Both the position numbers and the translations under genes were made by a program. From Laetmonice hystrix (lineage: Eukaryota): a DNA stretch of 64,000 bases. Every line of letters starts with the position of its first letter. Within the stretch, counting starts at the first letter, position 1. The notes under the pieces are model-generated. The model did not search any database. It had not been told where the DNA came from and saw only the letters and a program-made list of their open reading frames with translations. Positions 1-64,000 of this stretch are shown piece after piece. Where the stretch lies: positions 21,826,001 to 21,890,000 of the forward strand of contig OZ249436.1 in the NCBI GenBank assembly GCA_965235115.1, given 5' to 3'.

Positions 1-292
1 ACAAATGGCTAATTTCAACCCTATCTCCCTGAAGATTGATGTTGGGGGGCATTAAAATCTGAACCGAAATGTGGTTAATATTTGGTTGTTGAATAAGGTA
101 GTGTAATTGATAGGCTAATCTATGGACACGAAAATAAATCTTTTTAGAGGAACCTGGCAAACGAAGACTTAGAACCCCATAGTGTGAATCTCCCCACCTG
201 GCCTCTGTCCACAGGAGGCACCCTCCACAAACGAGTCTACGTTTACTCAGTAACCTGCCCTGTACTTCTGTGACAGCCTGCCGCGGCTCCAT
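1..292 (-). CDS. His-Cys box endonuclease, 5' part (cut by window edge)
   Basis: Same sequence as 2545-2836. Confidence 0.75.
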   Translation of the reverse strand, partial: MEPRQAVTEVQGRLLSKRRLVCGGCLLWTEARWGDSHYGVLSLRLPGSSKKIYFRVHRLAYQLHYLIQQPNINHISVQILMPPNINLQGDRVEISHL

Positions 293-390
293 GATGCTTT
301 GGTGGGTATGGGTGACACTCTCTGAATGTTGACTTTGGCAACCAGAAGTAAAATTCCTTTGTATAGTGAGTTTCCCATCAGGCCCCTACA

Positions 391-838
391 GGTTATGATC
401 CACTATTTATTTTCTTCTATAATTTAATGTAATGTTTTGGCCATTTTCAATGTTTAAAATAATTTCTGCGAATGTCTGCTTGGCATGGCAGGTTAGATAT
501 GCATGTTTCCGACAATAAAAACTCAATTTACGTATAGGTTGAATGATTAGATTTTATTTTATCGGAGCTTCTGTTACATGACCCCAGGTGGCACCACCAA
601 ATCGACCAGAATACAGGCCTGTGATACATAACATATTGGCTAAGATTTTCCAAGGAAAGTTAAGCAGATATTCTCTAATAATACACTGATATTATTGATC
701 ATATAGTGAACTTTTTCTCTGTGGTATTTGATGAGCACATTCAGGGGGGTTATATCCATTCTTGGCCCTAGATACATTCACTCCATACCATTTTGAGGGA
801 CAACCAGCAGCCCATTGGCTAAATAGGGGGTCATGACC
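391..838 (+). repeat. LTDR copy 1 (448 bp, imperfect ~19-bp TIRs)
   Basis: Starts ggttatgatccactattta and ends taaatagggggtcatgacc (revcomp ggtcatgaccccctattta, 16/19 match). TACA lies on both sides. The solo copies at 49.8-62.4 kb confirm the boundaries. Confidence 0.92.
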
Positions 839-1454
839 TACAGATCAAGACCCATCACCCCGAATCTGTTCAAAATTGGACCCCTTTAATGGTTATATGT
901 TTGCAACAACCACACAAAATATAAATGGTGTAGACTAAATGAAGACTGAGTTATCGATCATATACAATATGGACACTCGGAGATAAAAAAAACCCTATTT
1001 TGCCCTGCACTCATAGCAGTATTCTGACTTTGTGCACAAATTAGACAATGAATAAATTCATCTATGAACTTCTCATTTTAGTTATGTATTAAGCCAACAT
1101 GTAAAGTGTTCAAAAGTTGAAATTAATAAATATAAAGTGAGAATCTTCATTCCCTATGAAGCATGTGAGTACCCCCTGTCATATTTTCAGTAAAAAAAAA
1201 GGTCCACTTTATTATATTTATCCCCATATCTCCCTATGTTGGATTTCAAAAGTGTCAAATTCAGTTGAGGGAATATGGGAAGGATGTTAACTTCAAAGAA
1301 ACATCAAAAGAGATGTACTCCAAGTGTCTGTGTGGATGTATGGACCCCTCAAAGGTGGTCACCCACCCCAGGCAGGAAGCCTAGGTTAATAGGGGGAGGG
1401 GTTCAAAGGTGCCACTTGAGAGTCTGAGCTGCCTGGGAAGAGGGTGGGAGTGGG

Positions 1455-1488
1455 TATATATGAAGCCAACAGGCAGATCAAACTCAGT
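1455..1488 (+). promoter_or_regulatory. TATA box + initiator of the transposase transcription unit (repeated in each unit)
   Basis: TATATATGAA at 1455 and TCAGT Inr at 1484-1488, ~30 nt apart. Kozak-like accATG follows at 1566. Confidence 0.55.
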
Positions 1489-1565
1489 ATCATTTTTCTG
1501 TTTGATTAGAACAGGATTTAAAAAAAAATTCGCCTAAATTATAGAGAATTTCTTAGAAAACTACC

Positions 1566-2347
1566 ATGACATCACGTAGCAGAAAGAAGCACAGCTGGAG
1601 ACATGGCTTTCAACCTGGTAACTGCGCCTACAAGTTGAGAAAGCAGGCCGGTAGGCCTGAACCAGACGTAGGTGTCTATGTAAGACCCACCAAAGAAGAA
1701 TTCGAATTACTCCGCTCACCTACACACAGTGGAAGAGGAGATCAGGCTGCAGCCACCATCACCGACAGTGAGGGCCGGCTGTGCAAGGCAAGGCCTTGCA
1801 AACAAAAAAAAAGAAAAACTGGCTGTCACACAGTGCATTCCTGCCTGAGGGCTTTGGCCTTACATGCACGGATGGTGACAAGGAGAAACTGGTCAGACTG
1901 ATTGAATACAGGCTGGGCCAGAAAGTCCTGGAAAAGACCAAACACCTGTTAACCACCCAGAAATGTGAAGCTGTCAACAGGGCCATAAGCAGTACAACAC
2001 CCAAGAACAAAACATTTTCAAGGAACTTTGCTGCCAGAGTGCACTGTGCTGTGAATGCTGTGAATCGAGGGATTGGTGATTCAATCCTGAGTCAAACAGA
2101 GTTTGTGGGAGCCCCAGTCACTCCTGGTACACGGGTGACACGTGGCCTGCTGCGACGTCAGCAGCAGGACATGGCCAGAAAACTTGCCAGGGGGTCAACA
2201 AAGAAAAAGAATGCACGAATCAACAAAAGAAGGACACTTTTTAAGCTTAAGGACACCTGCGAACCACAGGATTCTAAAACTTATTACCAGAAAAATCTTG
2301 CCTTGAAACAGACTCAGCACAGTGACCATACCTACACAAAAATGTGA
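1566..2347 (+). pseudogene. Internally deleted, out-of-frame Kolobok-type DDD/E transposase
   Basis: The basic N-terminal ORF (1566) overlaps a -1-frame ORF with YRLG..LEKT..TTQKCEAVNRAISSTTPKNKTFSRNFAARVHCAVNAVNRG. This resembles the last catalytic Glu region of Kolobok/Mutator-like transposases. The total is only ~260 codons and no Asp-containing core is visible. Confidence 0.72.
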
Positions 2348-2419
2348 ACATAAATTATGGCGGTGAGAGAGCTCGGGGTTAGACCTAAACTAAAGCTACA
2401 CCTACCAGGAAAAAAACAG

Positions 2420-2836
2420 TTAGGGGGGCCTAGGGGTGTGTTCCCGGGTGCAAACTTGCTGTGCATTACAAACACGTCTTGCAGCATTCACTGGACGTGG
2501 CTCAAGGGTCAGGTGGGAGGGATTCACACACAGGGTTTGGTGGCACAAATGGCTAATTTCAACCCTATCTCCCTGAAGATTGATGTTGGGGGGCATTAAA
2601 ATCTGAACCGAAATGTGGTTAATATTTGGTTGTTGAATAAGGTAGTGTAATTGATAGGCTAATCTATGGACACGAAAATAAATCTTTTTAGAGGAACCTG
2701 GCAAACGAAGACTTAGAACCCCATAGTGTGAATCTCCCCACCTGGCCTCTGTCCACAGGAGGCACCCTCCACAAACGAGTCTACGTTTACTCAGTAACCT
2801 GCCCTGTACTTCTGTGACAGCCTGCCGCGGCTCCAT
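2420..2836 (-). CDS. His-Me finger / His-Cys box (I-PpoI-like) endonuclease, 138 aa
   Basis: Motifs CLLW..YG..RVHRLAY..EISHLCHQTLCVNPSHLTLEPRPVNAARRVC..C..H match the zinc-binding loop of His-Cys box homing endonucleases (SHLCH..CVNP.HL..E...N..R..C). Confidence 0.88.
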   Translation of the reverse strand: MEPRQAVTEVQGRLLSKRRLVCGGCLLWTEARWGDSHYGVLSLRLPGSSKKIYFRVHRLAYQLHYLIQQPNINHISVQILMPPNINLQGDRVEISHLCHQTLCVNPSHLTLEPRPVNAARRVCNAQQVCTREHTPRPP

Positions 2837-2934
2837 GATGCTTTGGTGGGTATGGGTGACACTCTCTGAATGTTGACTTTGGCAACCAGAAGTAAAATTC
2901 CTTTGTATAGTGAGTTTCCCATCAGGCCCCTACA

Positions 2935-3382
2935 GGTTATGATCCACTATTTATTTTCTTCTATAATTTAATGTAATGTTTTGGCCATTTTCAATGTTTA
3001 AAATAATTTCTGCGAATGTCTGCTTGGCATGGCAGGTTAGATATGCATGTTTCCGACAATAAAAACTCAATTTACGTATAGGTTGAATGATTAGATTTTA
3101 TTTTATCGGAGCTTCTGTTACATGACCCCAGGTGGCACCACCAAATCGACCAGAATACAGGCCTGTGATACATAACATATTGGCTAAGATTTTCCAAGGA
3201 AAGTTAAGCAGATATTCTCTAATAATACACTGATATTATTGATCATATAGTGAACTTTTTCTCTGTGGTATTTGATGAGCACATTCAGGGGGGTTATATC
3301 CATTCTTGGCCCTAGATACATTCACTCCATACCATTTTGAGGGACAACCAGCAGCCCATTGGCTAAATAGGGGGTCATGACC
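2935..3382 (+). repeat. LTDR copy 2
   Basis: Same sequence as 391-838. Confidence 0.92.
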
Positions 3383-4109
3383 TACAGATCAAGACCCATC
3401 ACCCCGAATCTGTTCAAAATTGGACCCCTTTAATGGTTATATGTTTGCAACAACCACACAAAATATAAATGGTGTAGACTAAATGAAGACTGAGTTATCG
3501 ATCATATACAATATGGACACTCGGAGATAAAAAAAACCCTATTTTGCCCTGCACTCATAGCAGTATTCTGACTTTGTGCACAAATTAGACAATGAATAAA
3601 TTCATCTATGAACTTCTCATTTTAGTTATGTATTAAGCCAACATGTAAAGTGTTCAAAAGTTGAAATTAATAAATATAAAGTGAGAATCTTCATTCCCTA
3701 TGAAGCATGTGAGTACCCCCTGTCATATTTTCAGTAAAAAAAAAGGTCCACTTTATTATATTTATCCCCATATCTCCCTATGTTGGATTTCAAAAGTGTC
3801 AAATTCAGTTGAGGGAATATGGGAAGGATGTTAACTTCAAAGAAACATCAAAAGAGATGTACTCCAAGTGTCTGTGTGGATGTATGGACCCCTCAAAGGT
3901 GGTCACCCACCCCAGGCAGGAAGCCTAGGTTAATAGGGGGAGGGGTTCAAAGGTGCCACTTGAGAGTCTGAGCTGCCTGGGAAGAGGGTGGGAGTGGGTA
4001 TATATGAAGCCAACAGGCAGATCAAACTCAGTATCATTTTTCTGTTTGATTAGAACAGGATTTAAAAAAAAATTCGCCTAAATTATAGAGAATTTCTTAG
4101 AAAACTACC

Positions 4110-4891
4110 ATGACATCACGTAGCAGAAAGAAGCACAGCTGGAGACATGGCTTTCAACCTGGTAACTGCGCCTACAAGTTGAGAAAGCAGGCCGGTAGGC
4201 CTGAACCAGACGTAGGTGTCTATGTAAGACCCACCAAAGAAGAATTCGAATTACTCCGCTCACCTACACACAGTGGAAGAGGAGATCAGGCTGCAGCCAC
4301 CATCACCGACAGTGAGGGCCGGCTGTGCAAGGCAAGGCCTTGCAAACAAAAAAAAAGAAAAACTGGCTGTCACACAGTGCATTCCTGCCTGAGGGCTTTG
4401 GCCTTACATGCACGGATGGTGACAAGGAGAAACTGGTCAGACTGATTGAATACAGGCTGGGCCAGAAAGTCCTGGAAAAGACCAAACACCTGTTAACCAC
4501 CCAGAAATGTGAAGCTGTCAACAGGGCCATAAGCAGTACAACACCCAAGAACAAAACATTTTCAAGGAACTTTGCTGCCAGAGTGCACTGTGCTGTGAAT
4601 GCTGTGAATCGAGGGATTGGTGATTCAATCCTGAGTCAAACAGAGTTTGTGGGAGCCCCAGTCACTCCTGGTACACGGGTGACACGTGGCCTGCTGCGAC
4701 GTCAGCAGCAGGACATGGCCAGAAAACTTGCCAGGGGGTCAACAAAGAAAAAGAATGCACGAATCAACAAAAGAAGGACACTTTTTAAGCTTAAGGACAC
4801 CTGCGAACCACAGGATTCTAAAACTTATTACCAGAAAAATCTTGCCTTGAAACAGACTCAGCACAGTGACCATACCTACACAAAAATGTGA
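4110..4891 (+). pseudogene. Deleted Kolobok-type transposase, copy 2
   Basis: Identical translation to 1566-2347. Confidence 0.72.
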
Positions 4892-4963
4892 ACATAAATT
4901 ATGGCGGTGAGAGAGCTCGGGGTTAGACCTAAACTAAAGCTACACCTACCAGGAAAAAAACAG

Positions 4964-5380
4964 TTAGGGGGGCCTAGGGGTGTGTTCCCGGGTGCAAACT
5001 TGCTGTGCATTACAAACACGTCTTGCAGCATTCACTGGACGTGGCTCAAGGGTCAGGTGGGAGGGATTCACACACAGGGTTTGGTGGCACAAATGGCTAA
5101 TTTCAACCCTATCTCCCTGAAGATTGATGTTGGGGGGCATTAAAATCTGAACCGAAATGTGGTTAATATTTGGTTGTTGAATAAGGTAGTGTAATTGATA
5201 GGCTAATCTATGGACACGAAAATAAATCTTTTTAGAGGAACCTGGCAAACGAAGACTTAGAACCCCATAGTGTGAATCTCCCCACCTGGCCTCTGTCCAC
5301 AGGAGGCACCCTCCACAAACGAGTCTACGTTTACTCAGTAACCTGCCCTGTACTTCTGTGACAGCCTGCCGCGGCTCCAT
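4964..5380 (-). CDS. His-Cys box endonuclease copy
   Basis: Identical to 2420-2836. Confidence 0.88.
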   Translation of the reverse strand: MEPRQAVTEVQGRLLSKRRLVCGGCLLWTEARWGDSHYGVLSLRLPGSSKKIYFRVHRLAYQLHYLIQQPNINHISVQILMPPNINLQGDRVEISHLCHQTLCVNPSHLTLEPRPVNAARRVCNAQQVCTREHTPRPP

Positions 5381-5478
5381 GATGCTTTGGTGGGTATGGG
5401 TGACACTCTCTGAATGTTGACTTTGGCAACCAGAAGTAAAATTCCTTTGTATAGTGAGTTTCCCATCAGGCCCCTACA

Positions 5479-5926
5479 GGTTATGATCCACTATTTATTT
5501 TCTTCTATAATTTAATGTAATGTTTTGGCCATTTTCAATGTTTAAAATAATTTCTGCGAATGTCTGCTTGGCATGGCAGGTTAGATATGCATGTTTCCGA
5601 CAATAAAAACTCAATTTACGTATAGGTTGAATGATTAGATTTTATTTTATCGGAGCTTCTGTTACATGACCCCAGGTGGCACCACCAAATCGACCAGAAT
5701 ACAGGCCTGTGATACATAACATATTGGCTAAGATTTTCCAAGGAAAGTTAAGCAGATATTCTCTAATAATACACTGATATTATTGATCATATAGTGAACT
5801 TTTTCTCTGTGGTATTTGATGAGCACATTCAGGGGGGTTATATCCATTCTTGGCCCTAGATACATTCACTCCATACCATTTTGAGGGACAACCAGCAGCC
5901 CATTGGCTAAATAGGGGGTCATGACC
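5479..5926 (+). repeat. LTDR copy 3
   Basis: Same sequence as 391-838. Confidence 0.92.
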
Positions 5927-6653
5927 TACAGATCAAGACCCATCACCCCGAATCTGTTCAAAATTGGACCCCTTTAATGGTTATATGTTTGCAACAACCA
6001 CACAAAATATAAATGGTGTAGACTAAATGAAGACTGAGTTATCGATCATATACAATATGGACACTCGGAGATAAAAAAAACCCTATTTTGCCCTGCACTC
6101 ATAGCAGTATTCTGACTTTGTGCACAAATTAGACAATGAATAAATTCATCTATGAACTTCTCATTTTAGTTATGTATTAAGCCAACATGTAAAGTGTTCA
6201 AAAGTTGAAATTAATAAATATAAAGTGAGAATCTTCATTCCCTATGAAGCATGTGAGTACCCCCTGTCATATTTTCAGTAAAAAAAAAGGTCCACTTTAT
6301 TATATTTATCCCCATATCTCCCTATGTTGGATTTCAAAAGTGTCAAATTCAGTTGAGGGAATATGGGAAGGATGTTAACTTCAAAGAAACATCAAAAGAG
6401 ATGTACTCCAAGTGTCTGTGTGGATGTATGGACCCCTCAAAGGTGGTCACCCACCCCAGGCAGGAAGCCTAGGTTAATAGGGGGAGGGGTTCAAAGGTGC
6501 CACTTGAGAGTCTGAGCTGCCTGGGAAGAGGGTGGGAGTGGGTATATATGAAGCCAACAGGCAGATCAAACTCAGTATCATTTTTCTGTTTGATTAGAAC
6601 AGGATTTAAAAAAAAATTCGCCTAAATTATAGAGAATTTCTTAGAAAACTACC

Positions 6654-7435
6654 ATGACATCACGTAGCAGAAAGAAGCACAGCTGGAGACATGGCTTTCA
6701 ACCTGGTAACTGCGCCTACAAGTTGAGAAAGCAGGCCGGTAGGCCTGAACCAGACGTAGGTGTCTATGTAAGACCCACCAAAGAAGAATTCGAATTACTC
6801 CGCTCACCTACACACAGTGGAAGAGGAGATCAGGCTGCAGCCACCATCACCGACAGTGAGGGCCGGCTGTGCAAGGCAAGGCCTTGCAAACAAAAAAAAA
6901 GAAAAACTGGCTGTCACACAGTGCATTCCTGCCTGAGGGCTTTGGCCTTACATGCACGGATGGTGACAAGGAGAAACTGGTCAGACTGATTGAATACAGG
7001 CTGGGCCAGAAAGTCCTGGAAAAGACCAAACACCTGTTAACCACCCAGAAATGTGAAGCTGTCAACAGGGCCATAAGCAGTACAACACCCAAGAACAAAA
7101 CATTTTCAAGGAACTTTGCTGCCAGAGTGCACTGTGCTGTGAATGCTGTGAATCGAGGGATTGGTGATTCAATCCTGAGTCAAACAGAGTTTGTGGGAGC
7201 CCCAGTCACTCCTGGTACACGGGTGACACGTGGCCTGCTGCGACGTCAGCAGCAGGACATGGCCAGAAAACTTGCCAGGGGGTCAACAAAGAAAAAGAAT
7301 GCACGAATCAACAAAAGAAGGACACTTTTTAAGCTTAAGGACACCTGCGAACCACAGGATTCTAAAACTTATTACCAGAAAAATCTTGCCTTGAAACAGA
7401 CTCAGCACAGTGACCATACCTACACAAAAATGTGA
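6654..7435 (+). pseudogene. Deleted Kolobok-type transposase, copy 3
   Basis: Identical translation to 1566-2347. Confidence 0.72.
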
Positions 7436-7507
7436 ACATAAATTATGGCGGTGAGAGAGCTCGGGGTTAGACCTAAACTAAAGCTACACCTACCAGGAAA
7501 AAAACAG

Positions 7508-7924
7508 TTAGGGGGGCCTAGGGGTGTGTTCCCGGGTGCAAACTTGCTGTGCATTACAAACACGTCTTGCAGCATTCACTGGACGTGGCTCAAGGGTCAG
7601 GTGGGAGGGATTCACACACAGGGTTTGGTGGCACAAATGGCTAATTTCAACCCTATCTCCCTGAAGATTGATGTTGGGGGGCATTAAAATCTGAACCGAA
7701 ATGTGGTTAATATTTGGTTGTTGAATAAGGTAGTGTAATTGATAGGCTAATCTATGGACACGAAAATAAATCTTTTTAGAGGAACCTGGCAAACGAAGAC
7801 TTAGAACCCCATAGTGTGAATCTCCCCACCTGGCCTCTGTCCACAGGAGGCACCCTCCACAAACGAGTCTACGTTTACTCAGTAACCTGCCCTGTACTTC
7901 TGTGACAGCCTGCCGCGGCTCCAT
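7508..7924 (-). CDS. His-Cys box endonuclease copy
   Basis: Identical to 2420-2836. Confidence 0.88.
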   Translation of the reverse strand: MEPRQAVTEVQGRLLSKRRLVCGGCLLWTEARWGDSHYGVLSLRLPGSSKKIYFRVHRLAYQLHYLIQQPNINHISVQILMPPNINLQGDRVEISHLCHQTLCVNPSHLTLEPRPVNAARRVCNAQQVCTREHTPRPP

Positions 7925-8022
7925 GATGCTTTGGTGGGTATGGGTGACACTCTCTGAATGTTGACTTTGGCAACCAGAAGTAAAATTCCTTTGTATAGTG
8001 AGTTTCCCATCAGGCCCCTACA

Positions 8023-8470
8023 GGTTATGATCCACTATTTATTTTCTTCTATAATTTAATGTAATGTTTTGGCCATTTTCAATGTTTAAAATAATTTCTG
8101 CGAATGTCTGCTTGGCATGGCAGGTTAGATATGCATGTTTCCGACAATAAAAACTCAATTTACGTATAGGTTGAATGATTAGATTTTATTTTATCGGAGC
8201 TTCTGTTACATGACCCCAGGTGGCACCACCAAATCGACCAGAATACAGGCCTGTGATACATAACATATTGGCTAAGATTTTCCAAGGAAAGTTAAGCAGA
8301 TATTCTCTAATAATACACTGATATTATTGATCATATAGTGAACTTTTTCTCTGTGGTATTTGATGAGCACATTCAGGGGGGTTATATCCATTCTTGGCCC
8401 TAGATACATTCACTCCATACCATTTTGAGGGACAACCAGCAGCCCATTGGCTAAATAGGGGGTCATGACC
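8023..8470 (+). repeat. LTDR copy 4
   Basis: Same sequence as 391-838. Confidence 0.92.
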
Positions 8471-9197
8471 TACAGATCAAGACCCATCACCCCGAATCTG
8501 TTCAAAATTGGACCCCTTTAATGGTTATATGTTTGCAACAACCACACAAAATATAAATGGTGTAGACTAAATGAAGACTGAGTTATCGATCATATACAAT
8601 ATGGACACTCGGAGATAAAAAAAACCCTATTTTGCCCTGCACTCATAGCAGTATTCTGACTTTGTGCACAAATTAGACAATGAATAAATTCATCTATGAA
8701 CTTCTCATTTTAGTTATGTATTAAGCCAACATGTAAAGTGTTCAAAAGTTGAAATTAATAAATATAAAGTGAGAATCTTCATTCCCTATGAAGCATGTGA
8801 GTACCCCCTGTCATATTTTCAGTAAAAAAAAAGGTCCACTTTATTATATTTATCCCCATATCTCCCTATGTTGGATTTCAAAAGTGTCAAATTCAGTTGA
8901 GGGAATATGGGAAGGATGTTAACTTCAAAGAAACATCAAAAGAGATGTACTCCAAGTGTCTGTGTGGATGTATGGACCCCTCAAAGGTGGTCACCCACCC
9001 CAGGCAGGAAGCCTAGGTTAATAGGGGGAGGGGTTCAAAGGTGCCACTTGAGAGTCTGAGCTGCCTGGGAAGAGGGTGGGAGTGGGTATATATGAAGCCA
9101 ACAGGCAGATCAAACTCAGTATCATTTTTCTGTTTGATTAGAACAGGATTTAAAAAAAAATTCGCCTAAATTATAGAGAATTTCTTAGAAAACTACC

Positions 9198-9979
9198 ATG
9201 ACATCACGTAGCAGAAAGAAGCACAGCTGGAGACATGGCTTTCAACCTGGTAACTGCGCCTACAAGTTGAGAAAGCAGGCCGGTAGGCCTGAACCAGACG
9301 TAGGTGTCTATGTAAGACCCACCAAAGAAGAATTCGAATTACTCCGCTCACCTACACACAGTGGAAGAGGAGATCAGGCTGCAGCCACCATCACCGACAG
9401 TGAGGGCCGGCTGTGCAAGGCAAGGCCTTGCAAACAAAAAAAAAGAAAAACTGGCTGTCACACAGTGCATTCCTGCCTGAGGGCTTTGGCCTTACATGCA
9501 CGGATGGTGACAAGGAGAAACTGGTCAGACTGATTGAATACAGGCTGGGCCAGAAAGTCCTGGAAAAGACCAAACACCTGTTAACCACCCAGAAATGTGA
9601 AGCTGTCAACAGGGCCATAAGCAGTACAACACCCAAGAACAAAACATTTTCAAGGAACTTTGCTGCCAGAGTGCACTGTGCTGTGAATGCTGTGAATCGA
9701 GGGATTGGTGATTCAATCCTGAGTCAAACAGAGTTTGTGGGAGCCCCAGTCACTCCTGGTACACGGGTGACACGTGGCCTGCTGCGACGTCAGCAGCAGG
9801 ACATGGCCAGAAAACTTGCCAGGGGGTCAACAAAGAAAAAGAATGCACGAATCAACAAAAGAAGGACACTTTTTAAGCTTAAGGACACCTGCGAACCACA
9901 GGATTCTAAAACTTATTACCAGAAAAATCTTGCCTTGAAACAGACTCAGCACAGTGACCATACCTACACAAAAATGTGA
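9198..9979 (+). pseudogene. Deleted Kolobok-type transposase, copy 4
   Basis: Identical translation to 1566-2347. Confidence 0.72.
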
Positions 9980-10051
9980 ACATAAATTATGGCGGTGAGA
10001 GAGCTCGGGGTTAGACCTAAACTAAAGCTACACCTACCAGGAAAAAAACAG

Positions 10052-10468
10052 TTAGGGGGGCCTAGGGGTGTGTTCCCGGGTGCAAACTTGCTGTGCATTA
10101 CAAACACGTCTTGCAGCATTCACTGGACGTGGCTCAAGGGTCAGGTGGGAGGGATTCACACACAGGGTTTGGTGGCACAAATGGCTAATTTCAACCCTAT
10201 CTCCCTGAAGATTGATGTTGGGGGGCATTAAAATCTGAACCGAAATGTGGTTAATATTTGGTTGTTGAATAAGGTAGTGTAATTGATAGGCTAATCTATG
10301 GACACGAAAATAAATCTTTTTAGAGGAACCTGGCAAACGAAGACTTAGAACCCCATAGTGTGAATCTCCCCACCTGGCCTCTGTCCACAGGAGGCACCCT
10401 CCACAAACGAGTCTACGTTTACTCAGTAACCTGCCCTGTACTTCTGTGACAGCCTGCCGCGGCTCCAT
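10052..10468 (-). CDS. His-Cys box endonuclease copy
   Basis: Identical to 2420-2836. Confidence 0.88.
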   Translation of the reverse strand: MEPRQAVTEVQGRLLSKRRLVCGGCLLWTEARWGDSHYGVLSLRLPGSSKKIYFRVHRLAYQLHYLIQQPNINHISVQILMPPNINLQGDRVEISHLCHQTLCVNPSHLTLEPRPVNAARRVCNAQQVCTREHTPRPP

Positions 10469-10566
10469 GATGCTTTGGTGGGTATGGGTGACACTCTCTG
10501 AATGTTGACTTTGGCAACCAGAAGTAAAATTCCTTTGTATAGTGAGTTTCCCATCAGGCCCCTACA

Positions 10567-11014
10567 GGTTATGATCCACTATTTATTTTCTTCTATAATT
10601 TAATGTAATGTTTTGGCCATTTTCAATGTTTAAAATAATTTCTGCGAATGTCTGCTTGGCATGGCAGGTTAGATATGCATGTTTCCGACAATAAAAACTC
10701 AATTTACGTATAGGTTGAATGATTAGATTTTATTTTATCGGAGCTTCTGTTACATGACCCCAGGTGGCACCACCAAATCGACCAGAATACAGGCCTGTGA
10801 TACATAACATATTGGCTAAGATTTTCCAAGGAAAGTTAAGCAGATATTCTCTAATAATACACTGATATTATTGATCATATAGTGAACTTTTTCTCTGTGG
10901 TATTTGATGAGCACATTCAGGGGGGTTATATCCATTCTTGGCCCTAGATACATTCACTCCATACCATTTTGAGGGACAACCAGCAGCCCATTGGCTAAAT
11001 AGGGGGTCATGACC
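10567..11014 (+). repeat. LTDR copy 5
   Basis: Same sequence as 391-838. Confidence 0.92.
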
Positions 11015-11741
11015 TACAGATCAAGACCCATCACCCCGAATCTGTTCAAAATTGGACCCCTTTAATGGTTATATGTTTGCAACAACCACACAAAATATAA
11101 ATGGTGTAGACTAAATGAAGACTGAGTTATCGATCATATACAATATGGACACTCGGAGATAAAAAAAACCCTATTTTGCCCTGCACTCATAGCAGTATTC
11201 TGACTTTGTGCACAAATTAGACAATGAATAAATTCATCTATGAACTTCTCATTTTAGTTATGTATTAAGCCAACATGTAAAGTGTTCAAAAGTTGAAATT
11301 AATAAATATAAAGTGAGAATCTTCATTCCCTATGAAGCATGTGAGTACCCCCTGTCATATTTTCAGTAAAAAAAAAGGTCCACTTTATTATATTTATCCC
11401 CATATCTCCCTATGTTGGATTTCAAAAGTGTCAAATTCAGTTGAGGGAATATGGGAAGGATGTTAACTTCAAAGAAACATCAAAAGAGATGTACTCCAAG
11501 TGTCTGTGTGGATGTATGGACCCCTCAAAGGTGGTCACCCACCCCAGGCAGGAAGCCTAGGTTAATAGGGGGAGGGGTTCAAAGGTGCCACTTGAGAGTC
11601 TGAGCTGCCTGGGAAGAGGGTGGGAGTGGGTATATATGAAGCCAACAGGCAGATCAAACTCAGTATCATTTTTCTGTTTGATTAGAACAGGATTTAAAAA
11701 AAAATTCGCCTAAATTATAGAGAATTTCTTAGAAAACTACC

Positions 11742-12523
11742 ATGACATCACGTAGCAGAAAGAAGCACAGCTGGAGACATGGCTTTCAACCTGGTAACTG
11801 CGCCTACAAGTTGAGAAAGCAGGCCGGTAGGCCTGAACCAGACGTAGGTGTCTATGTAAGACCCACCAAAGAAGAATTCGAATTACTCCGCTCACCTACA
11901 CACAGTGGAAGAGGAGATCAGGCTGCAGCCACCATCACCGACAGTGAGGGCCGGCTGTGCAAGGCAAGGCCTTGCAAACAAAAAAAAAGAAAAACTGGCT
12001 GTCACACAGTGCATTCCTGCCTGAGGGCTTTGGCCTTACATGCACGGATGGTGACAAGGAGAAACTGGTCAGACTGATTGAATACAGGCTGGGCCAGAAA
12101 GTCCTGGAAAAGACCAAACACCTGTTAACCACCCAGAAATGTGAAGCTGTCAACAGGGCCATAAGCAGTACAACACCCAAGAACAAAACATTTTCAAGGA
12201 ACTTTGCTGCCAGAGTGCACTGTGCTGTGAATGCTGTGAATCGAGGGATTGGTGATTCAATCCTGAGTCAAACAGAGTTTGTGGGAGCCCCAGTCACTCC
12301 TGGTACACGGGTGACACGTGGCCTGCTGCGACGTCAGCAGCAGGACATGGCCAGAAAACTTGCCAGGGGGTCAACAAAGAAAAAGAATGCACGAATCAAC
12401 AAAAGAAGGACACTTTTTAAGCTTAAGGACACCTGCGAACCACAGGATTCTAAAACTTATTACCAGAAAAATCTTGCCTTGAAACAGACTCAGCACAGTG
12501 ACCATACCTACACAAAAATGTGA
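11742..12523 (+). pseudogene. Deleted Kolobok-type transposase, copy 5
   Basis: Identical translation to 1566-2347. Confidence 0.72.
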
Positions 12524-12595
12524 ACATAAATTATGGCGGTGAGAGAGCTCGGGGTTAGACCTAAACTAAAGCTACACCTACCAGGAAAAAAACAG

Positions 12596-13012
12596 TTAGG
12601 GGGGCCTAGGGGTGTGTTCCCGGGTGCAAACTTGCTGTGCATTACAAACACGTCTTGCAGCATTCACTGGACGTGGCTCAAGGGTCAGGTGGGAGGGATT
12701 CACACACAGGGTTTGGTGGCACAAATGGCTAATTTCAACCCTATCTCCCTGAAGATTGATGTTGGGGGGCATTAAAATCTGAACCGAAATGTGGTTAATA
12801 TTTGGTTGTTGAATAAGGTAGTGTAATTGATAGGCTAATCTATGGACACGAAAATAAATCTTTTTAGAGGAACCTGGCAAACGAAGACTTAGAACCCCAT
12901 AGTGTGAATCTCCCCACCTGGCCTCTGTCCACAGGAGGCACCCTCCACAAACGAGTCTACGTTTACTCAGTAACCTGCCCTGTACTTCTGTGACAGCCTG
13001 CCGCGGCTCCAT
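12596..13012 (-). CDS. His-Cys box endonuclease copy
   Basis: Identical to 2420-2836. Confidence 0.88.
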   Translation of the reverse strand: MEPRQAVTEVQGRLLSKRRLVCGGCLLWTEARWGDSHYGVLSLRLPGSSKKIYFRVHRLAYQLHYLIQQPNINHISVQILMPPNINLQGDRVEISHLCHQTLCVNPSHLTLEPRPVNAARRVCNAQQVCTREHTPRPP

Positions 13013-13110
13013 GATGCTTTGGTGGGTATGGGTGACACTCTCTGAATGTTGACTTTGGCAACCAGAAGTAAAATTCCTTTGTATAGTGAGTTTCCCATCA
13101 GGCCCCTACA

Positions 13111-13558
13111 GGTTATGATCCACTATTTATTTTCTTCTATAATTTAATGTAATGTTTTGGCCATTTTCAATGTTTAAAATAATTTCTGCGAATGTCTGCT
13201 TGGCATGGCAGGTTAGATATGCATGTTTCCGACAATAAAAACTCAATTTACGTATAGGTTGAATGATTAGATTTTATTTTATCGGAGCTTCTGTTACATG
13301 ACCCCAGGTGGCACCACCAAATCGACCAGAATACAGGCCTGTGATACATAACATATTGGCTAAGATTTTCCAAGGAAAGTTAAGCAGATATTCTCTAATA
13401 ATACACTGATATTATTGATCATATAGTGAACTTTTTCTCTGTGGTATTTGATGAGCACATTCAGGGGGGTTATATCCATTCTTGGCCCTAGATACATTCA
13501 CTCCATACCATTTTGAGGGACAACCAGCAGCCCATTGGCTAAATAGGGGGTCATGACC
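13111..13558 (+). repeat. LTDR copy 6
   Basis: Same sequence as 391-838. Confidence 0.92.
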
Positions 13559-14285
13559 TACAGATCAAGACCCATCACCCCGAATCTGTTCAAAATTGGA
13601 CCCCTTTAATGGTTATATGTTTGCAACAACCACACAAAATATAAATGGTGTAGACTAAATGAAGACTGAGTTATCGATCATATACAATATGGACACTCGG
13701 AGATAAAAAAAACCCTATTTTGCCCTGCACTCATAGCAGTATTCTGACTTTGTGCACAAATTAGACAATGAATAAATTCATCTATGAACTTCTCATTTTA
13801 GTTATGTATTAAGCCAACATGTAAAGTGTTCAAAAGTTGAAATTAATAAATATAAAGTGAGAATCTTCATTCCCTATGAAGCATGTGAGTACCCCCTGTC
13901 ATATTTTCAGTAAAAAAAAAGGTCCACTTTATTATATTTATCCCCATATCTCCCTATGTTGGATTTCAAAAGTGTCAAATTCAGTTGAGGGAATATGGGA
14001 AGGATGTTAACTTCAAAGAAACATCAAAAGAGATGTACTCCAAGTGTCTGTGTGGATGTATGGACCCCTCAAAGGTGGTCACCCACCCCAGGCAGGAAGC
14101 CTAGGTTAATAGGGGGAGGGGTTCAAAGGTGCCACTTGAGAGTCTGAGCTGCCTGGGAAGAGGGTGGGAGTGGGTATATATGAAGCCAACAGGCAGATCA
14201 AACTCAGTATCATTTTTCTGTTTGATTAGAACAGGATTTAAAAAAAAATTCGCCTAAATTATAGAGAATTTCTTAGAAAACTACC

Positions 14286-15067
14286 ATGACATCACGTAGC
14301 AGAAAGAAGCACAGCTGGAGACATGGCTTTCAACCTGGTAACTGCGCCTACAAGTTGAGAAAGCAGGCCGGTAGGCCTGAACCAGACGTAGGTGTCTATG
14401 TAAGACCCACCAAAGAAGAATTCGAATTACTCCGCTCACCTACACACAGTGGAAGAGGAGATCAGGCTGCAGCCACCATCACCGACAGTGAGGGCCGGCT
14501 GTGCAAGGCAAGGCCTTGCAAACAAAAAAAAAGAAAAACTGGCTGTCACACAGTGCATTCCTGCCTGAGGGCTTTGGCCTTACATGCACGGATGGTGACA
14601 AGGAGAAACTGGTCAGACTGATTGAATACAGGCTGGGCCAGAAAGTCCTGGAAAAGACCAAACACCTGTTAACCACCCAGAAATGTGAAGCTGTCAACAG
14701 GGCCATAAGCAGTACAACACCCAAGAACAAAACATTTTCAAGGAACTTTGCTGCCAGAGTGCACTGTGCTGTGAATGCTGTGAATCGAGGGATTGGTGAT
14801 TCAATCCTGAGTCAAACAGAGTTTGTGGGAGCCCCAGTCACTCCTGGTACACGGGTGACACGTGGCCTGCTGCGACGTCAGCAGCAGGACATGGCCAGAA
14901 AACTTGCCAGGGGGTCAACAAAGAAAAAGAATGCACGAATCAACAAAAGAAGGACACTTTTTAAGCTTAAGGACACCTGCGAACCACAGGATTCTAAAAC
15001 TTATTACCAGAAAAATCTTGCCTTGAAACAGACTCAGCACAGTGACCATACCTACACAAAAATGTGA
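14286..15067 (+). pseudogene. Deleted Kolobok-type transposase, copy 6
   Basis: Identical translation to 1566-2347. Confidence 0.72.
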
Positions 15068-15139
15068 ACATAAATTATGGCGGTGAGAGAGCTCGGGGTT
15101 AGACCTAAACTAAAGCTACACCTACCAGGAAAAAAACAG

Positions 15140-15556
15140 TTAGGGGGGCCTAGGGGTGTGTTCCCGGGTGCAAACTTGCTGTGCATTACAAACACGTCTT
15201 GCAGCATTCACTGGACGTGGCTCAAGGGTCAGGTGGGAGGGATTCACACACAGGGTTTGGTGGCACAAATGGCTAATTTCAACCCTATCTCCCTGAAGAT
15301 TGATGTTGGGGGGCATTAAAATCTGAACCGAAATGTGGTTAATATTTGGTTGTTGAATAAGGTAGTGTAATTGATAGGCTAATCTATGGACACGAAAATA
15401 AATCTTTTTAGAGGAACCTGGCAAACGAAGACTTAGAACCCCATAGTGTGAATCTCCCCACCTGGCCTCTGTCCACAGGAGGCACCCTCCACAAACGAGT
15501 CTACGTTTACTCAGTAACCTGCCCTGTACTTCTGTGACAGCCTGCCGCGGCTCCAT
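15140..15556 (-). CDS. His-Cys box endonuclease copy
   Basis: Identical to 2420-2836. Confidence 0.88.
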   Translation of the reverse strand: MEPRQAVTEVQGRLLSKRRLVCGGCLLWTEARWGDSHYGVLSLRLPGSSKKIYFRVHRLAYQLHYLIQQPNINHISVQILMPPNINLQGDRVEISHLCHQTLCVNPSHLTLEPRPVNAARRVCNAQQVCTREHTPRPP

Positions 15557-16289
15557 GATGCTTTGGTGGGTATGGGTGACACTCTCTGAATGTTAAGCCA
15601 TTCCAGATAGAGCTATACTTAGCGCTCTATCCTTCGACACCATTATTTTTTAGGTCTATGGCGTCAGAAGGATGTCTATGTTTTAGCATGGTTGGCGTTA
15701 GAGACATAGTTACTATTAAACACCAATAGGAAGTCTACGGAAGCGTATATCGGTCTCGCCCTACGCCTTGGCTATAACTTATGGTGCCTTATTTATCACG
15801 CTATGGTTACCAAGGCGCCTTAATAGTGCTTCTTAAGAAATAAGTCGCCTTAATTAAGGCGCCTTATAACACAAGGTGTCTTAATTAAGGCGCTTAATTA
15901 TAACAACGCGACAGTATGCCTTAATTTAGCGCCTTAAAAATTAAATTAGTACGCCTTAGTTATGGCGTCTTAGCTATCCCCTCCTGTGAAGTAAACTATC
16001 TTTAAGGCGCCTTACTAACACGCCTTAGTAAGAAATTGCCGTAACTAGCATGTCTTAAAAGTACAAGTCAAGTTAATTATGGGCATTATAAATATAAGCA
16101 AGCTAAATTAACAGTGATCACGTCAAATTTTATTTGATAACACCTTACGTTATAACGTAGGATGCTTTACATAGCATGTCTTGTCGGTATAAAATCGGAC
16201 ATGCAGCCGGTTCCGCGTGCAGCTGGGTTTTCCACTCATGTGACGTTGCTTCCTGTGCAGCCCAGATAGGTCAGCATAACATCTGATTA

Positions 16290-16779
16290 AGCCGGAGTCA
16301 CAATGCCCGATATTTTTCCGTTGGCCGATTCCGGCGTCGGCCGACGGAATCTGTAGAATCTGTAGAATCTGTAGTCTCGCCGATAAGATCTCGTCAGACA
16401 TGATCGCGTGATCACACTGCCCGACACGTGCGTTCCGTCACCGATCATCGGCCATCTTGTTGTCTGGCCAGCTACCTTCTGACCCCATTTTGCCGTGGCC
16501 TTGACCCTTAAGTTTCCATCACGTGGCCACTATCAGTACCACAATGTCTGCAGATTCCGTCGGTACCGGCGTCACACTGCCCGACGCCGACAATCGGGGA
16601 CGTGAATCGGCCGACATTCCTTGACAGTGTCATCAGAAATGCCCGACGCCGATTTTTTATCCCGACGCCGACGAAATCGGATCGGAAGTAGGGTCACACT
16701 GCTCGACTCCATCGGCCGACACAGAAAACGTCGGCCGATAGCAAAATCGGGGGGAAAATCGGGCAGTGTGACTCCGGCT
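16290..16779 (+). mobile_element. Non-autonomous TIR element, Kolobok-like (AG..CT, TTAA-adjacent)
   Basis: TIR agccggagtcaca(a/c)tgcccgat / atcgggcagtgtgactccggct. Further copies lie at ~18627-19079 (inverted) and ~19082-19556 (followed by TTAA). Confidence 0.7.
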
Positions 16780-17741
16780 GAGACTACAGCACTATATAGG
16801 AAGTTATGCTAAAGCATTTGGTAAGTATCAATATTTCTCTGGGGTATTTGATATGCAGAAATGGGCGAGTTTATTCGCATAGGCCGAGCTGAGCCTCTCT
16901 AACCACCAATATTGATACCGACATTTTTTTTAGAACATAGCCTACCCTTTTCAATTATGGTAGCATTCACGCCGCGACCGATTCCGACACCGACGTCGGT
17001 GAGGCGATTAGAACACGTTCTATTTGTCAAATATCGGTCACCGATGTTATAGAGACCGAGCCCTCCCCGTATGCCCATTTGGTTGACGGGAGCAAGCCCC
17101 GCCGACGCCGAGGACGTTTTCCAACTGCCTCGGTCGCCTGAGTGCACTTTTCATCAGCCACTGTAATTTCCCACCAGTACGACTGCAGGCACGTGGCCAC
17201 ATTTTGCGATGCCCCATATCATAGATATATAAAGTGTCCCATATGAAGCTTATAATGGTCAGCCATATACTGTTCATAAATTATAATCTATTTGGTACAA
17301 TATAGGCCCCTATTTTTCAGTTGTTATAGATCTATATTGGTCTAGGCCGAATGTTATGTCGTTAGGTCTACGTCAGGCAATACAATTTTATTATATAGGT
17401 AGGCCCCTATAGGCCCCTATGCAGACCTAAAGAAAGGTTAATGTTATATCTTCAGAGTATTAATATCGCCTTCTAAATTACGATATTGTGTTTTATAAAG
17501 ACAACAATTCTAGTAAATTATCCGTTACTTATTTTTCCTTTTCCGTTTCATGCTTGAAAAGCTACTATAACAAACATATTATTATATTATTCTAATGTTT
17601 TCAGATACCGATTTTCTTTTCCTGGACGATAGGATGTGTAATCGCACAGCCTCCCACAAATACGGGGCTTGAAGGTTTGGTCAGGTACTATCATGCAAAG
17701 ATGAACTGGCAAATCGAGACTTACAGAAATAGGGTGATCTC

Positions 17742-17762
17742 TGTCTGTCTGTCTGTCCGTCC

Positions 17763-17805
<43 letters not shown>

Positions 17806-17829
17806 GGTATGTCTGTCTGTCTGTCTCAC

Positions 17830-17882
<53 letters not shown>
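17742..17882. repeat. Compound (GTCT)n-(CT)n microsatellite
   Basis: Directly visible. Confidence 0.95.
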
Positions 17883-17886
<4 letters not shown>

Positions 17887-18626
17887 CCCACTGCAGCCGA
17901 AACACACACCGATACAGACTGCGATGCCGACATAAATCGATCGCAGTATGAATGTTGCAATGACACCGACGCCGATTTTACATATAATCTTTTTTTTGGA
18001 TATAACATTAACCTTTCTTTAGGTCTGCATAGGGGCCTATAGGGGCCTACCTATATAATAAAATTGTATTGCCTGACGTAGACCTAACGACATAACATTC
18101 GGCCTAGACCAATATAGATCTATGACAACTGAAAAATAGGGGCCTATATTGTACCAAATAGATTATAATTTATGAACAGTATATGGCTGACCATTATAAG
18201 CTTCATATGGGACACTTTATATATCTATGATATGGGGCATCGCAAAATGTGGCCACGTGCCTGCAGTCGTACTGGTGGGAAATTACAGTGGCTGATGAAA
18301 AGTGCACTCAGGCGACCGAGGCAGACGGAAAACGTCCTCGGCGTCGGCGGGGCTTGCTCCCGTCAACCAAATGGGCATACGGGGAGGGCTCGGTCTCTAT
18401 AACATCGGTGACCGCCTCACCGACGTCGGTGTCGGAATCGGTCGCGGCGTGAATGCTACCATAATTGAAAAGGGTAGGCTATGTTCTAAAGAAAATGTCG
18501 GTATCAGTATTGGTGGTTAGAGAGGCTCAGCTCGGCCTATGCGAATAAACTCGCCCATTTCTGCATATCAAATACCCCAGAGAAATATTGATACTTACCA
18601 AATGCTTTAGCATAACTTCCTATGCT

Positions 18627-19556
18627 GCCGGAGTCACACTGCCCGATTTTCCCCCCGATTTTGCTATCGGCCGACGTTTTGTGTGTCGGCCGATGGAGTC
18701 GAGCAGTGTGACCCTACTTCCGATCCGATTTCGTCGGCGTCGGGATAAAAAATCGGCGTCGGGCATTTCTTGACACTGTCAAGGAATGTTGGCCGATTCA
18801 CGTCCCCGATTGTCGGCGTCGGGCAGTGTGACGCCGGTACCGACGGAATCTGCAGACATTGTGGTAATGATAGTGGCCACGTGATGGAAACTTAAGGGTC
18901 AAGGCCACGGCAAAATGGGCCAGACAACAAGATGGCCGATGATCGGTGACGGAACGCACGTGTCGGGCAGTGTGATCACGCGATCATATCTGGCGAGATC
19001 TTATCGGCGAGACTACAGATTCTACAGATTCTACAGATTCCGTCGGCCGACGGAAAAATATCGGGCAGTGTGACTCCGGTAAGTCACACTGCCCGATATT
19101 TTTCCGTCGGCCGATTCCGGCGTCGGCCGACGGAATCTGTAGAATCTGTAGTCTCGCCGATAAGATCTCGTCAGACATGATCGTGTGATCACACTGCCCG
19201 ACACGTGCGTTCCGTCACCGATCATCGGCCATCTTGTTGTCTGGTCAGCTATACCTTCTGACCCAATTTTGCCGTGGCCTTGACCCTTGAGTTTCCATCA
19301 CGTGGCCACTATCAGTACCACAATGTCTGCAGATTCCGTCGGCACCGGCGTCACACTGCCCGACACCGACAATCGGGGACGTGAATCGGCCGACATTCCT
19401 TGACAATGTCAAGAAATGCCCGACGCCGATTTTTTATCCCGACGCCGACGAAATCGGATCGGAAGTAGGGTCACACTGCCCGACTCCATCGGCCGACACG
19501 GAAAACATCGGCCGACGGCAGAATCGGGGGAAAAATCGGGCAGTGTGACTCCGGCT
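18627..19556. mobile_element. Two adjacent, oppositely oriented copies of the same ~480-bp TIR element
   Basis: The junction reads gggcagtgtgactccggtaagtcacactgcccg at ~19063-19095. Confidence 0.7.
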
Positions 19557-21553
19557 TTAATCAGATGTTATGCTGACCTATCTGGGCTGCACAGGAAGCA
19601 ACGTCACATGGAGAAAGTGGAAAACCCAGCTGCACGCGGAACCGGCTGCATGTCCGATTTTATACCGACAAGACATGCTATGTAAAGCATCCTACGTTAT
19701 AACGTAAGGTGTTATCAAATAAAATTTGACGTGATCACTGTTAATTTAGCTTGCTTATATTTATAATGCCCATAATTAACTTGACTTGTACTTTTAAGAC
19801 ATGCTAGTTACGGCAATTTCTTACTAAGGCGTGTTAGTAAGGCGCCTTAAAGATAGTTTACTTCACAGGAGGGGATAGCTAAGACGCCATAACTAAGGCG
19901 TACTAATTTAATTTTTAAGGCGCTAAATTAAGGCATACTGTCGCGTTGTTATAATTAAGGCGCCTTAATTAAGACACCTTGTGTTATAAGGCGCCTTAAT
20001 TAAGGCGACTTATTTCTTAAGAAGCACTATTAAGGCGCCTTGGTAACCATAGCGTGATAAATAAGGCACCATAAGTTATAGCCAAAGCGTAGGGCGAGAC
20101 CGATATACGCTTCCGTAGTAGTCATATATGATCTTTTACTTGACAATTTTTACGTGACGTGACCCATTACTTCATAAGGTGTCATAGGTATTGTTCTCAG
20201 GGCTGTAACTTGTAAATGGTAGAAGTTAGGGCTATAGTTACTCTTAAACACTAATAGGAAGATATACATGCTCTTTCACTTGAGACCAAGATTTATTACG
20301 TAGCCTGTCGTGCCACCTCATAATTACTTCATTGGCATCTTCTAAATCTTATAAGTCATTAACTGCACCAGATTGAAGCATAGTTTACCCTACTCAGAAC
20401 ATGTCATATATTACGTGACTCCCCGGGGACGGGATCAATTGTGGTATCGCCACAACGTGTCTAGTTATTATGAAATATAGTAACATTTAAAGGTTCTATG
20501 AGTTCAAGAAGTCCTACACACTGTTATCTTCCAGAAAAAAAGTTGTAACGCATCCGGACATAGAGCTATAGACCAGCATTTCGTCACCCTATCTAGTCTT
20601 GCGCTACGTTGTTGGAGCGTGGACTGGTGCGACAGTGCTGCCACCATGCGGAACAGGATTTCTACCAGTCGCCCATTCTCGGCCATACTGGTCCCGCCAA
20701 AACGTGCATCACGTCATACGTTCCATAGGTATTTTTCTTGGCAACAAGGCCCGCCCCTTCTAGGGCTACTGCCCAACGGTCCTCGCATTGACTTTTCTAA
20801 CCAGAATTTATGACATTTATGCTACCAGGAATGCAACTAAAATCCAGCTACTGTTTTTTAGACAGAGAGAAATATTCTAGATTTTGTGGGTGGGTGTCTG
20901 GCTTGGTGAACCTTTGTCCAGGTTATTCCATAACTAAGTCTTCAGATGGGCAATGTAGGCCTACTTACTTTCCGGTAGGTGGCGTCCTAGATAAACTCAC
21001 CCGATGACAAGTTGGTAATTTACGTTACAGAGATTTCTTCTCCGATATAATCTAGGTTAGCATATTTACAGGGGTACCAGTTTTATTATTTGGACTCATT
21101 TCTATGCGTTAGCATGACGCCCCCACCTCACATGCAGCGGGTGTCAACCATCGATGTTGTATACTCGCGCGCGTAACTACGGGTGACCTAGTTGGGAAGT
21201 AGAGCGAAAACGGTGTTTACAACGTCACAATCCGTTCTTGCGAACCCGTTGCAATAAAAGAAACTAGTTGTGACGGATGGTGGTACACATGTATGCCCAG
21301 TGTGAGCGCAGCCGCCCAGCGTGAGCTTCGCTTTGGGTCTGGTAGAGGCTAGATTCGCCCCAGGTCGGATTCGACCCGGGTCGGTTTATAGTCGATTCGC
21401 CCCACCCCTAGTCGTTTCACCACGCCCACGCTTGAAGTCGTTTCGCCCCATCCAGGGCCCTGCGCCCCATCGATGATCTCGAAGTTAATTTGCCTCAACG
21501 TAAGTTTCTCCACCGGCGGGCCCGTGAAAGTTGGGAGCCCGGTAGGGGCCGGA

Positions 21554-23395
21554 CAGGTGTCAGATCGAAAAATGACCCCCATGGAAAAGTGACCCATGGG
21601 TTACTTTTCTATTATAGAAATGTGACCCACACTATGGAAAAGTGACCCCCCCCCCAGATTTAGTTGTTCCTCTGTGATTATGTTATTGATAGAGACAATA
21701 GTATAGACTCCAGGGCCGTACCTAATGGGGGCATTAGGTATACGCCCCCCCTCCAGTAATTTTGGAAAAAAAATCCTTTTTGACAACCAGGTGGCTTTTA
21801 GCACACAGTACAGGTATTTGTATGGGGGTGGGCTTAGTGGGGTGCTTGTACCTGCTAATCCCCCTTCTTTCCATAGACTACTAAGGGTCATAATTCTACG
21901 GTATAAACAGTGATCCCCACCGTAAAAACAAGCCATAATTATATTAGACAGGAATCCGACTTCTATATAATGGAAATGTGACTCCCTGTCTGTCAAACCT
22001 AACATACATGTGTACATGTAATTTCATATGGGTCCGAATTCTATGGCATGGACCCTAAAAACAAGCCATGTATTTGACAGAAATCAGAATTCTATAGAAT
22101 GGAAACGGGACCCCTGTCTGTCTACATTAATATGCAATTTCATATGGGTCCGAATTCTATGGCATAGAAAAGTGACCTTACCCTAAAAACAAGCCAAGTA
22201 TTAGACAAAATCAGAACTCTATAAAATGGAAATGTGACCCCCCCCCTGCCTGTCTGCATGATATGCAATTTCATATGGGTCCGAATTCTATGGCATAGAA
22301 AAGTGACCTCACCCTAAAAACTAGCCATGTATTTGACAGAAATCAGAATTCTATAGAATGGAAACGGGACGCCTGTCTGTCTACATAATATGTAATTTCA
22401 TATGGGTCCGAATTCTATGGCATGGAAAAGTGACCCCCACCCTAAAAACAAGCCAAGTATTAGACAAAATCAGAACTCTATAAAATGGAAATGTGACCCC
22501 CTGCCTGTGTACATAATATGCAATTTTATATGGGTCCGAATTCTATGGCATATAAAAGTGACCTCACCCTAAAAACAAGCCAAGTATTAGACAAAATCAG
22601 AACTCTATAAAATGGAAATGTGACCCCCCCTGCCTGTCTACATAATATGTAATTTCATATGGGTCCGAATTCTATGGCATGGAAAAGTGACCCCCACCCT
22701 AAAAACAAGCCAAGTATTAGACAAAATCAGAACTCTATAAAATGGAAATGTGACTCCCTGCCTGTCTACATAATATGCAATTTCATATGGGTCCAAATTC
22801 TATGGCATAGAAAAGTGACCTTACCCTAAAAACAAGCCAAGTATTAGACAAAATCAGAACTCTATAAAATGGAAATGTGACCCCCCCCCCCTGCCTGTCT
22901 ACATAATATGCAATTTCATATGGGTCCGAATTCTATGGCATAGAAAAGTGACCTCACCCTAAAAACTAGCCATGTATTTGACAGAAATCAGAATTCTATA
23001 TAATGGAAACGGGACGCCTGTCTGTCTACATAATATGTAATTTTATATGGGTCCGAATTCTATGGCATGGAAAAGTGACCCCCACCCTAAAAACAAGCCA
23101 AATATTAGACAAAATCAGAACTCTATAAAATGGAAATGTGACCCCCTGCCTGTGTACATAATATGCAATTTTATATGGGTCCGAATTCTGTGGCATGGAA
23201 AAGTGACCTCACCCTAAAAACTAGCCATGTATTCGACAGAAATCAGAATTTTATACTGGGATTAGGACTGGGTCATTATTCCATAAGGGGGGCCAGTTTT
23301 CCATAATTTAAAAGTGACCCATGGGTCACTATTCTATATAGAAAACTGACCCCCGGGTCACGTTTCCATAGGGTCACATTTCGATATGACACCGG
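21554..23395. mobile_element. Non-autonomous TIR element with internal ~128-bp satellite
   Basis: Ends caggtgtcagatcgaaa / tttcgatatgacaccgg, with subterminal tgaccc motifs. No TSD was found. Confidence 0.7.
21925..23255. repeat. ~128-bp tandem repeat, ~10 copies
   Basis: The atgggtccgaattctatggcat motif (minor variants) recurs at ~22030, 22146, 22277, 22404, 22532, 22661, 22789, 22922, 23049 and 23177. Confidence 0.93.
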
Positions 23396-23783
23396 CGCGA
23401 ACCCGCCTACTCAGCGGCTCGCTACCCGGCCGCCTGGCTGCGGTGCCGTGGAGGTCGGGAGCCCGGTTGCCACAGCACAGCCAGGAGTTAGCGGCTCGAT
23501 CGCTCCTGGGGACCGTTGCATAAAAAACTTCCGCCCGCTCCGTTGAAATGCGCCGTTAAAATAGCGGGGACCTTTTTAGGTGCCCGTTAAAAAAACAACG
23601 CAGTTAACGGGAATGGTTATTATTAACCGACAGTCAGCGGAGGATTTAACGAGCGGGACTTCGAAAGGCCTATTAGATCTACTACACAGAAAATCTCAGA
23701 GGGCAAAAACTACTCAAATATTCGGCAATCTGAGAGGTTTTGCCTACTCAATCCAAGCACCCCAAAAGGAGTAGTTTTGGGTA

Positions 23784-24411
23784 GGAAAGTAGTGTAATAT
23801 GGACCCTCAGGTAATATGGACCATGCAAAGTAGTTAGAGCATTTCGCCTATAGAAAGCAGCATCAAATCGTACGTCACGGAACACACGGCCATAATGACT
23901 ACTACAACGTGGCAAGTTACTGAATAAACACAGTTACACTAAAGCCCTATAGAGCTACCCTAAAGTCTAAAATATGGCAGTTTGATGTAATTTTCCAATG
24001 TCATAAACATTAAGAGCTTCCAAAGGCTACCACTGCTGCATCTAGTTTGGTGATAATTCATGCAATGCGATAAGTTGTGCATACAATGCTGAGATGGGCT
24101 TTCCGCCTCAACGCATGTTAAATGTTAGGTCACGGTGACCTTTTTTTCGACCAAATTTCGTGGGGGTTATATTATTATAATTTTGGACGGTCCATATTAC
24201 ATACATGCTGTGTAATATGGACCATGTAATTGTAAGAAATTTTGTTGCCAAATGTCTTCCAATTTTTTATTTTTTTTAAAGATTTGCTCTGTTTGAGAAG
24301 GTCACTTGATTCGTGTTTAAATAAAATATACCTGGGTATAATTGATACACTTTCACATTTTTTCATAATTCTCAATTTTCCTTAGGTGGTCCATATTACA
24401 CTACTTTCCCC
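23784..24411. mobile_element. MITE (TIR ggaaagtagtgtaatatggacc)
   Basis: Right end is ggtccatattacactactttcccc, with TA on both sides. Confidence 0.7.
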
Positions 24412-24655
24412 TATACTCAGAAGGTAGGCCTACCCATCTTGAGTAGGCAACTACTCGTAAATTCGGCGTTATAAAGGGTTTTGACGAATTTTAAGGGTTA
24501 GGCCCTACATGGGATACGCTTTTAACCGGAAGTTTGAACATTTTCAAAAGCGTGCATGAAAAAGTCGCGAAGAGAGTCGAACCCGAGAGATCAAACTTCG
24601 GAGGCCTTGATCTAGGCTAGGCCTACAGAGAGGTAGGCTAAGTAGTTGAACCTCT

Positions 24656-24880
24656 CTATAGTCTGTTCACTCTAAGAAGATCTCGACCTCGGCCTCATTA
24701 AAGCTATTAGGCCTACTTCATTTGGGGTAATACAGAACCGCGTGGAATTTGGTCATATTCTTGAATGACAGGCGGTGATGACTTGTGATACACCAGCTGT
24801 GGGTAGACAGGAGGAGAGGGGCAGGTCAGAGCTTTAATGAGGCCGAGGTCGAGCTCTTCTTAGAGCGAACAGACTATAGA
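24656..24880. mobile_element. Short MITE with ~50-bp TIRs
   Basis: ctatagtctgttcactctaagaagatctcgacctcggcctcattaaagct is mirrored at 24830-24880. Confidence 0.65.
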
Positions 24881-24882
24881 TA

Positions 24883-25739
24883 TCGGGTGGATAAAAAAAC
24901 CGCCCCGAACTTTAAACTTTAATATTTCAAAAACTATGCATTATAATTCAATAAAATTTCTCTTAATATCACTTCATGATATTATCTCTGGTATGTTACA
25001 GTTTCAACTCAATAGTTTTGACATTAATCCCGTGGCGCTAAAAACAAAAATCAGTGTCTAAAAACGCAATGCCGGAATTAGGTCAAATATCATGCAGCTG
25101 CCAGGTGTCCAATTTGATACCTGTTTGATGCACCGCGTTGTACCTTGGGTAAAAACATTTTCAATATTTAGTTTTTGCATGTTTTACAATATGTATAATG
25201 TTGTGGACCACTAGATATAATAAATTATGTGCTACTCCTAGTACTTCTAGAGAAAAACAGATGTTTAATGTGCCACCCTACAGAGAAACTGCAACATTAG
25301 GACGATATGACTGTAACCAGAAGTTCAAGGGAAATCGTATCATTATCACGTTTAGCAACACATTCAGAACGTTGCATATTTCCCAATCTTGGGAAGATAC
25401 ATGTATTTCCCTATCAGAGATCAGGAAGTGTATTGGCTCATGGAAAAAGAGACTGAGAGCAGTATGAAGTGAAAACGGGGGACCGATTGACCACCTACTC
25501 TAGTGTGAGGCCAGGCACTCTGGGTGCGACTACACGTCACTTTAGCACGGCATTGCGCTTTTGTACAATGATTTTTGTTTTTAGCCCCACGGAAATATTA
25601 TCCAAGCTATTGACTTGTAACATGAACAACTAAGAGACAACATCATGAAGTGATATGAAGAAAATTTTCATTGAATTACAATCATTACTTTTTGAAATAT
25701 TGAATTTTAAATTTCGGGGCGTTTTTTTTATCCACCCGA
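24883..25739 (+). mobile_element. TA-flanked MITE (Tc1/mariner-like), long imperfect TIRs
   Basis: ta|tcgggtggataaaaaaa ... ttttttatccacccga|ta. A second copy lies inverted at 44860-45692. Confidence 0.8.
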
Positions 25740-25954
25740 TATATCAACGAAAGATGAAATAACATATCACATATGATGATATTTTTGATTTAAACCCGTT
25801 CATGATGAAGCAACCTTGTGACAGTGAGCCATCACGATTCACGACCATGAGGACCATGTTACGTGTACGATGTGGTGCAGGAGGTCAAGCGGCATCTGAT
25901 TATCTGGTTTTCACTGTTCGAGCCAGGTGTGATCCTTGCAATGATCAACAGATT

Positions 25955-26225
25955 AATTAGAAATTAGAATTAGAATAAGAATAGAAATAGAAGATTTATT
26001 AATTAAATATAAATATAATATAACTATAGATATAATAAATATAGATATAATATTAAATAAATATAGAATTATAGATTAATTATAGAATTAATTATATGAA
26101 CCTTAAGTATAGAATTAAGTATGGAATTAAATATAAAATTAAATATAAAATTAAATATAGAATAATAGATATAGATTATAAATATAGAATTATAGATTAA
26201 CAATAGAAAATATCAGATTAATTAT
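25955..26225. repeat. AT-rich low-complexity tract (tagaatt/aatatag motifs)
   Basis: Directly visible. Confidence 0.8.
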
Positions 26226-26905
26226 AGGTTGCAATGAACTCGAGGCAGCCTCAAAATGAAACCAGGATAATTGTGTATACCTATTTTTGTAATCAAGTTT
26301 TTCCTTTTAATGTGCTGGGAGGTCTGTCATGGTAGGAGACAAAAAGGTTTATTCCTCCAAGGGATAATTTTTGCTTTGATTACAGTTTACTTTGAATGGG
26401 CTGGGAGGCCTGTCGTGGCTTAAGACGAAAGGTGTATTCGTCCAAGAAATGGCCAAACAACATCATGGCCATTTCACATCTTATCAGTTACGTTCGTGGG
26501 TATCGTGACTGGATACTGAATGGATGTGACCTTTGTAATAGGCCTACATTAAAATCTATCTGAAAAAGACATGTTTTGTATTTCTTTTTTTCTTCAAAGT
26601 TGATTCTGCTTAATTCCTTTGTATTTACACGTAATCCATGAAAATCACGCCCTCTGTTTCAGGTATATAAGTCCCCCTTTACAGTACTGGACTGCGTTCT
26701 CTTGGTTCAGAAAAGAAAAGAAATTATAACACCTATTTACAAATGATGACGAGTTTCTGACGAATTGTTGACGAATTGATGAGTTTACCTTCGTCAGACA
26801 GGAAGATATGAGTACCCAAAACTGCTTGGATTGAGTATAGGCAAAACTACTCAGATTGACGAATGTTTGAGTAGTTTTTGCCCGCTGAGATTTTCTGTGT
26901 ATTAA

Positions 26906-27245
26906 AGGTGCTATTCGTGAACAAAAAAACAATTGTTTTATTTTGAATTTTGTTGACGTTTATGTGATCTCACCTATCATGGAAAAAGATTCACAACAAA
27001 GGAAATCAAAATTTTTCATGGATAACGGCACAAATGGGGCTCTCTCAGAAGGCCTGTGGAGACTCTGACACGCCCCACCATAGGAAATGGCTCTATCTCG
27101 GTGCGCACCGAGATAGGTTTCAAATGCTGCACACAAACTAATAGAAGGTTTATCAGGCCGATGGTATCGGTAGGAATTTTTTCTAGTACTATGTGCACAA
27201 TGTATGATAGGAGAAATGCCATTCTGTGCGAGACGAATAGCACCT
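26906..27245. mobile_element. Non-autonomous Kolobok-like MITE (TTAA TSD, AG..CT)
   Basis: ttaa|aggtgctattcgt ... acgaatagcacct|ttaa. Confidence 0.78.
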
Positions 27246-27831
27246 TTAAAACCCCGCCACAGCTCCTGACTGGTGCTTGGACCGTCAATATAGACAATAT
27301 CGCATTATACAATGCTCTCTCAGCTGCAGCAGAACATATATTGGGGGCCCACTTTGCAAAAATTTCTATCAGGCCAAAGGAAAATACGTTTGGATAAAAA
27401 CCAACACCAAAAAACTAGGGTCTTGATTACCACATAGATATTATAGGAATCTGAGTATGTGATTCCTTGGGATGTCACTAGGCGGCGCTCCTTCCCTTTC
27501 TTAGTTGGCGCGAAATTCGCTCTGGTCATTAGCATTCTTCAGTTGGTGCGTAGTTTCGTGTTTATTTAGTAATTATCAGTTATCACATTCATTATCCCAT
27601 ATGAGCCTTTAATCTTGGTTATAACAATTATTATGTTGAATAAATATTAAAGTAAGCGCCTTTTGGTTTTAGCCTTAGTGACATCCCAGTTAATCCACAA
27701 TCTCGTAAGGCATAATAAATCTTCATAAGCCATACGATTATTGGGGCATATCTATCTCATTGCCAAAGATATAGGCCTAGTACATGTTGCTGATGCAAAG
27801 GATAATAATGAGGTACTGTGTCGCCGCCTTT

Positions 27832-28118
27832 TCCGCATGGCGGCAGCACTGTGCAAGTCGGTTCAGGAGGAGACATTTTTAGCATAGAATTAGATAGGCT
27901 GATATCTGCTAATCTGTGGCTGGTTGTCATACCGACATTTGTTCTAAAAAGGTATCACAAATTTTAGCTTTCATTTACTGCTGTCCATATGAGTCAATAT
28001 CGTTTAGTAATGATAAGGCTAGGTCATTTACAGCACATTAGCATTTCGTCATCCTATCTAAACTTGTGCTAATGTACTCGAGCAACGACTGACGTGCACA
28101 GTGCTGCCGCCATGCGGA
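27832..28118. mobile_element. Small inverted-repeat element
   Basis: tccgcatggcggcagcactgtgca is mirrored by tgcacagtgctgccgccatgcgga. A related half copy lies at ~20575-20651. Confidence 0.55.
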
Positions 28119-30457
28119 TTTGACTGGAAATCCCCATTGCGCATGCGTCTAATGTACCCTATTATAAAAAGGCCCCGTCAGAGTCAGAGCTCCTGACTGG
28201 CAATTAAGGGACTAATTATCTGTGGGTCCAGGAACTATGCATACTTTGTATTTTTGGAATACAATCCATGAGTCACAAAGAAAATTCATGTCTTCATCCC
28301 TCATTCTTAATAAGTGGATATCTTAGTCCCTGACCTTGATTGACCTCACTTGTAAGGTCATTCAATGTAAAGGGAAATGGTGACAAATGAAACTAAATAT
28401 GACTTCCTAACCTTAGTTTATATATGGTTACCTTGTTTATTATATCTGAACACAAAATAAATTGGCACGCTGTTGCCCTTTAGCCTACATGCCTTCTCTT
28501 GTAACCAAGTTTGAAAGAAATCCAAACAATTTTGTCAAAAGTTATTGCTCTAAATGTGTTCATATCCAAAATGGCCACCAAGTGGCTTTTCTGAATGATC
28601 TCAAAAATATGTTTGACCTGTGTCATCCTTAGATTGTCTCTGATCATTATGTAATGTTTCATGCAAGACGTGGCTGCTTGATTTTGCTGAAGCACTGTTG
28701 TTGTTTACTTTTACGGCGCAGACTGTCAAAATATGATGCCACACAAACAACTTGCGACTCTAGCTGATTTCCCTCCGCAAATGTAGTTCCTAATATTTCA
28801 TCAGATATTTCTCTTTTACGGTGAATGTCACTTGTTTTAATCTCGGTTTGGGGATTTAGAGGTACGTTAAATTTTATAGATACCATAAAGGGCGGCCGAC
28901 TTTGCAAAAACAGGGTTAAACGCCCAGGGGCCCGGGTAGTGAAGCGAGCCCCTCTGCATTATGGTAGATTGATAGGTAATATTACGATTTTGTATATTCT
29001 GATTGCTGTGTTAGTAGAAACAAAAATCATGGTTTCCTGAAACACACCACGCTATTATTTCAATGTGTTTAATAATTCACATTCGCCGATTTTACACAGG
29101 AGCTGGTCTATAACACATTCGGCCACCCCGCCTCCGTCTGGTTGATTATTCCATGCCGTCATTTGGAACGCTATCAACAAATCTCAGTGGCGGATCTAGG
29201 GGGGGGGGGTTGTGGGGTTGCACCCCCCCCCCCACCTCAGCTGCTGACTATTATGTTATGATGGTGAAAATGGAGCAAAACAAACCGGACCCTTTGCAGG
29301 GGTCCCTTCAGTAGACCTCTACACCTTCACTCAAACATCAACCCCCCCCCCCTTTCCTGAAAGCTAGATCTGCCCCTGAATCAGTTATTGTGCATCACCC
29401 TCAGACTGCCGCGAGCAGATCTGATGTGTGAATCGAATAGCCTACGAGAGTTCTCGCATTCATGCAAGCCAGCAAGCAAGCAAGAATTACTTATGTTCAC
29501 GAACTTTCCATCCGAGAGTATAAAATTACCATGGCCGCACTGTTGTGTTAGTAGGCGCACACTAGGCGTAAAAGGGTATTTCTGCCTGTAAAAGTTGGCG
29601 CCTTCCAAAAGATGTCAATCGATGGGCTCTAGTTGAGATGGGTCTGATTTGCTGCATAATTATGTAGGCTGGTGCCACCTGGGGGATTGTCTGAGAACTA
29701 ATAATAGTATAGTTCGGACTGTGCCCGCTAGGGAGTTACCACACCGGTTAGATCACAAGCACATTTCACCAGAATGGCTCACAAAATATCACTACGCCTG
29801 CCGCACAGCAAGCGAGATATAGTTCCATAGTATTTGGCAAACTATAAGAATATTGGTGTTTTCTACCAGTCTGCACATAGTGTTTGATATTCGTGGAACT
29901 AACACTATAAATTATTTGGGCTTTGATTTTCTATCTGACTGTCCTATTTTTTATAATGTATCCCTCGTGCCCAATTTAATATGTACACATGTAACTCCCT
30001 ATAGCTTCAGCCTCATACCTTTTTAATGATTATTTATATTATTATCTGAGTTAAATACTCAAGAGGAAACACCATGTTATCTGGACATCGATCATATGAC
30101 CCTACCCACGGGGTGTACGAAGAGCAGGGAACCAACGGGCTAAAAATAGTACACCGGGGGCTATCCCAGAGGCCGATGGTACCTCGGATAATTACGGAGA
30201 AATCAGAATTTCGGGCCAGAGTGGAGAAACTCCTAAATCAGGCACAAACTCGAATCCTTGCCGATAGATGGCTTTAATAGTAGGCCTGGTAAAATGGTTG
30301 CTTTAAAAACAGGCTTCAATACATTTCCCAATGCTTAGGATTGGTTATGCTGAATTCAATGAGATCATTTCCATTTTTCGCCATCGTAGGGAGACTGAGA
30401 GGAGACTACTGCTGAGTTCTTACGTTACACGATTGCGTTGTAAGTGTATACGCGCGT

Positions 30458-31995
30458 TGTTACAACCGCTAATGTAATAACGCCCACTATTGTAATAACT
30501 GGGGTGCCAGGGGGGTACCAGGGAAGTACCACCAGAGTACCGGACAGGACCAGGGGAGCATTTTTGGGGTACCCTCTGAGTACCCTCTGGGTACCCCCTG
30601 GGTACCCAGAGGGTACCAACCGGGGGGTACCAGGGAAATACTACTGGAGTACCGGACAGGACCAGGTGATCATTTTGGGGGTACCCCCTGAGTACCATGT
30701 GGTACTTCCCTGGTACCCCCCTAGCACCCCAGTTATTACAATAGCGGTTGCGTTCGCCAGAATTCGCAACCGCTATTGTAATAAAACTTTGTTCAAGGGC
30801 TACCGACCAGATCGGTACCTGAGGGTACCCAGGGGGTACCCAGATGGTACTCCGGGGGTACCCCCAAAATGCCCACCTGGTCCTGTCCGGTACTCTGGTG
30901 GTACTTCCCTGGTACCCCCCCCCTAGCACCCCGGTTATTATAATAGCGGTTGCGTTCGCCAGAATTCGCAACCGCTATTGTAATAAAACTTTGTTCAAGG
31001 GCTACCGACCAGATCGGTACCTGAGGGTACCCAGGGGGTACCCAGATGGTACTCCGGGGGTACCCCCAAAATGCCCACCTGGTCCTGTCCGGTACTCTGG
31101 TGGTACTTCCCTGGTACCCCCCTAGCACCCCAGTTATTACAATAGCGGTTGCGTTCGCCAGAATTCGCAACCGCTATTGTAATAAAACTTTGTTCAAGGG
31201 CTACCGACAAGATCGGTACCTGAGGGTACCCAGGGGGTACCCAGATGGTACTCCGGGGGTACCCCCAAAATGCTCACCTGGTCCTGTCCGGTACTCTGGT
31301 GGTACTTCCCTGGTACCCCCCTAGCACCCCAGTTATTACAATAGCGGTTGCGTTCGCCAGAATTCGCAACCGCTATTGTAATAAAACTTTGTTCAAGGGC
31401 TACCGACAAGATCGGTACCTGAGGGTACCCAGGGGGTACCCAGATGGTACTCAGGGGGTACCCCCAAAATGCTCACCTGGTCCTGTCCGGTACTCCAGTA
31501 GTATTTCCCTGGTACCCCCCGGTTGGTACCCTCTGGGTACCCAGGGGGTACCCAGAGGGTACTCAGAGGGTACCCCAAAAATGCTCCCCTGGTCCTGTCC
31601 GGTACTCTGGTGGTACTTCCCTGGTACCCCCCTAGCACCCCAGTTATTACAATAGCGGTTGCGTTCGTCAGAATTCGCAACCGCTATTGTAATAAAACTG
31701 TTGTCAAGGGCTACCGACCAGATCGGTACCCGAGGGTACCCAGGGGGTACCCAGATGGTACTCAGGGGGTGCCCCCAAAATGCTCCCCTGGTCCTGTCCG
31801 GTACTCCAGTAGTATTTCCCTGGTACCCCCCGGTTGGTACCCTCTGGGTACCCAGGGGGTACCCAGAGGGTACTCAGAGGGTACCCCCAAAATGCTCCCC
31901 TGGTCCTGTCCGGTACTCTGGTGGTACTTCCCTGGTACCCCCCTAGCACCCCAGTTATTACAATAGTGGGCGTTATTACATTAGCGGTTGTAACA
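30458..31995. mobile_element. TGT..ACA TIR element with 6-bp TSD and internal GGTACC-rich ~199-bp tandem repeats
   Basis: gcgcgt|tgttacaaccgctaatgtaataacgcccac ... gtgggcgttattacattagcggttgtaaca|gcgcgt. Confidence 0.85.
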
Positions 31996-34937
31996 GCGCG
32001 TACGTGTACGCATCATACTACATGTTTCACTGTGTAAGCAGGCCTAAAAGGCTAGAATTCCACACATTCGTGTATTCTTCACTTTTATTTCTCTAGAGCC
32101 TCTGGGCCTATAAAAGTTATCTTATTATGTACATGGCTATACGTAAACGTTATAACATAAAGTCAATGCATTATTTGAACGCATTAGCAAAGCCTGGCCA
32201 CACATGAACGTCAGTCTGAATAATGTACTCATCGTGGTCCATTGCCTAGCGTATATAACAGAGCTACTATAATTATGGCACCGACGCAGTGCACAATAAG
32301 TAAAGTACACCCAATAAGTAAAATCGAACCTAATCCCGAAAATCTTATGGTTCTGTTGTGGTAAGGCCGGGCTAGTTAACGAGAGAACAAAGACAAGAGC
32401 CGCCTTCCCATCAAATAAAAAAAACACAACCCTAGGCATGGCCCCTATAGAGAGCCCCGGTCCCGTGGTATACATGGAGTTACTTTCGTCTCGGCGCTAG
32501 TGGGAAGCATGCTATACCCTGTGCGCCAGCTTTGTGTGCGTGTGTGTGTGTGTGGGGGGGACTACGGAACCCGATGATCATTGTAATTTATCTTGGAAAC
32601 AAGACAGTTGAATTGAACCCCCAAAAACCTTTCTCGTTTTAGAACTCTATATAGCTCCGGACTGCGTATACTCGTGTGAGTGTGCGAAGTAGAACATTAT
32701 TATGCAGACGCACAATTTCCAATACACCGTATAGACCCCCTGCAGTGTCACTGGATTCTCATACTCGCATATATATGGGACTGTCAATTGCCTTGCCAAT
32801 CGGGAATCCTCGGCCATATCCTCGAAAGTAGCCTCGGGTGAATTGAGCGCCAGTTTGAGCATTGCATCGCGGGGACATTTAGCCGGGACATGGCAGTGCT
32901 TGCAGTATTTTGTCTGCATCAGGCATGGAAGCAACTAAAATAGGCCTCCAGTGCTTTTCCCAGAGTCAGTCGGCAATATTACGATCGTATCATGTTCATG
33001 ATACAAGTAGCCCTACCATGTGTCGTGTTGTTGTCGTTCATGGGCGCGGCTATATGGCTTCCCATAATTTGATAAATTACCGTATCACGCCGATTTAGGT
33101 AAATTAGGTGATTCATTTTTCTTCTTCAAACGTTCCCCTTCATACCAGAAATGTATATTTGCACATACAACGCTGAAGGAGCAGGCTTCAATAATTCACT
33201 ACTTCCTGGCTCGATTGGATATGACGGTTCACTCACTGCCTCGCTACACAGGTCCATTTCGCCACGTATCTGGTTGCCATAATGGCGCCCAATTCACCCG
33301 AGGGTATTTTCGAATAGCAGGAAGTGACGTCAAATGCCCGAGGGAATCCCGAATGTTGCCTCGCGTACCCGTAACGTTACTCCACGGGAATCGCTGGTGA
33401 GACATGCGTGTGTGGATTTGTGCAGGCACGAAATCTACCTACCCAAGCCCATTAAAGTTAACAGATCGAGATGTTTGCATGTTGCGGTCTATACGTACCC
33501 CCAGACACACACACCCCCACACACAGAGCACGGGTGAATTAGTTAGATAGATCTAACCTATAGTCAGCTCTCTGCTACACTCCTGACTAGGATTAGTATT
33601 CCGTTAGACTTCATTAGCACCAAACACTACCATGACAGGCTGACAGTGCCTACTGTTTTTGCGGGGCAACTTATCCTTATATTTTCCCGTGTTGACTCAC
33701 CAATTCATCAAGCTAATACTTACCCACAAGATCACACACTGATTTCTTTTGTTCTTAAAATAAGATCTAAAAGCTGTTGAATCGTAGTGCCTCTATTTAA
33801 AATTGGCGATATCCGCAACTTTCGCCACCGAAAGTAGTGCGAGATCTCGTCCTCTGTAACTGAGGAGTTTTAACGTTACCAAAATGGCGCCATTGCAGAC
33901 GTCGATTGGAAGTAGACCGTTACAGTAAAACCACCGTGTAGAGTAGGCTCTAGTGAAGGCAAGTCCCTCAGACACAATGATTTAGAACAAACAGTTATGG
34001 GTAAGTTAACCAGAAAGAGTCGTGTCCATTTGTAACTACTCGGTTATGGTAGCTAGTGTAGCTGTAGGATGCTAATCTATAACTCTAGTCAGGGGCGAAG
34101 CAGAGAACTGGCGATGGGTTAGATCTGTCTAACTATGGGATGTATGGGATCCTAGCTTTCGTCGGCAATCTTCGGATTCTCCCGAGGGGCCATCCGAACC
34201 CTCGCCATGTGAATGTACGTGTGGTCCGTCCCACCAGAGTACAAGGACCGCAAATGCGACCAAGAAATCGGTTTATTATCATGCTAAACTCATTTTAATG
34301 TTCAACTTTCAGCACGCGACAGATGGCCACATTACCCGTCTTGGGAAGATGTAGCGCCTGGGTTTATAAAAACCCATCAATGTAGTGCTGAATTAGGGCC
34401 AGATTCTGGTGGGATCTCATCCCACTGAGGGGCGAGTCCATAATCACATTATCTGATTATAACGTCGATACTTACCCCGTGTCCTTGATAAAAAGACACA
34501 CTGAAAAACTATAGTCTCAAAGTTGGATCCAGGATTACAGGCCTGGGCCGCCTTAAGGATACGGGCCCTAGGCTTCATTAGAGAAAGGCGCCGGACCCCG
34601 GGGGCTTTACGGGGTGGTTTTTGTGATTGCCCCATCCTCAGTGTCTGTAAATACGGCCTATCTTCAAACGCCATGCTATGTGTGCATGGAGTCCCAAGGC
34701 ATACTATATAGAATTCTTCCATGACCGAGGAGGGCATTCGATGGTCCACTTGGTGCATTATTTTGATTTTGATAGAGGGGGCCTACATCCCCGCTTTTGC
34801 CGCTTGCCCACCGGAAGTACATCCAGCAATCGCGCGTGTAGCCACATATACAGGGCGGGCACGAGACCCCCATTAGATAGCCACAGTTCAATAATTATAC
34901 AGCCACAAGATTTGTGTATAATATACATACATATAAA

Positions 34938-35745
34938 TCATAAATCGATCGAGTTATAAGATGGTTGTATTCCGTGTCCACGCTCCTGGCGTTGCTGGGG
35001 TTGTGTCTGGCGGGAGGTTTCTGTCTGTCTCGGCCTCATGGCATACACTTCCCGCAGAGATCGAAATGTTGGATCCTCTTCATATGTGTTGACAAGTCTG
35101 CTGGTACTCCGAGCCTGGATTATGTCCAACAGAGCCTTCATCTGTCCCACAGATCCAGCTGCAGGATCATTCGCCGGATTATCCGGGGGATAATCCACCG
35201 AATAATCGGGTGCTGGGTATTCAGCTGTATCCAAACTCGTCCTAGCATTCTCATAATCGGGATCTAGATCGACGTCTGCTATCTCGTCATAATCGTCTTC
35301 CTTCCTGGACCCGTCCGAGGTGTTGTAATAGGTGTGTTTGCCCTCGGAGTCCAGGGATAGGTAACTGTTCGCATCCTCCTCCGCCTCCCGTGCCTTCATC
35401 TCAGACTCAAAGGAGCTGTCATGGACGCTGTTGTAGATGCTTTCCTCATCTGCAGCCGGTAGAGGGGGCTGCAGGTACGGGGGCGTCTCAGGCCCTGCTG
35501 GTTGGGACGGCTGGTTGGAGAGCTGTTTTCTTAGGTGTGGGGAGTGTTGAGGAGAGTGTACGGGAGAGTGTATGGGGGAGTGGAGCGGCGAACGCATGGT
35601 GGTCTGCACCGGAAGTTGACCTATGGCGTCATCAGGAGGTAGCGTTGATGACGTCACGTTTTGATAGTAAACGTTTTTCGCTTTTGCTTCAAAGTGCGGC
35701 GGTGGGGGAGGCTGGAGTAGGAGGCGCTGGGGCTTGTTCTTGTTC
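34938..35745 (-). CDS. Exon 6, Pro-rich/acidic cytoplasmic tail with many Tyr motifs
   Basis: ttttacag acceptor in phase 2, continuing NKNKPQR..PPPPP..SIYNSV..YLSL..YYNT..YDEI..YENA..SIDL*. The six exons sum to 2409 nt (802 aa + stop). Confidence 0.82.
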
Positions 35746-36104
35746 CTGTAAAACATGTTCAGAGGGAGTGTATTAGGAATACCAGTAGAACAGTAACGGA
35801 TTGGGGTGTTTCTATACCGATCGGACGGTCCGACGCGCTTAGTGAAACACCCCATAGGCAGTTGGAGGATGCAACCACCCCACTCACGCACCCCTGGAAA
35901 CTTATGGGATCGCCCTCTAGGAATCAAATCGACGATTCTGAAGCTGGCTACAGAATCGTTGATGAAATGACCAGCAGATTTGAAAATACTAGCAATGTAT
36001 ACTAATGTGTCTTCAATAAAGGCTCTATTCCCGCTAAGTTCTTCCCGATGTCTCGATGTCCTTATGCACAATATAACCTTGTCAAACACACAGAATGTAG
36101 TTAC

Positions 36105-36207
36105 CCTTTCTTGCAGGCGACGGCACACGCTATGACGACGACAATAATGACCAGGCCCGCCACGATAAGAGAGGTGACGATAATGATGGTAAGTTCGTTG
36201 GGACTGA
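36105..36207 (-). CDS. Exon 5, transmembrane helix
   Basis: ttttgttttcag acceptor, SPNELTIIIVTSLIVAGLVIIVVVIACAVACKKG, then a GTAACT donor. Phase 1 to 2. Confidence 0.85.
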
Positions 36208-36975
36208 CTGAAAACAAAAGCGGTCGTTGAAGAGTTAAGGCGCACAAGTCACGACTGGGCCCGTCACACTATTAAAGACCTTACAGGGTTGTACGGGGGA
36301 TTTTTCAAAGGAGGTTCCGTTTCAGGACGGGGGGGGGGGGGTCCGTGGAAAATTGTTTGATTTGGGAAACCTACTTCCCGGCACCTGTGGTACAAATTCA
36401 GAGGGAAGATTTAGACATAAGTATTTCAAAGTGGCCAGGGCCGTAGCTAGGGTCCTCCACAGTACAATTTGAATACTGGTTTTCCTGGCATATGGCAACA
36501 AAATCCAAATAGGGGAGGGGGTGATCTAGGCATTTGAGAAAGGGGGTGCAGAGATATAGCTAAGGTAAACTCAGCGAGCACCCAAGGGGTGAGCTGTTCA
36601 TGCGGGGGGGGGGGTAAATTTCGACGGTCAAAAACAGTTTTCCAGGCATATGGAGATCATATCATTCTGATAGAAATGAAAAGCCTGTTGGGCCACTTAT
36701 GATGGGGCACATTTTCCGGGGTTTCACAGGATGGCAGCTGCCCCCCCCCCCGCCCCTAGCTACAGCCCTGGTAGCAATGGGAGTATGCTTACTGTAACTA
36801 GGCACTATAGATCTATGATCGTTATAGTCGTTGCCTTTTTTTGAGGAGGGTCGTAATTTTGAAAGGGGATTTGGCAACATTCACATTAATCGACAGTACA
36901 CTAATCTCAGTCTCCGTTATGGGTTGATCGACTTCCGGATATGGTTTGTGATACTGTTCAAAGTGTGACACTTAC

Positions 36976-37869
36976 TACCATCTTTAGCCTGGAGACCGGA
37001 AGGTGACGTTACGCCATCAAACATTGTTGTCGTAGAGTGAAACAGGCCTTTCTCGGTCACGTTGTCGCTGTCACTTGGCGTCTCTCTCTGAGACAGTTTT
37101 TTGTCATCGCTTGGGAACATTTCCGAAATGGTTGAGAGAGAGTTGTCTGCTACTGAAGTAGTTGTCGATTCTGGTAGTTGGTTTGCTGTAGTTGTGCCAG
37201 TTGTAGTAGTCGCGGGATGACTATTCATCACTATTTTTGTTAATATTTTTGTTGTTGGTGAGGTGGTAGTAGTTGATGTAGTTGTTGTCGTTGTTGGTGT
37301 AGTCATGGTAGTAGTTGGTGTAGTCGTAGTGGTGCTTGCTGTAGTTGTTGGTGTGGAGGTTGTAGTGGTTGGTGTAGTCGTGGTAGTGGTTGGTGTAGTC
37401 GTGGTAGTAGTTGGTGTAGTCGTAGTTGTAGTTGGCGTAGTCGTGGTAGTGGTTGGTGTAGTGGTTGTCGTTGTTGGTGGAGTCGTGGTAGTGGTTAGTG
37501 TAGTCGTTGTCGTTGTTGGTGTAGTCGTGGTAGTGGTTGGTGTAGTGGTTGTCGTTGTTGGTGTAGTCGTGGTAGTGGTTGTTGAAGTTGTGGTCGTTGT
37601 TGGTGTAGTGGTTGTCGTTGTTGGTGTAGTTGTGGTAGTGGTTGATGTAGTTGTAGTTGGTGTAGTTGTGGTTGGTGTAGTTGTGGTTGGTGTAGTGGTA
37701 GTTTTAGTAGTACGTAGTACGGTTGTTGGTGTGGATTTGGTACCGACTTTTGTAGATAACTGTTTGAACACTGTAGTTGTCGGTCTCGGGCGTCGGGTGA
37801 AACCTTGAGTTGAAGGTCTTGTTCGCATCGCTTTTGTTGCTATGGCAACCGTCGTGGTCTCTAAGGGCA
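36976..37869 (-). CDS. Exon 4, Thr/Pro-rich mucin-like stalk
   Basis: PTTTTTT repeats with synonymous codon variation. ggcag acceptor and GTAAGT donor. Phase 1 to 1. Confidence 0.85.
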
Positions 37870-38086
37870 CTGCCAATATAAATACATTGTATATTGGTTC
37901 ACCAATAGATGCTCTCTGTCATAGTTGGGATCGTTAACATTTTTAGGAATGTAGGCCTATAATATGACAACCCCCAACCCAAAAATATCTTAATTGTAAT
38001 TTTTCACGAGTATGTTTCCAGTGTCTTTCCCTTATGAAACCTTCAATATGGTCACGTCTTAATACAAAATTAATGTGCTCTCCTAC

Positions 38087-38306
38087 GTTTTATGTCCACT
38101 CCGATAGAAAACTTGGCAGGAAAAATCATTCCCGGCTCGAACTCCTCGTAGTTGTTGAGAACGGGTGGCGCGCCATCTAGCGGACGGTAAAACACCCTTT
38201 GCCTGTTGTCGTAAGTGGCCGTGATGGGCGAGATCTTGTCCTCGGTAGTCCAACCCATTCTGTCACCTCGCTCGACTATAAACGCCTCAGAGTCTGGTAC
38301 TTCAAT
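38087..38306 (-). CDS. Exon 3, extracellular globular domain
   Basis: ggcag acceptor and GTAGGA donor. IEVPDSEAFIVERGDRMGWT..FPAKFSIGVDIK. Phase 0 to 1. Confidence 0.8.
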
Positions 38307-38808
38307 CTGCCAAGATAGAAATCAGAGTACACCATCATGTAAAGTGCACGGGGTTAGATTTAAAACAAGTGTATATTGACTGGATAGGGGAGAGAAGTTG
38401 TCCTGCCCGCTCAGGTCTGACTCATGAAGGTCTGACTGAGAACTAAAGACTTCATTGCAACAGTAGGGTGATTGGATACTAGCTTCTCGCAAATAGGGTG
38501 ACGATGGCGGGTTTTGGTTCTATTTTGTTATTTTAGATTTGGGGCTATTGATTTTAAAAGAAAGCGTCTATGCAGTTCACACAGGAAGGTTGATAGGTAT
38601 AGGTATGATAGGTTGATAGGTTGATAGGTATATGCATATACAAAGAGCCTTCAGGGGCCTTCCATAAATTACGTAATCTGACCCCCCCCCCCCAAGCGTT
38701 ACGTAATTTATGGACGGCCCCTTAATACTATGCCCCTTGCAACCCCCCCCCCCTCCCCCGGCTCCATGTACTGCCCCGTACTGACACAAGACAAGAGGAC
38801 CCTCATAC

Positions 38809-39110
38809 CTTGTACAAGATACCAATTGACGAATAGAAGCGGACCGGAAGACGGTATTGCCAAACAAGTCTAAGGCCGATTTTGATTGGATCAGCTATCG
38901 GGACGGGCCGCCAGATCTGAGCGCGTATGTGCGATTCAATCCATGAGACGGAGAAGTTGTGGACGTAGAAGTAGAAGTTAGAAAGTCTTCCTTCCGGTAG
39001 GTTGATGTCAGCAACCACCCAGATACGATCCTGACCATTGAAGTAGACAGGACGCGAGACGATGTTGTGACCGTAGAACCCGGAACTAGCCGCAGGTCGA
39101 TGTACTGCAC
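38809..39110 (-). CDS. Exon 2, extracellular globular domain
   Basis: tacag acceptor and GTATGA donor. Open frame ..GFYGHNIVSRPVYFNGQDRIWVVADINLPEGRLSNFYFYVH..IRAQIWRP..GILYK. Phase 1 to 0. Confidence 0.8.
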
Positions 39111-40429
39111 CTGTACGTTTTAAACAGGGAAATTATATTTTTTACACGAATTATAATGGTAGCCGCTTGGTGGCCAGCAATGCCTTGTGTCTAGATTTAT
39201 AGCCCGTCTTGCAAGTTAAGTAAGTTAAGTGTTACTGAATCCTGTGGAATGACGGCCCCATCGTGAGATTTATGGGCATTGAGTGACCGTAACTGATTTT
39301 TTTATTATTTTATCAGAATTAATATAGGCCGAGACAAATCTTTACTCGCATTGTATTTAGCCCCCCCCCCCCCATAATTTAACATACCTTCATCTTCAAT
39401 GTAAGTTATCGCATCTGAAAAAAAATAAACATATTAATACATTTATTTAGGCTCTCTCTGTGATGTCTGTCTGTCTGGCTGTATGTCTGGCTGTATGTCT
39501 GTCTGTCTCTCATAATAGCGGTTGTCTGATACACTTATCTTAGGTAGGCCTATGGATGAACATAATGTGGACGCTGTACTAACCTACTAGCCTAATAAAT
39601 CACTCAATTACAGGACCCATAAGCGTTGCAAACAAATGGGTTTACAATTATTTCAATTCGTTCCCTCGTGAACACCGTCATTGTGTAATTTAATTACAGG
39701 ATCTATTTAACATAATCAGGTAAGAAGGGGCCAAATGTAAACAGTTCAATTTACCTCAAGTAAAACTCCTACGTTTTAACTGCCCCCCCCCCCCGCTTTC
39801 GCATCGGCCGGGCCCCATCAAGGCATGCGGCCCCGGGCACTGGTCAGATCAGTGCAATACTGCGGTTCCAGAGATTGTGGCAGACACTTTTTCTTCTTTT
39901 TTTTTCAATCCACATGCCAGCCTGATTGTGGTGGCCATTATCATACTGATAGTTCCGGACGGCCGTGACTGGCAGAATCTAGGCTTCACTGTCACGATCT
40001 GCCAGGGTACCGACCGACCGACCGGGTTGACGTGAGGACGGACTGTAGCTCGCACCTTGCGGTCAGATCACGTGAAGTCTCGGAGCTATGGTCTGAACCA
40101 CTACTAGATGCAGCCTTGCATCCAATTTACATGTACTTTTAAAATGTGACAGCTGTCTTGCGCTAGTGATTCCATGTCTAGGGCCCTGTATCCGCAAATA
40201 TATAGACAGGGAATACGATATAAAGAGGTCGCTTTGTACTGGACACATTATATAGGCCGATGTTTAAATTTCTTTGACTTCGCTGGGCGACTGAAATGGT
40301 GTCATATGCGAGGGACACAAAGTAAACAATATGATTGACCAAGGAGTACAGGTTCTATACTGGTAAGATTGATCTGGTGGTGGGCATAATGAAAGGTTTG
40401 ACGTGGTCCGCCTCACACTTACGTCTTAA

Positions 40430-40909
40430 GGAGAAGTGCTAGTGTGAGGCCAAAAAATTTTTGAGACAGATTTTTTTTAAATTTGCAGATAAACAGAGTA
40501 TGTTGTCCTCTTTCAAAATTCAGCAAAAAAATGATACCTCACCGGGTTAGTTTTTTTTGTTAAGAGCGTTTGAAGTTGGTATTTTCTTCATGTTAATGAA
40601 TACACTGTTTGCAATTTTTTTTTACCACTTTTATTTGTCAGAACGGTGTTATGACAAACAGAAGTGGTAAAAAAAACATTTTCACTGGTGTAAATTGAGC
40701 AAAAGTGAAAATGTTCAAAATCAAACTTTTTTTTACCACTTCTATAACTTGAAGACCGTTATGGCAAATAGAAATGGTAAAAAAAAACAGTATTTATTAA
40801 TATCTTTTTTTTGCTGAATTTTGAAAGAGGACAACATACTCTGTTTATCTGCAAAATTAAAAAAAAATCTGTCTCAAAAAAACGTTTGGCCTCACACTAG
40901 CACTTGTCC
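40430..40909. mobile_element. Palindromic Kolobok-like MITE (TTAA TSD, GG..CC), intronic
   Basis: ttaa|ggagaagtgctagtgtgaggccaaa ... tttggcctcacactagcacttgtcc|ttaa, with arms >100 bp. Confidence 0.82.
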
Positions 40910-41700
40910 TTAAATCGTCATAACGTCACCCCCCTCACGACATGGGAACGTGCGGATACTGCAGGAACTACCAACCCAGGCCGAGATGTACTCATGAGTT
41001 ATGGGTCAGATATAGGTGACAAACGTTGGCACTGGGAGCACAGGGCGTTAAGTTCATCAAATATATCAGCCTTGTAACACAGGGGCGCAGACAAGTTAGG
41101 GTAGGGGTAAAAATAAGGTTGGTGAAATATTTTTCTTAAATTGAGAGGATCAAAGCACACTTCAAGCTTCCCTTGTCTGCGCCTTTGTAACAAGCAGTAA
41201 CAGGCAAAACGCCGGATATGCAGACCAACAAAAAAATCATTAAAGAAAAGTAGATTAATGAATATTCATTACTGCCCTGACGCAGCGCTGTTTATTTGTT
41301 TATAACGTGTATAAGCTGGTTCATAGCGACCAGTATTTAGTCGTTAATCTACTGTTTCTTTCCCTTCATGGGATGTTATAGTTTTCAGGCCAAAGGTGAG
41401 GATATCGTAACTATATCTGGACATAGACATCCCTCTGTATATGGGGGAACATATAGTATTACACATATACGTCCACATATCTCCAAAGATAAACAACACA
41501 ATACATTAGGACATTATATAATTATATGATTAGGATGACTGGAATTGTATATTATTGCGTCTCTGTGTATTGTTGGAAATACACCCGACATTTTGATCAG
41601 TTTTAAAGCCGTGCGCATTCAGTGCATGGCGACTATCAGAAAACCAGAAGACGTAATGTCCACACCCTCCAAACAAACGAGAAGCTAGCCAAAAACTTAC

Positions 41701-41782
41701 ATAAAGAAGTCGGAAAATCCACCGAAATGAAGAACAGCATTAACGTAGTCCAAGTGGCAGTAGACCGTTTGAATAAATCCAT
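41701..41782 (-). CDS. Exon 1 (putative signal peptide) of mucin-stalk type-I membrane protein
   Basis: aacATGg start, MDLFKRSTATWTTLMLFFISVDFPTSL, then a GTAAGT donor. Phase 1 matches the next exon. Confidence 0.6.
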
Positions 41783-44700
41783 GTTGCATGGACTATACTC
41801 CGTTCTTGAATCCCTTATAGCGCTGGCATTTCAAGATTTTGGTGTCTCAGCATAGTCTGCTTGATGTGTGTCCGTGAATTGAGCGACCTAGATGGGCGTT
41901 CAGATAGAACCGGTGTGGGGTCAGTGTGGTTATAGGGGGAAGTGGTCAGGGGAACTTGGGAAGGGTAGATGTGGAAATAACCCCCTCCAGTCACGACCCT
42001 AACAACCACACGGCACTGAGAAATGAAACAAGCTACACACGAGACGCCGCTAGAAGACGGACTGATCAGTTTAAACGCTAACTACTGAAAGTCTCAGTCA
42101 CTTTGCTTGACAACAAAACGTGACCTTTGTCAAATGTGTTAAACTGAACCGAAATTAACAAATTAATCCTCGGCAGGAAATGCATAGGTCTAATATAGAG
42201 GAAGAACTTTTGTCGGTCGGCTTGATGGGAACTTTATACGTATATGGTATTGGTTATTTTAATAAGGTAGAGAATTTTTCTGGGTGAAATATCCTAGATC
42301 AGATATTCCAAGGATCTCCTCTCCAAGACCAAGATACTGGTTCACAATAAATGCCGATTCCCTCATTTATGTTCTGAATAGATATTAAAAAGGTACATCT
42401 CAAGTCTATACTATCGGAGGTTAAGTATAGACCGACTCTGAATGCTCATCAAGTTGATATACACGGACGCGACAAGCTCAATGCCTGGCTGAACCTTCAG
42501 AAAGATATTTTCGGCAACCAGGAGACGCACGTCACAGGGAATGCGTGCATTACACCGGGTGGAGCCACGGTGAATCGGGCCTTGTGGACGAGGGTTTGTC
42601 AAGCGCGACCGTCAGTGCTTCACTCGGGCGGGGTGGGGGAGGGACGACGTTTGGGAACTCTTTCGTTGACCGGTCGCATTCGGGTTTCACTCGGGCATAA
42701 TGACGTCATTTCTTCTTTTCGGATAATATTATACCCTGGGGTGATTTGAGTACCATGCGTCGAGATACATGGCGAGGTGGGCCTGTGTAGCGAGGCAGTG
42801 AGTGAACCGCCATATCCAATCGAGCCAGGTAGTAGTGCTGAAACATGCTCCTTTAGCTTCGTATGTGCAAATATAAATCTCTGGTATGAAGATAAACTAT
42901 ACCAAATTATGGGAAACAATTATGGCGGCCTCCTTCGACGGCAAGAACGTGACACATGCAATTGTTTATGCCACATTATCGCTCGGTTTGACGTTCGAAT
43001 TAAACTGGCTGTCTCACGAATTTCAAGTCATACGTAGCGTTTCCCACAAAATATGTCTGCATTGGGGGTCTTCAATATGATCCAAAACTCCCCTATCTTT
43101 CGATGTGAACTTCGGGTATTATGTAAAATACATTCAAAAAGTCGCCAAATCTTATTTCAGTCACTGAAAATGACCTACTTGGCTTCCGAGACCTCGGTAG
43201 TTGTTTTTTTTTCATATTCCTATGTACACTGCTATGCAAATTATTTGTACTACCGAAAATAGATTTCGAATCTACACCACAACAACACAACATTCAAACG
43301 ATTCGGCGACATGCCAAAACGGCGGCACTCATCGTGTTAGCGTGCACTCCAGCTAATATTTTTTCACTTTTCCACCACCAGGGATAATTTCACAGTTATC
43401 TACTCATAGGAGGTGTTAACCGAATCAATATGAAAAACATTCAGTGCCATAAAGTACGTCAGTGGTGAGGAGGTGAGCATAAATCTGAAGATTGGGCCTA
43501 TCCGGCGGGTGAGACGATCCCTTTAAGACCACAACAAGTAGAGACTGAGCTACTTGTAGGCCCGATCATAAACATGATAGGCCTGGGGAGACCGTTCGAG
43601 ACAAGGTCGCTCCTTTTTTACCTAATGAGACCTGGAAGCCAGTCTATTGAAGCAACACCAACGGGACTATCGTAGGAGTCATACATGTCGGCTAATTATA
43701 ACCCTTAGGTACCCTTACTTATGTGTGTAATTCATTGACTTATTGCCAATGATTCACACTGACCTTAAATGGCTGAACCTTCCCCTCGCTGGGGCAGGTT
43801 CGTCCAGCCTCTGGGGCAGTTACACCCCATTAAAATTTTCTAGATCCACAAGTCCTTATAATGTGAAAACAGTGTTCTTGCGTCCTGTTAGTCTGTCTTC
43901 AACGTGGCGACCTAGATATTTTTATGGTGTATGCCAGGCTGATGGTGTGACGTCATAACGTAGCAAACGATTCAATGTTCTGGTGCTGAGGAAAGATATG
44001 ACGTGCGATCGAACGTGCCCCGAGGGCGAACTATAGGCCTACTGCCGTGAAATGACAAAAGGAAGCAACTCCAACTTTCATCAAAATCGACTTGGGTGTA
44101 TTTCTGCTAAACATCCTTCTATAAAGCTATCAGTCACATGACAGAAGCAAGCATGTCCATCCAACTGCACTGTAGAGACAACTTGTTTTATAAATATCCA
44201 TTTCTCGAAACTTGAACTTTTGGACTTGCTTCCTTTTGTCATTTCACGGCAGTATAGCCCCGGTCACTATCGCAGTATTGCCCACTGGCTTTGAGAGGAG
44301 CACATTATTTCAGCTGCTGCCAAATACCGCAAACACTGTCATGATGGGCAGTCTCGGCTCAGTAGCCTATATCTACGATTCAATGCCAGCACCGGCGGAA
44401 CAGATAATATATTGGGGTTGGCCGAGGTTACTTTGAAATGACGGAGAGTTTCCTGGTTGGCCCTGTCGGTGCGCCTGTTGAACACCGCACCGTGGATAAC
44501 GTGTGTGCCCTCTGGTGGCAAATAGACCTGTGTCAAACCTAGCGCCCCCTGGAGTTTCGTGAACTACCGAAATCGCTTTTCGGATATCTTCGCATACAGG
44601 CTACAGACCGTAGTCGGGGGCGGGGAGGGGGCGACCCCCTCCTAAACAAGAAGAGGTCCATTTTTTCGAGAAAATATGAGTTAATGTTCTTTGTAAACAG

Positions 44701-44859
44701 GCCTAGCCTACTCGGGATTGAAAGATACACATTGTAAACCAGTAAATGAATAAATTAAGATTAGCCTACCGCGTTTCAGAAAGATGCCAGCATAGGCCTA
44801 CATAATTATGTTCTAGGCCTAGGCTACATGCTACAAGTATCAAAATTAATGTTTTTATA

Positions 44860-45692
44860 TCGGGTGGATAAAAAAAACGCCCCGAAATTTAAACTTCAAT
44901 ATTTCAAAAAGTAATGATTGTAATTCAATATAATTTTTCTTAATATCACTTCATGATGTTGTCTCTTAGTTGTTAATGTTACAACTCAATAGCTTGGATA
45001 ATATTTCCGTGGGGCTAAAAACAAAAATCATTGTACAAAAGCGCAATGCCGGGCTAAAGCGAGTTGTAGTCGCACCCAGAGTCCCTGGCCTCACACTAGA
45101 GTAGGTGGTCAATCCGCCCCCCGTTTTCACTCCATACTGCTCTCAGTCTCTTTTTCCATGAGCCAATGCACTTCCTGATCTCTGATAGGTAAATATCTTC
45201 CCAACATTGGGAAATACGCAACGTTGTGAATGTGTTGCTAAGCGTGATAATGATGCGATTTCCCTTGAACTTCTCGTTACAGTCATATCGTCCTAATGTT
45301 GCAGTTTCTCTGTAGGGTTTGGCACATTAAACATCTGTTTTTCTCTAAAAGTACTAGGAATAGCACATATTTTATTATATCTTGTGGTCCACAACATAAT
45401 ACTTATTGTAAAACATGCAAAAACTAAATATTGATTTTTTTTTACCCAAGGTACAATGCGGTGCATCAAATAGGTGTCAAATTAGATATTTGACCTAATT
45501 CCGGCATTGCGTTTTTAGACACTGATTTTTGTTTTTAGCGCCACGGGATTAATATCAAAGCCATTGAGCTGAAACTTTAACATACAAGAGATAATATCAT
45601 GAAGTGATAGTAAGAGAAATTTTATTGAATTATAATGCATAGTTTTTGAAATATTAAAGTTTACAGTTCGGGGCGTTTTTTTATCCACCCGA
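44860..45692 (-). mobile_element. Second, inverted copy of the 24883-25739 MITE
   Basis: Same TIRs, and the internal sequence is the reverse complement with scattered differences. Confidence 0.8.
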
Positions 45693-45878
45693 TTATATGC
45701 CTATTCTGGGATATACTTTCGAAGAATGGCTGTTCGACAATTTTTTCCAACATTTTAAACGTCTCAATGAGACCATAGAAGTAGGCTGGGGCAAGGCGCC
45801 CCCCTTAAGTGTCAAAGCATTACCAGGCCGTCTCGTATTATCAGAACGAGTAGTTCTTTTGTGTAAAGAAACATTATA

Positions 45879-46704
45879 TCGGGTGGGCTTAAAAACTTTG
45901 GAACACTCTTTTCTTGACTGTAACTTCTATAATTTTTAGCTCAATGTCATAATATTTGGAACATTATATCATCTGGTTAATTGGAGCATGTGGTATAAAT
46001 TTCAAATAAATAGGTCAAAATGTCTTAAAAAAGGGCCATTTTAAAAACTGCATGTCAAAAATTGCAAAGCCGGACCAGGCGTCCTCGGCAGAGTTGGTCC
46101 CGCTGTGTCTGGAACACTCTCTACTTGACTATAGCTTCTACAATTTCCATAGTTTGTCACTGATATTCAGGGACTGCGGAACAGTTTCGACAGTGGGGGG
46201 GGGGGGGGGCTGCAGTTTGGGATGGCCCGCAAATACTATTCGAGATTTTCTTTTTTTTTAAACTTGTATTAAAAAAGGGCTTTCAGAAAAAAGTGGGGGG
46301 CTAAAGCCCCCCCCCCAGCCCCCTTCCGCGGTCTCTGATATTTAGGGCATCATGTTATATGGTTAATAGCATTTTGTGATTTTAGGCAGATAGGCCAAAA
46401 ACGTTTTACTGTGGAAACAAATCAAACATCATATGTCGGTTTACAGGGGTTTTTCAGGGCAGGTTCCCGCTCATAAAAGACGTGCGGCTTCACGCTAATG
46501 ACCCTGGTCCGGCATTGCAATTTTTTGACACGCATTTTTAAAAATGGCCCTATTTGTAGACTTTTTGACCGATTTATCTGAAATTTGTACCACCAACCCC
46601 AAATAACTAGGTGATATCATGTTCCAAATATTATGACATTGCAGTAGAAATTGTAGAAGTTACAGTCAAGAAAAGAGTGTTCCAAAATTTTTTGGCCCAC
46701 CCGA
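45879..46704. mobile_element. TA-flanked MITE related by TCGGGTGG termini
   Basis: ta|tcgggtgggc..ggaacactcttttcttgactgtaacttcta is mirrored by tagaagttacagtcaagaaaagagtgttcc..gcccacccga|ta. Confidence 0.78.
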
Positions 46705-47570
46705 TATATCTTAGCTACACCTTGCTAATGAGCTTTGGCTGTATCCTTTTTACAACATTAAAAAAATAATTATTTAGGATAAATTACAAAGGGGCGTCTT
46801 GCCTCATATTGGAGGCAAGACGCCCCCTGGAGGCATCTTGCCCCACCCCCGGGGCCTATATCCAAACCATAAAAGCCTGGCAGATTCCCTCTTAATAATT
46901 TTGTTATTTTCGTTTCTTTTGAATGTGGGCCTTCCAACCTGTTATGTTGAATTTAAAGTTAGGGCCTAAGGTGCATGTCCAGACTGGGGGGGGGGGGGGA
47001 GCCCCAAAATTTTAAGGGGGGCCCCTGGCCCCTTTTCCTATTAAAAAGTTATTTTTCTATTTGGGGGGATCTAGATCTATAGCCCCCAGGACAAAAGCCA
47101 AAGTAGGCCAATTTCGGCACCCATATGCCTAGTAGGCCTAGATCAATTTGACACAACCAAAGCGTCTAAAACAAATAAATTTTTCAGGCGTTGTTCAAGG
47201 GAGAGTGCCCTTCAAGATAGTCTATTCTTACCATATTTTCTCATTTGATCTGGGCCATGGCGCAAATTGGGCACTTTTGCTGTGCAATCAGTCGGCCGGG
47301 GAGCGGTTTGACGCGTTGTCGCCAGACGGCCTTCAGTACAAGGCTAGGTGGCGCTGTGGTCACCGTCAGTAAAGCAAGGTATTGGTGACAACAGAAGTTC
47401 ATAAACGTATTTTGTTGTTTTATCATAACGAAGAAAAAGAAAAGTTCCTTCTTCTAAATCAGCATTAATTTTATTGTGAAAATAGCAAGCTTGGATACCT
47501 TATCTCAGAACTAAGGGCATTATCCTTTCAGTATTCCCAAATGAAAAAATGAAACCTTCGTAGATGAAAA

Positions 47571-47592
47571 TACACCATTCTTGATGAGTTAG
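47571..47592 (+). promoter_or_regulatory. Candidate snRNA proximal sequence element (PSE)
   Basis: acaccattct(t/g)gatgagttagg sits ~65-45 nt upstream of U5 and is conserved between both U5 variants while flanks diverge. Confidence 0.5.
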
Positions 47593-47635
47593 GTACTTGA
47601 ACCACTCGACACTTCCCCTCTTCAGTAAATCAGAG

Positions 47636-47757
47636 AACTCACGTTTCTCCTCATTCCACGTATAAATCTTTCGCCTTTTACTAAAGATTTCCGTGGGGAG
47701 GAACATTACAATGAGTCTATAGACGAATTTTTGCATCCCTGCTCTCAGAGCGGGGTA
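47636..47757 (+). ncRNA. U5: U5 spliceosomal snRNA (variant A)
   Basis: Invariant stem-loop 1 aaatctttcGCCTTTTACtaaagatttccgtgg, closing stem actca/tgagt, Sm site AATTTTTG and 3' hairpin ccctgctc-tca-gagcgggg. Ends are accurate to about +/-2 nt. Confidence 0.95.
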
Positions 47758-48277
47758 ATTAAAAAAGGAAGAATAGTCTCCTAACGCAAACTGATTCAGA
47801 CGACGAATGTTGTTTGTAAATAGGCCTAAATAAGATGGAAAAACAAAAATTGTAAAATAGTAAATGAAGAAATTAAGGTTACCGCAAGGAAATATATATT
47901 CCAGTGGTTTCAGAATTATTTTAGGAACATCTCCTCAAAGAGTGGGGAATTTAATGCAAAGGAACTGCATGTTCTGCCTGAAGGCGGCATTATGTACACG
48001 TTACAGGTATAAAATGTTTTCTTTTTATTATAAATGGTTATTCTGCCTGGAAAGAAACAAATAACACAAACACGTAATGGGCCCCCGGACGGGCGCGTTG
48101 GCAACAGAGGTAGACCTACCTGCCTGTTGTCCAAAAGATTACCTATAAATAAATTTTGCAGTTCTTGTTAAAAGGAGACTGCGCTTCAAGATACTCTATT
48201 CTTAGCATATTTTGTCATTTGATCTGGGCCATGGCACAAATTGGGCGCTTTTGCTGTGCAATAAGTCGGCCGGGGAG

Positions 48278-50286
48278 CAGTCTCGGTAACGCCAGACTCT
48301 CAGATAAGAGAGTCTGGGAGAGTTCCGATCTTTCATTGTTACCGCATGGTGGCGCGTCGAACGTTTAGGAACATAAGCGGCTCGAGGAGGCCAGAGAAAA
48401 ACAACCGACCTTTTCGCTTCACGAAAATTCGCTTGATAAAATTGCTCGACAAGACTACGTTTTACTAAGAAAAAGTCGTCATCATGTGTAAAATATGACT
48501 CTAGGCCCCCTATTTTGGCTATAGGCCTATAGGCCGACTGATTGCATTGTGCGGTGTAGAGCGAACACCTAGGCTGTGTGCATGTCAATTGTCCGTTGAA
48601 ATTTGAAAAATCCTTAATACTATCTTACTCAGTTCCTAAAGTTCTATGGTTCATACAATAAAGTTAATTGCTTATCAAACGACATATAGGCCCACTAGCC
48701 TATATGTAGGTGACCGATTAAACAGACGCTGTCTCAGGTTTGGAAATATGTGATCTATGATATAGGCCCCTATGCCGTGCTGGGCAGTGGGCGGGCGCTT
48801 ACTGGCTCACCCGCCGGGAGCGACCGGTGGGGGCCAGGGGCAGGGGAGCGAGGCGGCAGGCAGGCAAGACGCCAGAGTCCATGCAAGCAGGGATGATGCC
48901 GTCCTTGCAAAACGTCTCTAGACTAGAATATAAAACACACATTCCGCCCAATAGCGCTCCAATATTAGTTACGGGTTTTCCTATTAAACCGAGGCTGTCT
49001 CAGGCTTGAAAATATGGCAGACTCTGACTGCGTAAGGTCAGACTTGCAGGCTCAGCCCGGCGGGAGTGACCGAGCCCGAGGTGGCGGCCGGCGCTGCAGG
49101 CGGGGTAGGCCTACCGAAGTCTGTGCATGCATGCACTCGGAACACCGACGCTGCTTCTGATTGGCTGTTTCTAGGTCATATCCGGAGGCGAAGCAGGCCT
49201 CGGATGTATGAAGCGGCCATTTTCCCGTTTTTCGTGCAAAGTAGTGTAAAGCGGTCGCACATGAACACAAGAGTAAATAGTCGACCCCTACGCACAGGCA
49301 CATAGGCCTTGTTCAAATATAATTTCTCAGCATACCTATACCTCGAATTTTCTATCGTGGAGACAAAACAGTCTCTTCTTCACCTGGGAGGAAACCCAGA
49401 TATTCTGACTTTGTATAAAGTCCGACACTAGGGAGTTCTACATTTTCGGCACGGCGGCAGCGCGCGAGTTTGTTGTTTACATCCGGGTCAGTGGTCCCGA
49501 CCTAGCCACCCACCCACCCCACCCCCCAGCATGGCGACCTTCGTCGTACAGCCGAGATATGACGGAGTCAATCGTGGGTGAGCCGAGTGTGCATGCATGA
49601 TGCCGCCGTTGGAGGCTTGTATAAAACGTCGCGAGAACGCTAAAACCAGCCGTTGATCAGCATGAGCAGACTTCCGCTAATTTGACCAATCGGCTGCAAG
49701 ACGACCGGATGCAGAATTCCTGTAGCCTACTTTTTGAAAGCCGCTTATGTCTCGGAACAACGTCACAAACAGTAGATACAAAAGGTTATGATCCACTATT
49801 TATTTTCTTCTATAATTTAATGTAATGTTTTGGCCATTTTCAATGTTTAAAATAATTTCTGCGAATGTCTGCTTGGCATGGCAGGTTAGATATGCATGTT
49901 TCCGACAATAAAAACTCAATTTACGTATAGGTTGAATGATTAGATTTTATTTTATCGGAGCTTCTGTTACATGACCCCAGGTGGCACCACCAAATCGACC
50001 AGAATACAGGCCTGTGATACATAACATATTGGCTAAGATTTTCCAAGGAAAGTTAAGCAGATATTCTCTAATAATACACTGATATTATTGATCATAATAG
50101 TGAACTTTTTCTCTGTGGTATTTGATGAGCACATTCAGGGGGGTTATATCCATTCTTGGCCCTAGATACATTCACTCCATACCTTTTTGAGGGACAACCA
50201 GCAGCCCATTGGCTAAATAGGGGGTCATGACCAAAAGCTTCCAGACCCTCTGCTAGGGCCGCTGAGGGTCTGGATAATCGAGACTG
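48278..50286. mobile_element. Non-autonomous Academ(H)-like DNA transposon, 9-bp TSD
   Basis: gccggggag|cagtctcg...ccagac ... gtctgg...cgagactg|gccggggag. The empty site aagtcggccggggagcggtttg is seen at ~51331. YAG..CTR termini with a 9-bp TSD recall AcademH. Confidence 0.78.
49784..50232 (+). mobile_element. Solo LTDR of the KolobokP-like element, AAAA TSD
   Basis: aaaa|ggttatgatcc ... gtcatgacc|aaaa. It differs from 391-838 by one inserted A and one A>T change as seen by eye. Confidence 0.92.
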
Positions 50287-50633
50287 GCCGGGGAGCGGTT
50301 TGACGCGTTGTCGCCAGACGGCCTTCAGTGCACAAGGCTATAGGTGGCGCTGTGGTCACCGTAAGTAAACCAAGGTATATGCTGATAACAGAAGTACATA
50401 AACATATTAGCCTATGTTGTTTTATCATAACAAAGAAAAAGAAAAGTTCCTTCTTTTAAATCAGCATTTATTGTGAAAAATAGCAAGCTTGGATACCTTA
50501 TCTCAGACCTAAGGCATTTTCCAGTAAGGACCCCCCCCCCCCCCAAATGAAACATTCGTAGATGAAAAGACACCATTCTGGATGAGTTAGGTACTTGAAC
50601 CACTCGACACTTCCCCTGTTCAGTAAATCAGAG

Positions 50634-50755
50634 AACTCACGTTTCTCCTCATTCCACGTATAAATCTTTCGCCTTTTACTAAAGATTTCCGTGGGGAGGA
50701 ACATTACAATGAGTCTATAGACGAATTTTTGCATCCCTGCTCTAAGAGCGGGGTA
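50634..50755 (+). ncRNA. U5: U5 snRNA (variant B)
   Basis: As variant A, but the 3' hairpin loop reads taa instead of tca. Confidence 0.95.
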
Positions 50756-51679
50756 AATGAATAATGAAGAATAGTCTCCTAACGCAAACTGATTCAGACG
50801 AAGAATGTTGTTTATGAATAGGCCTAATTGGGATGGAAAATAAAAATTGTAACTAGTAAATGAAGAAAAAAAGATTACCGCAAGGAGATACATTCCAGTG
50901 CCTTTCAGAATTATTTGAGGAACATCTCCTCAAAGGGCTGGGTATTTAAAGCGAGGGAACTGAATGTTCTGCCTGAAGGCAGCATATAGGTACACGCTAC
51001 AGTTAATGTTTTCTTTTTATCATAAATATCTATTCTGCCTGAAAAAAACCCATCAAACACGCAATGTGCCCCCGGACGGGCGCGGTGACGACAGAGGTAG
51101 ACCTACCTTCCCGTTGTCCTAAAGATTACCTACACACAGAAGCCTTAGAGCGTCTGTACTCTTTTCATGGTCTCGATGTATGGATCAATTTGACAAAACC
51201 AATGCGTCTAAGACAAATAAATTTTGCAGTCGTTCTTCAAGGCAGACTGCCCTTCAAGATGCTCTATTCTTAGCATATTTTGTCATTTGATCTGGGCCAT
51301 GGCGTAAATTGGGCACTTTTGCTGTGCAATAAGTCGGCCGGGGAGCGGTTTGACACGTTGTCGCCAGACGGCCTTCAGTGCACAAGGCTAGGTGGCGCTG
51401 TGGTCACCGTAAGTAAACCAAGGTATTGCTGATAACAGAAGTTCATAAACATATTATGTTGTTTTATCATAACGAAGAAAAAGAAAAGTTCCTTCTTCTA
51501 AATCAGCATTAATTTTATTGTGAAAATAGCAAGCTTGGATACCTTATCTCAGAACTAAGGGCATTATCCTTTCAGTATTCCCAAATGAAAAAATGAAACC
51601 TTCGTAGATGAAAATACACCATTCTTGATGAGTTAGGTACTTGAACCACTCGACACTTCCCCTCTTCAGTAAATCAGAG

Positions 51680-51801
51680 AACTCACGTTTCTCCTCATTC
51701 CACGTATAAATCTTTCGCCTTTTACTAAAGATTTCCGTGGGGAGGAACATTACAATGAGTCTATAGACGAATTTTTGCATCCCTGCTCTCAGAGCGGGGT
51801 A
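51680..51801 (+). ncRNA. U5: U5 snRNA (variant A)
   Basis: Same as 47636-47757. Confidence 0.95.
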
Positions 51802-52321
51802 ATTAAAAAAGGAAGAATAGTCTCCTAACGCAAACTGATTCAGACGACGAATGTTGTTTGTAAATAGGCCTAAATAAGATGGAAAAACAAAAATTGTAAA
51901 ATAGTAAATGAAGAAATTAAGGTTACCGCAAGGAAATATATATTCCAGTGGTTTCAGAATTATTTTAGGAACATCTCCTCAAAGAGTGGGGAATTTAATG
52001 CAAAGGAACTGCATGTTCTGCCTGAAGGCGGCATTATGTACACGTTACAGGTATAAAATGTTTTCTTTTTATTATAAATGGTTATTCTGCCTGGAAAGAA
52101 ACAAATAACACAAACACGTAATGGGCCCCCGGACGGGCGCGTTGGCAACAGAGGTAGACCTACCTGCCTGTTGTCCAAAAGATTACCTATAAATAAATTT
52201 TGCAGTTCTTGTTAAAAGGAGACTGCGCTTCAAGATACTCTATTCTTAGCATATTTTGTCATTTGATCTGGGCCATGGCACAAATTGGGCGCTTTTGCTG
52301 TGCAATAAGTCGGCCGGGGAG

Positions 52322-54331
52322 CAGTCTCGGTAACGCCAGACTCTCAGATAAGAGAGTCTGGGAGAGTTCCGATCTTTCATTGTTACCGCATGGTGGCGCG
52401 TCGAACGTTTAGGAACATAAGCGGCTCGAGGAGGCCAGAGAAAAACAACCGACCTTTTCGCTTCACGAAAATTCGCTTGATAAAATTGCTCGACAAGACT
52501 ACGTTTTACTAAGAAAAAGTCGTCATCATGTGTAAAATATGACTCTAGGCCCCCTATTTTGGCTATAGGCCTATAGGCCGACTGATTGCATTGTGCGGTG
52601 TAGAGCGAACACCTAGGCTGTGTGCATGTCAATTGTCCGTTGAAATTTGAAAAATCCTTAATACTATCTTACTCAGTTCCTAAAGTTCTATGGTTCATAC
52701 AATAAAGTTAATTGCTTATCAAACGACATATAGGCCCACTAGCCTATATGTAGGTGACCGATTAAACAGACGCTGTCTCAGGTTTGGAAATATGTGATCT
52801 ATGATATAGGCCCCTATGCCGTGCTGGGCAGTGGGCGGGCGCTTACTGGCTCACCCGCCGGGAGCGACCGGTGGGGGCCAGGGGCAGGGGAGCGAGGCGG
52901 CAGGCAGGCAAGACGCCAGAGTCCATGCAAGCAGGGATGATGCCGTCCTTGCAAAACGTCTCTAGACTAGAATATAAAACACACATTCCGCCCAATAGCG
53001 CTCCAATATTAGTTACGGGTTTTCCTATTAAACCGAGGCTGTCTCAGGCTTGAAAATATGGCAGACTCTGACTGCGTAAGGTCAGACTTGCAGGCTCAGC
53101 CCGGCGGGAGTGACCGAGCCCGAGGTGGCGGCCGGCGCTGCAGGCGGGGTAGGCCTACCGAAGTCTGTGCATGCATGCACTCGGAACACCGACGCTGCTT
53201 CTGATTGGCTGTTTCTAGGTCATATCCGGAGGCGAAGCAGGCCTCGGATGTATGAAGCGGCCATTTTCCCGTTTTTCGTGCAAAGTAGTGTAAAGCGGTC
53301 GCACATGAACACAAGAGTAAATAGTCGACCCCTACGCACAGGCACATAGGCCTTGTTCAAATATAATTTCTCAGCATACCTATACCTCGAATTTTCTATC
53401 GTGGAGACAAAACAGTCTCTTCTTCACCTGGGAGGAAACCCAGATATTCTGACTTTGTATAAAGTCCGACACTAGGGAGTTCTACATTTTCGGCACGGCG
53501 GCAGCGCGCGAGTTTGTTGTTTACATCCGGGTCAGTGGTCCCGACCTAGCCACCCACCCACCCCACCCCCCAGCATGGCGACCTTCGTCGTACAGCCGAG
53601 ATATGACGGAGTCAATCGTGGGTGAGCCGAGTGTGCATGCATGATGCCGCCGTTGGAGGCTTGTATAAAACGTCGCGAGAACGCTAAAACCAGCCGTTGA
53701 TCAGCATGAGCAGACTTCCGCTAAATTTGACCAATCGGCTGCAAGACGACCGGATGCAGAATTCCTGTAGCCTACTTTTTGAAAGCCGCTTATGTCTCGG
53801 AACAACGTCACAAACAGTAGATACAAAAGGTTATGATCCACTATTTATTTTCTTCTATAATTTAATGTAATGTTTTGGCCATTTTCAATGTTTAAAATAA
53901 TTTCTGCGAATGTCTGCTTGGCATGGCAGGTTAGATATGCATGTTTCCGACAATAAAAACTCAATTTACGTATAGGTTGAATGATTAGATTTTATTTTAT
54001 CGGAGCTTCTGTTACATGACCCCAGGTGGCACCACCAAATCGACCAGAATACAGGCCTGTGATACATAACATATTGGCTAAGATTTTCCAAGGAAAGTTA
54101 AGCAGATATTCTCTAATAATACACTGATATTATTGATCATAATAGTGAACTTTTTCTCTGTGGTATTTGATGAGCACATTCAGGGGGGTTATATCCATTC
54201 TTGGCCCTAGATACATTCACTCCATACCTTTTTGAGGGACAACCAGCAGCCCATTGGCTAAATAGGGGGTCATGACCAAAAGCTTCCAGACCCTCTGCTA
54301 GGGCCGCTGAGGGTCTGGATAATCGAGACTG
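52322..54331. mobile_element. Academ-like element copy 2
   Basis: Same termini and TSD. Confidence 0.78.
53829..54277 (+). mobile_element. Solo LTDR copy 2
   Basis: Same as 49784-50232. Confidence 0.92.
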
Positions 54332-54678
54332 GCCGGGGAGCGGTTTGACGCGTTGTCGCCAGACGGCCTTCAGTGCACAAGGCTATAGGTGGCGCTGTGG
54401 TCACCGTAAGTAAACCAAGGTATATGCTGATAACAGAAGTACATAAACATATTAGCCTATGTTGTTTTATCATAACAAAGAAAAAGAAAAGTTCCTTCTT
54501 TTAAATCAGCATTTATTGTGAAAAATAGCAAGCTTGGATACCTTATCTCAGACCTAAGGCATTTTCCAGTAAGGACCCCCCCCCCCCCCAAATGAAACAT
54601 TCGTAGATGAAAAGACACCATTCTGGATGAGTTAGGTACTTGAACCACTCGACACTTCCCCTGTTCAGTAAATCAGAG

Positions 54679-54800
54679 AACTCACGTTTCTCCTCATTCC
54701 ACGTATAAATCTTTCGCCTTTTACTAAAGATTTCCGTGGGGAGGAACATTACAATGAGTCTATAGACGAATTTTTGCATCCCTGCTCTAAGAGCGGGGTA
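54679..54800 (+). ncRNA. U5: U5 snRNA (variant B)
   Basis: Same as 50634-50755. Confidence 0.95.
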
Positions 54801-55724
54801 AATGAATAATGAAGAATAGTCTCCTAACGCAAACTGATTCAGACGAAGAATGTTGTTTATGAATAGGCCTAATTGGGATGGAAAATAAAAATTGTAACTA
54901 GTAAATGAAGAAAAAAAGATTACCGCAAGGAGATACATTCCAGTGCCTTTCAGAATTATTTGAGGAACATCTCCTCAAAGGGCTGGGTATTTAAAGCGAG
55001 GGAACTGAATGTTCTGCCTGAAGGCAGCATATAGGTACACGCTACAGTTAATGTTTTCTTTTTATCATAAATATCTATTCTGCCTGAAAAAAACCCATCA
55101 AACACGCAATGTGCCCCCGGACGGGCGCGGTGACGACAGAGGTAGACCTACCTTCCCGTTGTCCTAAAGATTACCTACACACAGAAGCCTTAGAGCGTCT
55201 GTACTCTTTTCATGGTCTCGATGTATGGATCAATTTGACAAAACCAATGCGTCTAAGACAAATAAATTTTGCAGTCGTTCTTCAAGGCAGACTGCCCTTC
55301 AAGATGCTCTATTCTTAGCATATTTTGTCATTTGATCTGGGCCATGGCGTAAATTGGGCACTTTTGCTGTGCAATAAGTCGGCCGGGGAGCGGTTTGACA
55401 CGTTGTCGCCAGACGGCCTTCAGTGCACAAGGCTAGGTGGCGCTGTGGTCACCGTAAGTAAACCAAGGTATTGCTGATAACAGAAGTTCATAAACATATT
55501 ATGTTGTTTTATCATAACGAAGAAAAAGAAAAGTTCCTTCTTCTAAATCAGCATTAATTTTATTGTGAAAATAGCAAGCTTGGATACCTTATCTCAGAAC
55601 TAAGGGCATTATCCTTTCAGTATTCCCAAATGAAAAAATGAAACCTTCGTAGATGAAAATACACCATTCTTGATGAGTTAGGTACTTGAACCACTCGACA
55701 CTTCCCCTCTTCAGTAAATCAGAG

Positions 55725-55846
55725 AACTCACGTTTCTCCTCATTCCACGTATAAATCTTTCGCCTTTTACTAAAGATTTCCGTGGGGAGGAACATTACAA
55801 TGAGTCTATAGACGAATTTTTGCATCCCTGCTCTCAGAGCGGGGTA
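55725..55846 (+). ncRNA. U5: U5 snRNA (variant A)
   Basis: Same as 47636-47757. Confidence 0.95.
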
Positions 55847-56366
55847 ATTAAAAAAGGAAGAATAGTCTCCTAACGCAAACTGATTCAGACGACGAATGTT
55901 GTTTGTAAATAGGCCTAAATAAGATGGAAAAACAAAAATTGTAAAATAGTAAATGAAGAAATTAAGGTTACCGCAAGGAAATATATATTCCAGTGGTTTC
56001 AGAATTATTTTAGGAACATCTCCTCAAAGAGTGGGGAATTTAATGCAAAGGAACTGCATGTTCTGCCTGAAGGCGGCATTATGTACACGTTACAGGTATA
56101 AAATGTTTTCTTTTTATTATAAATGGTTATTCTGCCTGGAAAGAAACAAATAACACAAACACGTAATGGGCCCCCGGACGGGCGCGTTGGCAACAGAGGT
56201 AGACCTACCTGCCTGTTGTCCAAAAGATTACCTATAAATAAATTTTGCAGTTCTTGTTAAAAGGAGACTGCGCTTCAAGATACTCTATTCTTAGCATATT
56301 TTGTCATTTGATCTGGGCCATGGCACAAATTGGGCGCTTTTGCTGTGCAATAAGTCGGCCGGGGAG

Positions 56367-58371
56367 CAGTCTCGGTAACGCCAGACTCTCAGATAAGAGA
56401 GTCTGGGAGAGTTCCGATCTTTCATTGTTACCGCATGGTGGCGCGTCGAACGTTTAGGAACATAAGCGGCTCGAGGAGGCCAGAGAAAAACAACCGACCT
56501 TTTCGCTTCACGAAAATATGATAAATTGCTCGACAAGACTACGTTTTACTAAGAAAAAGTCGTCATCATGTGTAAAATATGACTCTAGGCCCCCTATTTT
56601 GGCTATAGGCCTATAGGCCGACTGATTGCATTGTGCGGTGTAGAGCGAACACCTAGGCTGTGTGCATGTCAATTGTCCGTTGAAATTTGAAAAATCCTTA
56701 ATACTATCTTACTCAGTTCCTAAAGTTCTATGGTTCATACAATAAAGTTAATTGCTTATCAAACGACATATAGGCCCACTAGCCTATATGTAGGTGACCG
56801 ATTAAACAGACGCTGTCTCAGGTTTGGAAATATGTGATCTATGATATAGGCCCCTATGCCGTGCTGGGCAGTGGGCGGGCGCTTACTGGCTCACCCGCCG
56901 GGAGCGACCGGTGGGGGCCAGGGGCAGGGGAGCGAGGCGGCAGGCAGGCAAGACGCCAGAGTCCATGCAAGCAGGGATGATGCCGTCCTTGCAAAACGTC
57001 TCTAGACTAGAATATAAAACACACATTCCGCCCAATAGCGCTCCAATATTAGTTACGGGTTTTCCTATTAAACCGAGGCTGTCTCAGGCTTGAAAATATG
57101 GCAGACTCTGACTGCGTAAGGTCAGACTTGCAGGCTCAGCCCGGCGGGAGTGACCGAGCCCGAGGTGGCGGCCGGCGCTGCAGGCGGGGTAGGCCTACCG
57201 AAGTCTGTGCATGCATGCACTCGGAACACCGACGCTGCTTCTGATTGGCTGTTTCTAGGTCATATCCGGAGGCGAAGCAGGCCTCGGATGTATGAAGCGG
57301 CCATTTTCCCGTTTTTCGTGCAAAGTAGTGTAAAGCGGTCGCACATGAACACAAGAGTAAATAGTCGACCCCTACGCACAGGCACATAGGCCTTGTTCAA
57401 ATATAATTTCTCAGCATACCTATACCTCGAATTTTCTATCGTGGAGACAAAACAGTCTCTTCTTCACCTGGGAGGAAACCCAGATATTCTGACTTTGTAT
57501 AAAGTCCGACACTAGGGAGTTCTACATTTTCGGCACGGCGGCAGCGCGCGAGTTTGTTGTTTACATCCGGGTCAGTGGTCCCGACCTAGCCACCCACCCA
57601 CCCCACCCCCCAGCATGGCGACCTTCGTCGTACAGCCGAGATATGACGGAGTCAATCGTGGGTGAGCCGAGTGTGCATGCATGATGCCGCCGTTGGAGGC
57701 TTGTATAAAACGTCGCGAGAACGCTAAAACCAGCCGTTGATCAGCATGAGCAGACTTCCGCTAAATTTGACCAATCGGCTGCAAGACGACCGGATGCAGA
57801 ATTCCTGTAGCCTACTTTTTGAAAGCCGCTTATGTCTCGGAACAACGTCACAAACAGTAGATACAAAAGGTTATGATCCACTATTTATTTTCTTCTATAA
57901 TTTAATGTAATGTTTTGGCCATTTTCAATGTTTAAAATAATTTCTGCGAATGTCTGCTTGGCATGGCAGGTTAGATATGCATGTTTCCGACAATAAAAAC
58001 TCAATTTACGTATAGGTTGAATGATTAGATTTTATTTTATCGGAGCTTCTGTTACATGACCCCAGGTGGCACCACCAAATCGACCAGAATACAGGCCTGT
58101 GATACATAACATATTGGCTAAGATTTTCCAAGGAAAGTTAAGCAGATATTCTCTAATAATACACTGATATTATTGATCATAATAGTGAACTTTTTCTCTG
58201 TGGTATTTGATGAGCACATTCAGGGGGGTTATATCCATTCTTGGCCCTAGATACATTCACTCCATACCTTTTTGAGGGACAACCAGCAGCCCATTGGCTA
58301 AATAGGGGGTCATGACCAAAAGCTTCCAGACCCTCTGCTAGGGCCGCTGAGGGTCTGGATAATCGAGACTG
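56367..58371. mobile_element. Academ-like element copy 3
   Basis: Same termini and TSD, with a net 5-bp deletion near 56517. Confidence 0.78.
57869..58317 (+). mobile_element. Solo LTDR copy 3
   Basis: Same as 49784-50232. Confidence 0.92.
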
Positions 58372-58715
58372 GCCGGGGAGCGGTTTGACGCGTTGTCGCC
58401 AGACGGCCTTCAGTGCACAAGGCTATAGGTGGCGCTGTGGTCACCGTAAGTAAACCAAGGTATATGCTGATAACAGAAGTACATAAACATATTAGCCTAT
58501 GTTGTTTTATCATAACAAAGAAAAAGAAAAGTTCCTTCTTTTAAATCAGCATTTATTGTGAAAAATAGCAAGCTTGGATACCTTATCTCAGACCTAAGGC
58601 ATTTTCCAGTAAGGACCCCCCCCCCCAAATGAAACATTCGTAGATGAAAAGACACCATTCTGGATGAGTTAGGTACTTGAACCACTCGACACTTCCCCTG
58701 TTCAGTAAATCAGAG

Positions 58716-58837
58716 AACTCACGTTTCTCCTCATTCCACGTATAAATCTTTCGCCTTTTACTAAAGATTTCCGTGGGGAGGAACATTACAATGAGTCTAT
58801 AGACGAATTTTTGCATCCCTGCTCTAAGAGCGGGGTA
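58716..58837 (+). ncRNA. U5: U5 snRNA (variant B)
   Basis: Same as 50634-50755. Confidence 0.95.
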
Positions 58838-59761
58838 AATGAATAATGAAGAATAGTCTCCTAACGCAAACTGATTCAGACGAAGAATGTTGTTTATGAA
58901 TAGGCCTAATTGGGATGGAAAATAAAAATTGTAACTAGTAAATGAAGAAAAAAAGATTACCGCAAGGAGATACATTCCAGTGCCTTTCAGAATTATTTGA
59001 GGAACATCTCCTCAAAGGGCTGGGTATTTAAAGCGAGGGAACTGAATGTTCTGCCTGAAGGCAGCATATAGGTACACGCTACAGTTAATGTTTTCTTTTT
59101 ATCATAAATATCTATTCTGCCTGAAAAAAACCCATCAAACACGCAATGTGCCCCCGGACGGGCGCGGTGACGACAGAGGTAGACCTACCTTCCCGTTGTC
59201 CTAAAGATTACCTACACACAGAAGCCTTAGAGCGTCTGTACTCTTTTCATGGTCTCGATGTATGGATCAATTTGACAAAACCAATGCGTCTAAGACAAAT
59301 AAATTTTGCAGTCGTTCTTCAAGGCAGACTGCCCTTCAAGATGCTCTATTCTTAGCATATTTTGTCATTTGATCTGGGCCATGGCGTAAATTGGGCACTT
59401 TTGCTGTGCAATAAGTCGGCCGGGGAGCGGTTTGACACGTTGTCGCCAGACGGCCTTCAGTGCACAAGGCTAGGTGGCGCTGTGGTCACCGTAAGTAAAC
59501 CAAGGTATTGCTGATAACAGAAGTTCATAAACATATTATGTTGTTTTATCATAACGAAGAAAAAGAAAAGTTCCTTCTTCTAAATCAGCATTAATTTTAT
59601 TGTGAAAATAGCAAGCTTGGATACCTTATCTCAGAACTAAGGGCATTATCCTTTCAGTATTCCCAAATGAAAAAATGAAACCTTCGTAGATGAAAATACA
59701 CCATTCTTGATGAGTTAGGTACTTGAACCACTCGACACTTCCCCTCTTCAGTAAATCAGAG

Positions 59762-59883
59762 AACTCACGTTTCTCCTCATTCCACGTATAAATCTTTCGC
59801 CTTTTACTAAAGATTTCCGTGGGGAGGAACATTACAATGAGTCTATAGACGAATTTTTGCATCCCTGCTCTCAGAGCGGGGTA
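59762..59883 (+). ncRNA. U5: U5 snRNA (variant A)
   Basis: Same as 47636-47757. Confidence 0.95.
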
Positions 59884-60403
59884 ATTAAAAAAGGAAGAAT
59901 AGTCTCCTAACGCAAACTGATTCAGACGACGAATGTTGTTTGTAAATAGGCCTAAATAAGATGGAAAAACAAAAATTGTAAAATAGTAAATGAAGAAATT
60001 AAGGTTACCGCAAGGAAATATATATTCCAGTGGTTTCAGAATTATTTTAGGAACATCTCCTCAAAGAGTGGGGAATTTAATGCAAAGGAACTGCATGTTC
60101 TGCCTGAAGGCGGCATTATGTACACGTTACAGGTATAAAATGTTTTCTTTTTATTATAAATGGTTATTCTGCCTGGAAAGAAACAAATAACACAAACACG
60201 TAATGGGCCCCCGGACGGGCGCGTTGGCAACAGAGGTAGACCTACCTGCCTGTTGTCCAAAAGATTACCTATAAATAAATTTTGCAGTTCTTGTTAAAAG
60301 GAGACTGCGCTTCAAGATACTCTATTCTTAGCATATTTTGTCATTTGATCTGGGCCATGGCACAAATTGGGCGCTTTTGCTGTGCAATAAGTCGGCCGGG
60401 GAG

Positions 60404-62413
60404 CAGTCTCGGTAACGCCAGACTCTCAGATAAGAGAGTCTGGGAGAGTTCCGATCTTTCATTGTTACCGCATGGTGGCGCGTCGAACGTTTAGGAACAT
60501 AAGCGGCTCGAGGAGGCCAGAGAAAAACAACCGACCTTTTCGCTTCACGAAAATTCGCTTGATAAAATTGCTCGACAAGACTACGTTTTACTAAGAAAAA
60601 GTCGTCATCATGTGTAAAATATGACTCTAGGCCCCCTATTTTGGCTATAGGCCTATAGGCCGACTGATTGCATTGTGCGGTGTAGAGCGAACACCTAGGC
60701 TGTGTGCATGTCAATTGTCCGTTGAAATTTGAAAAATCCTTAATACTATCTTACTCAGTTCCTAAAGTTCTATGGTTCATACAATAAAGTTAATTGCTTA
60801 TCAAACGACATATAGGCCCACTAGCCTATATGTAGGTGACCGATTAAACAGACGCTGTCTCAGGTTTGGAAATATGTGATCTATGATATAGGCCCCTATG
60901 CCGTGCTGGGCAGTGGGCGGGCGCTTACTGGCTCACCCGCCGGGAGCGACCGGTGGGGGCCAGGGGCAGGGGAGCGAGGCGGCAGGCAGGCAAGACGCCA
61001 GAGTCCATGCAAGCAGGGATGATGCCGTCCTTGCAAAACGTCTCTAGACTAGAATATAAAACACACATTCCGCCCAATAGCGCTCCAATATTAGTTACGG
61101 GTTTTCCTATTAAACCGAGGCTGTCTCAGGCTTGAAAATATGGCAGACTCTGACTGCGTAAGGTCAGACTTGCAGGCTCAGCCCGGCGGGAGTGACCGAG
61201 CCCGAGGTGGCGGCCGGCGCTGCAGGCGGGGTAGGCCTACCGAAGTCTGTGCATGCATGCACTCGGAACACCGACGCTGCTTCTGATTGGCTGTTTCTAG
61301 GTCATATCCGGAGGCGAAGCAGGCCTCGGATGTATGAAGCGGCCATTTTCCCGTTTTTCGTGCAAAGTAGTGTAAAGCGGTCGCACATGAACACAAGAGT
61401 AAATAGTCGACCCCTACGCACAGGCACATAGGCCTTGTTCAAATATAATTTCTCAGCATACCTATACCTCGAATTTTCTATCGTGGAGACAAAACAGTCT
61501 CTTCTTCACCTGGGAGGAAACCCAGATATTCTGACTTTGTATAAAGTCCGACACTAGGGAGTTCTACATTTTCGGCACGGCGGCAGCGCGCGAGTTTGTT
61601 GTTTACATCCGGGTCAGTGGTCCCGACCTAGCCACCCACCCACCCCACCCCCCAGCATGGCGACCTTCGTCGTACAGCCGAGATATGACGGAGTCAATCG
61701 TGGGTGAGCCGAGTGTGCATGCATGATGCCGCCGTTGGAGGCTTGTATAAAACGTCGCGAGAACGCTAAAACCAGCCGTTGATCAGCATGAGCAGACTTC
61801 CGCTAAATTTGACCAATCGGCTGCAAGACGACCGGATGCAGAATTCCTGTAGCCTACTTTTTGAAAGCCGCTTATGTCTCGGAACAACGTCACAAACAGT
61901 AGATACAAAAGGTTATGATCCACTATTTATTTTCTTCTATAATTTAATGTAATGTTTTGGCCATTTTCAATGTTTAAAATAATTTCTGCGAATGTCTGCT
62001 TGGCATGGCAGGTTAGATATGCATGTTTCCGACAATAAAAACTCAATTTACGTATAGGTTGAATGATTAGATTTTATTTTATCGGAGCTTCTGTTACATG
62101 ACCCCAGGTGGCACCACCAAATCGACCAGAATACAGGCCTGTGATACATAACATATTGGCTAAGATTTTCCAAGGAAAGTTAAGCAGATATTCTCTAATA
62201 ATACACTGATATTATTGATCATAATAGTGAACTTTTTCTCTGTGGTATTTGATAAGCACATTCAGGGGGGTTATATCCATTCTTGGCCCTAGATACATTC
62301 ACTCCATACCTTTTTGAGGGACAACCAGCAGCCCATTGGCTAAATAGGGGGTCATGACCAAAAGCTTCCAGACCCTCTGCTAGGGCCGCTGAGGGTCTGG
62401 ATAATCGAGACTG
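60404..62413. mobile_element. Academ-like element copy 4
   Basis: Same termini and TSD. Confidence 0.78.
61911..62359 (+). mobile_element. Solo LTDR copy 4
   Basis: Same as 49784-50232, with a private G>A at 62254. Confidence 0.92.
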
Positions 62414-62757
62414 GCCGGGGAGCGGTTTGACGCGTTGTCGCCAGACGGCCTTCAGTGCACAAGGCTATAGGTGGCGCTGTGGTCACCGTAAGTAAACCAA
62501 GGTATATGCTGATAACAGAAGTACATAAACATATTAGCCTATGTTGTTTTATCATAACAAAGAAAAAGAAAAGTTCCTTCTTTTAAATCAGCATTTATTG
62601 TGAAAAATAGCAAGCTTGGATACCTTATCTCAGACCTAAGGCATTTTCCAGTAAGGACCCCCCCCCCCAAATGAAACATTCGTAGATGAAAAGACACCAT
62701 TCTGGATGAGTTAGGTACTTGAACCACTCGACACTTCCCCTGTTCAGTAAATCAGAG

Positions 62758-62879
62758 AACTCACGTTTCTCCTCATTCCACGTATAAATCTTTCGCCTTT
62801 TACTAAAGATTTCCGTGGGGAGGAACATTACAATGAGTCTATAGACGAATTTTTGCATCCCTGCTCTAAGAGCGGGGTA
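62758..62879 (+). ncRNA. U5: U5 snRNA (variant B)
   Basis: Same as 50634-50755. Confidence 0.95.
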
Positions 62880-63803
62880 AATGAATAATGAAGAATAGTC
62901 TCCTAACGCAAACTGATTCAGACGAAGAATGTTGTTTATGAATAGGCCTAATTGGGATGGAAAATAAAAATTGTAACTAGTAAATGAAGAAAAAAAGATT
63001 ACCGCAAGGAGATACATTCCAGTGCCTTTCAGAATTATTTGAGGAACATCTCCTCAAAGGGCTGGGTATTTAAAGCGAGGGAACTGAATGTTCTGCCTGA
63101 AGGCAGCATATAGGTACACGCTACAGTTAATGTTTTCTTTTTATCATAAATATCTATTCTGCCTGAAAAAAACCCATCAAACACGCAATGTGCCCCCGGA
63201 CGGGCGCGGTGACGACAGAGGTAGACCTACCTTCCCGTTGTCCTAAAGATTACCTACACACAGAAGCCTTAGAGCGTCTGTACTCTTTTCATGGTCTCGA
63301 TGTATGGATCAATTTGACAAAACCAATGCGTCTAAGACAAATAAATTTTGCAGTCGTTCTTCAAGGCAGACTGCCCTTCAAGATGCTCTATTCTTAGCAT
63401 ATTTTGTCATTTGATCTGGGCCATGGCGTAAATTGGGCACTTTTGCTGTGCAATAAGTCGGCCGGGGAGCGGTTTGACACGTTGTCGCCAGACGGCCTTC
63501 AGTGCACAAGGCTAGGTGGCGCTGTGGTCACCGTAAGTAAACCAAGGTATTGCTGATAACAGAAGTTCATAAACATATTATGTTGTTTTATCATAACGAA
63601 GAAAAAGAAAAGTTCCTTCTTCTAAATCAGCATTAATTTTATTGTGAAAATAGCAAGCTTGGATACCTTATCTCAGAACTAAGGGCATTATCCTTTCAGT
63701 ATTCCCAAATGAAAAAATGAAACCTTCGTAGATGAAAATACACCATTCTTGATGAGTTAGGTACTTGAACCACTCGACACTTCCCCTCTTCAGTAAATCA
63801 GAG

Positions 63804-63925
63804 AACTCACGTTTCTCCTCATTCCACGTATAAATCTTTCGCCTTTTACTAAAGATTTCCGTGGGGAGGAACATTACAATGAGTCTATAGACGAATTTTT
63901 GCATCCCTGCTCTCAGAGCGGGGTA
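63804..63925 (+). ncRNA. U5: U5 snRNA (variant A)
   Basis: Same as 47636-47757. Confidence 0.95.
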
Positions 63926-64000
63926 ATTAAAAAAGGAAGAATAGTCTCCTAACGCAAACTGATTCAGACGACGAATGTTGTTTGTAAATAGGCCTAAATA

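What the first reader, a model, noticed from the sequence alone, without database searches (positions are those of the whole stretch)
1..15594. Homing-endonuclease-carrying composite transposon amplified as an apparently perfect head-to-tail array sharing single LTDRs
Seen: [LTDR-internal]n at exactly 2544 bp, where each unit has a His-Cys box nuclease ORF convergent with a transposase remnant, and adjacent units share one 448-bp TIR-bearing module. Known: His-Cys box nucleases are classic rDNA group I intron homing endonucleases (I-PpoI family), and KolobokP transposons pair one with a DDD/E transposase between LTDRs. Inference: this satellite-like expansion arose by LTDR-LTDR unequal recombination or by amplification of a one-LTDR circle, possibly promoted by nuclease breaks.
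Basis: partly seen in the sequence, partly recalled or inferred. Interest (0 to 1): 0.85.

Follow-up and report, generated by a model that had tools for sequence, protein, structure and literature searches.

The report
KolobokP transposon multimer array
This stretch is a head-to-tail array of a crippled KolobokP DNA transposon that still carries a homing-endonuclease-like gene, a structure already described in marine invertebrates in 2022, so it is real but not new.

Summary
Window 1-15594 repeats at exactly 2544 bp with 100% identity (6.13 copies). Each unit holds a 448-bp LTDR with GG..CC termini and short TIRs, a 138-aa ORF matching Pfam zf-His_Me_endon (E 9.4e-14), and a convergent transposase remnant.

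A 4178-bp autonomous copy elsewhere in the genome has two LTDRs, a TGTG target duplication and a 667-aa transposase. It shows that the window unit is a 1223-bp internal-deletion derivative.

- The array runs 4.4 kb further upstream into a 100-N assembly gap, so copy number is a lower bound.
- One upstream unit lacks its LTDR.
- The right end lies inside INT, not at an LTDR.
- The array's nuclease copies lack a near-invariant C-terminal cysteine: 455 such copies genome-wide against 10 that keep it.

The family forms internally near-identical arrays on many contigs. Verdict: a new member of a known kind. One lead is worth following: two roughly 100-kb arrays co-amplify unrelated DNA with a KolobokP insertion.

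The parts
1..15594 (+). Tandem array, period 2544 bp, 6.13 perfect copies in the window. It continues upstream of the window to an assembly gap.
391..838 (+). LTDR copy 1 (448 bp; imperfect TIRs; 5'-GG..CC-3'). Further identical copies lie at 2935-3382, 5479-5926, 8023-8470, 10567-11014 and 13111-13558.
387..390 (.). TACA at the end of INT. The same TACA follows the LTDR at 839-842, so INT starts and ends with the same 4 nt.
   Evidence: same feature reported for KolobokP-1_MeMe (TATA) in PMC9587614
839..1565 (+). Non-coding 5' part of INT, upstream of the transposase start codon.
1566..2347 (+). Transposase remnant in unit 1, repeated every 2544 bp. It is read as two overlapping ORFs (1566-1901 and 1781-2347), corresponding to aa 1-76 and about 486-667 of the 667-aa transposase. 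The catalytic core is deleted.
1794..1797 (+). Junction of the 1223-bp internal deletion relative to the autonomous copy. It lies within a short imperfect direct repeat (TGCAAGGCAA / TGCAAAGCAA).
2420..2836 (-). 138-aa His-Me (His-Cys box) nuclease ORF. Copies also lie at 4964-5380, 7508-7924, 10052-10468, 12596-13012 and 15140-15556. The copy at 2-292 is cut by the window start.
2421..2430 (+). 10-bp insertion (relative to the autonomous copy) that changes the nuclease C-terminus to ...HTPRPP-stop and removes the near-invariant HxPxC cysteine.
15594..15595 (.). Right end of the array at unit position 330, inside INT and 38 bp upstream of the last nuclease ATG. It is not at an LTDR terminus.
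47141..64000 (+). Second array, outside the finding. The unit is ~4040 bp: one LTDR (449 bp, 99.3-99.6% identical to array 1's, flanked by AAAA on both sides) plus 3.6 kb of unrelated, non-coding, repeat-mosaic DNA. It runs on to about 101 kb. LTDRs lie at 49784-50232, 53829-54277, 57869-58317 and 61911-62359.

Best explanation
Window 1-15594 is a multimer of a non-autonomous KolobokP DNA transposon, a lineage of the Kolobok superfamily.

Each 2544-bp unit is one 448-bp LTDR plus a 2096-bp internal region (INT). The INT derives from the autonomous element by a 1223-bp deletion that removes transposase residues ~77-485. [quoted passage not shown] An open His-Me nuclease ORF remains on the opposite strand.

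The array most likely grew in place, after one insertion, by unequal homologous recombination between repeated units on sister chromatids or homologues. The first step would have been between the two LTDRs of a monomer; later steps could use any part of the unit. It grew so recently that the six visible units are still identical.

Whether nuclease-made breaks stimulate this is open. The nuclease copy carried by the array lacks a near-invariant cysteine, so any such activity more probably comes in trans from the roughly ten copies that keep it.

Shown: the anatomy, the family membership, the derivation by deletion, and the pattern of identity within arrays versus divergence between them. Inferred: the recombination mechanism and any role of the nuclease.
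For: Anatomy of the array:
- Exact 2544-bp period.
- LTDR with GG..CC termini and TIRs.

The autonomous copy and the derivation:
- The monomer at L004 2011-6188 is LTDR-INT-LTDR, 4178 bp, with a TGTG duplication on both sides and an INT that starts and ends with TACA.
- It encodes a 667-aa transposase (PF20700, E 3e-52). That protein contains TDPDSSSYRAA, exactly as in KolobokP-4_MaMa_1p, plus the conserved blocks of the published alignment by eye.
- The deletion was mapped to aa 77-485.

The nuclease:
- Pfam, PDB sequence and fold evidence all point to the I-PpoI family.

Growth in place:
- A 32.3-kb array on C29 is LTDR-(INT)15-LTDR, flanked by TTAA on both sides.
- Adjacent units are 100% identical inside two other arrays (2093 and 2548 bp compared), while copies at different loci differ by 0.5-3%.
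- The C1:66.5 Mb array shows LTDR spacings of 2543, 4634 and 6725 bp; their order looks to me like recurring multi-unit blocks, as unequal crossover would give. I read this off the listed coordinates and did not test it.

Not an assembly quirk:
- 513 LTDR 5' ends genome-wide against 0 for the reversed control.
- Contigs from organism A's runs hold unit sequence at depth ~25,000 against ~70 for low-copy flank. They also hold the LTDR-less joint, which skips 452 bp, at depth ~10,000.

The architecture and the models are published in PMC9587614 (abstract, all of Results, part 1 of 2 of the Discussion).
Against: - The array's only visible end (15594) lies inside INT, not at an LTDR. The other end is lost in a 100-N gap. 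So an LTDR-bounded, TSD-flanked structure cannot be shown for this locus.
- No contig listed bridges position 15594.
- Perfect identity could partly reflect consensus polishing.
- Pfam names the transposase family 'Mutator', not Kolobok.
- No family of 4178 or 2992 bp is in Table S1 of the paper, and no LTDR word was found in its sequence file.
- The nuclease ORF is no more conserved than the rest of the unit in the few copies compared: 4.56 variant sites per 100 bp, against 1.56 in the LTDR. Among 3 alleles from 9 gapless copies there were 4 non-synonymous and 3 synonymous changes.
- 455 copies carry the truncated nuclease C-terminus and 10 the complete one.
Confidence: 0.85

Rival explanations
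1. Circle route. Recombination between two LTDRs releases a 2544-bp circle (one LTDR plus one INT). The circle is then amplified, for example by rolling-circle replication, and/or re-integrates into a resident LTDR, giving a homogeneous head-to-tail array.
For: - Six units are identical to the base, as a concatemer of one circle would be.
- INT starts and ends with the same 4 nt, and a clean single-TACA INT-INT junction exists. This is what an LTDR inserted into a circular or tandem INT would give.
- The model is in print (Fig. 5b of PMC9587614).
Against: - Nothing here detects circles.
- The same array contains an LTDR-less unit and units with small indels just upstream.
- Other arrays mix unit types at spacings that look like recurring blocks, which needs further recombination anyway.
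- The visible array end is not at an LTDR.
Confidence: 0.12
2. Assembly artefact: a single element, or a few copies, over-expanded or homogenised by the assembler.
For: - The array abuts a 100-N gap.
- Unit identity is exactly 100%.
- No listed contig bridges the array/flank junction at 15594.
Against: - The same family forms arrays with different periods (2091-2093, 2534, 2543, 2548, 2549, 4918 bp) and different variants on at least 10 contigs.
- One of those arrays is bounded by a matching TTAA duplication.
- Read-derived contigs of another data set hold unit sequence at several hundred times the depth of low-copy flank, and they hold the LTDR-less joint.
- Array 2 in the same window keeps unit-to-unit differences (99.75-100%), so this assembler does not erase variation as a rule.
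Confidence: 0.03
3. Misclassification: the element is a Mutator-like (MULE) transposon that happens to carry an HNH gene, not a KolobokP.
For: The Pfam family matched by the transposase is named 'Mutator-like transposase' (PF20700, E 3e-52). All 17 relatives found carry the same Pfam label.
Against: - Target duplications are 4 bp (TGTG, TTAA, AAAA). MULEs typically make 8-10 bp duplications (recalled, not from a call).
- Termini are 5'-GG..CC-3', as stated for Kolobok.
- The paired LTDR architecture, the convergent His-Me gene, the exact 11-mer and the block-wise similarity to named KolobokP transposases all fit KolobokP.
- A full-text search for PF20700 found 0 papers, so the Pfam label could not be traced further.
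Confidence: 0.03

Closest known systems
KolobokP transposons and their multimers, (LTDR-INT)n-LTDR and LTDR-(INT)n-LTDR (Kojima and Bao 2022, Mob DNA 13:24, PMC9587614)
   Same: - LTDR of ~450 bp with its own short TIRs, RR..YY termini and 3-5 bp target duplications.
- Transposase on one strand and a small His-Me nuclease convergent on the other.
- INT beginning and ending with the same 4 nt.
- Solo LTDRs, multimers sharing LTDRs, and INT-INT junctions that keep one copy of the 4-mer.
- Non-autonomous derivatives of 1.7-3.3 kb.
   Different: - No family of this size (4178 bp autonomous, 2992 bp non-autonomous monomer) is in their Table S1, and no LTDR word is in their sequence file. Line wraps could hide matches.
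- The scale here is larger than in their tables: at least 455 non-autonomous copies, arrays of 30-120 kb, and an LTDR-(INT)15-LTDR where they report n up to 4.
- This particular array is not LTDR-bounded at its visible end.
- The amplified copies carry a nuclease that lacks the HxPxC cysteine.
I-PpoI, the His-Cys box homing endonuclease of a Physarum rDNA group I intron
   Same: - Best PDB match by sequence (E 1e-4), aligned across the SHLCH...C.NP.HL..E....N..R..C active-site stretch.
- Best by fold: ranks 1-4, E 7.5e-4 to 4.4e-3, TM 0.45-0.51; the next hit has E 0.49.
- Pfam zf-His_Me_endon match.
   Different: - 18-19% identity.
- Not intron-encoded; it sits in a DNA transposon.
- Target site unknown.
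- The window copy lacks the last conserved cysteine.
IS26-type translocatable units and pseudo-compound transposon arrays in bacteria
   Same: Directly repeated terminal elements share one copy between adjacent units, and there is a proposed circle of one repeat plus one internal segment. The comparison is made in PMC9587614.
   Different: There the transposase lies in the repeated IS. Here the LTDR is non-coding and the genes lie in INT. The host is eukaryotic, and no nuclease partner is involved in IS26.
Tandem arrays of TRIM/Cassandra LTR retroelements in plants
   Same: Head-to-tail arrays in which neighbours share one terminal direct repeat (cited in PMC9587614).
   Different: Those are retroelements under 1 kb, with template switching in reverse transcription as a possible cause. 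This is a DNA transposon with a 2.5-kb unit.

Membership tests
KolobokP (Kolobok superfamily) | Two long terminal direct repeats of ~450 or ~660 bp, each with short TIRs | tested here: met
   The LTDR is 448 bp and 10 of 13 terminal bases are complementary. The monomer at L004 2011-6188 has two LTDRs identical to each other.
KolobokP (Kolobok superfamily) | Termini 5'-RR ... YY-3' | tested here: met
   GG...CC.
KolobokP (Kolobok superfamily) | Target-site duplication of 3-5 bp (TTAA typical of Kolobok) | tested here: met
   TGTG at the monomer, TTAA at the C29 array and AAAA at the solo LTDR of array 2. It cannot be shown for the window array itself, because one end is truncated and the other lies in a gap.
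KolobokP (Kolobok superfamily) | Kolobok-type DDD/E transposase | tested here: inconclusive
   The 667-aa ORF shares an exact 11-mer with KolobokP-4_MaMa_1p and, by eye, the conserved blocks of Data S3. Pfam labels the family 'Mutator'. No tree or scored alignment against named Kolobok proteins could be run, because the supplement's sequences were not used as tool input.
KolobokP (Kolobok superfamily) | Small His-Me nuclease gene downstream of the transposase, on the complementary strand | tested here: met
   Convergent ORFs in the window (1566-2347 plus, 2420-2836 minus) and in L004 (3193-5196 plus, 5181-5675 minus).
KolobokP (Kolobok superfamily) | Multimers in which neighbours share one LTDR, and INT-INT junctions keeping one copy of the terminal 4-mer | tested here: met
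His-Cys box / His-Me finger homing endonucleases (I-PpoI group) | Sequence-family match | tested here: met
   PF05551 at E 9.4e-14, 52.2 bits against a cut-off of 27. I-PpoI is the only PDB family matched below E 0.01.
His-Cys box / His-Me finger homing endonucleases (I-PpoI group) | Catalytic His and Asn of the beta-beta-alpha-metal motif (H98 and N119 of I-PpoI, as numbered in PMC9587614) | tested here: met
   SHLCH and VN align to SHLCH and DN of I-PpoI. S95, H108, E112 and N117 are invariant and H96 nearly invariant in 28 aligned sequences.
His-Cys box / His-Me finger homing endonucleases (I-PpoI group) | Full set of Cys/His zinc ligands | tested here: not met
   This applies to the window copy. 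The C-terminal HxPxC cysteine is present in 26 of 28 aligned sequences and absent from the window ORF because of a 10-bp insertion. The autonomous copy has it. That this cysteine is a zinc ligand is inferred from its conservation and from recalled I-PpoI structure.
His-Cys box / His-Me finger homing endonucleases (I-PpoI group) | Fold | tested here: met
   AlphaFold2 model with pLDDT 93.5. Foldseek ranks 1-4 are all I-PpoI, probability 0.98-1.00.
His-Cys box / His-Me finger homing endonucleases (I-PpoI group) | Site-specific DNA cleavage and homing | not testable with these tools
   Needs a cleavage assay.

The most novel reading that the evidence does not exclude
A KolobokP LTDR may act as a portable seed of tandem amplification: once inserted, it could turn whatever DNA surrounds it into a large-unit satellite. 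A plausible cause is that the family's nuclease, supplied in trans, keeps breaking the LTDR.

Two loci on this chromosome fit that picture:
- Array 2 of this window is ~101 kb long. Its 4-kb unit is one solo LTDR, flanked by AAAA on both sides, plus unrelated repeat-mosaic DNA. The array ends lie in that DNA, not at LTDRs.
- At C1:72.15-72.26 Mb, one TGTG insertion site, holding either a monomer or a solo LTDR, recurs at least 26 times together with 2.6-4.3 kb of flanking DNA.

I found no mention of such co-amplification in the main text of PMC9587614 (word search).
Probability: 0.2. Interest if true: 0.65.

Novelty: new member of a known kind. Interest (0 to 1): 0.3.

Why it matters
The finding as given adds a well-resolved example to a mechanism still untested since 2022: a eukaryotic DNA transposon that may multiply through homing-endonuclease-induced unequal crossover as well as through transposition.

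The material here is well suited to that test. The genome holds hundreds of near-identical non-autonomous copies in arrays of 20-120 kb and about ten copies with a complete nuclease. It also holds clean LTDR-less junctions, an array of 15 INT units with LTDRs only at its ends, and two arrays in which unrelated DNA was co-amplified with an insertion.

If the nuclease cuts LTDRs, this family would be a defined, sequence-specific generator of large-unit satellite DNA in an animal genome.

Tried and rejected
- **Whole-genome file.** It was not available, so I could not make a genome-wide census of young large-unit arrays. The enrichment of LTDRs in such arrays therefore stays untested.
- **Word-indexed search with the 138-aa ORF.** It returned nothing at 75-242 aa. 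The exhaustive search later found 763 relatives, so the blank was a sensitivity limit.
- **Selection on the nuclease ORF.** There were too few differences: 7 codon changes among 3 alleles of 9 gapless copies, and variant density was no lower than elsewhere in the unit. No conclusion.
- **Chimeric outer LTDRs as a sign of circle integration into a resident LTDR.** I rejected this. Within the true 448 bp, all of array 3's LTDRs equal array 1's, and the earlier apparent difference came from flanking bases.
- **Array 2 as a higher-order repeat of a larger 1046-bp satellite.** Rejected: no unit homology in 9 kb of left flank or 5.8 kb of right flank.
- **Coding content of array 2's internal DNA.** 13 open frames (out of 34 of at least 50 aa) had no Pfam family at E <= 0.01.
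- **Laid contigs.** No listed piece bridges 15594, so the array/flank junction is neither supported nor contradicted. The marine-metagenome runs X1 and X2 hold unit sequence at low depth only.
- **Paper supplements.** No family of 4178 or 2992 bp in Table S1, and no LTDR word in file 4. Wrapped lines could hide matches. The nuclease alignment (Data S4) omits the C-terminal zinc region, so it did not help with the missing cysteine.
- **Literature.** A search for PF20700 gave 0 papers. A search for Kolobok/tandem/bivalve/satellite listed no later paper on KolobokP arrays among the 20 titles shown out of 136 (listing only).
- **Earlier findings of this scan.** None for this genome.


Full report
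**1. The observation**

The repeat is real. At lag 2544 the window matches itself at every one of the compared positions of 1-15594. Neighbouring lags give 0.26-0.30, and 13,031 20-mers recur at that distance. The first mismatch places the array end at 15594, which gives 6.13 copies. TRF could not see it because its longest period is 500.

**2. Anatomy of the unit**

Each unit has four parts.

- *LTDR.* The 448-bp module occupies 391-838. It begins GGTTATGATCC and ends GGTCATGACC, so 10 of its 13 terminal bases are complementary. TACA lies on both sides.
- *Non-coding stretch.* 839-1565.
- *Transposase remnant.* Two overlapping plus-strand ORFs span 1566-2347.
- *Nuclease ORF.* A 138-aa minus-strand ORF lies at 2420-2836.

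The nuclease evidence is consistent across methods:
- It matches Pfam zf-His_Me_endon at E 9.4e-14, 52.2 bits against a cut-off of 27.
- Its only PDB relatives below E 0.01 are I-PpoI chains, aligned through SHLCH..C.NP.HL..E....N..R..C.
- A model built on 28 sequences has pLDDT 93.5.
- Its four best structural matches are all I-PpoI (E 7.5e-4 to 4.4e-3). The next hit has E 0.49.

**3. The transposase remnant and the family**

The own genome has 627 Mb in 35 contigs, and the window is C1:21826001-21890000. It holds the 188-aa C-terminal ORF at 518 candidate places, of which 150 were scored. Two of those lie in a 670-aa open frame. I fetched one (L004).

L004 contains a complete monomer at 2011-6188:
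- It is 4178 bp long, with two LTDRs that are identical to each other.
- TGTG flanks both outer sides.
- INT begins and ends with TACA.
- It carries a 667-aa ORF and a convergent 164-aa nuclease ORF.

The window unit equals this element minus 1223 bp. The breakpoints sit in a short imperfect repeat, and the deletion removes residues 77-485. Those residues hold the motifs MDSRY (261), TDPDSS (365), DTHH (393) and GDHSLC (473). [quoted passage not shown] The remnant therefore cannot be catalytic.

Pfam calls the 667-aa protein 'Mutator-like' (PF20700, E 3e-52, full-length match), and all 17 relatives found carry the same label. Against that label:
- The 11-mer TDPDSSSYRAA occurs exactly in KolobokP-4_MaMa_1p in Data S3 of PMC9587614, and the surrounding blocks agree by eye.
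- The 4-bp duplications and GG..CC termini fit Kolobok.

I could not run a scored comparison or a tree with the named proteins.

**4. What is known**

Kojima and Bao (2022, PMC9587614) describe KolobokP in seven animal phyla. I read the abstract, all of Results, part 1 of 2 of the Discussion, and parts of supplements 1, 3 and 4. They report:
- LTDRs of ~450 or ~660 bp with 11-18 bp TIRs, RR..YY termini and 3-5 bp duplications.
- A transposase and a convergent His-Me nuclease related to I-PpoI.
- Solo LTDRs and multimers written (LTDR-INT)n-LTDR and LTDR-(INT)n-LTDR.
- INTs that start and end with the same 4-mer, with one copy left at INT-INT junctions.
- Three models for multimers: unequal crossover, a one-LTDR circle, and nuclease-induced unequal crossover.

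The kind is known. The particular family is not in their Table S1 by size, and no LTDR word was found in their sequence file.

**5.

- *Upstream extent.* The array goes on for 4424 bp upstream and stops at a 100-N gap. The assembly holds 8 nuclease copies at this locus, and the true number is unknown.
- *An LTDR-less unit.* The second unit upstream lacks the LTDR. Its junction reads CCCC-TACA-GATC, an exact empty site. Read-derived contigs of organism A carry the same 452-bp skip at depth ~10,000, beside unit contigs at ~25,000 and low-copy flank at ~70.
- *The right end.* It falls at unit position 330, inside INT. A 4.4-kb palindromic element follows, and no further unit sequence appears. For this locus, LTDR-bounded ends and a target duplication cannot be shown.
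- *The nuclease C-terminus.* A 10-bp insertion at 2421-2430 ends the window's nuclease at ...HTPRPP, whereas the autonomous copy reads ...HTPNCFF.... I aligned the two copies with 26 of the 150 listed relatives; 763 relatives have E <= 0.001. In that alignment the HxPxC cysteine is present in 26 of 28 sequences. It is missing only in the window copy and in one truncated relative. Genome-wide, the insertion form has 455 exact matches and the complete form has 10.

**6. Family-wide pattern and mechanism**

The LTDR's first 35 bases occur 513 times (up to 2 mismatches), against 0 for the reversed control. Arrays lie on at least ten contigs, with periods of 2091-2093 (INT only), 2534, 2543, 2544, 2548, 2549 and 4918 bp.

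The C29 array spans 1205942-1238223 (32.3 kb). It has LTDRs only at its two ends, 15 INT units between them, and TTAA on both outer sides. The whole array therefore descends from one insertion, and expansion does not need internal LTDRs.

Adjacent units are 100% identical in two other arrays, while copies at different loci differ by 0.5-3%. The 66.5-Mb array shows LTDR spacings of 2543, 4634 and 6725 bp. Their order looks to me like recurring blocks; I read this off the listed coordinates and did not test it.

Together these observations point to recent growth in place by unequal homologous recombination. Six perfectly identical units at the window locus are equally what a concatemer of one circle would give. 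I cannot exclude that route.

A role for the nuclease is not supported by conservation in the few copies compared. It is made less direct by the truncated C-terminus of the amplified copies.

**7. A lead outside the coordinates**

*Array 2.* The same window holds a second array from 47141 onward, running to C1:21974195 (~101 kb).
- Its ~4040-bp unit contains one LTDR (99.3-99.6% identical to array 1's within the 448 bp) flanked by AAAA on both sides.
- The rest of the unit is 3.6 kb with no Pfam match in 13 tested frames. It is made of pieces that occur dispersed elsewhere in the genome.
- The array ends lie in that DNA, and the flanks share no homology with the unit.

*The 72-Mb locus.* At C1:72.15-72.26 Mb, one TGTG insertion site recurs at least 26 times together with flanking DNA, at periods of 8501 and ~3042 bp. 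The site holds either the autonomous monomer or a solo LTDR.

*How often this happens.* I looked at the 15 independent sites whose 5' flanking base is not A. One is this co-amplified locus and 14 are single. Array 2 has an A flank and is an additional case.

The paper's main text does not mention co-amplification of flanking DNA (word search). Without a genome-wide census of young large-unit arrays I cannot say whether this exceeds chance.

**8. Verdict**

The structure is a new member of a published kind. Interest is modest for the finding as stated. The co-amplified arrays and the 455-to-10 split of nuclease variants are the parts worth following.

Noticed in passing
window 47141-64000, continuing to C1:21974195: A ~101-kb tandem array. 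Its ~4040-bp unit (some units are 2995-2998 bp) is one solo KolobokP LTDR with an AAAA duplication plus unrelated repeat-mosaic DNA. The array ends are not at LTDRs. Inside each unit is an internal ~1046-bp duplication at 88% identity.
   Followed up: partly
G000 C1:72152628-72262684 (loci L004, L012-L014): A host segment carrying one KolobokP insertion site (TGTG) is amplified at least 26 times. Some units hold the autonomous monomer (period 8501 bp) and others a solo LTDR (period ~3042 bp). Five of the ten complete-nuclease copies lie here.
   Followed up: partly
G000 C29:1205942-1238223 (loci L007, L008): LTDR-(INT)15-LTDR with a period of 2093 bp and a TTAA duplication on both sides. The two terminal LTDRs differ from each other at two positions, while adjacent INT units are identical.
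   Followed up: yes
G000 C1:22006776-22055826 (loci L009-L011): A third array of the same family, on the opposite strand, 165 kb from the window array. Its period is 2548 bp. Some units are LTDR-less, and some are interrupted by a 1.8-kb insert at unit position ~1805. All LTDRs found in the three 10-kb loci fetched (L009-L011) equal the window array's.
   Followed up: partly
G000 C30:18952001-18962000 (locus L005): An array variant with a period of 4918 bp: the 2544-bp unit plus a ~2.37-kb foreign insert at unit position ~362-366, amplified together.
   Followed up: no
window 15726-20127: A large palindromic (foldback-like) element directly after the array end. It has nested inverted repeats of 168-416 nt at 95-100% complementarity and TTAAGGCGCC-rich ends.
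   Followed up: no
window 22052-23255: A 127-bp (257-bp dimer) tandem repeat, 9.3 copies, 88-92% matches.
   Followed up: no
window 30510-31966: GGTACC-rich 11/22-bp motifs nested in 112-, 199- and 311-bp tandem repeats (96-97% matches). This is the GC-richest part of the window (0.527).
   Followed up: no
window 36917-37918 (minus strand): An open frame with a long Thr/Pro-rich repeat (TTTTTTP units, encoded by the 21/42-bp repeat at 37263-37711). Further down the same minus-strand read, past stop codons, lies a hydrophobic stretch. It looks like a mucin-like membrane protein exon. No Pfam match.
   Followed up: partly
window -4524 to -4425 (C1:21821477-21821576): A 100-N assembly gap directly at the left end of the array.
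   Followed up: yes

Follow-up and report, generated by a model that had tools for sequence, protein, structure and literature searches.

Nested transposon sequences in the two-gene repeat unit of a U5 snRNA array of Laetmonice hystrix

Introduction

The closest precedent for the locus described here is the primate RNU2 tandem array, in which every unit harbors a solo LTR and Alus. According to excerpts of two sources (PMC3795722; bioRxiv 10.1101/2025.11.08.687349) and to Pavelitz et al. 1995 as cited there, this array is built from a 6.1-kb unit. As for DNA transposons, the available part of the KolobokP description (PMC9587614) gives the LTDR a length of about 450 or 660 bp and RR...YY ends, together with TIRs of 11 to 18 bp and target-site duplications (TSDs) of 3 to 5 bp. 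The TSDs of AcademH measure 9 to 10 bp and those of AcademX 3 to 4 bp (PMC10045372, excerpts), and for non-autonomous elements the Repbase rule combines the same TSD length with an alignment of the termini over positions 1-11 (PMC4455052).

Here, we describe a U5 snRNA gene array found in a stretch of 64,000 nucleotides from Laetmonice hystrix, which was analyzed as a whole and is called the window below.

Results

A search of the window with the Rfam model RF00020 returned nine U5 matches, all on the + strand and all full length (model positions 1-117). All nine copies scored 91.7 bits, compared to a gathering score of 40, and loop 1 and the Sm site of U5 aligned to the model in the six copies that were inspected as alignments. 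The U5 identity proposed in the original prediction is thus confirmed. The genes alternate between two sequence types, A and B, which differ at only 1 of 122 positions, a single base in the loop of the 3' hairpin (Table 1). This is in contrast to the ~1.05-kb monomers as a whole: leaving out the insert of B, the alignment of the two has mismatches at 74 of 948 bases (7.8%) and 16 gaps, in agreement with the earlier claim of a ~1-kb repeat of diverged A and B types. The differences are markedly depleted in the gene (1/122) compared to the flanks (73/826; p 0.0005), a pattern with which selection and gene conversion would both be compatible. We also looked for a conserved promoter block, but the 60 bp upstream of U5 (2/60) did not differ significantly from the other flanks (71/766; p 0.16).

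The two monomers form a unit of ~4.04 kb with two U5 genes, and the window contains four whole units followed by an incomplete fifth one, starting at positions 47142, 51184, 55229, 59266, and 63308 (periods of 4042, 4045, 4037, and 4042). The array has been seen in one assembly, and its right end lies beyond the window. A word search of sequencing runs gave six runs from three studies: four of a single sample, which may be the source, contain 0.21 to 0.66 of the words, and two marine metagenomes contain 0.12 and 0.08, too small a share to be of use; no RNA run was among them, and none of the six enters the evidence given here. Pairwise alignment of the four whole units revealed 0 to 2 substitutions and 1 to 4 indel events per ~3.77 kb, as anticipated by the claim of a nearly invariant 4-kb unit. 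The four whole units can nevertheless be told apart, as no combination of variants recurs; unit 4, for instance, has a substitution and unit 3 a complex indel. Of the four variants that separate the units, two are differences in homopolymer length. Transposon DNA accounts for about half of each unit. Both inserts occur in all four whole units, the outermost included, and none of these is an insert-free A+B dimer. Only four of the nine U5 genes, however, are in a monomer that carries the inserts.

The larger insert is a non-autonomous DNA transposon that measures 2.0 kb with the LTDR nested in it and 1,556 bp without. In all four whole units, its right end is located at the same place, 347 bp upstream of the type-B U5 gene. 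Both ends consist of perfect 8-bp TIRs with a hairpin just inside each, and a 9-mer flanks the insert on both sides in every B (4/4) and is present once at the empty site in every A (e.g., 47295 and 51337). No transposase or helicase could be found in it, the longest stop-free stretch being 115 codons. Short TIRs with subterminal hairpins are typical of AcademH, which was reportedly described by Kojima in 2020, and 9-bp TSDs are also produced by MuDR-type elements. Based on its TSD and end structure, the element likely belongs to AcademH, although membership is unproven. Of the Academ-like element that the original prediction had placed ~350 bp upstream of each B gene, the position and the 9-bp TSD therefore stand, while the name is carried by the TSD and ends of a copy lacking a transposase.

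There are no other copies of the element in the window: BLAST with a word size of 7 gave three matches of 15 to 21 bp left of the array, and an 8-base match to the element end at 44349 was taken as chance, the remainder of the end motif being absent. Scanning metagenome contigs for the element ends yielded at least 119 loci, most of them apparently chance matches. A candidate partner end was present for 7 of the 117 scanned ends examined, and the 9-bp duplications of these seven paired loci had 0 to 1 mismatches in three cases, 3 in two, and 5 in two; the three good paired loci share one assembly prefix and were counted as one source. Elements sharing the end structure and flanked by 9-bp duplications lie at other sites, namely at L037, L028, and L043. 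Among 10 ORFs from the end-scan loci, five matched unrelated host-like families or DUF6589, a domain that we take to be linked with Academ, and five matched nothing. At L065, a similar end is followed by broken ORFs with one sub-threshold DUF6589 match (24.7 bits versus 27; Atlas 0.94), and no helicase was seen at this locus. Rfam matches were found in none of 20 loci selected among the at least 119. There is thus no sign that this class of elements targets snRNA genes, and targeted insertion at such genes was rejected as unsupported.

A solo LTDR sits 54 bp inside the right end of the larger element, with 15 of 18 matching TIR positions and the 4-bp sequence AAAA on both sides in all four copies; no empty site of the LTDR was seen. 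It belongs to the same LTDR family as the six identical LTDRs of the multimer at the left end of the window, from which it differs by one substitution and a one-base indel (two substitutions in the fourth unit). Its affiliation to KolobokP, as originally predicted, is supported by the length (448 or 449 bp), the GG...CC ends, and the TIRs of the LTDR and by the 4-bp repeat flanking the solo copy. No further solo LTDR was found between 15595 and 47141, and the exact 11-base left end of the LTDR was absent from four supplementary files of PMC9587614.

The multimer itself is composed of identical copies, with no differences in 15,594 bp. It displays the (LTDR-INT)n organization of KolobokP, in which a His-Me finger ORF and the transposase are encoded on opposite strands. 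The middle of the transposase, including most of the PF20700 domain, is missing; as no intact DDD/E transposase is present, the multimer fits a non-autonomous family rather than an autonomous KolobokP. Twelve longer transposase relatives were found, of which nine contain PF20700 and none has an informative name. No close relatives of the His-Me ORF were identified among six candidates. The nuclease might be defective, because its frame ends just before the Cys-containing tail, which lies in another frame.

The array opens with a divergent segment, the initial 273 bp of its first A monomer, which was overlooked in the original prediction. All differences between this monomer and the later As are confined to this segment: compared to the second A, 18 of 240 comparable sites differ up to 47412 and 0 of 716 beyond (Fisher p 1e-11). 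Over 131 bp of the edge, the first and second A differ at 11 positions, the second A and B at 11, and the first A and B at 14, and over the next ~110 bp, the second A is nearer to B (2 differences) than to the first A (7 differences). The edge piece, which differs from A and B by 8 to 11%, is thus not a sister of the internal A. That the differences stop at 273 bp suggests that two distinct monomers, one on each side of B, took part in an unequal crossover, and we infer that the crossover point lies just right of 47412. Both the array boundary and the switch point fall within U5-monomer sequence; the LTDR is more than 2.3 kb away, and the end of the larger element ~0.9 kb. Since the array edge does not coincide with an LTDR end, we rejected an LTDR-bounded composite transposition of the U5 block. 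Left of the array, no decayed U5 gene was detected between 38000 and 47140 at E<=5. A decayed piece resembling the downstream flank of the monomer, devoid of a U5 gene, is located 2.3 kb away.

Table 1. Positions of the features in the window
Feature	Position	Strand	Basis or remark
Non-autonomous KolobokP (LTDR-INT)n multimer	1..15594	+	2,544-bp period
Multimer LTDR	391..838; also 2935, 5479, 8023, 10567, 13111	+	TACA on both sides
Transposase remnant	1557..2341	+	Matches residues 2-77 and 494-673 of full-length relative P0002
His-Me finger nuclease ORF	2420..2929	-	PF05551, E 2e-13; convergent with transposase remnant
Decayed piece like U5 monomer downstream flank	44683..44808	+	nhmmer E 4.5e-11
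Tandem array of two-monomer unit, ~4.04 kb	47142..64000	+	Continues beyond window end
Divergent left edge of first A monomer	47142..47412	+	23 variant columns versus later As
U5 snRNA gene, type A	47635..47756; also 51679, 55724, 59761, 63803	+	RF00020, 91.7 bits
Left 9-bp target-site duplication	48269..48277; right copy 50287-50295	+	Single copy at empty site in A
Non-autonomous DNA transposon, AcademH-like	48278-50286; copies 52322-54331, 56367-58371, 60404-62413	.	TSD, end structure
KolobokP solo LTDR, 449 bp	49784-50232; copies 53829-54277, 57869-58317, 61911-62359	+	GG...CC ends, TIRs
U5 snRNA gene, type B	50633..50754; also 54678, 58715, 62757	+	RF00020, 91.7 bits
Spacer	51133..51214	+	At B-to-A junction; missing (~80 bp) at A-to-B junction

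Discussion

We favor, with a probability of about 0.65, the view that an older, unhomogenized U5 cluster recently underwent a local higher-order expansion, in which the transposons were passengers, copied because they lie between U5 genes. The starting cluster comprised at least three monomers of ~1.05 kb, with flanks 8 to 11% diverged and nearly identical U5 genes. The larger transposon, with its 9-bp TSD, then entered monomer B, leaving the U5 gene and the near upstream sequence intact, and the nested LTDR may have lodged in it at this locus or arrived pre-nested. Subsequently, the monomers on either side of B would have recombined out of register, with the crossover resolved just right of 47412/51456. 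This would have joined the left part of one monomer to the right part of its partner and duplicated a 4.04-kb A+B block. Further unequal exchanges between near-identical blocks would have produced at least four and a bit copies. Both inserts and the two LTDR differences are common to the four whole units, indicating the order divergence, then insertion, then amplification, as had been predicted; all units go back to a single one in which both inserts were already in place. The proposed recency holds relative to the A/B split: the LTDR shows 1 substitution in 448 (95% Poisson range of 0.006 to 1.2%) versus 7.8% between A and B, which supports a comparatively young expansion.

The original prediction had the transposons hitchhiking on the concerted evolution of the array. 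Their role as passengers is retained in our preferred reading, but concerted evolution is not. Near-identity, as in RNU2-type arrays, is found between units, whereas it does not extend across all monomers, adjacent ones staying 8 to 11% apart. Homogeneity belongs to the dimer, which has a chimeric edge, so that a recent local expansion suffices and ongoing homogenization is not needed. Likewise, "fixed" is too strong a word for inserts seen in one assembly, in less than half of the gene-bearing monomers and in an array that runs out of the window.

What counts against the transposons being passengers is that the only other multi-kilobase near-identical array of the window also carries the LTDR once per unit. 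Passive carriage leaves this presence in both arrays unexplained, and the arrival of the LTDR and the expansion are both very recent. In addition, the partner monomer that the crossover predicts is not seen, the right end of the array lying beyond the window. The LTDR could instead be a transposon-delivered recombination hotspot, cut in trans by the KolobokP His-Me nuclease, with out-of-register repair amplifying U5; after one chance duplication, the array would formally be (LTDR-X)n, with the host U5 genes as X. Such a role would agree with monomers that were already ~8% diverged before the LTDR arrived and expanded only afterward, and with the induced-unequal-crossover model for KolobokP multimers, which Kojima and Bao label speculative (PMC9587614, excerpts). 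We consider it unlikely, however: the junction of the first duplication is in U5-monomer sequence and not at the LTDR, the neighboring multimer has no transposase core and perhaps no functional nuclease, and cleavage of the LTDR by the nuclease is not demonstrated in the available part of PMC9587614. Moreover, the coincidence of two arrays is weak, since any homogeneous array will be young when it is observed and insertions of an active family are young as well.

Somewhat more doubtful still is an old U5 array that evolved concertedly, with the A+B dimer as its unit, and was swept by one unit bearing both inserts, which then became fixed. RNU2 behaves in this way (PMC3795722; bioRxiv 10.1101/2025.11.08.687349; both in part), and a sweep would account for the few substitutions between units; the decayed flank piece suggests older turnover, and the sharp edge would be equally expected. 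Nevertheless, the edge piece is no nearer to A than to B, unlike the leftover expected from an old A/B array, A and B are not homogenized with each other outside the gene, and insert-free dimers are missing from the four whole units. We regard it as improbable that the copy number of the unit, itself real, is inflated or wrong in the assembly. Near-identical 4-kb repeats are indeed difficult to assemble, half of the variants separating the units are homopolymer lengths, and the neighboring multimer shows zero differences. Yet the four whole units are each marked by a distinct combination of variants, and the location of the window, over 21 Mb into a single piece, suggests a long-read assembly.

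Under the preferred reading of a recent local expansion, the array is a datable snapshot of an snRNA cluster changing its repeat unit, in which nested inserts and a chimeric edge reveal the order of events within one stretch of DNA; RNU2 is much older and harder to read. If the LTDR drove the process, the array would amount to an (LTDR-host genes)n multimer, the first natural setting in which induced unequal crossover could be tested on host cargo. It would then put the published KolobokP-nuclease model to the test and show that a DNA transposon has increased the dosage of a housekeeping RNA gene.

Compared to described families, the B-monomer transposon resembles AcademH in its 9-bp TSD, short TIRs, and subterminal hairpins and differs from it in having neither transposase nor helicase. 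The similarities to KolobokP, as far as the available part of Kojima and Bao 2022 (PMC9587614) goes, include an LTDR of ~450 bp with RR...YY ends, short imperfect TIRs and a 4-bp TSD, solo copies, multimers, an INT bounded by the same 4-mer, a His-Me ORF opposite the transposase, and a 2,544-bp non-autonomous monomer within the reported 1.7 to 3.3 kb. Unlike in that description, the solo LTDR is here repeated within a host-gene tandem unit; a term search of the paper returned nothing on snRNA, rRNA, or host genes.

With RNU2, to the extent covered by the excerpts, the U5 array shares a homogeneous snRNA unit rich in transposon sequence (63% in RNU2 versus ~50%), and each unit contains a single solo terminal repeat that may help to maintain the array. 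In both cases, related elements are located nearby, and the flank contains decayed pieces of the unit. The two differ in their genes (U2 there, U5 here) and in their inserts, a retroviral LTR and Alus in one and nested DNA transposons in the other. Furthermore, the U5 array has a two-gene unit with inserts in one monomer only, and its expansion appears very young, with the chimeric edge still visible, whereas the cross-species evidence of concerted evolution comes from RNU2. Transposon DNA inside a homogeneous snRNA unit is a known principle, to which the U5 array adds a new example.

U5 genes alternate between two monomer types

Screening the window with the Rfam U5 model recovered nine full-length U5 genes, all on the plus strand and each scoring 91.7 bits (gathering score, 40), in agreement with the original prediction of a U5 array. 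The genes are of two types, which alternate at spacings of about 3.0 kb and 1.05 kb and differ at 1 of 122 bases. Together, the corresponding monomers, A and B, form a 4.04-kb repeat unit, of which the window holds four whole copies and 693 bp of a fifth, and the array continues past the right end. The expected divergence between A and B was also found: without the insert carried by B, 74 of 948 aligned bases differed, with 16 gaps. An 82-bp spacer was present at the B-to-A junction and absent from the A-to-B junction. Compared pairwise, the four whole units showed 0 to 2 substitutions and 1 to 4 indel events over about 3.77 kb, as anticipated for a composite unit of about 4 kb repeated with few differences.

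Between A and B, the U5 gene was more uniform than its flanks (1/122 versus 73/826 differing sites; P = 0.0005), which is compatible with selection or short gene conversion. Stronger conservation of the 60 bp upstream of U5 relative to the rest of the flank was not significant (P = 0.16). A decayed match to the downstream flank of the monomer (E = 4.5e-11), with no U5 gene near it, hints at older turnover of the cluster; alternatively, it could be a dispersed repeat.

The window also contains three MITE-like elements of about 850 bp with inverted ends of about 200 bp, two of which are 92% alike and in opposite orientation; the two adjoining the U5 array have their terminal 10 to 12 bases in common. 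Two minisatellites were observed as well, and so were two long ORFs of host-like character: one is rich in threonine and mucin-like, the other rich in proline and tyrosine. Neither ORF gave a Pfam match.

Positions of the features in the window
Feature	Position	Remarks
U5 genes	47635-63924	
Repeat unit starts	47142, 51184, 55229, 59266, 63308	
Larger insert	48278-50286	also at equivalent positions in next three units
Nested insert	49784-50232	449 bp; GG...CC ends, 15/18 matches between the two ends, AAAA on both flanks
KolobokP multimer	1-15594	2,544-bp period
End of His-Me frame	2340-2460	
Nested inverted repeats	15735-20118	610 bp at 97%; 1,159 bp at 92%
Minisatellite	21882-23255	127-bp period
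Minisatellite	30453-32000	199/311-bp period; includes inverted segment
MITE-like element	24880-25744	
MITE-like elements adjoining array	44856-45698, 45872-46711	
Long ORFs	34938-37918	minus strand
Decayed U5 flank	44683-44808	

Each B monomer carries two nested transposons

The larger insert is a non-autonomous DNA transposon with perfect 8-bp terminal inverted repeats (TIRs) and a hairpin just internal to each. A 9-bp sequence flanks it on both sides in each B and is single in each A, so that the A monomer represents a directly visible empty site. Minus the nested piece, the insert measures 1,556 bp; none of its stop-free stretches exceeds 115 codons, and the window contains no further copy. 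We take its termini to resemble those of the AcademH group. "AcademH-like" is a fair label, membership itself being putative: of the Academ-like element originally predicted, the insertion in B and its 9-bp duplication stood, and the assignment to Academ is likely but short of proof.

Metagenome contigs were scanned with a 17-base pattern from the insert's ends, yielding at least 119 loci, mostly apparent chance matches; 7 of the 117 ends examined had a candidate partner end. Three loci sharing one assembly prefix (L037, L028, and L043) are elements of 366 to 668 bp whose ends share this structure and whose 9-bp duplication has 0 or 1 mismatches, indicating that ends of this type mark a mobile class that makes 9-bp duplications at other sites too. 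In the remaining four candidates, the duplication had 3 or 5 mismatches. Together with L030, the three loci form a set of 366 to 797 bp with TIR-plus-hairpin ends and 9-bp duplications under one assembly prefix. Another locus, L065 (170-4023, minus strand), has an end resembling that of the insert, and after it come broken ORFs, one of them with a sub-threshold DUF6589 match; the locus is possibly a decayed autonomous relative. Duplications of 9 to 10 bp for AcademH and 3 to 4 bp for AcademX are given in the available text of PMC10045372.

Aligned with the direct repeats of the KolobokP multimer, an (LTDR-INT)n array in which all six are identical, the nested insert shows a single substitution and a one-base indel, confirming the predicted solo LTDR nearly identical to that array. 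The multimer itself shows zero differences across 15,594 bp. Its minus strand encodes a His-Me finger protein (PF05551, E = 2e-13). Of a transposase, the two ends are left and the middle is gone; full-length relatives carry PF20700. Multimer and nested piece match a non-autonomous KolobokP multimer and a solo LTDR as defined in the available text of PMC9587614. A stretch of 54 bp separates the LTDR from the right end of the larger element; the hairpin and TIR of that end are intact, so the LTDR may have reached the U5 locus already nested.

In all copies, the His-Me frame stops just past a G run, with a short Cys-containing tail in another frame; the nuclease may be truncated, or the consensus may contain an error. 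The multimer ends 60 bp before the expected next LTDR start, exceeding the 1- to 5-bp loss of reported LTDR excision footprints. Directly to its right, nested long inverted repeats resemble a foldback element within another.

Probable origin of the array by unequal crossover

Both inserts and the two LTDR differences are common to all four whole units, indicating descent from one unit already carrying both inserts. LTDR divergence is 1 substitution in 448 bp (0.2%; 95% range, 0.006 to 1.2%) versus 7.8% between A and B, so the expansion is young relative to the A/B split only. In these relative terms, the predicted recent amplification after the LTDR insertion holds.

The first A monomer differs from later ones at 23 columns, all in its first 273 bp: 18 of 240 comparable sites differ before position 47412 and none of 716 after it. 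Over the first 131 shared bases, this divergent edge piece and internal A differ at 11 sites, internal A and B at 11, and the edge piece and B at 14; over the next 110 bp or so, internal A shows 2 differences from B and 7 from the first A. Judged from these sites, the edge piece and internal A are not sisters. We suggest that three old monomers stood in a row and that the outer two recombined out of register. This crossover would have produced a chimeric internal A and duplicated the block holding B, extra copies arising from later unequal exchanges. A point against it is that the partner monomer it calls for on the right would lie beyond the window. Our best reading (probability, about 0.65) is that unequal crossover recently expanded a U5 block of two genes and that the transposons came along as passengers. 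The hitchhiking on concerted evolution first proposed is supported in part: the transposons are probably passengers, and the pre-expansion cluster, with A and B this far apart outside the gene, had not been homogenized beyond the U5 gene itself.

The sharp edge could also result from a sweep through an older, long-concerted dimer array, which we regard as quite unlikely. The LTDR might instead have driven the expansion, since both near-identical multi-kilobase arrays in the window have it once per unit, and this would fit a model, termed speculative by its authors in the available text of PMC9587614, in which the His-Me nuclease cuts LTDRs and induces unequal crossover. However, more than 2.3 kb separates the LTDR from the first junction, and the nearby multimer is without a transposase core and has a perhaps shortened nuclease frame, making this role unlikely. 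Inflation of the copy number in the assembly is very improbable: two of the four variants separating units are homopolymer lengths, but a substitution marks unit 4 and a complex indel unit 3.

Comparison with known snRNA arrays

In our literature search, thin for subscription journals, neither nested DNA transposons in a U5 unit nor a KolobokP LTDR within a host-gene array turned up. According to the available text of PMC3795722, 63% of the human RNU2 unit consists of interspersed repeats; these include five Alus and an LTR for which a part in the origin or upkeep of the array is suspected. In the accessible portion of 10.1101/2025.11.08.687349, each unit has a single LTR, related proviruses adjoin the array, and the flank contains decayed unit pieces; unequal exchange is a candidate mechanism there. 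In fish, tandem snRNA repeats including U5 are cited in the available text of PMC8167085. Given these RNU2 and fish precedents, snRNA arrays with transposons in their homogeneous unit are already known as a kind.

Follow-up and report, generated by a model that had tools for sequence, protein, structure and literature searches.

The window (the whole stretch of Laetmonice hystrix DNA analysed here, 64,000 nucleotides) holds two large tandem arrays that share one LTDR module, the one on the left made of a transposon and the one on the right made of U5 snRNA genes. The locus thus raises the question of whether an LTDR, or the enzymes that act on it, can promote tandem amplification of the DNA around it, as the initial annotation had suggested, or whether it is a passenger of DNA that expanded by other means. 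Our answer is that the module in the right array is, with high probability, a real solo KolobokP LTDR of a probably unlisted family, which lies inside another element within a U5 array older than itself. Most likely it was copied along as a passenger of the expanding array and was not the cause of the expansion. The coordinates of all features are given in Table 1.

Table 1. Position of the transposon, host-element and U5 features within the window
Feature	Position	Strand	Description
KolobokP multimer, (LTDR-INT)n	1..15594	+	2,544-bp unit; six LTDR-INT units
DDD/E transposase remnant	1557..2347	+	Internally deleted; ~77 aa kept at the N-terminus, ~180 aa at the C-terminus
His-Me finger (I-PpoI-like) nuclease ORF	2420..2836	-	138 aa from ATG; repeated in each unit
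First higher-order U5 unit	47141..51182	+	4,042 bp; monomer A (no insertion) and monomer B (host element and LTDR)
U5 snRNA gene of monomer A, first unit	47635..47756	+	Rfam
Target duplication of host element, left	48269..48277	+	9 bp, GCCGGGGAG
Host element	48278..50286	.	2,009 bp; ends CAGTCTCG..CGAGACTG; ~120-bp imperfect inverted ends
Left AAAA	49780..49783	+	Probable 4-bp target-site duplication
Solo KolobokP LTDR	49784..50232	+	449 bp; GG..CC ends; imperfect ~19-bp TIR
Right AAAA	50233..50236	+	Probable 4-bp target-site duplication
Target duplication of host element, right	50287-50295		9 bp, GCCGGGGAG
U5 snRNA gene of monomer B	50633..50754	+	Rfam RF00020, 91.7 bits; ~400 bp downstream of the LTDR
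Further U5 units	51183..64000	+	Three full units (4,045, 4,037 and 4,042 bp) and a partial fifth
Further solo LTDRs	53829-54277, 57869-58317, 61911-62359		In units 2-4

The left array is a KolobokP multimer

In the parts of the published description available to us, KolobokP transposons have LTDRs of ~450 or 660 bp with RR..YY ends, TIRs of up to 25 bp (Table S1) and mostly 4-bp TSDs (range 3-5 bp), and an identical 4-mer can stand at both ends of their INT (Kojima and Bao 2022, Mob DNA 13:24, PMC9587614). The same portions report solo LTDRs in all analysed families, (LTDR-INT)n multimers, insertions within other repeats with no strong target preference, and the loss of 1-5 bp at LTDR excisions (PMC9587614). 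The left array shares with this description an LTDR of about 450 bp (448 bp here, 449 bp in the solo copy), GG..CC ends with a short imperfect TIR, 4-bp flanks and an INT bounded by the same 4-mer. Its LTDRs start at 391, 2935, 5479, 8023, 10567 and 13111, the left end of the array lying outside the window, and TACA stands on both sides of all six. The five full units are identical (100% over 13 kb). The left array is therefore a KolobokP multimer, i.e. the element itself.

The multimer stops at 15594, where 60 bp of its last INT are still lacking, and it has no LTDR at its right end; the missing 60-bp tail does not occur downstream in the window. The gap exceeds the 1-5 bp reported as lost at KolobokP LTDR excisions. 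An excision of the LTDR that took an exceptionally long stretch with it could be responsible, or else a rearrangement at a later time. From 140 bp past the break, a nested fold-back occupies 15735-20118, in which 15735-16344 is inverted relative to 19508-20118 (97%) and 16292-17450 relative to 17999-19079 (92%); a TCTG microsatellite occupies its centre.

The multimer encodes a deleted transposase and a probably defective nuclease

The gene layout is that reported for KolobokP in the parts of the source consulted: a transposase lying on the direct strand, with a His-Me nuclease downstream on the complementary strand. Relatives of the transposase measure 673-719 aa and are 71-72% identical to it over the C-terminal piece. 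The deletion removes ~415 aa (aa 78-493 of the relative P0002). Among the lost parts are the two catalytic D regions as well as the CCHC finger; the motif of the catalytic glutamate is still present. With residue roles taken from the alignment, the multimer transposase would have lost two of its three catalytic residues.

No Pfam family was assigned to the two transposase remnants, and the relatives contain a PF20700 (Mutator) domain. We rejected a MuDR identity for the LTDR element because of its GG..CC ends, its 4-bp flanks, the LTDR layout and the motifs shared with KolobokP; the relatives carry TQKCEA, a motif found 32 times in supplementary file 3 of PMC9587614, and the nuclease motifs agree with the alignment in that supplement.

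The nuclease ORF matches PF05551 (E 1.9e-13) and I-PpoI (E 1e-4). A nuclease match was present in 22 of the 31 related metagenome loci, every time on the minus strand, and a word-based search with the nuclease found nothing. In 19 of these 22 relatives a terminal cysteine follows the last histidine (17 by pattern, 2 by eye), the other three being broken or divergent. The ORF in the window stops ahead of this terminal zinc cysteine, and P-N-C is found in the adjacent frame, so a one-base homopolymer slip, real or from assembly, is the likely source of the short end. With the transposase deleted by ~415 aa and the nuclease lacking its last cysteine, the enzymes of the neighbouring multimer are a dead transposase and a probably defective nuclease. 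Since all units share the deleted transposase and the short nuclease, the multimer was apparently amplified when the two genes had already suffered this damage, unless the short nuclease end is an assembly error.

Ten of the 31 related contigs (3.4-4.4 kb; L001, L002, L005, L009 and L012-L017) have the same 41-163 bases at their start and end. Such repeated ends are as expected from an LTDR-INT unit closing into a loop in the assembly graph, and they would look the same for a monomer, a multimer or a real circle.

A solo LTDR recurs in four U5 units

Positions 49780-50236 consist of AAAA, the 449-bp module and AAAA, and nothing else. The termini of the module form an imperfect TIR in which 16 of 19 positions are complementary. 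It differs from the 448-bp LTDR of the left array by an extra A near position 312 and an A>T change at position 400, an identity of 99.6%. The nearest multimer LTDR ends at 13558, 36.2 kb from the solo copy, and the multimer itself ends 34.2 kb away. The four solo copies start at 49784, 53829, 57869 and 61911 with identical flanks, AAAA standing on both sides of all four, and the last of them carries a third difference, one further substitution. The locus therefore has the two forms described for KolobokP, a multimer of six LTDR-INT units and solo LTDRs, here four amplified copies of one solo insertion.

Two equal random 4-mers drawn from the host element would be expected with a chance of 0.005, so the AAAA flanks are probably a target-site duplication. 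No unoccupied LTDR site was seen within the 64-kb window; an indirect test within it gave alignment scores of 58, 57 and 58 for zero, one and two copies of AAAA. These coordinates bear out the solo module with GG..CC ends, its own AAAA and two differences that the initial annotation had described, the TSD being probable. Its further proposal, that the solo transposed by itself or is what recombination left of a full element, agrees with the account of KolobokP in the sections of PMC9587614 at hand, where recombination and independent transposition are both given as origins of solo LTDRs.

Searches for relatives of the module were carried out in several sets. Beyond the multimer and the solo copies, the window contains no LTDR copy or remnant longer than 19 bp; a 30-base LTDR pattern had 0 matches in metagenome contigs, and blastn of the LTDR against the 31 related loci returned no match. 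The first 11 bases of the LTDR are absent from all four supplementary files of PMC9587614, and the family is for this reason probably unlisted.

Three other readings of the solo copy were considered. A TACA lying three bases to its left might have been an INT remnant, but it is not contiguous with the GG. We also rejected a 34-kb composite that would run from the multimer to the solo, given that AAAA flanks the latter on both sides and both ends of the host element enclose it. That it represents the right LTDR missing from the multimer is unsupported in view of the 60 bp lost, against 1-5 bp, and of the two differences.

The LTDR is nested in an older non-coding element

The host element measures 1,556 bp once the LTDR and one AAAA are removed. 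Its target duplication GCCGGGGAG occurs once in the unoccupied monomer A (47295-47303); an alternative 11-bp duplication with shorter host-element ends fits the letters equally well. The LTDR interrupts the right inverted end of the element 50 bp from its tip, and the inverted similarity resumes on the inner side of the LTDR with a score reached by 7 of 1000 shuffles. Because this inverted end is interrupted by the LTDR and continues past it, the LTDR is nested in an older element, an insertion inside another repeat like those reported for KolobokP.

The host element contains no long ORF (stop-to-stop frames of at most 140 aa) and a small hairpin is found in each ~120-bp inverted end. No other copy of it was found, and blastn against the 31 related loci gave no match. 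We take it to be Mutator-like from its 9-bp TSD and long TIR. It was inserted ~340 bp upstream of the U5 gene of monomer B, i.e. of every second U5 gene.

U5 tandem organisation probably predates the LTDR

Nine U5 genes were identified in the window with Rfam, from 47635 on, the right end of the array lying beyond the window. Tandem snRNA genes are known from marine invertebrates (PMC8167085, as far as this source was available). Between monomers A and B, the gene shows a single difference in 122 positions, with 98% identity over the 50 bp that precede it, which fits the view that both are functional U5 genes and that the promoter was spared by the insertion.

Outside the gene, A and B differ by 71 substitutions in 713 positions, or 10.0% (Poisson 95% 7.8-12.6), against 2 in 449, or 0.45% (95% 0.05-1.6), between the solo LTDR and the multimer LTDR. 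The U5 monomers are thus ~20 times more diverged than the LTDR, and from this comparison the tandem organisation of the U5 genes would long predate this LTDR, unless conversion has rejuvenated the latter: gene conversion could make an LTDR appear younger than it is. With a single LTDR in place, the first duplication of the LTDR-bearing unit would have had to proceed without LTDR-LTDR homology.

Units 2-4 differ pairwise by 4, 7 and 9 columns of ~4,040. Of the columns in which unit 1 departs from unit 2, 23 fall in its first 272 bp and one more lies at 2538. These 272 bp (47141-47412) represent a third monomer type, 6-11% away from both A and B. Joined as it is to A-type sequence, this third type looks like the relic of an older monomer array. 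The homogenised block starts at least 275 bp into the first unit, where the sequence is homologous to U5 monomers. From the last edge-specific base rightwards to the first LTDR there are 2,372 bp, and those 2,372 bp recur in every unit. An array built by LTDR-LTDR exchange would be expected to begin at an LTDR with a unique flank, and the U5 array does not; its left edge instead appears to be the mark of an exchange between U5 monomers.

An assembly artefact offers a different explanation for the similarity of the units. If a consensus had been partially unrolled, the number of units, their near-identity and perhaps the closeness of the two arrays would not be real. The perfect identity of the multimer over 13 kb, its abrupt stop inside INT and the location of several U5-unit differences in homopolymers are what such an artefact would produce. 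We consider it very unlikely, given that some U5 units have variants of their own (6 columns changed in unit 3, one substitution in unit 4), that the left edge of the array is distinct, and that multimers and truncated ends have already been reported for KolobokP in the available parts of PMC9587614. Furthermore, three runs of one sample hold 56-66% of the sampled words of the unit, a figure that registers presence only and may come from the source sample itself. In all, six sequencing runs hold part of the unit, four of them from this one sample (maybe the source) and two from marine metagenomes, whose shares of 0.13 and 0.09 are too small to be evidence.

The LTDR most likely did not drive the expansion

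The initial annotation rested its proposal on the presence of one LTDR per unit in both arrays. This count is true of both, but the unit of the left array is the transposon itself, and since that array is the element's own multimer, only the U5 array can test the amplification of flanking DNA. The strongest form of the proposal would have the LTDR or its transposase build the U5 array, either as an IS26-like translocatable unit or as an (LTDR-X)n-LTDR composite with U5 as cargo. One LTDR per 4-kb unit is what it predicts, and KolobokP is likened to IS26 units in the parts of PMC9587614 that we could consult. An IS26-like array, however, would begin at the element with a unique outer flank, and this one starts in U5 monomer sequence, with the 2.37 kb to the left of the first LTDR repeated in each unit. 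Its tandem organisation would also be no older than the element, and the two divergences given above (10.0% and 0.45%) say the opposite. In addition, the element in which the LTDR is nested still has its 9-bp duplication intact. We regard an LTDR-made array as extremely improbable, and the left edge as having already largely refuted it.

That the LTDR or its enzymes promote amplification of their surroundings finds no support at this locus, given the older U5 monomers and an array edge 2.4 kb from the LTDR. The host element occurs once per U5 unit just as the LTDR does, and the window contains two arrays that lack an LTDR, with periods of 127 bp (22052-23255) and 199/311 bp (30699-31966); being smaller and, at 88% and 96-97% matches, older, these are weak controls.

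A softer alternative accepts the LTDR as a passenger and has a trans-acting KolobokP His-Me nuclease cut the LTDRs later on, raising unequal sister exchange and array turnover. The same process would have built the multimer and, as soon as two units had an LTDR, would have made the U5 dimer expand and homogenise faster. For multimers, nuclease-induced unequal crossover at LTDRs is indeed proposed in the available text of PMC9587614, and a comparable role has been suspected for the LTR in the unit of human RNU2 (PMC3795722, consulted in part); the role of the KolobokP nuclease is still awaiting experimental confirmation according to the accessible portion of a 2026 review (PMC13565253). The multimer and the U5 array are both very young, and intact enzymes encoded at another place in the genome might supply the activity in trans. 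Yet snRNA arrays homogenise unaided, the LTDR holds only weak half-palindromes (four, with 6/7 arm matches, counted without a control), and the nearby multimer encodes a nuclease without the terminal cysteine seen in 19 of 22 relatives. Moreover, the sole isolated substitution among units 2-4 falls inside an LTDR, where a conversion hotspot would tend to erase it, a weak argument as it concerns one event. On balance, we find an acceleration by the nuclease very unlikely.

The closeness of the two arrays can be explained otherwise. Local hopping of transposons is well known, and a 99.6% identical multimer nearby may point to such a hop or to activity of the family in this region, so the arrays could lie close together without any effect of the LTDR on amplification. 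The arrays, both of them extremely young, are separated by 32 kb, and the chance of such closeness depends on the copy number of the family, which for KolobokP LTDRs ranges from 0 to 2,693 (PMC9587614, Table S1). The word "local" has no match in the text of that paper as available to us.

Proposed history of the locus

We propose that the LTDR reached the U5 array as a passenger in the following way. The U5 genes were already tandem, as ~1-kb monomers that are observed to be ~10% diverged outside the gene. A non-coding element with a 9-bp duplication then entered monomer B, as the empty site in A shows. Into the right inverted end of this host element, a KolobokP transposase from elsewhere in the genome would have placed the LTDR, with duplication of AAAA; the nesting is visible in the alignment, and transposition is its presumed cause. 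We lean slightly towards the LTDR having arrived as a solo; its arrival as a full copy, later reduced by LTDR-LTDR recombination, has a little under an even chance, and with one locus only the two origins are inseparable here. The LTDR may also have joined the host element before the latter reached the U5 array.

In a last step, ordinary unequal crossing-over between the U5 monomers flanking B would have duplicated the A+B dimer, as the chimeric left edge suggests. Further exchanges would have expanded and homogenised the dimer, each of its contents being copied once per unit.

Other features of the window

Several other repeats are present between the two arrays. A 127-bp minisatellite at 21882-23255 has ~9-10 copies (88%) and a higher-order period of two units; it apparently lies within an element with inverted ends. 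At 30453-32000, a GGTACC-rich array shows periods of 112, 199 and 311 bp at 85-97%, its two ends being mutually inverted. Inverted copies (92%) of a ~860-bp MITE with ~195-bp inverted ends are found at 24880-25743 and 44856-45693, and another MITE, with ~205-bp inverted ends, lies immediately to the left of the U5 array (45875-46708).

On the minus strand, 34938-37918 contains exon-like frames, including one of 436 aa and a threonine-rich repeat region (37263-37711). The product of this gene is probably a mucin-like membrane protein; its two long frames had no match in Pfam. A scan for bacterial promoters and terminators stayed at chance level and is irrelevant to an animal locus.

Comparison with known systems and significance

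As in the KolobokP families covered by the consulted parts of PMC9587614, non-autonomous multimers with a deleted transposase occur here together with solo LTDRs. Those parts make no claim that LTDRs amplify flanking host DNA, and the term snRNA has 0 matches in the text and supplements. A search for a published link between KolobokP and snRNA arrays, covering mainly literature open without subscription, found none, and returned only the RNU2 precedent and general satellite papers; KolobokP itself was named in two papers of this literature.

Human RNU2 has a 6.1-kb unit made of one U2 gene, five Alus and one LTR (PMC3795722, seen in part). The two cases differ in that the human unit contains a retroviral LTR and a U2 gene, and the one described here the LTDR of a DNA transposon and a U5 gene. 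Also unlike the human case as reported there, the U5 unit is a dimer of diverged monomers, from which the sequence of events can be reconstructed. IS26 translocatable units and pseudo-composite transposons resemble the U5 array in having one terminal module per amplified unit, but IS26-type arrays are bounded by the element and the U5 array is not (available parts of PMC9587614). Dada transposons, which target small-RNA genes (PMC9587614, reference 11; PMC13565253; both consulted in part), provide another case of a DNA transposon associated with multicopy snRNA genes. They insert in the genes themselves, however, whereas the LTDR lies ~400 bp upstream and inside another element.

The locus is thus an example of a published type of element and of transposon passengers in an snRNA array, like the LTR and the Alus of RNU2. 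It is also useful as test material: a multimer and a host-gene array share one LTDR, so that the exchange points of the two can be compared. If LTDR cutting did drive the turnover of U5 genes, a transposon nuclease would control the copy number of an essential splicing-RNA gene, and the LTDR would be a portable recombination trigger with which the LTDR-bearing U5 dimer swept the locus. Such a result would be relevant to the long-standing issue of whether snRNA arrays are maintained with the help of terminal repeats.
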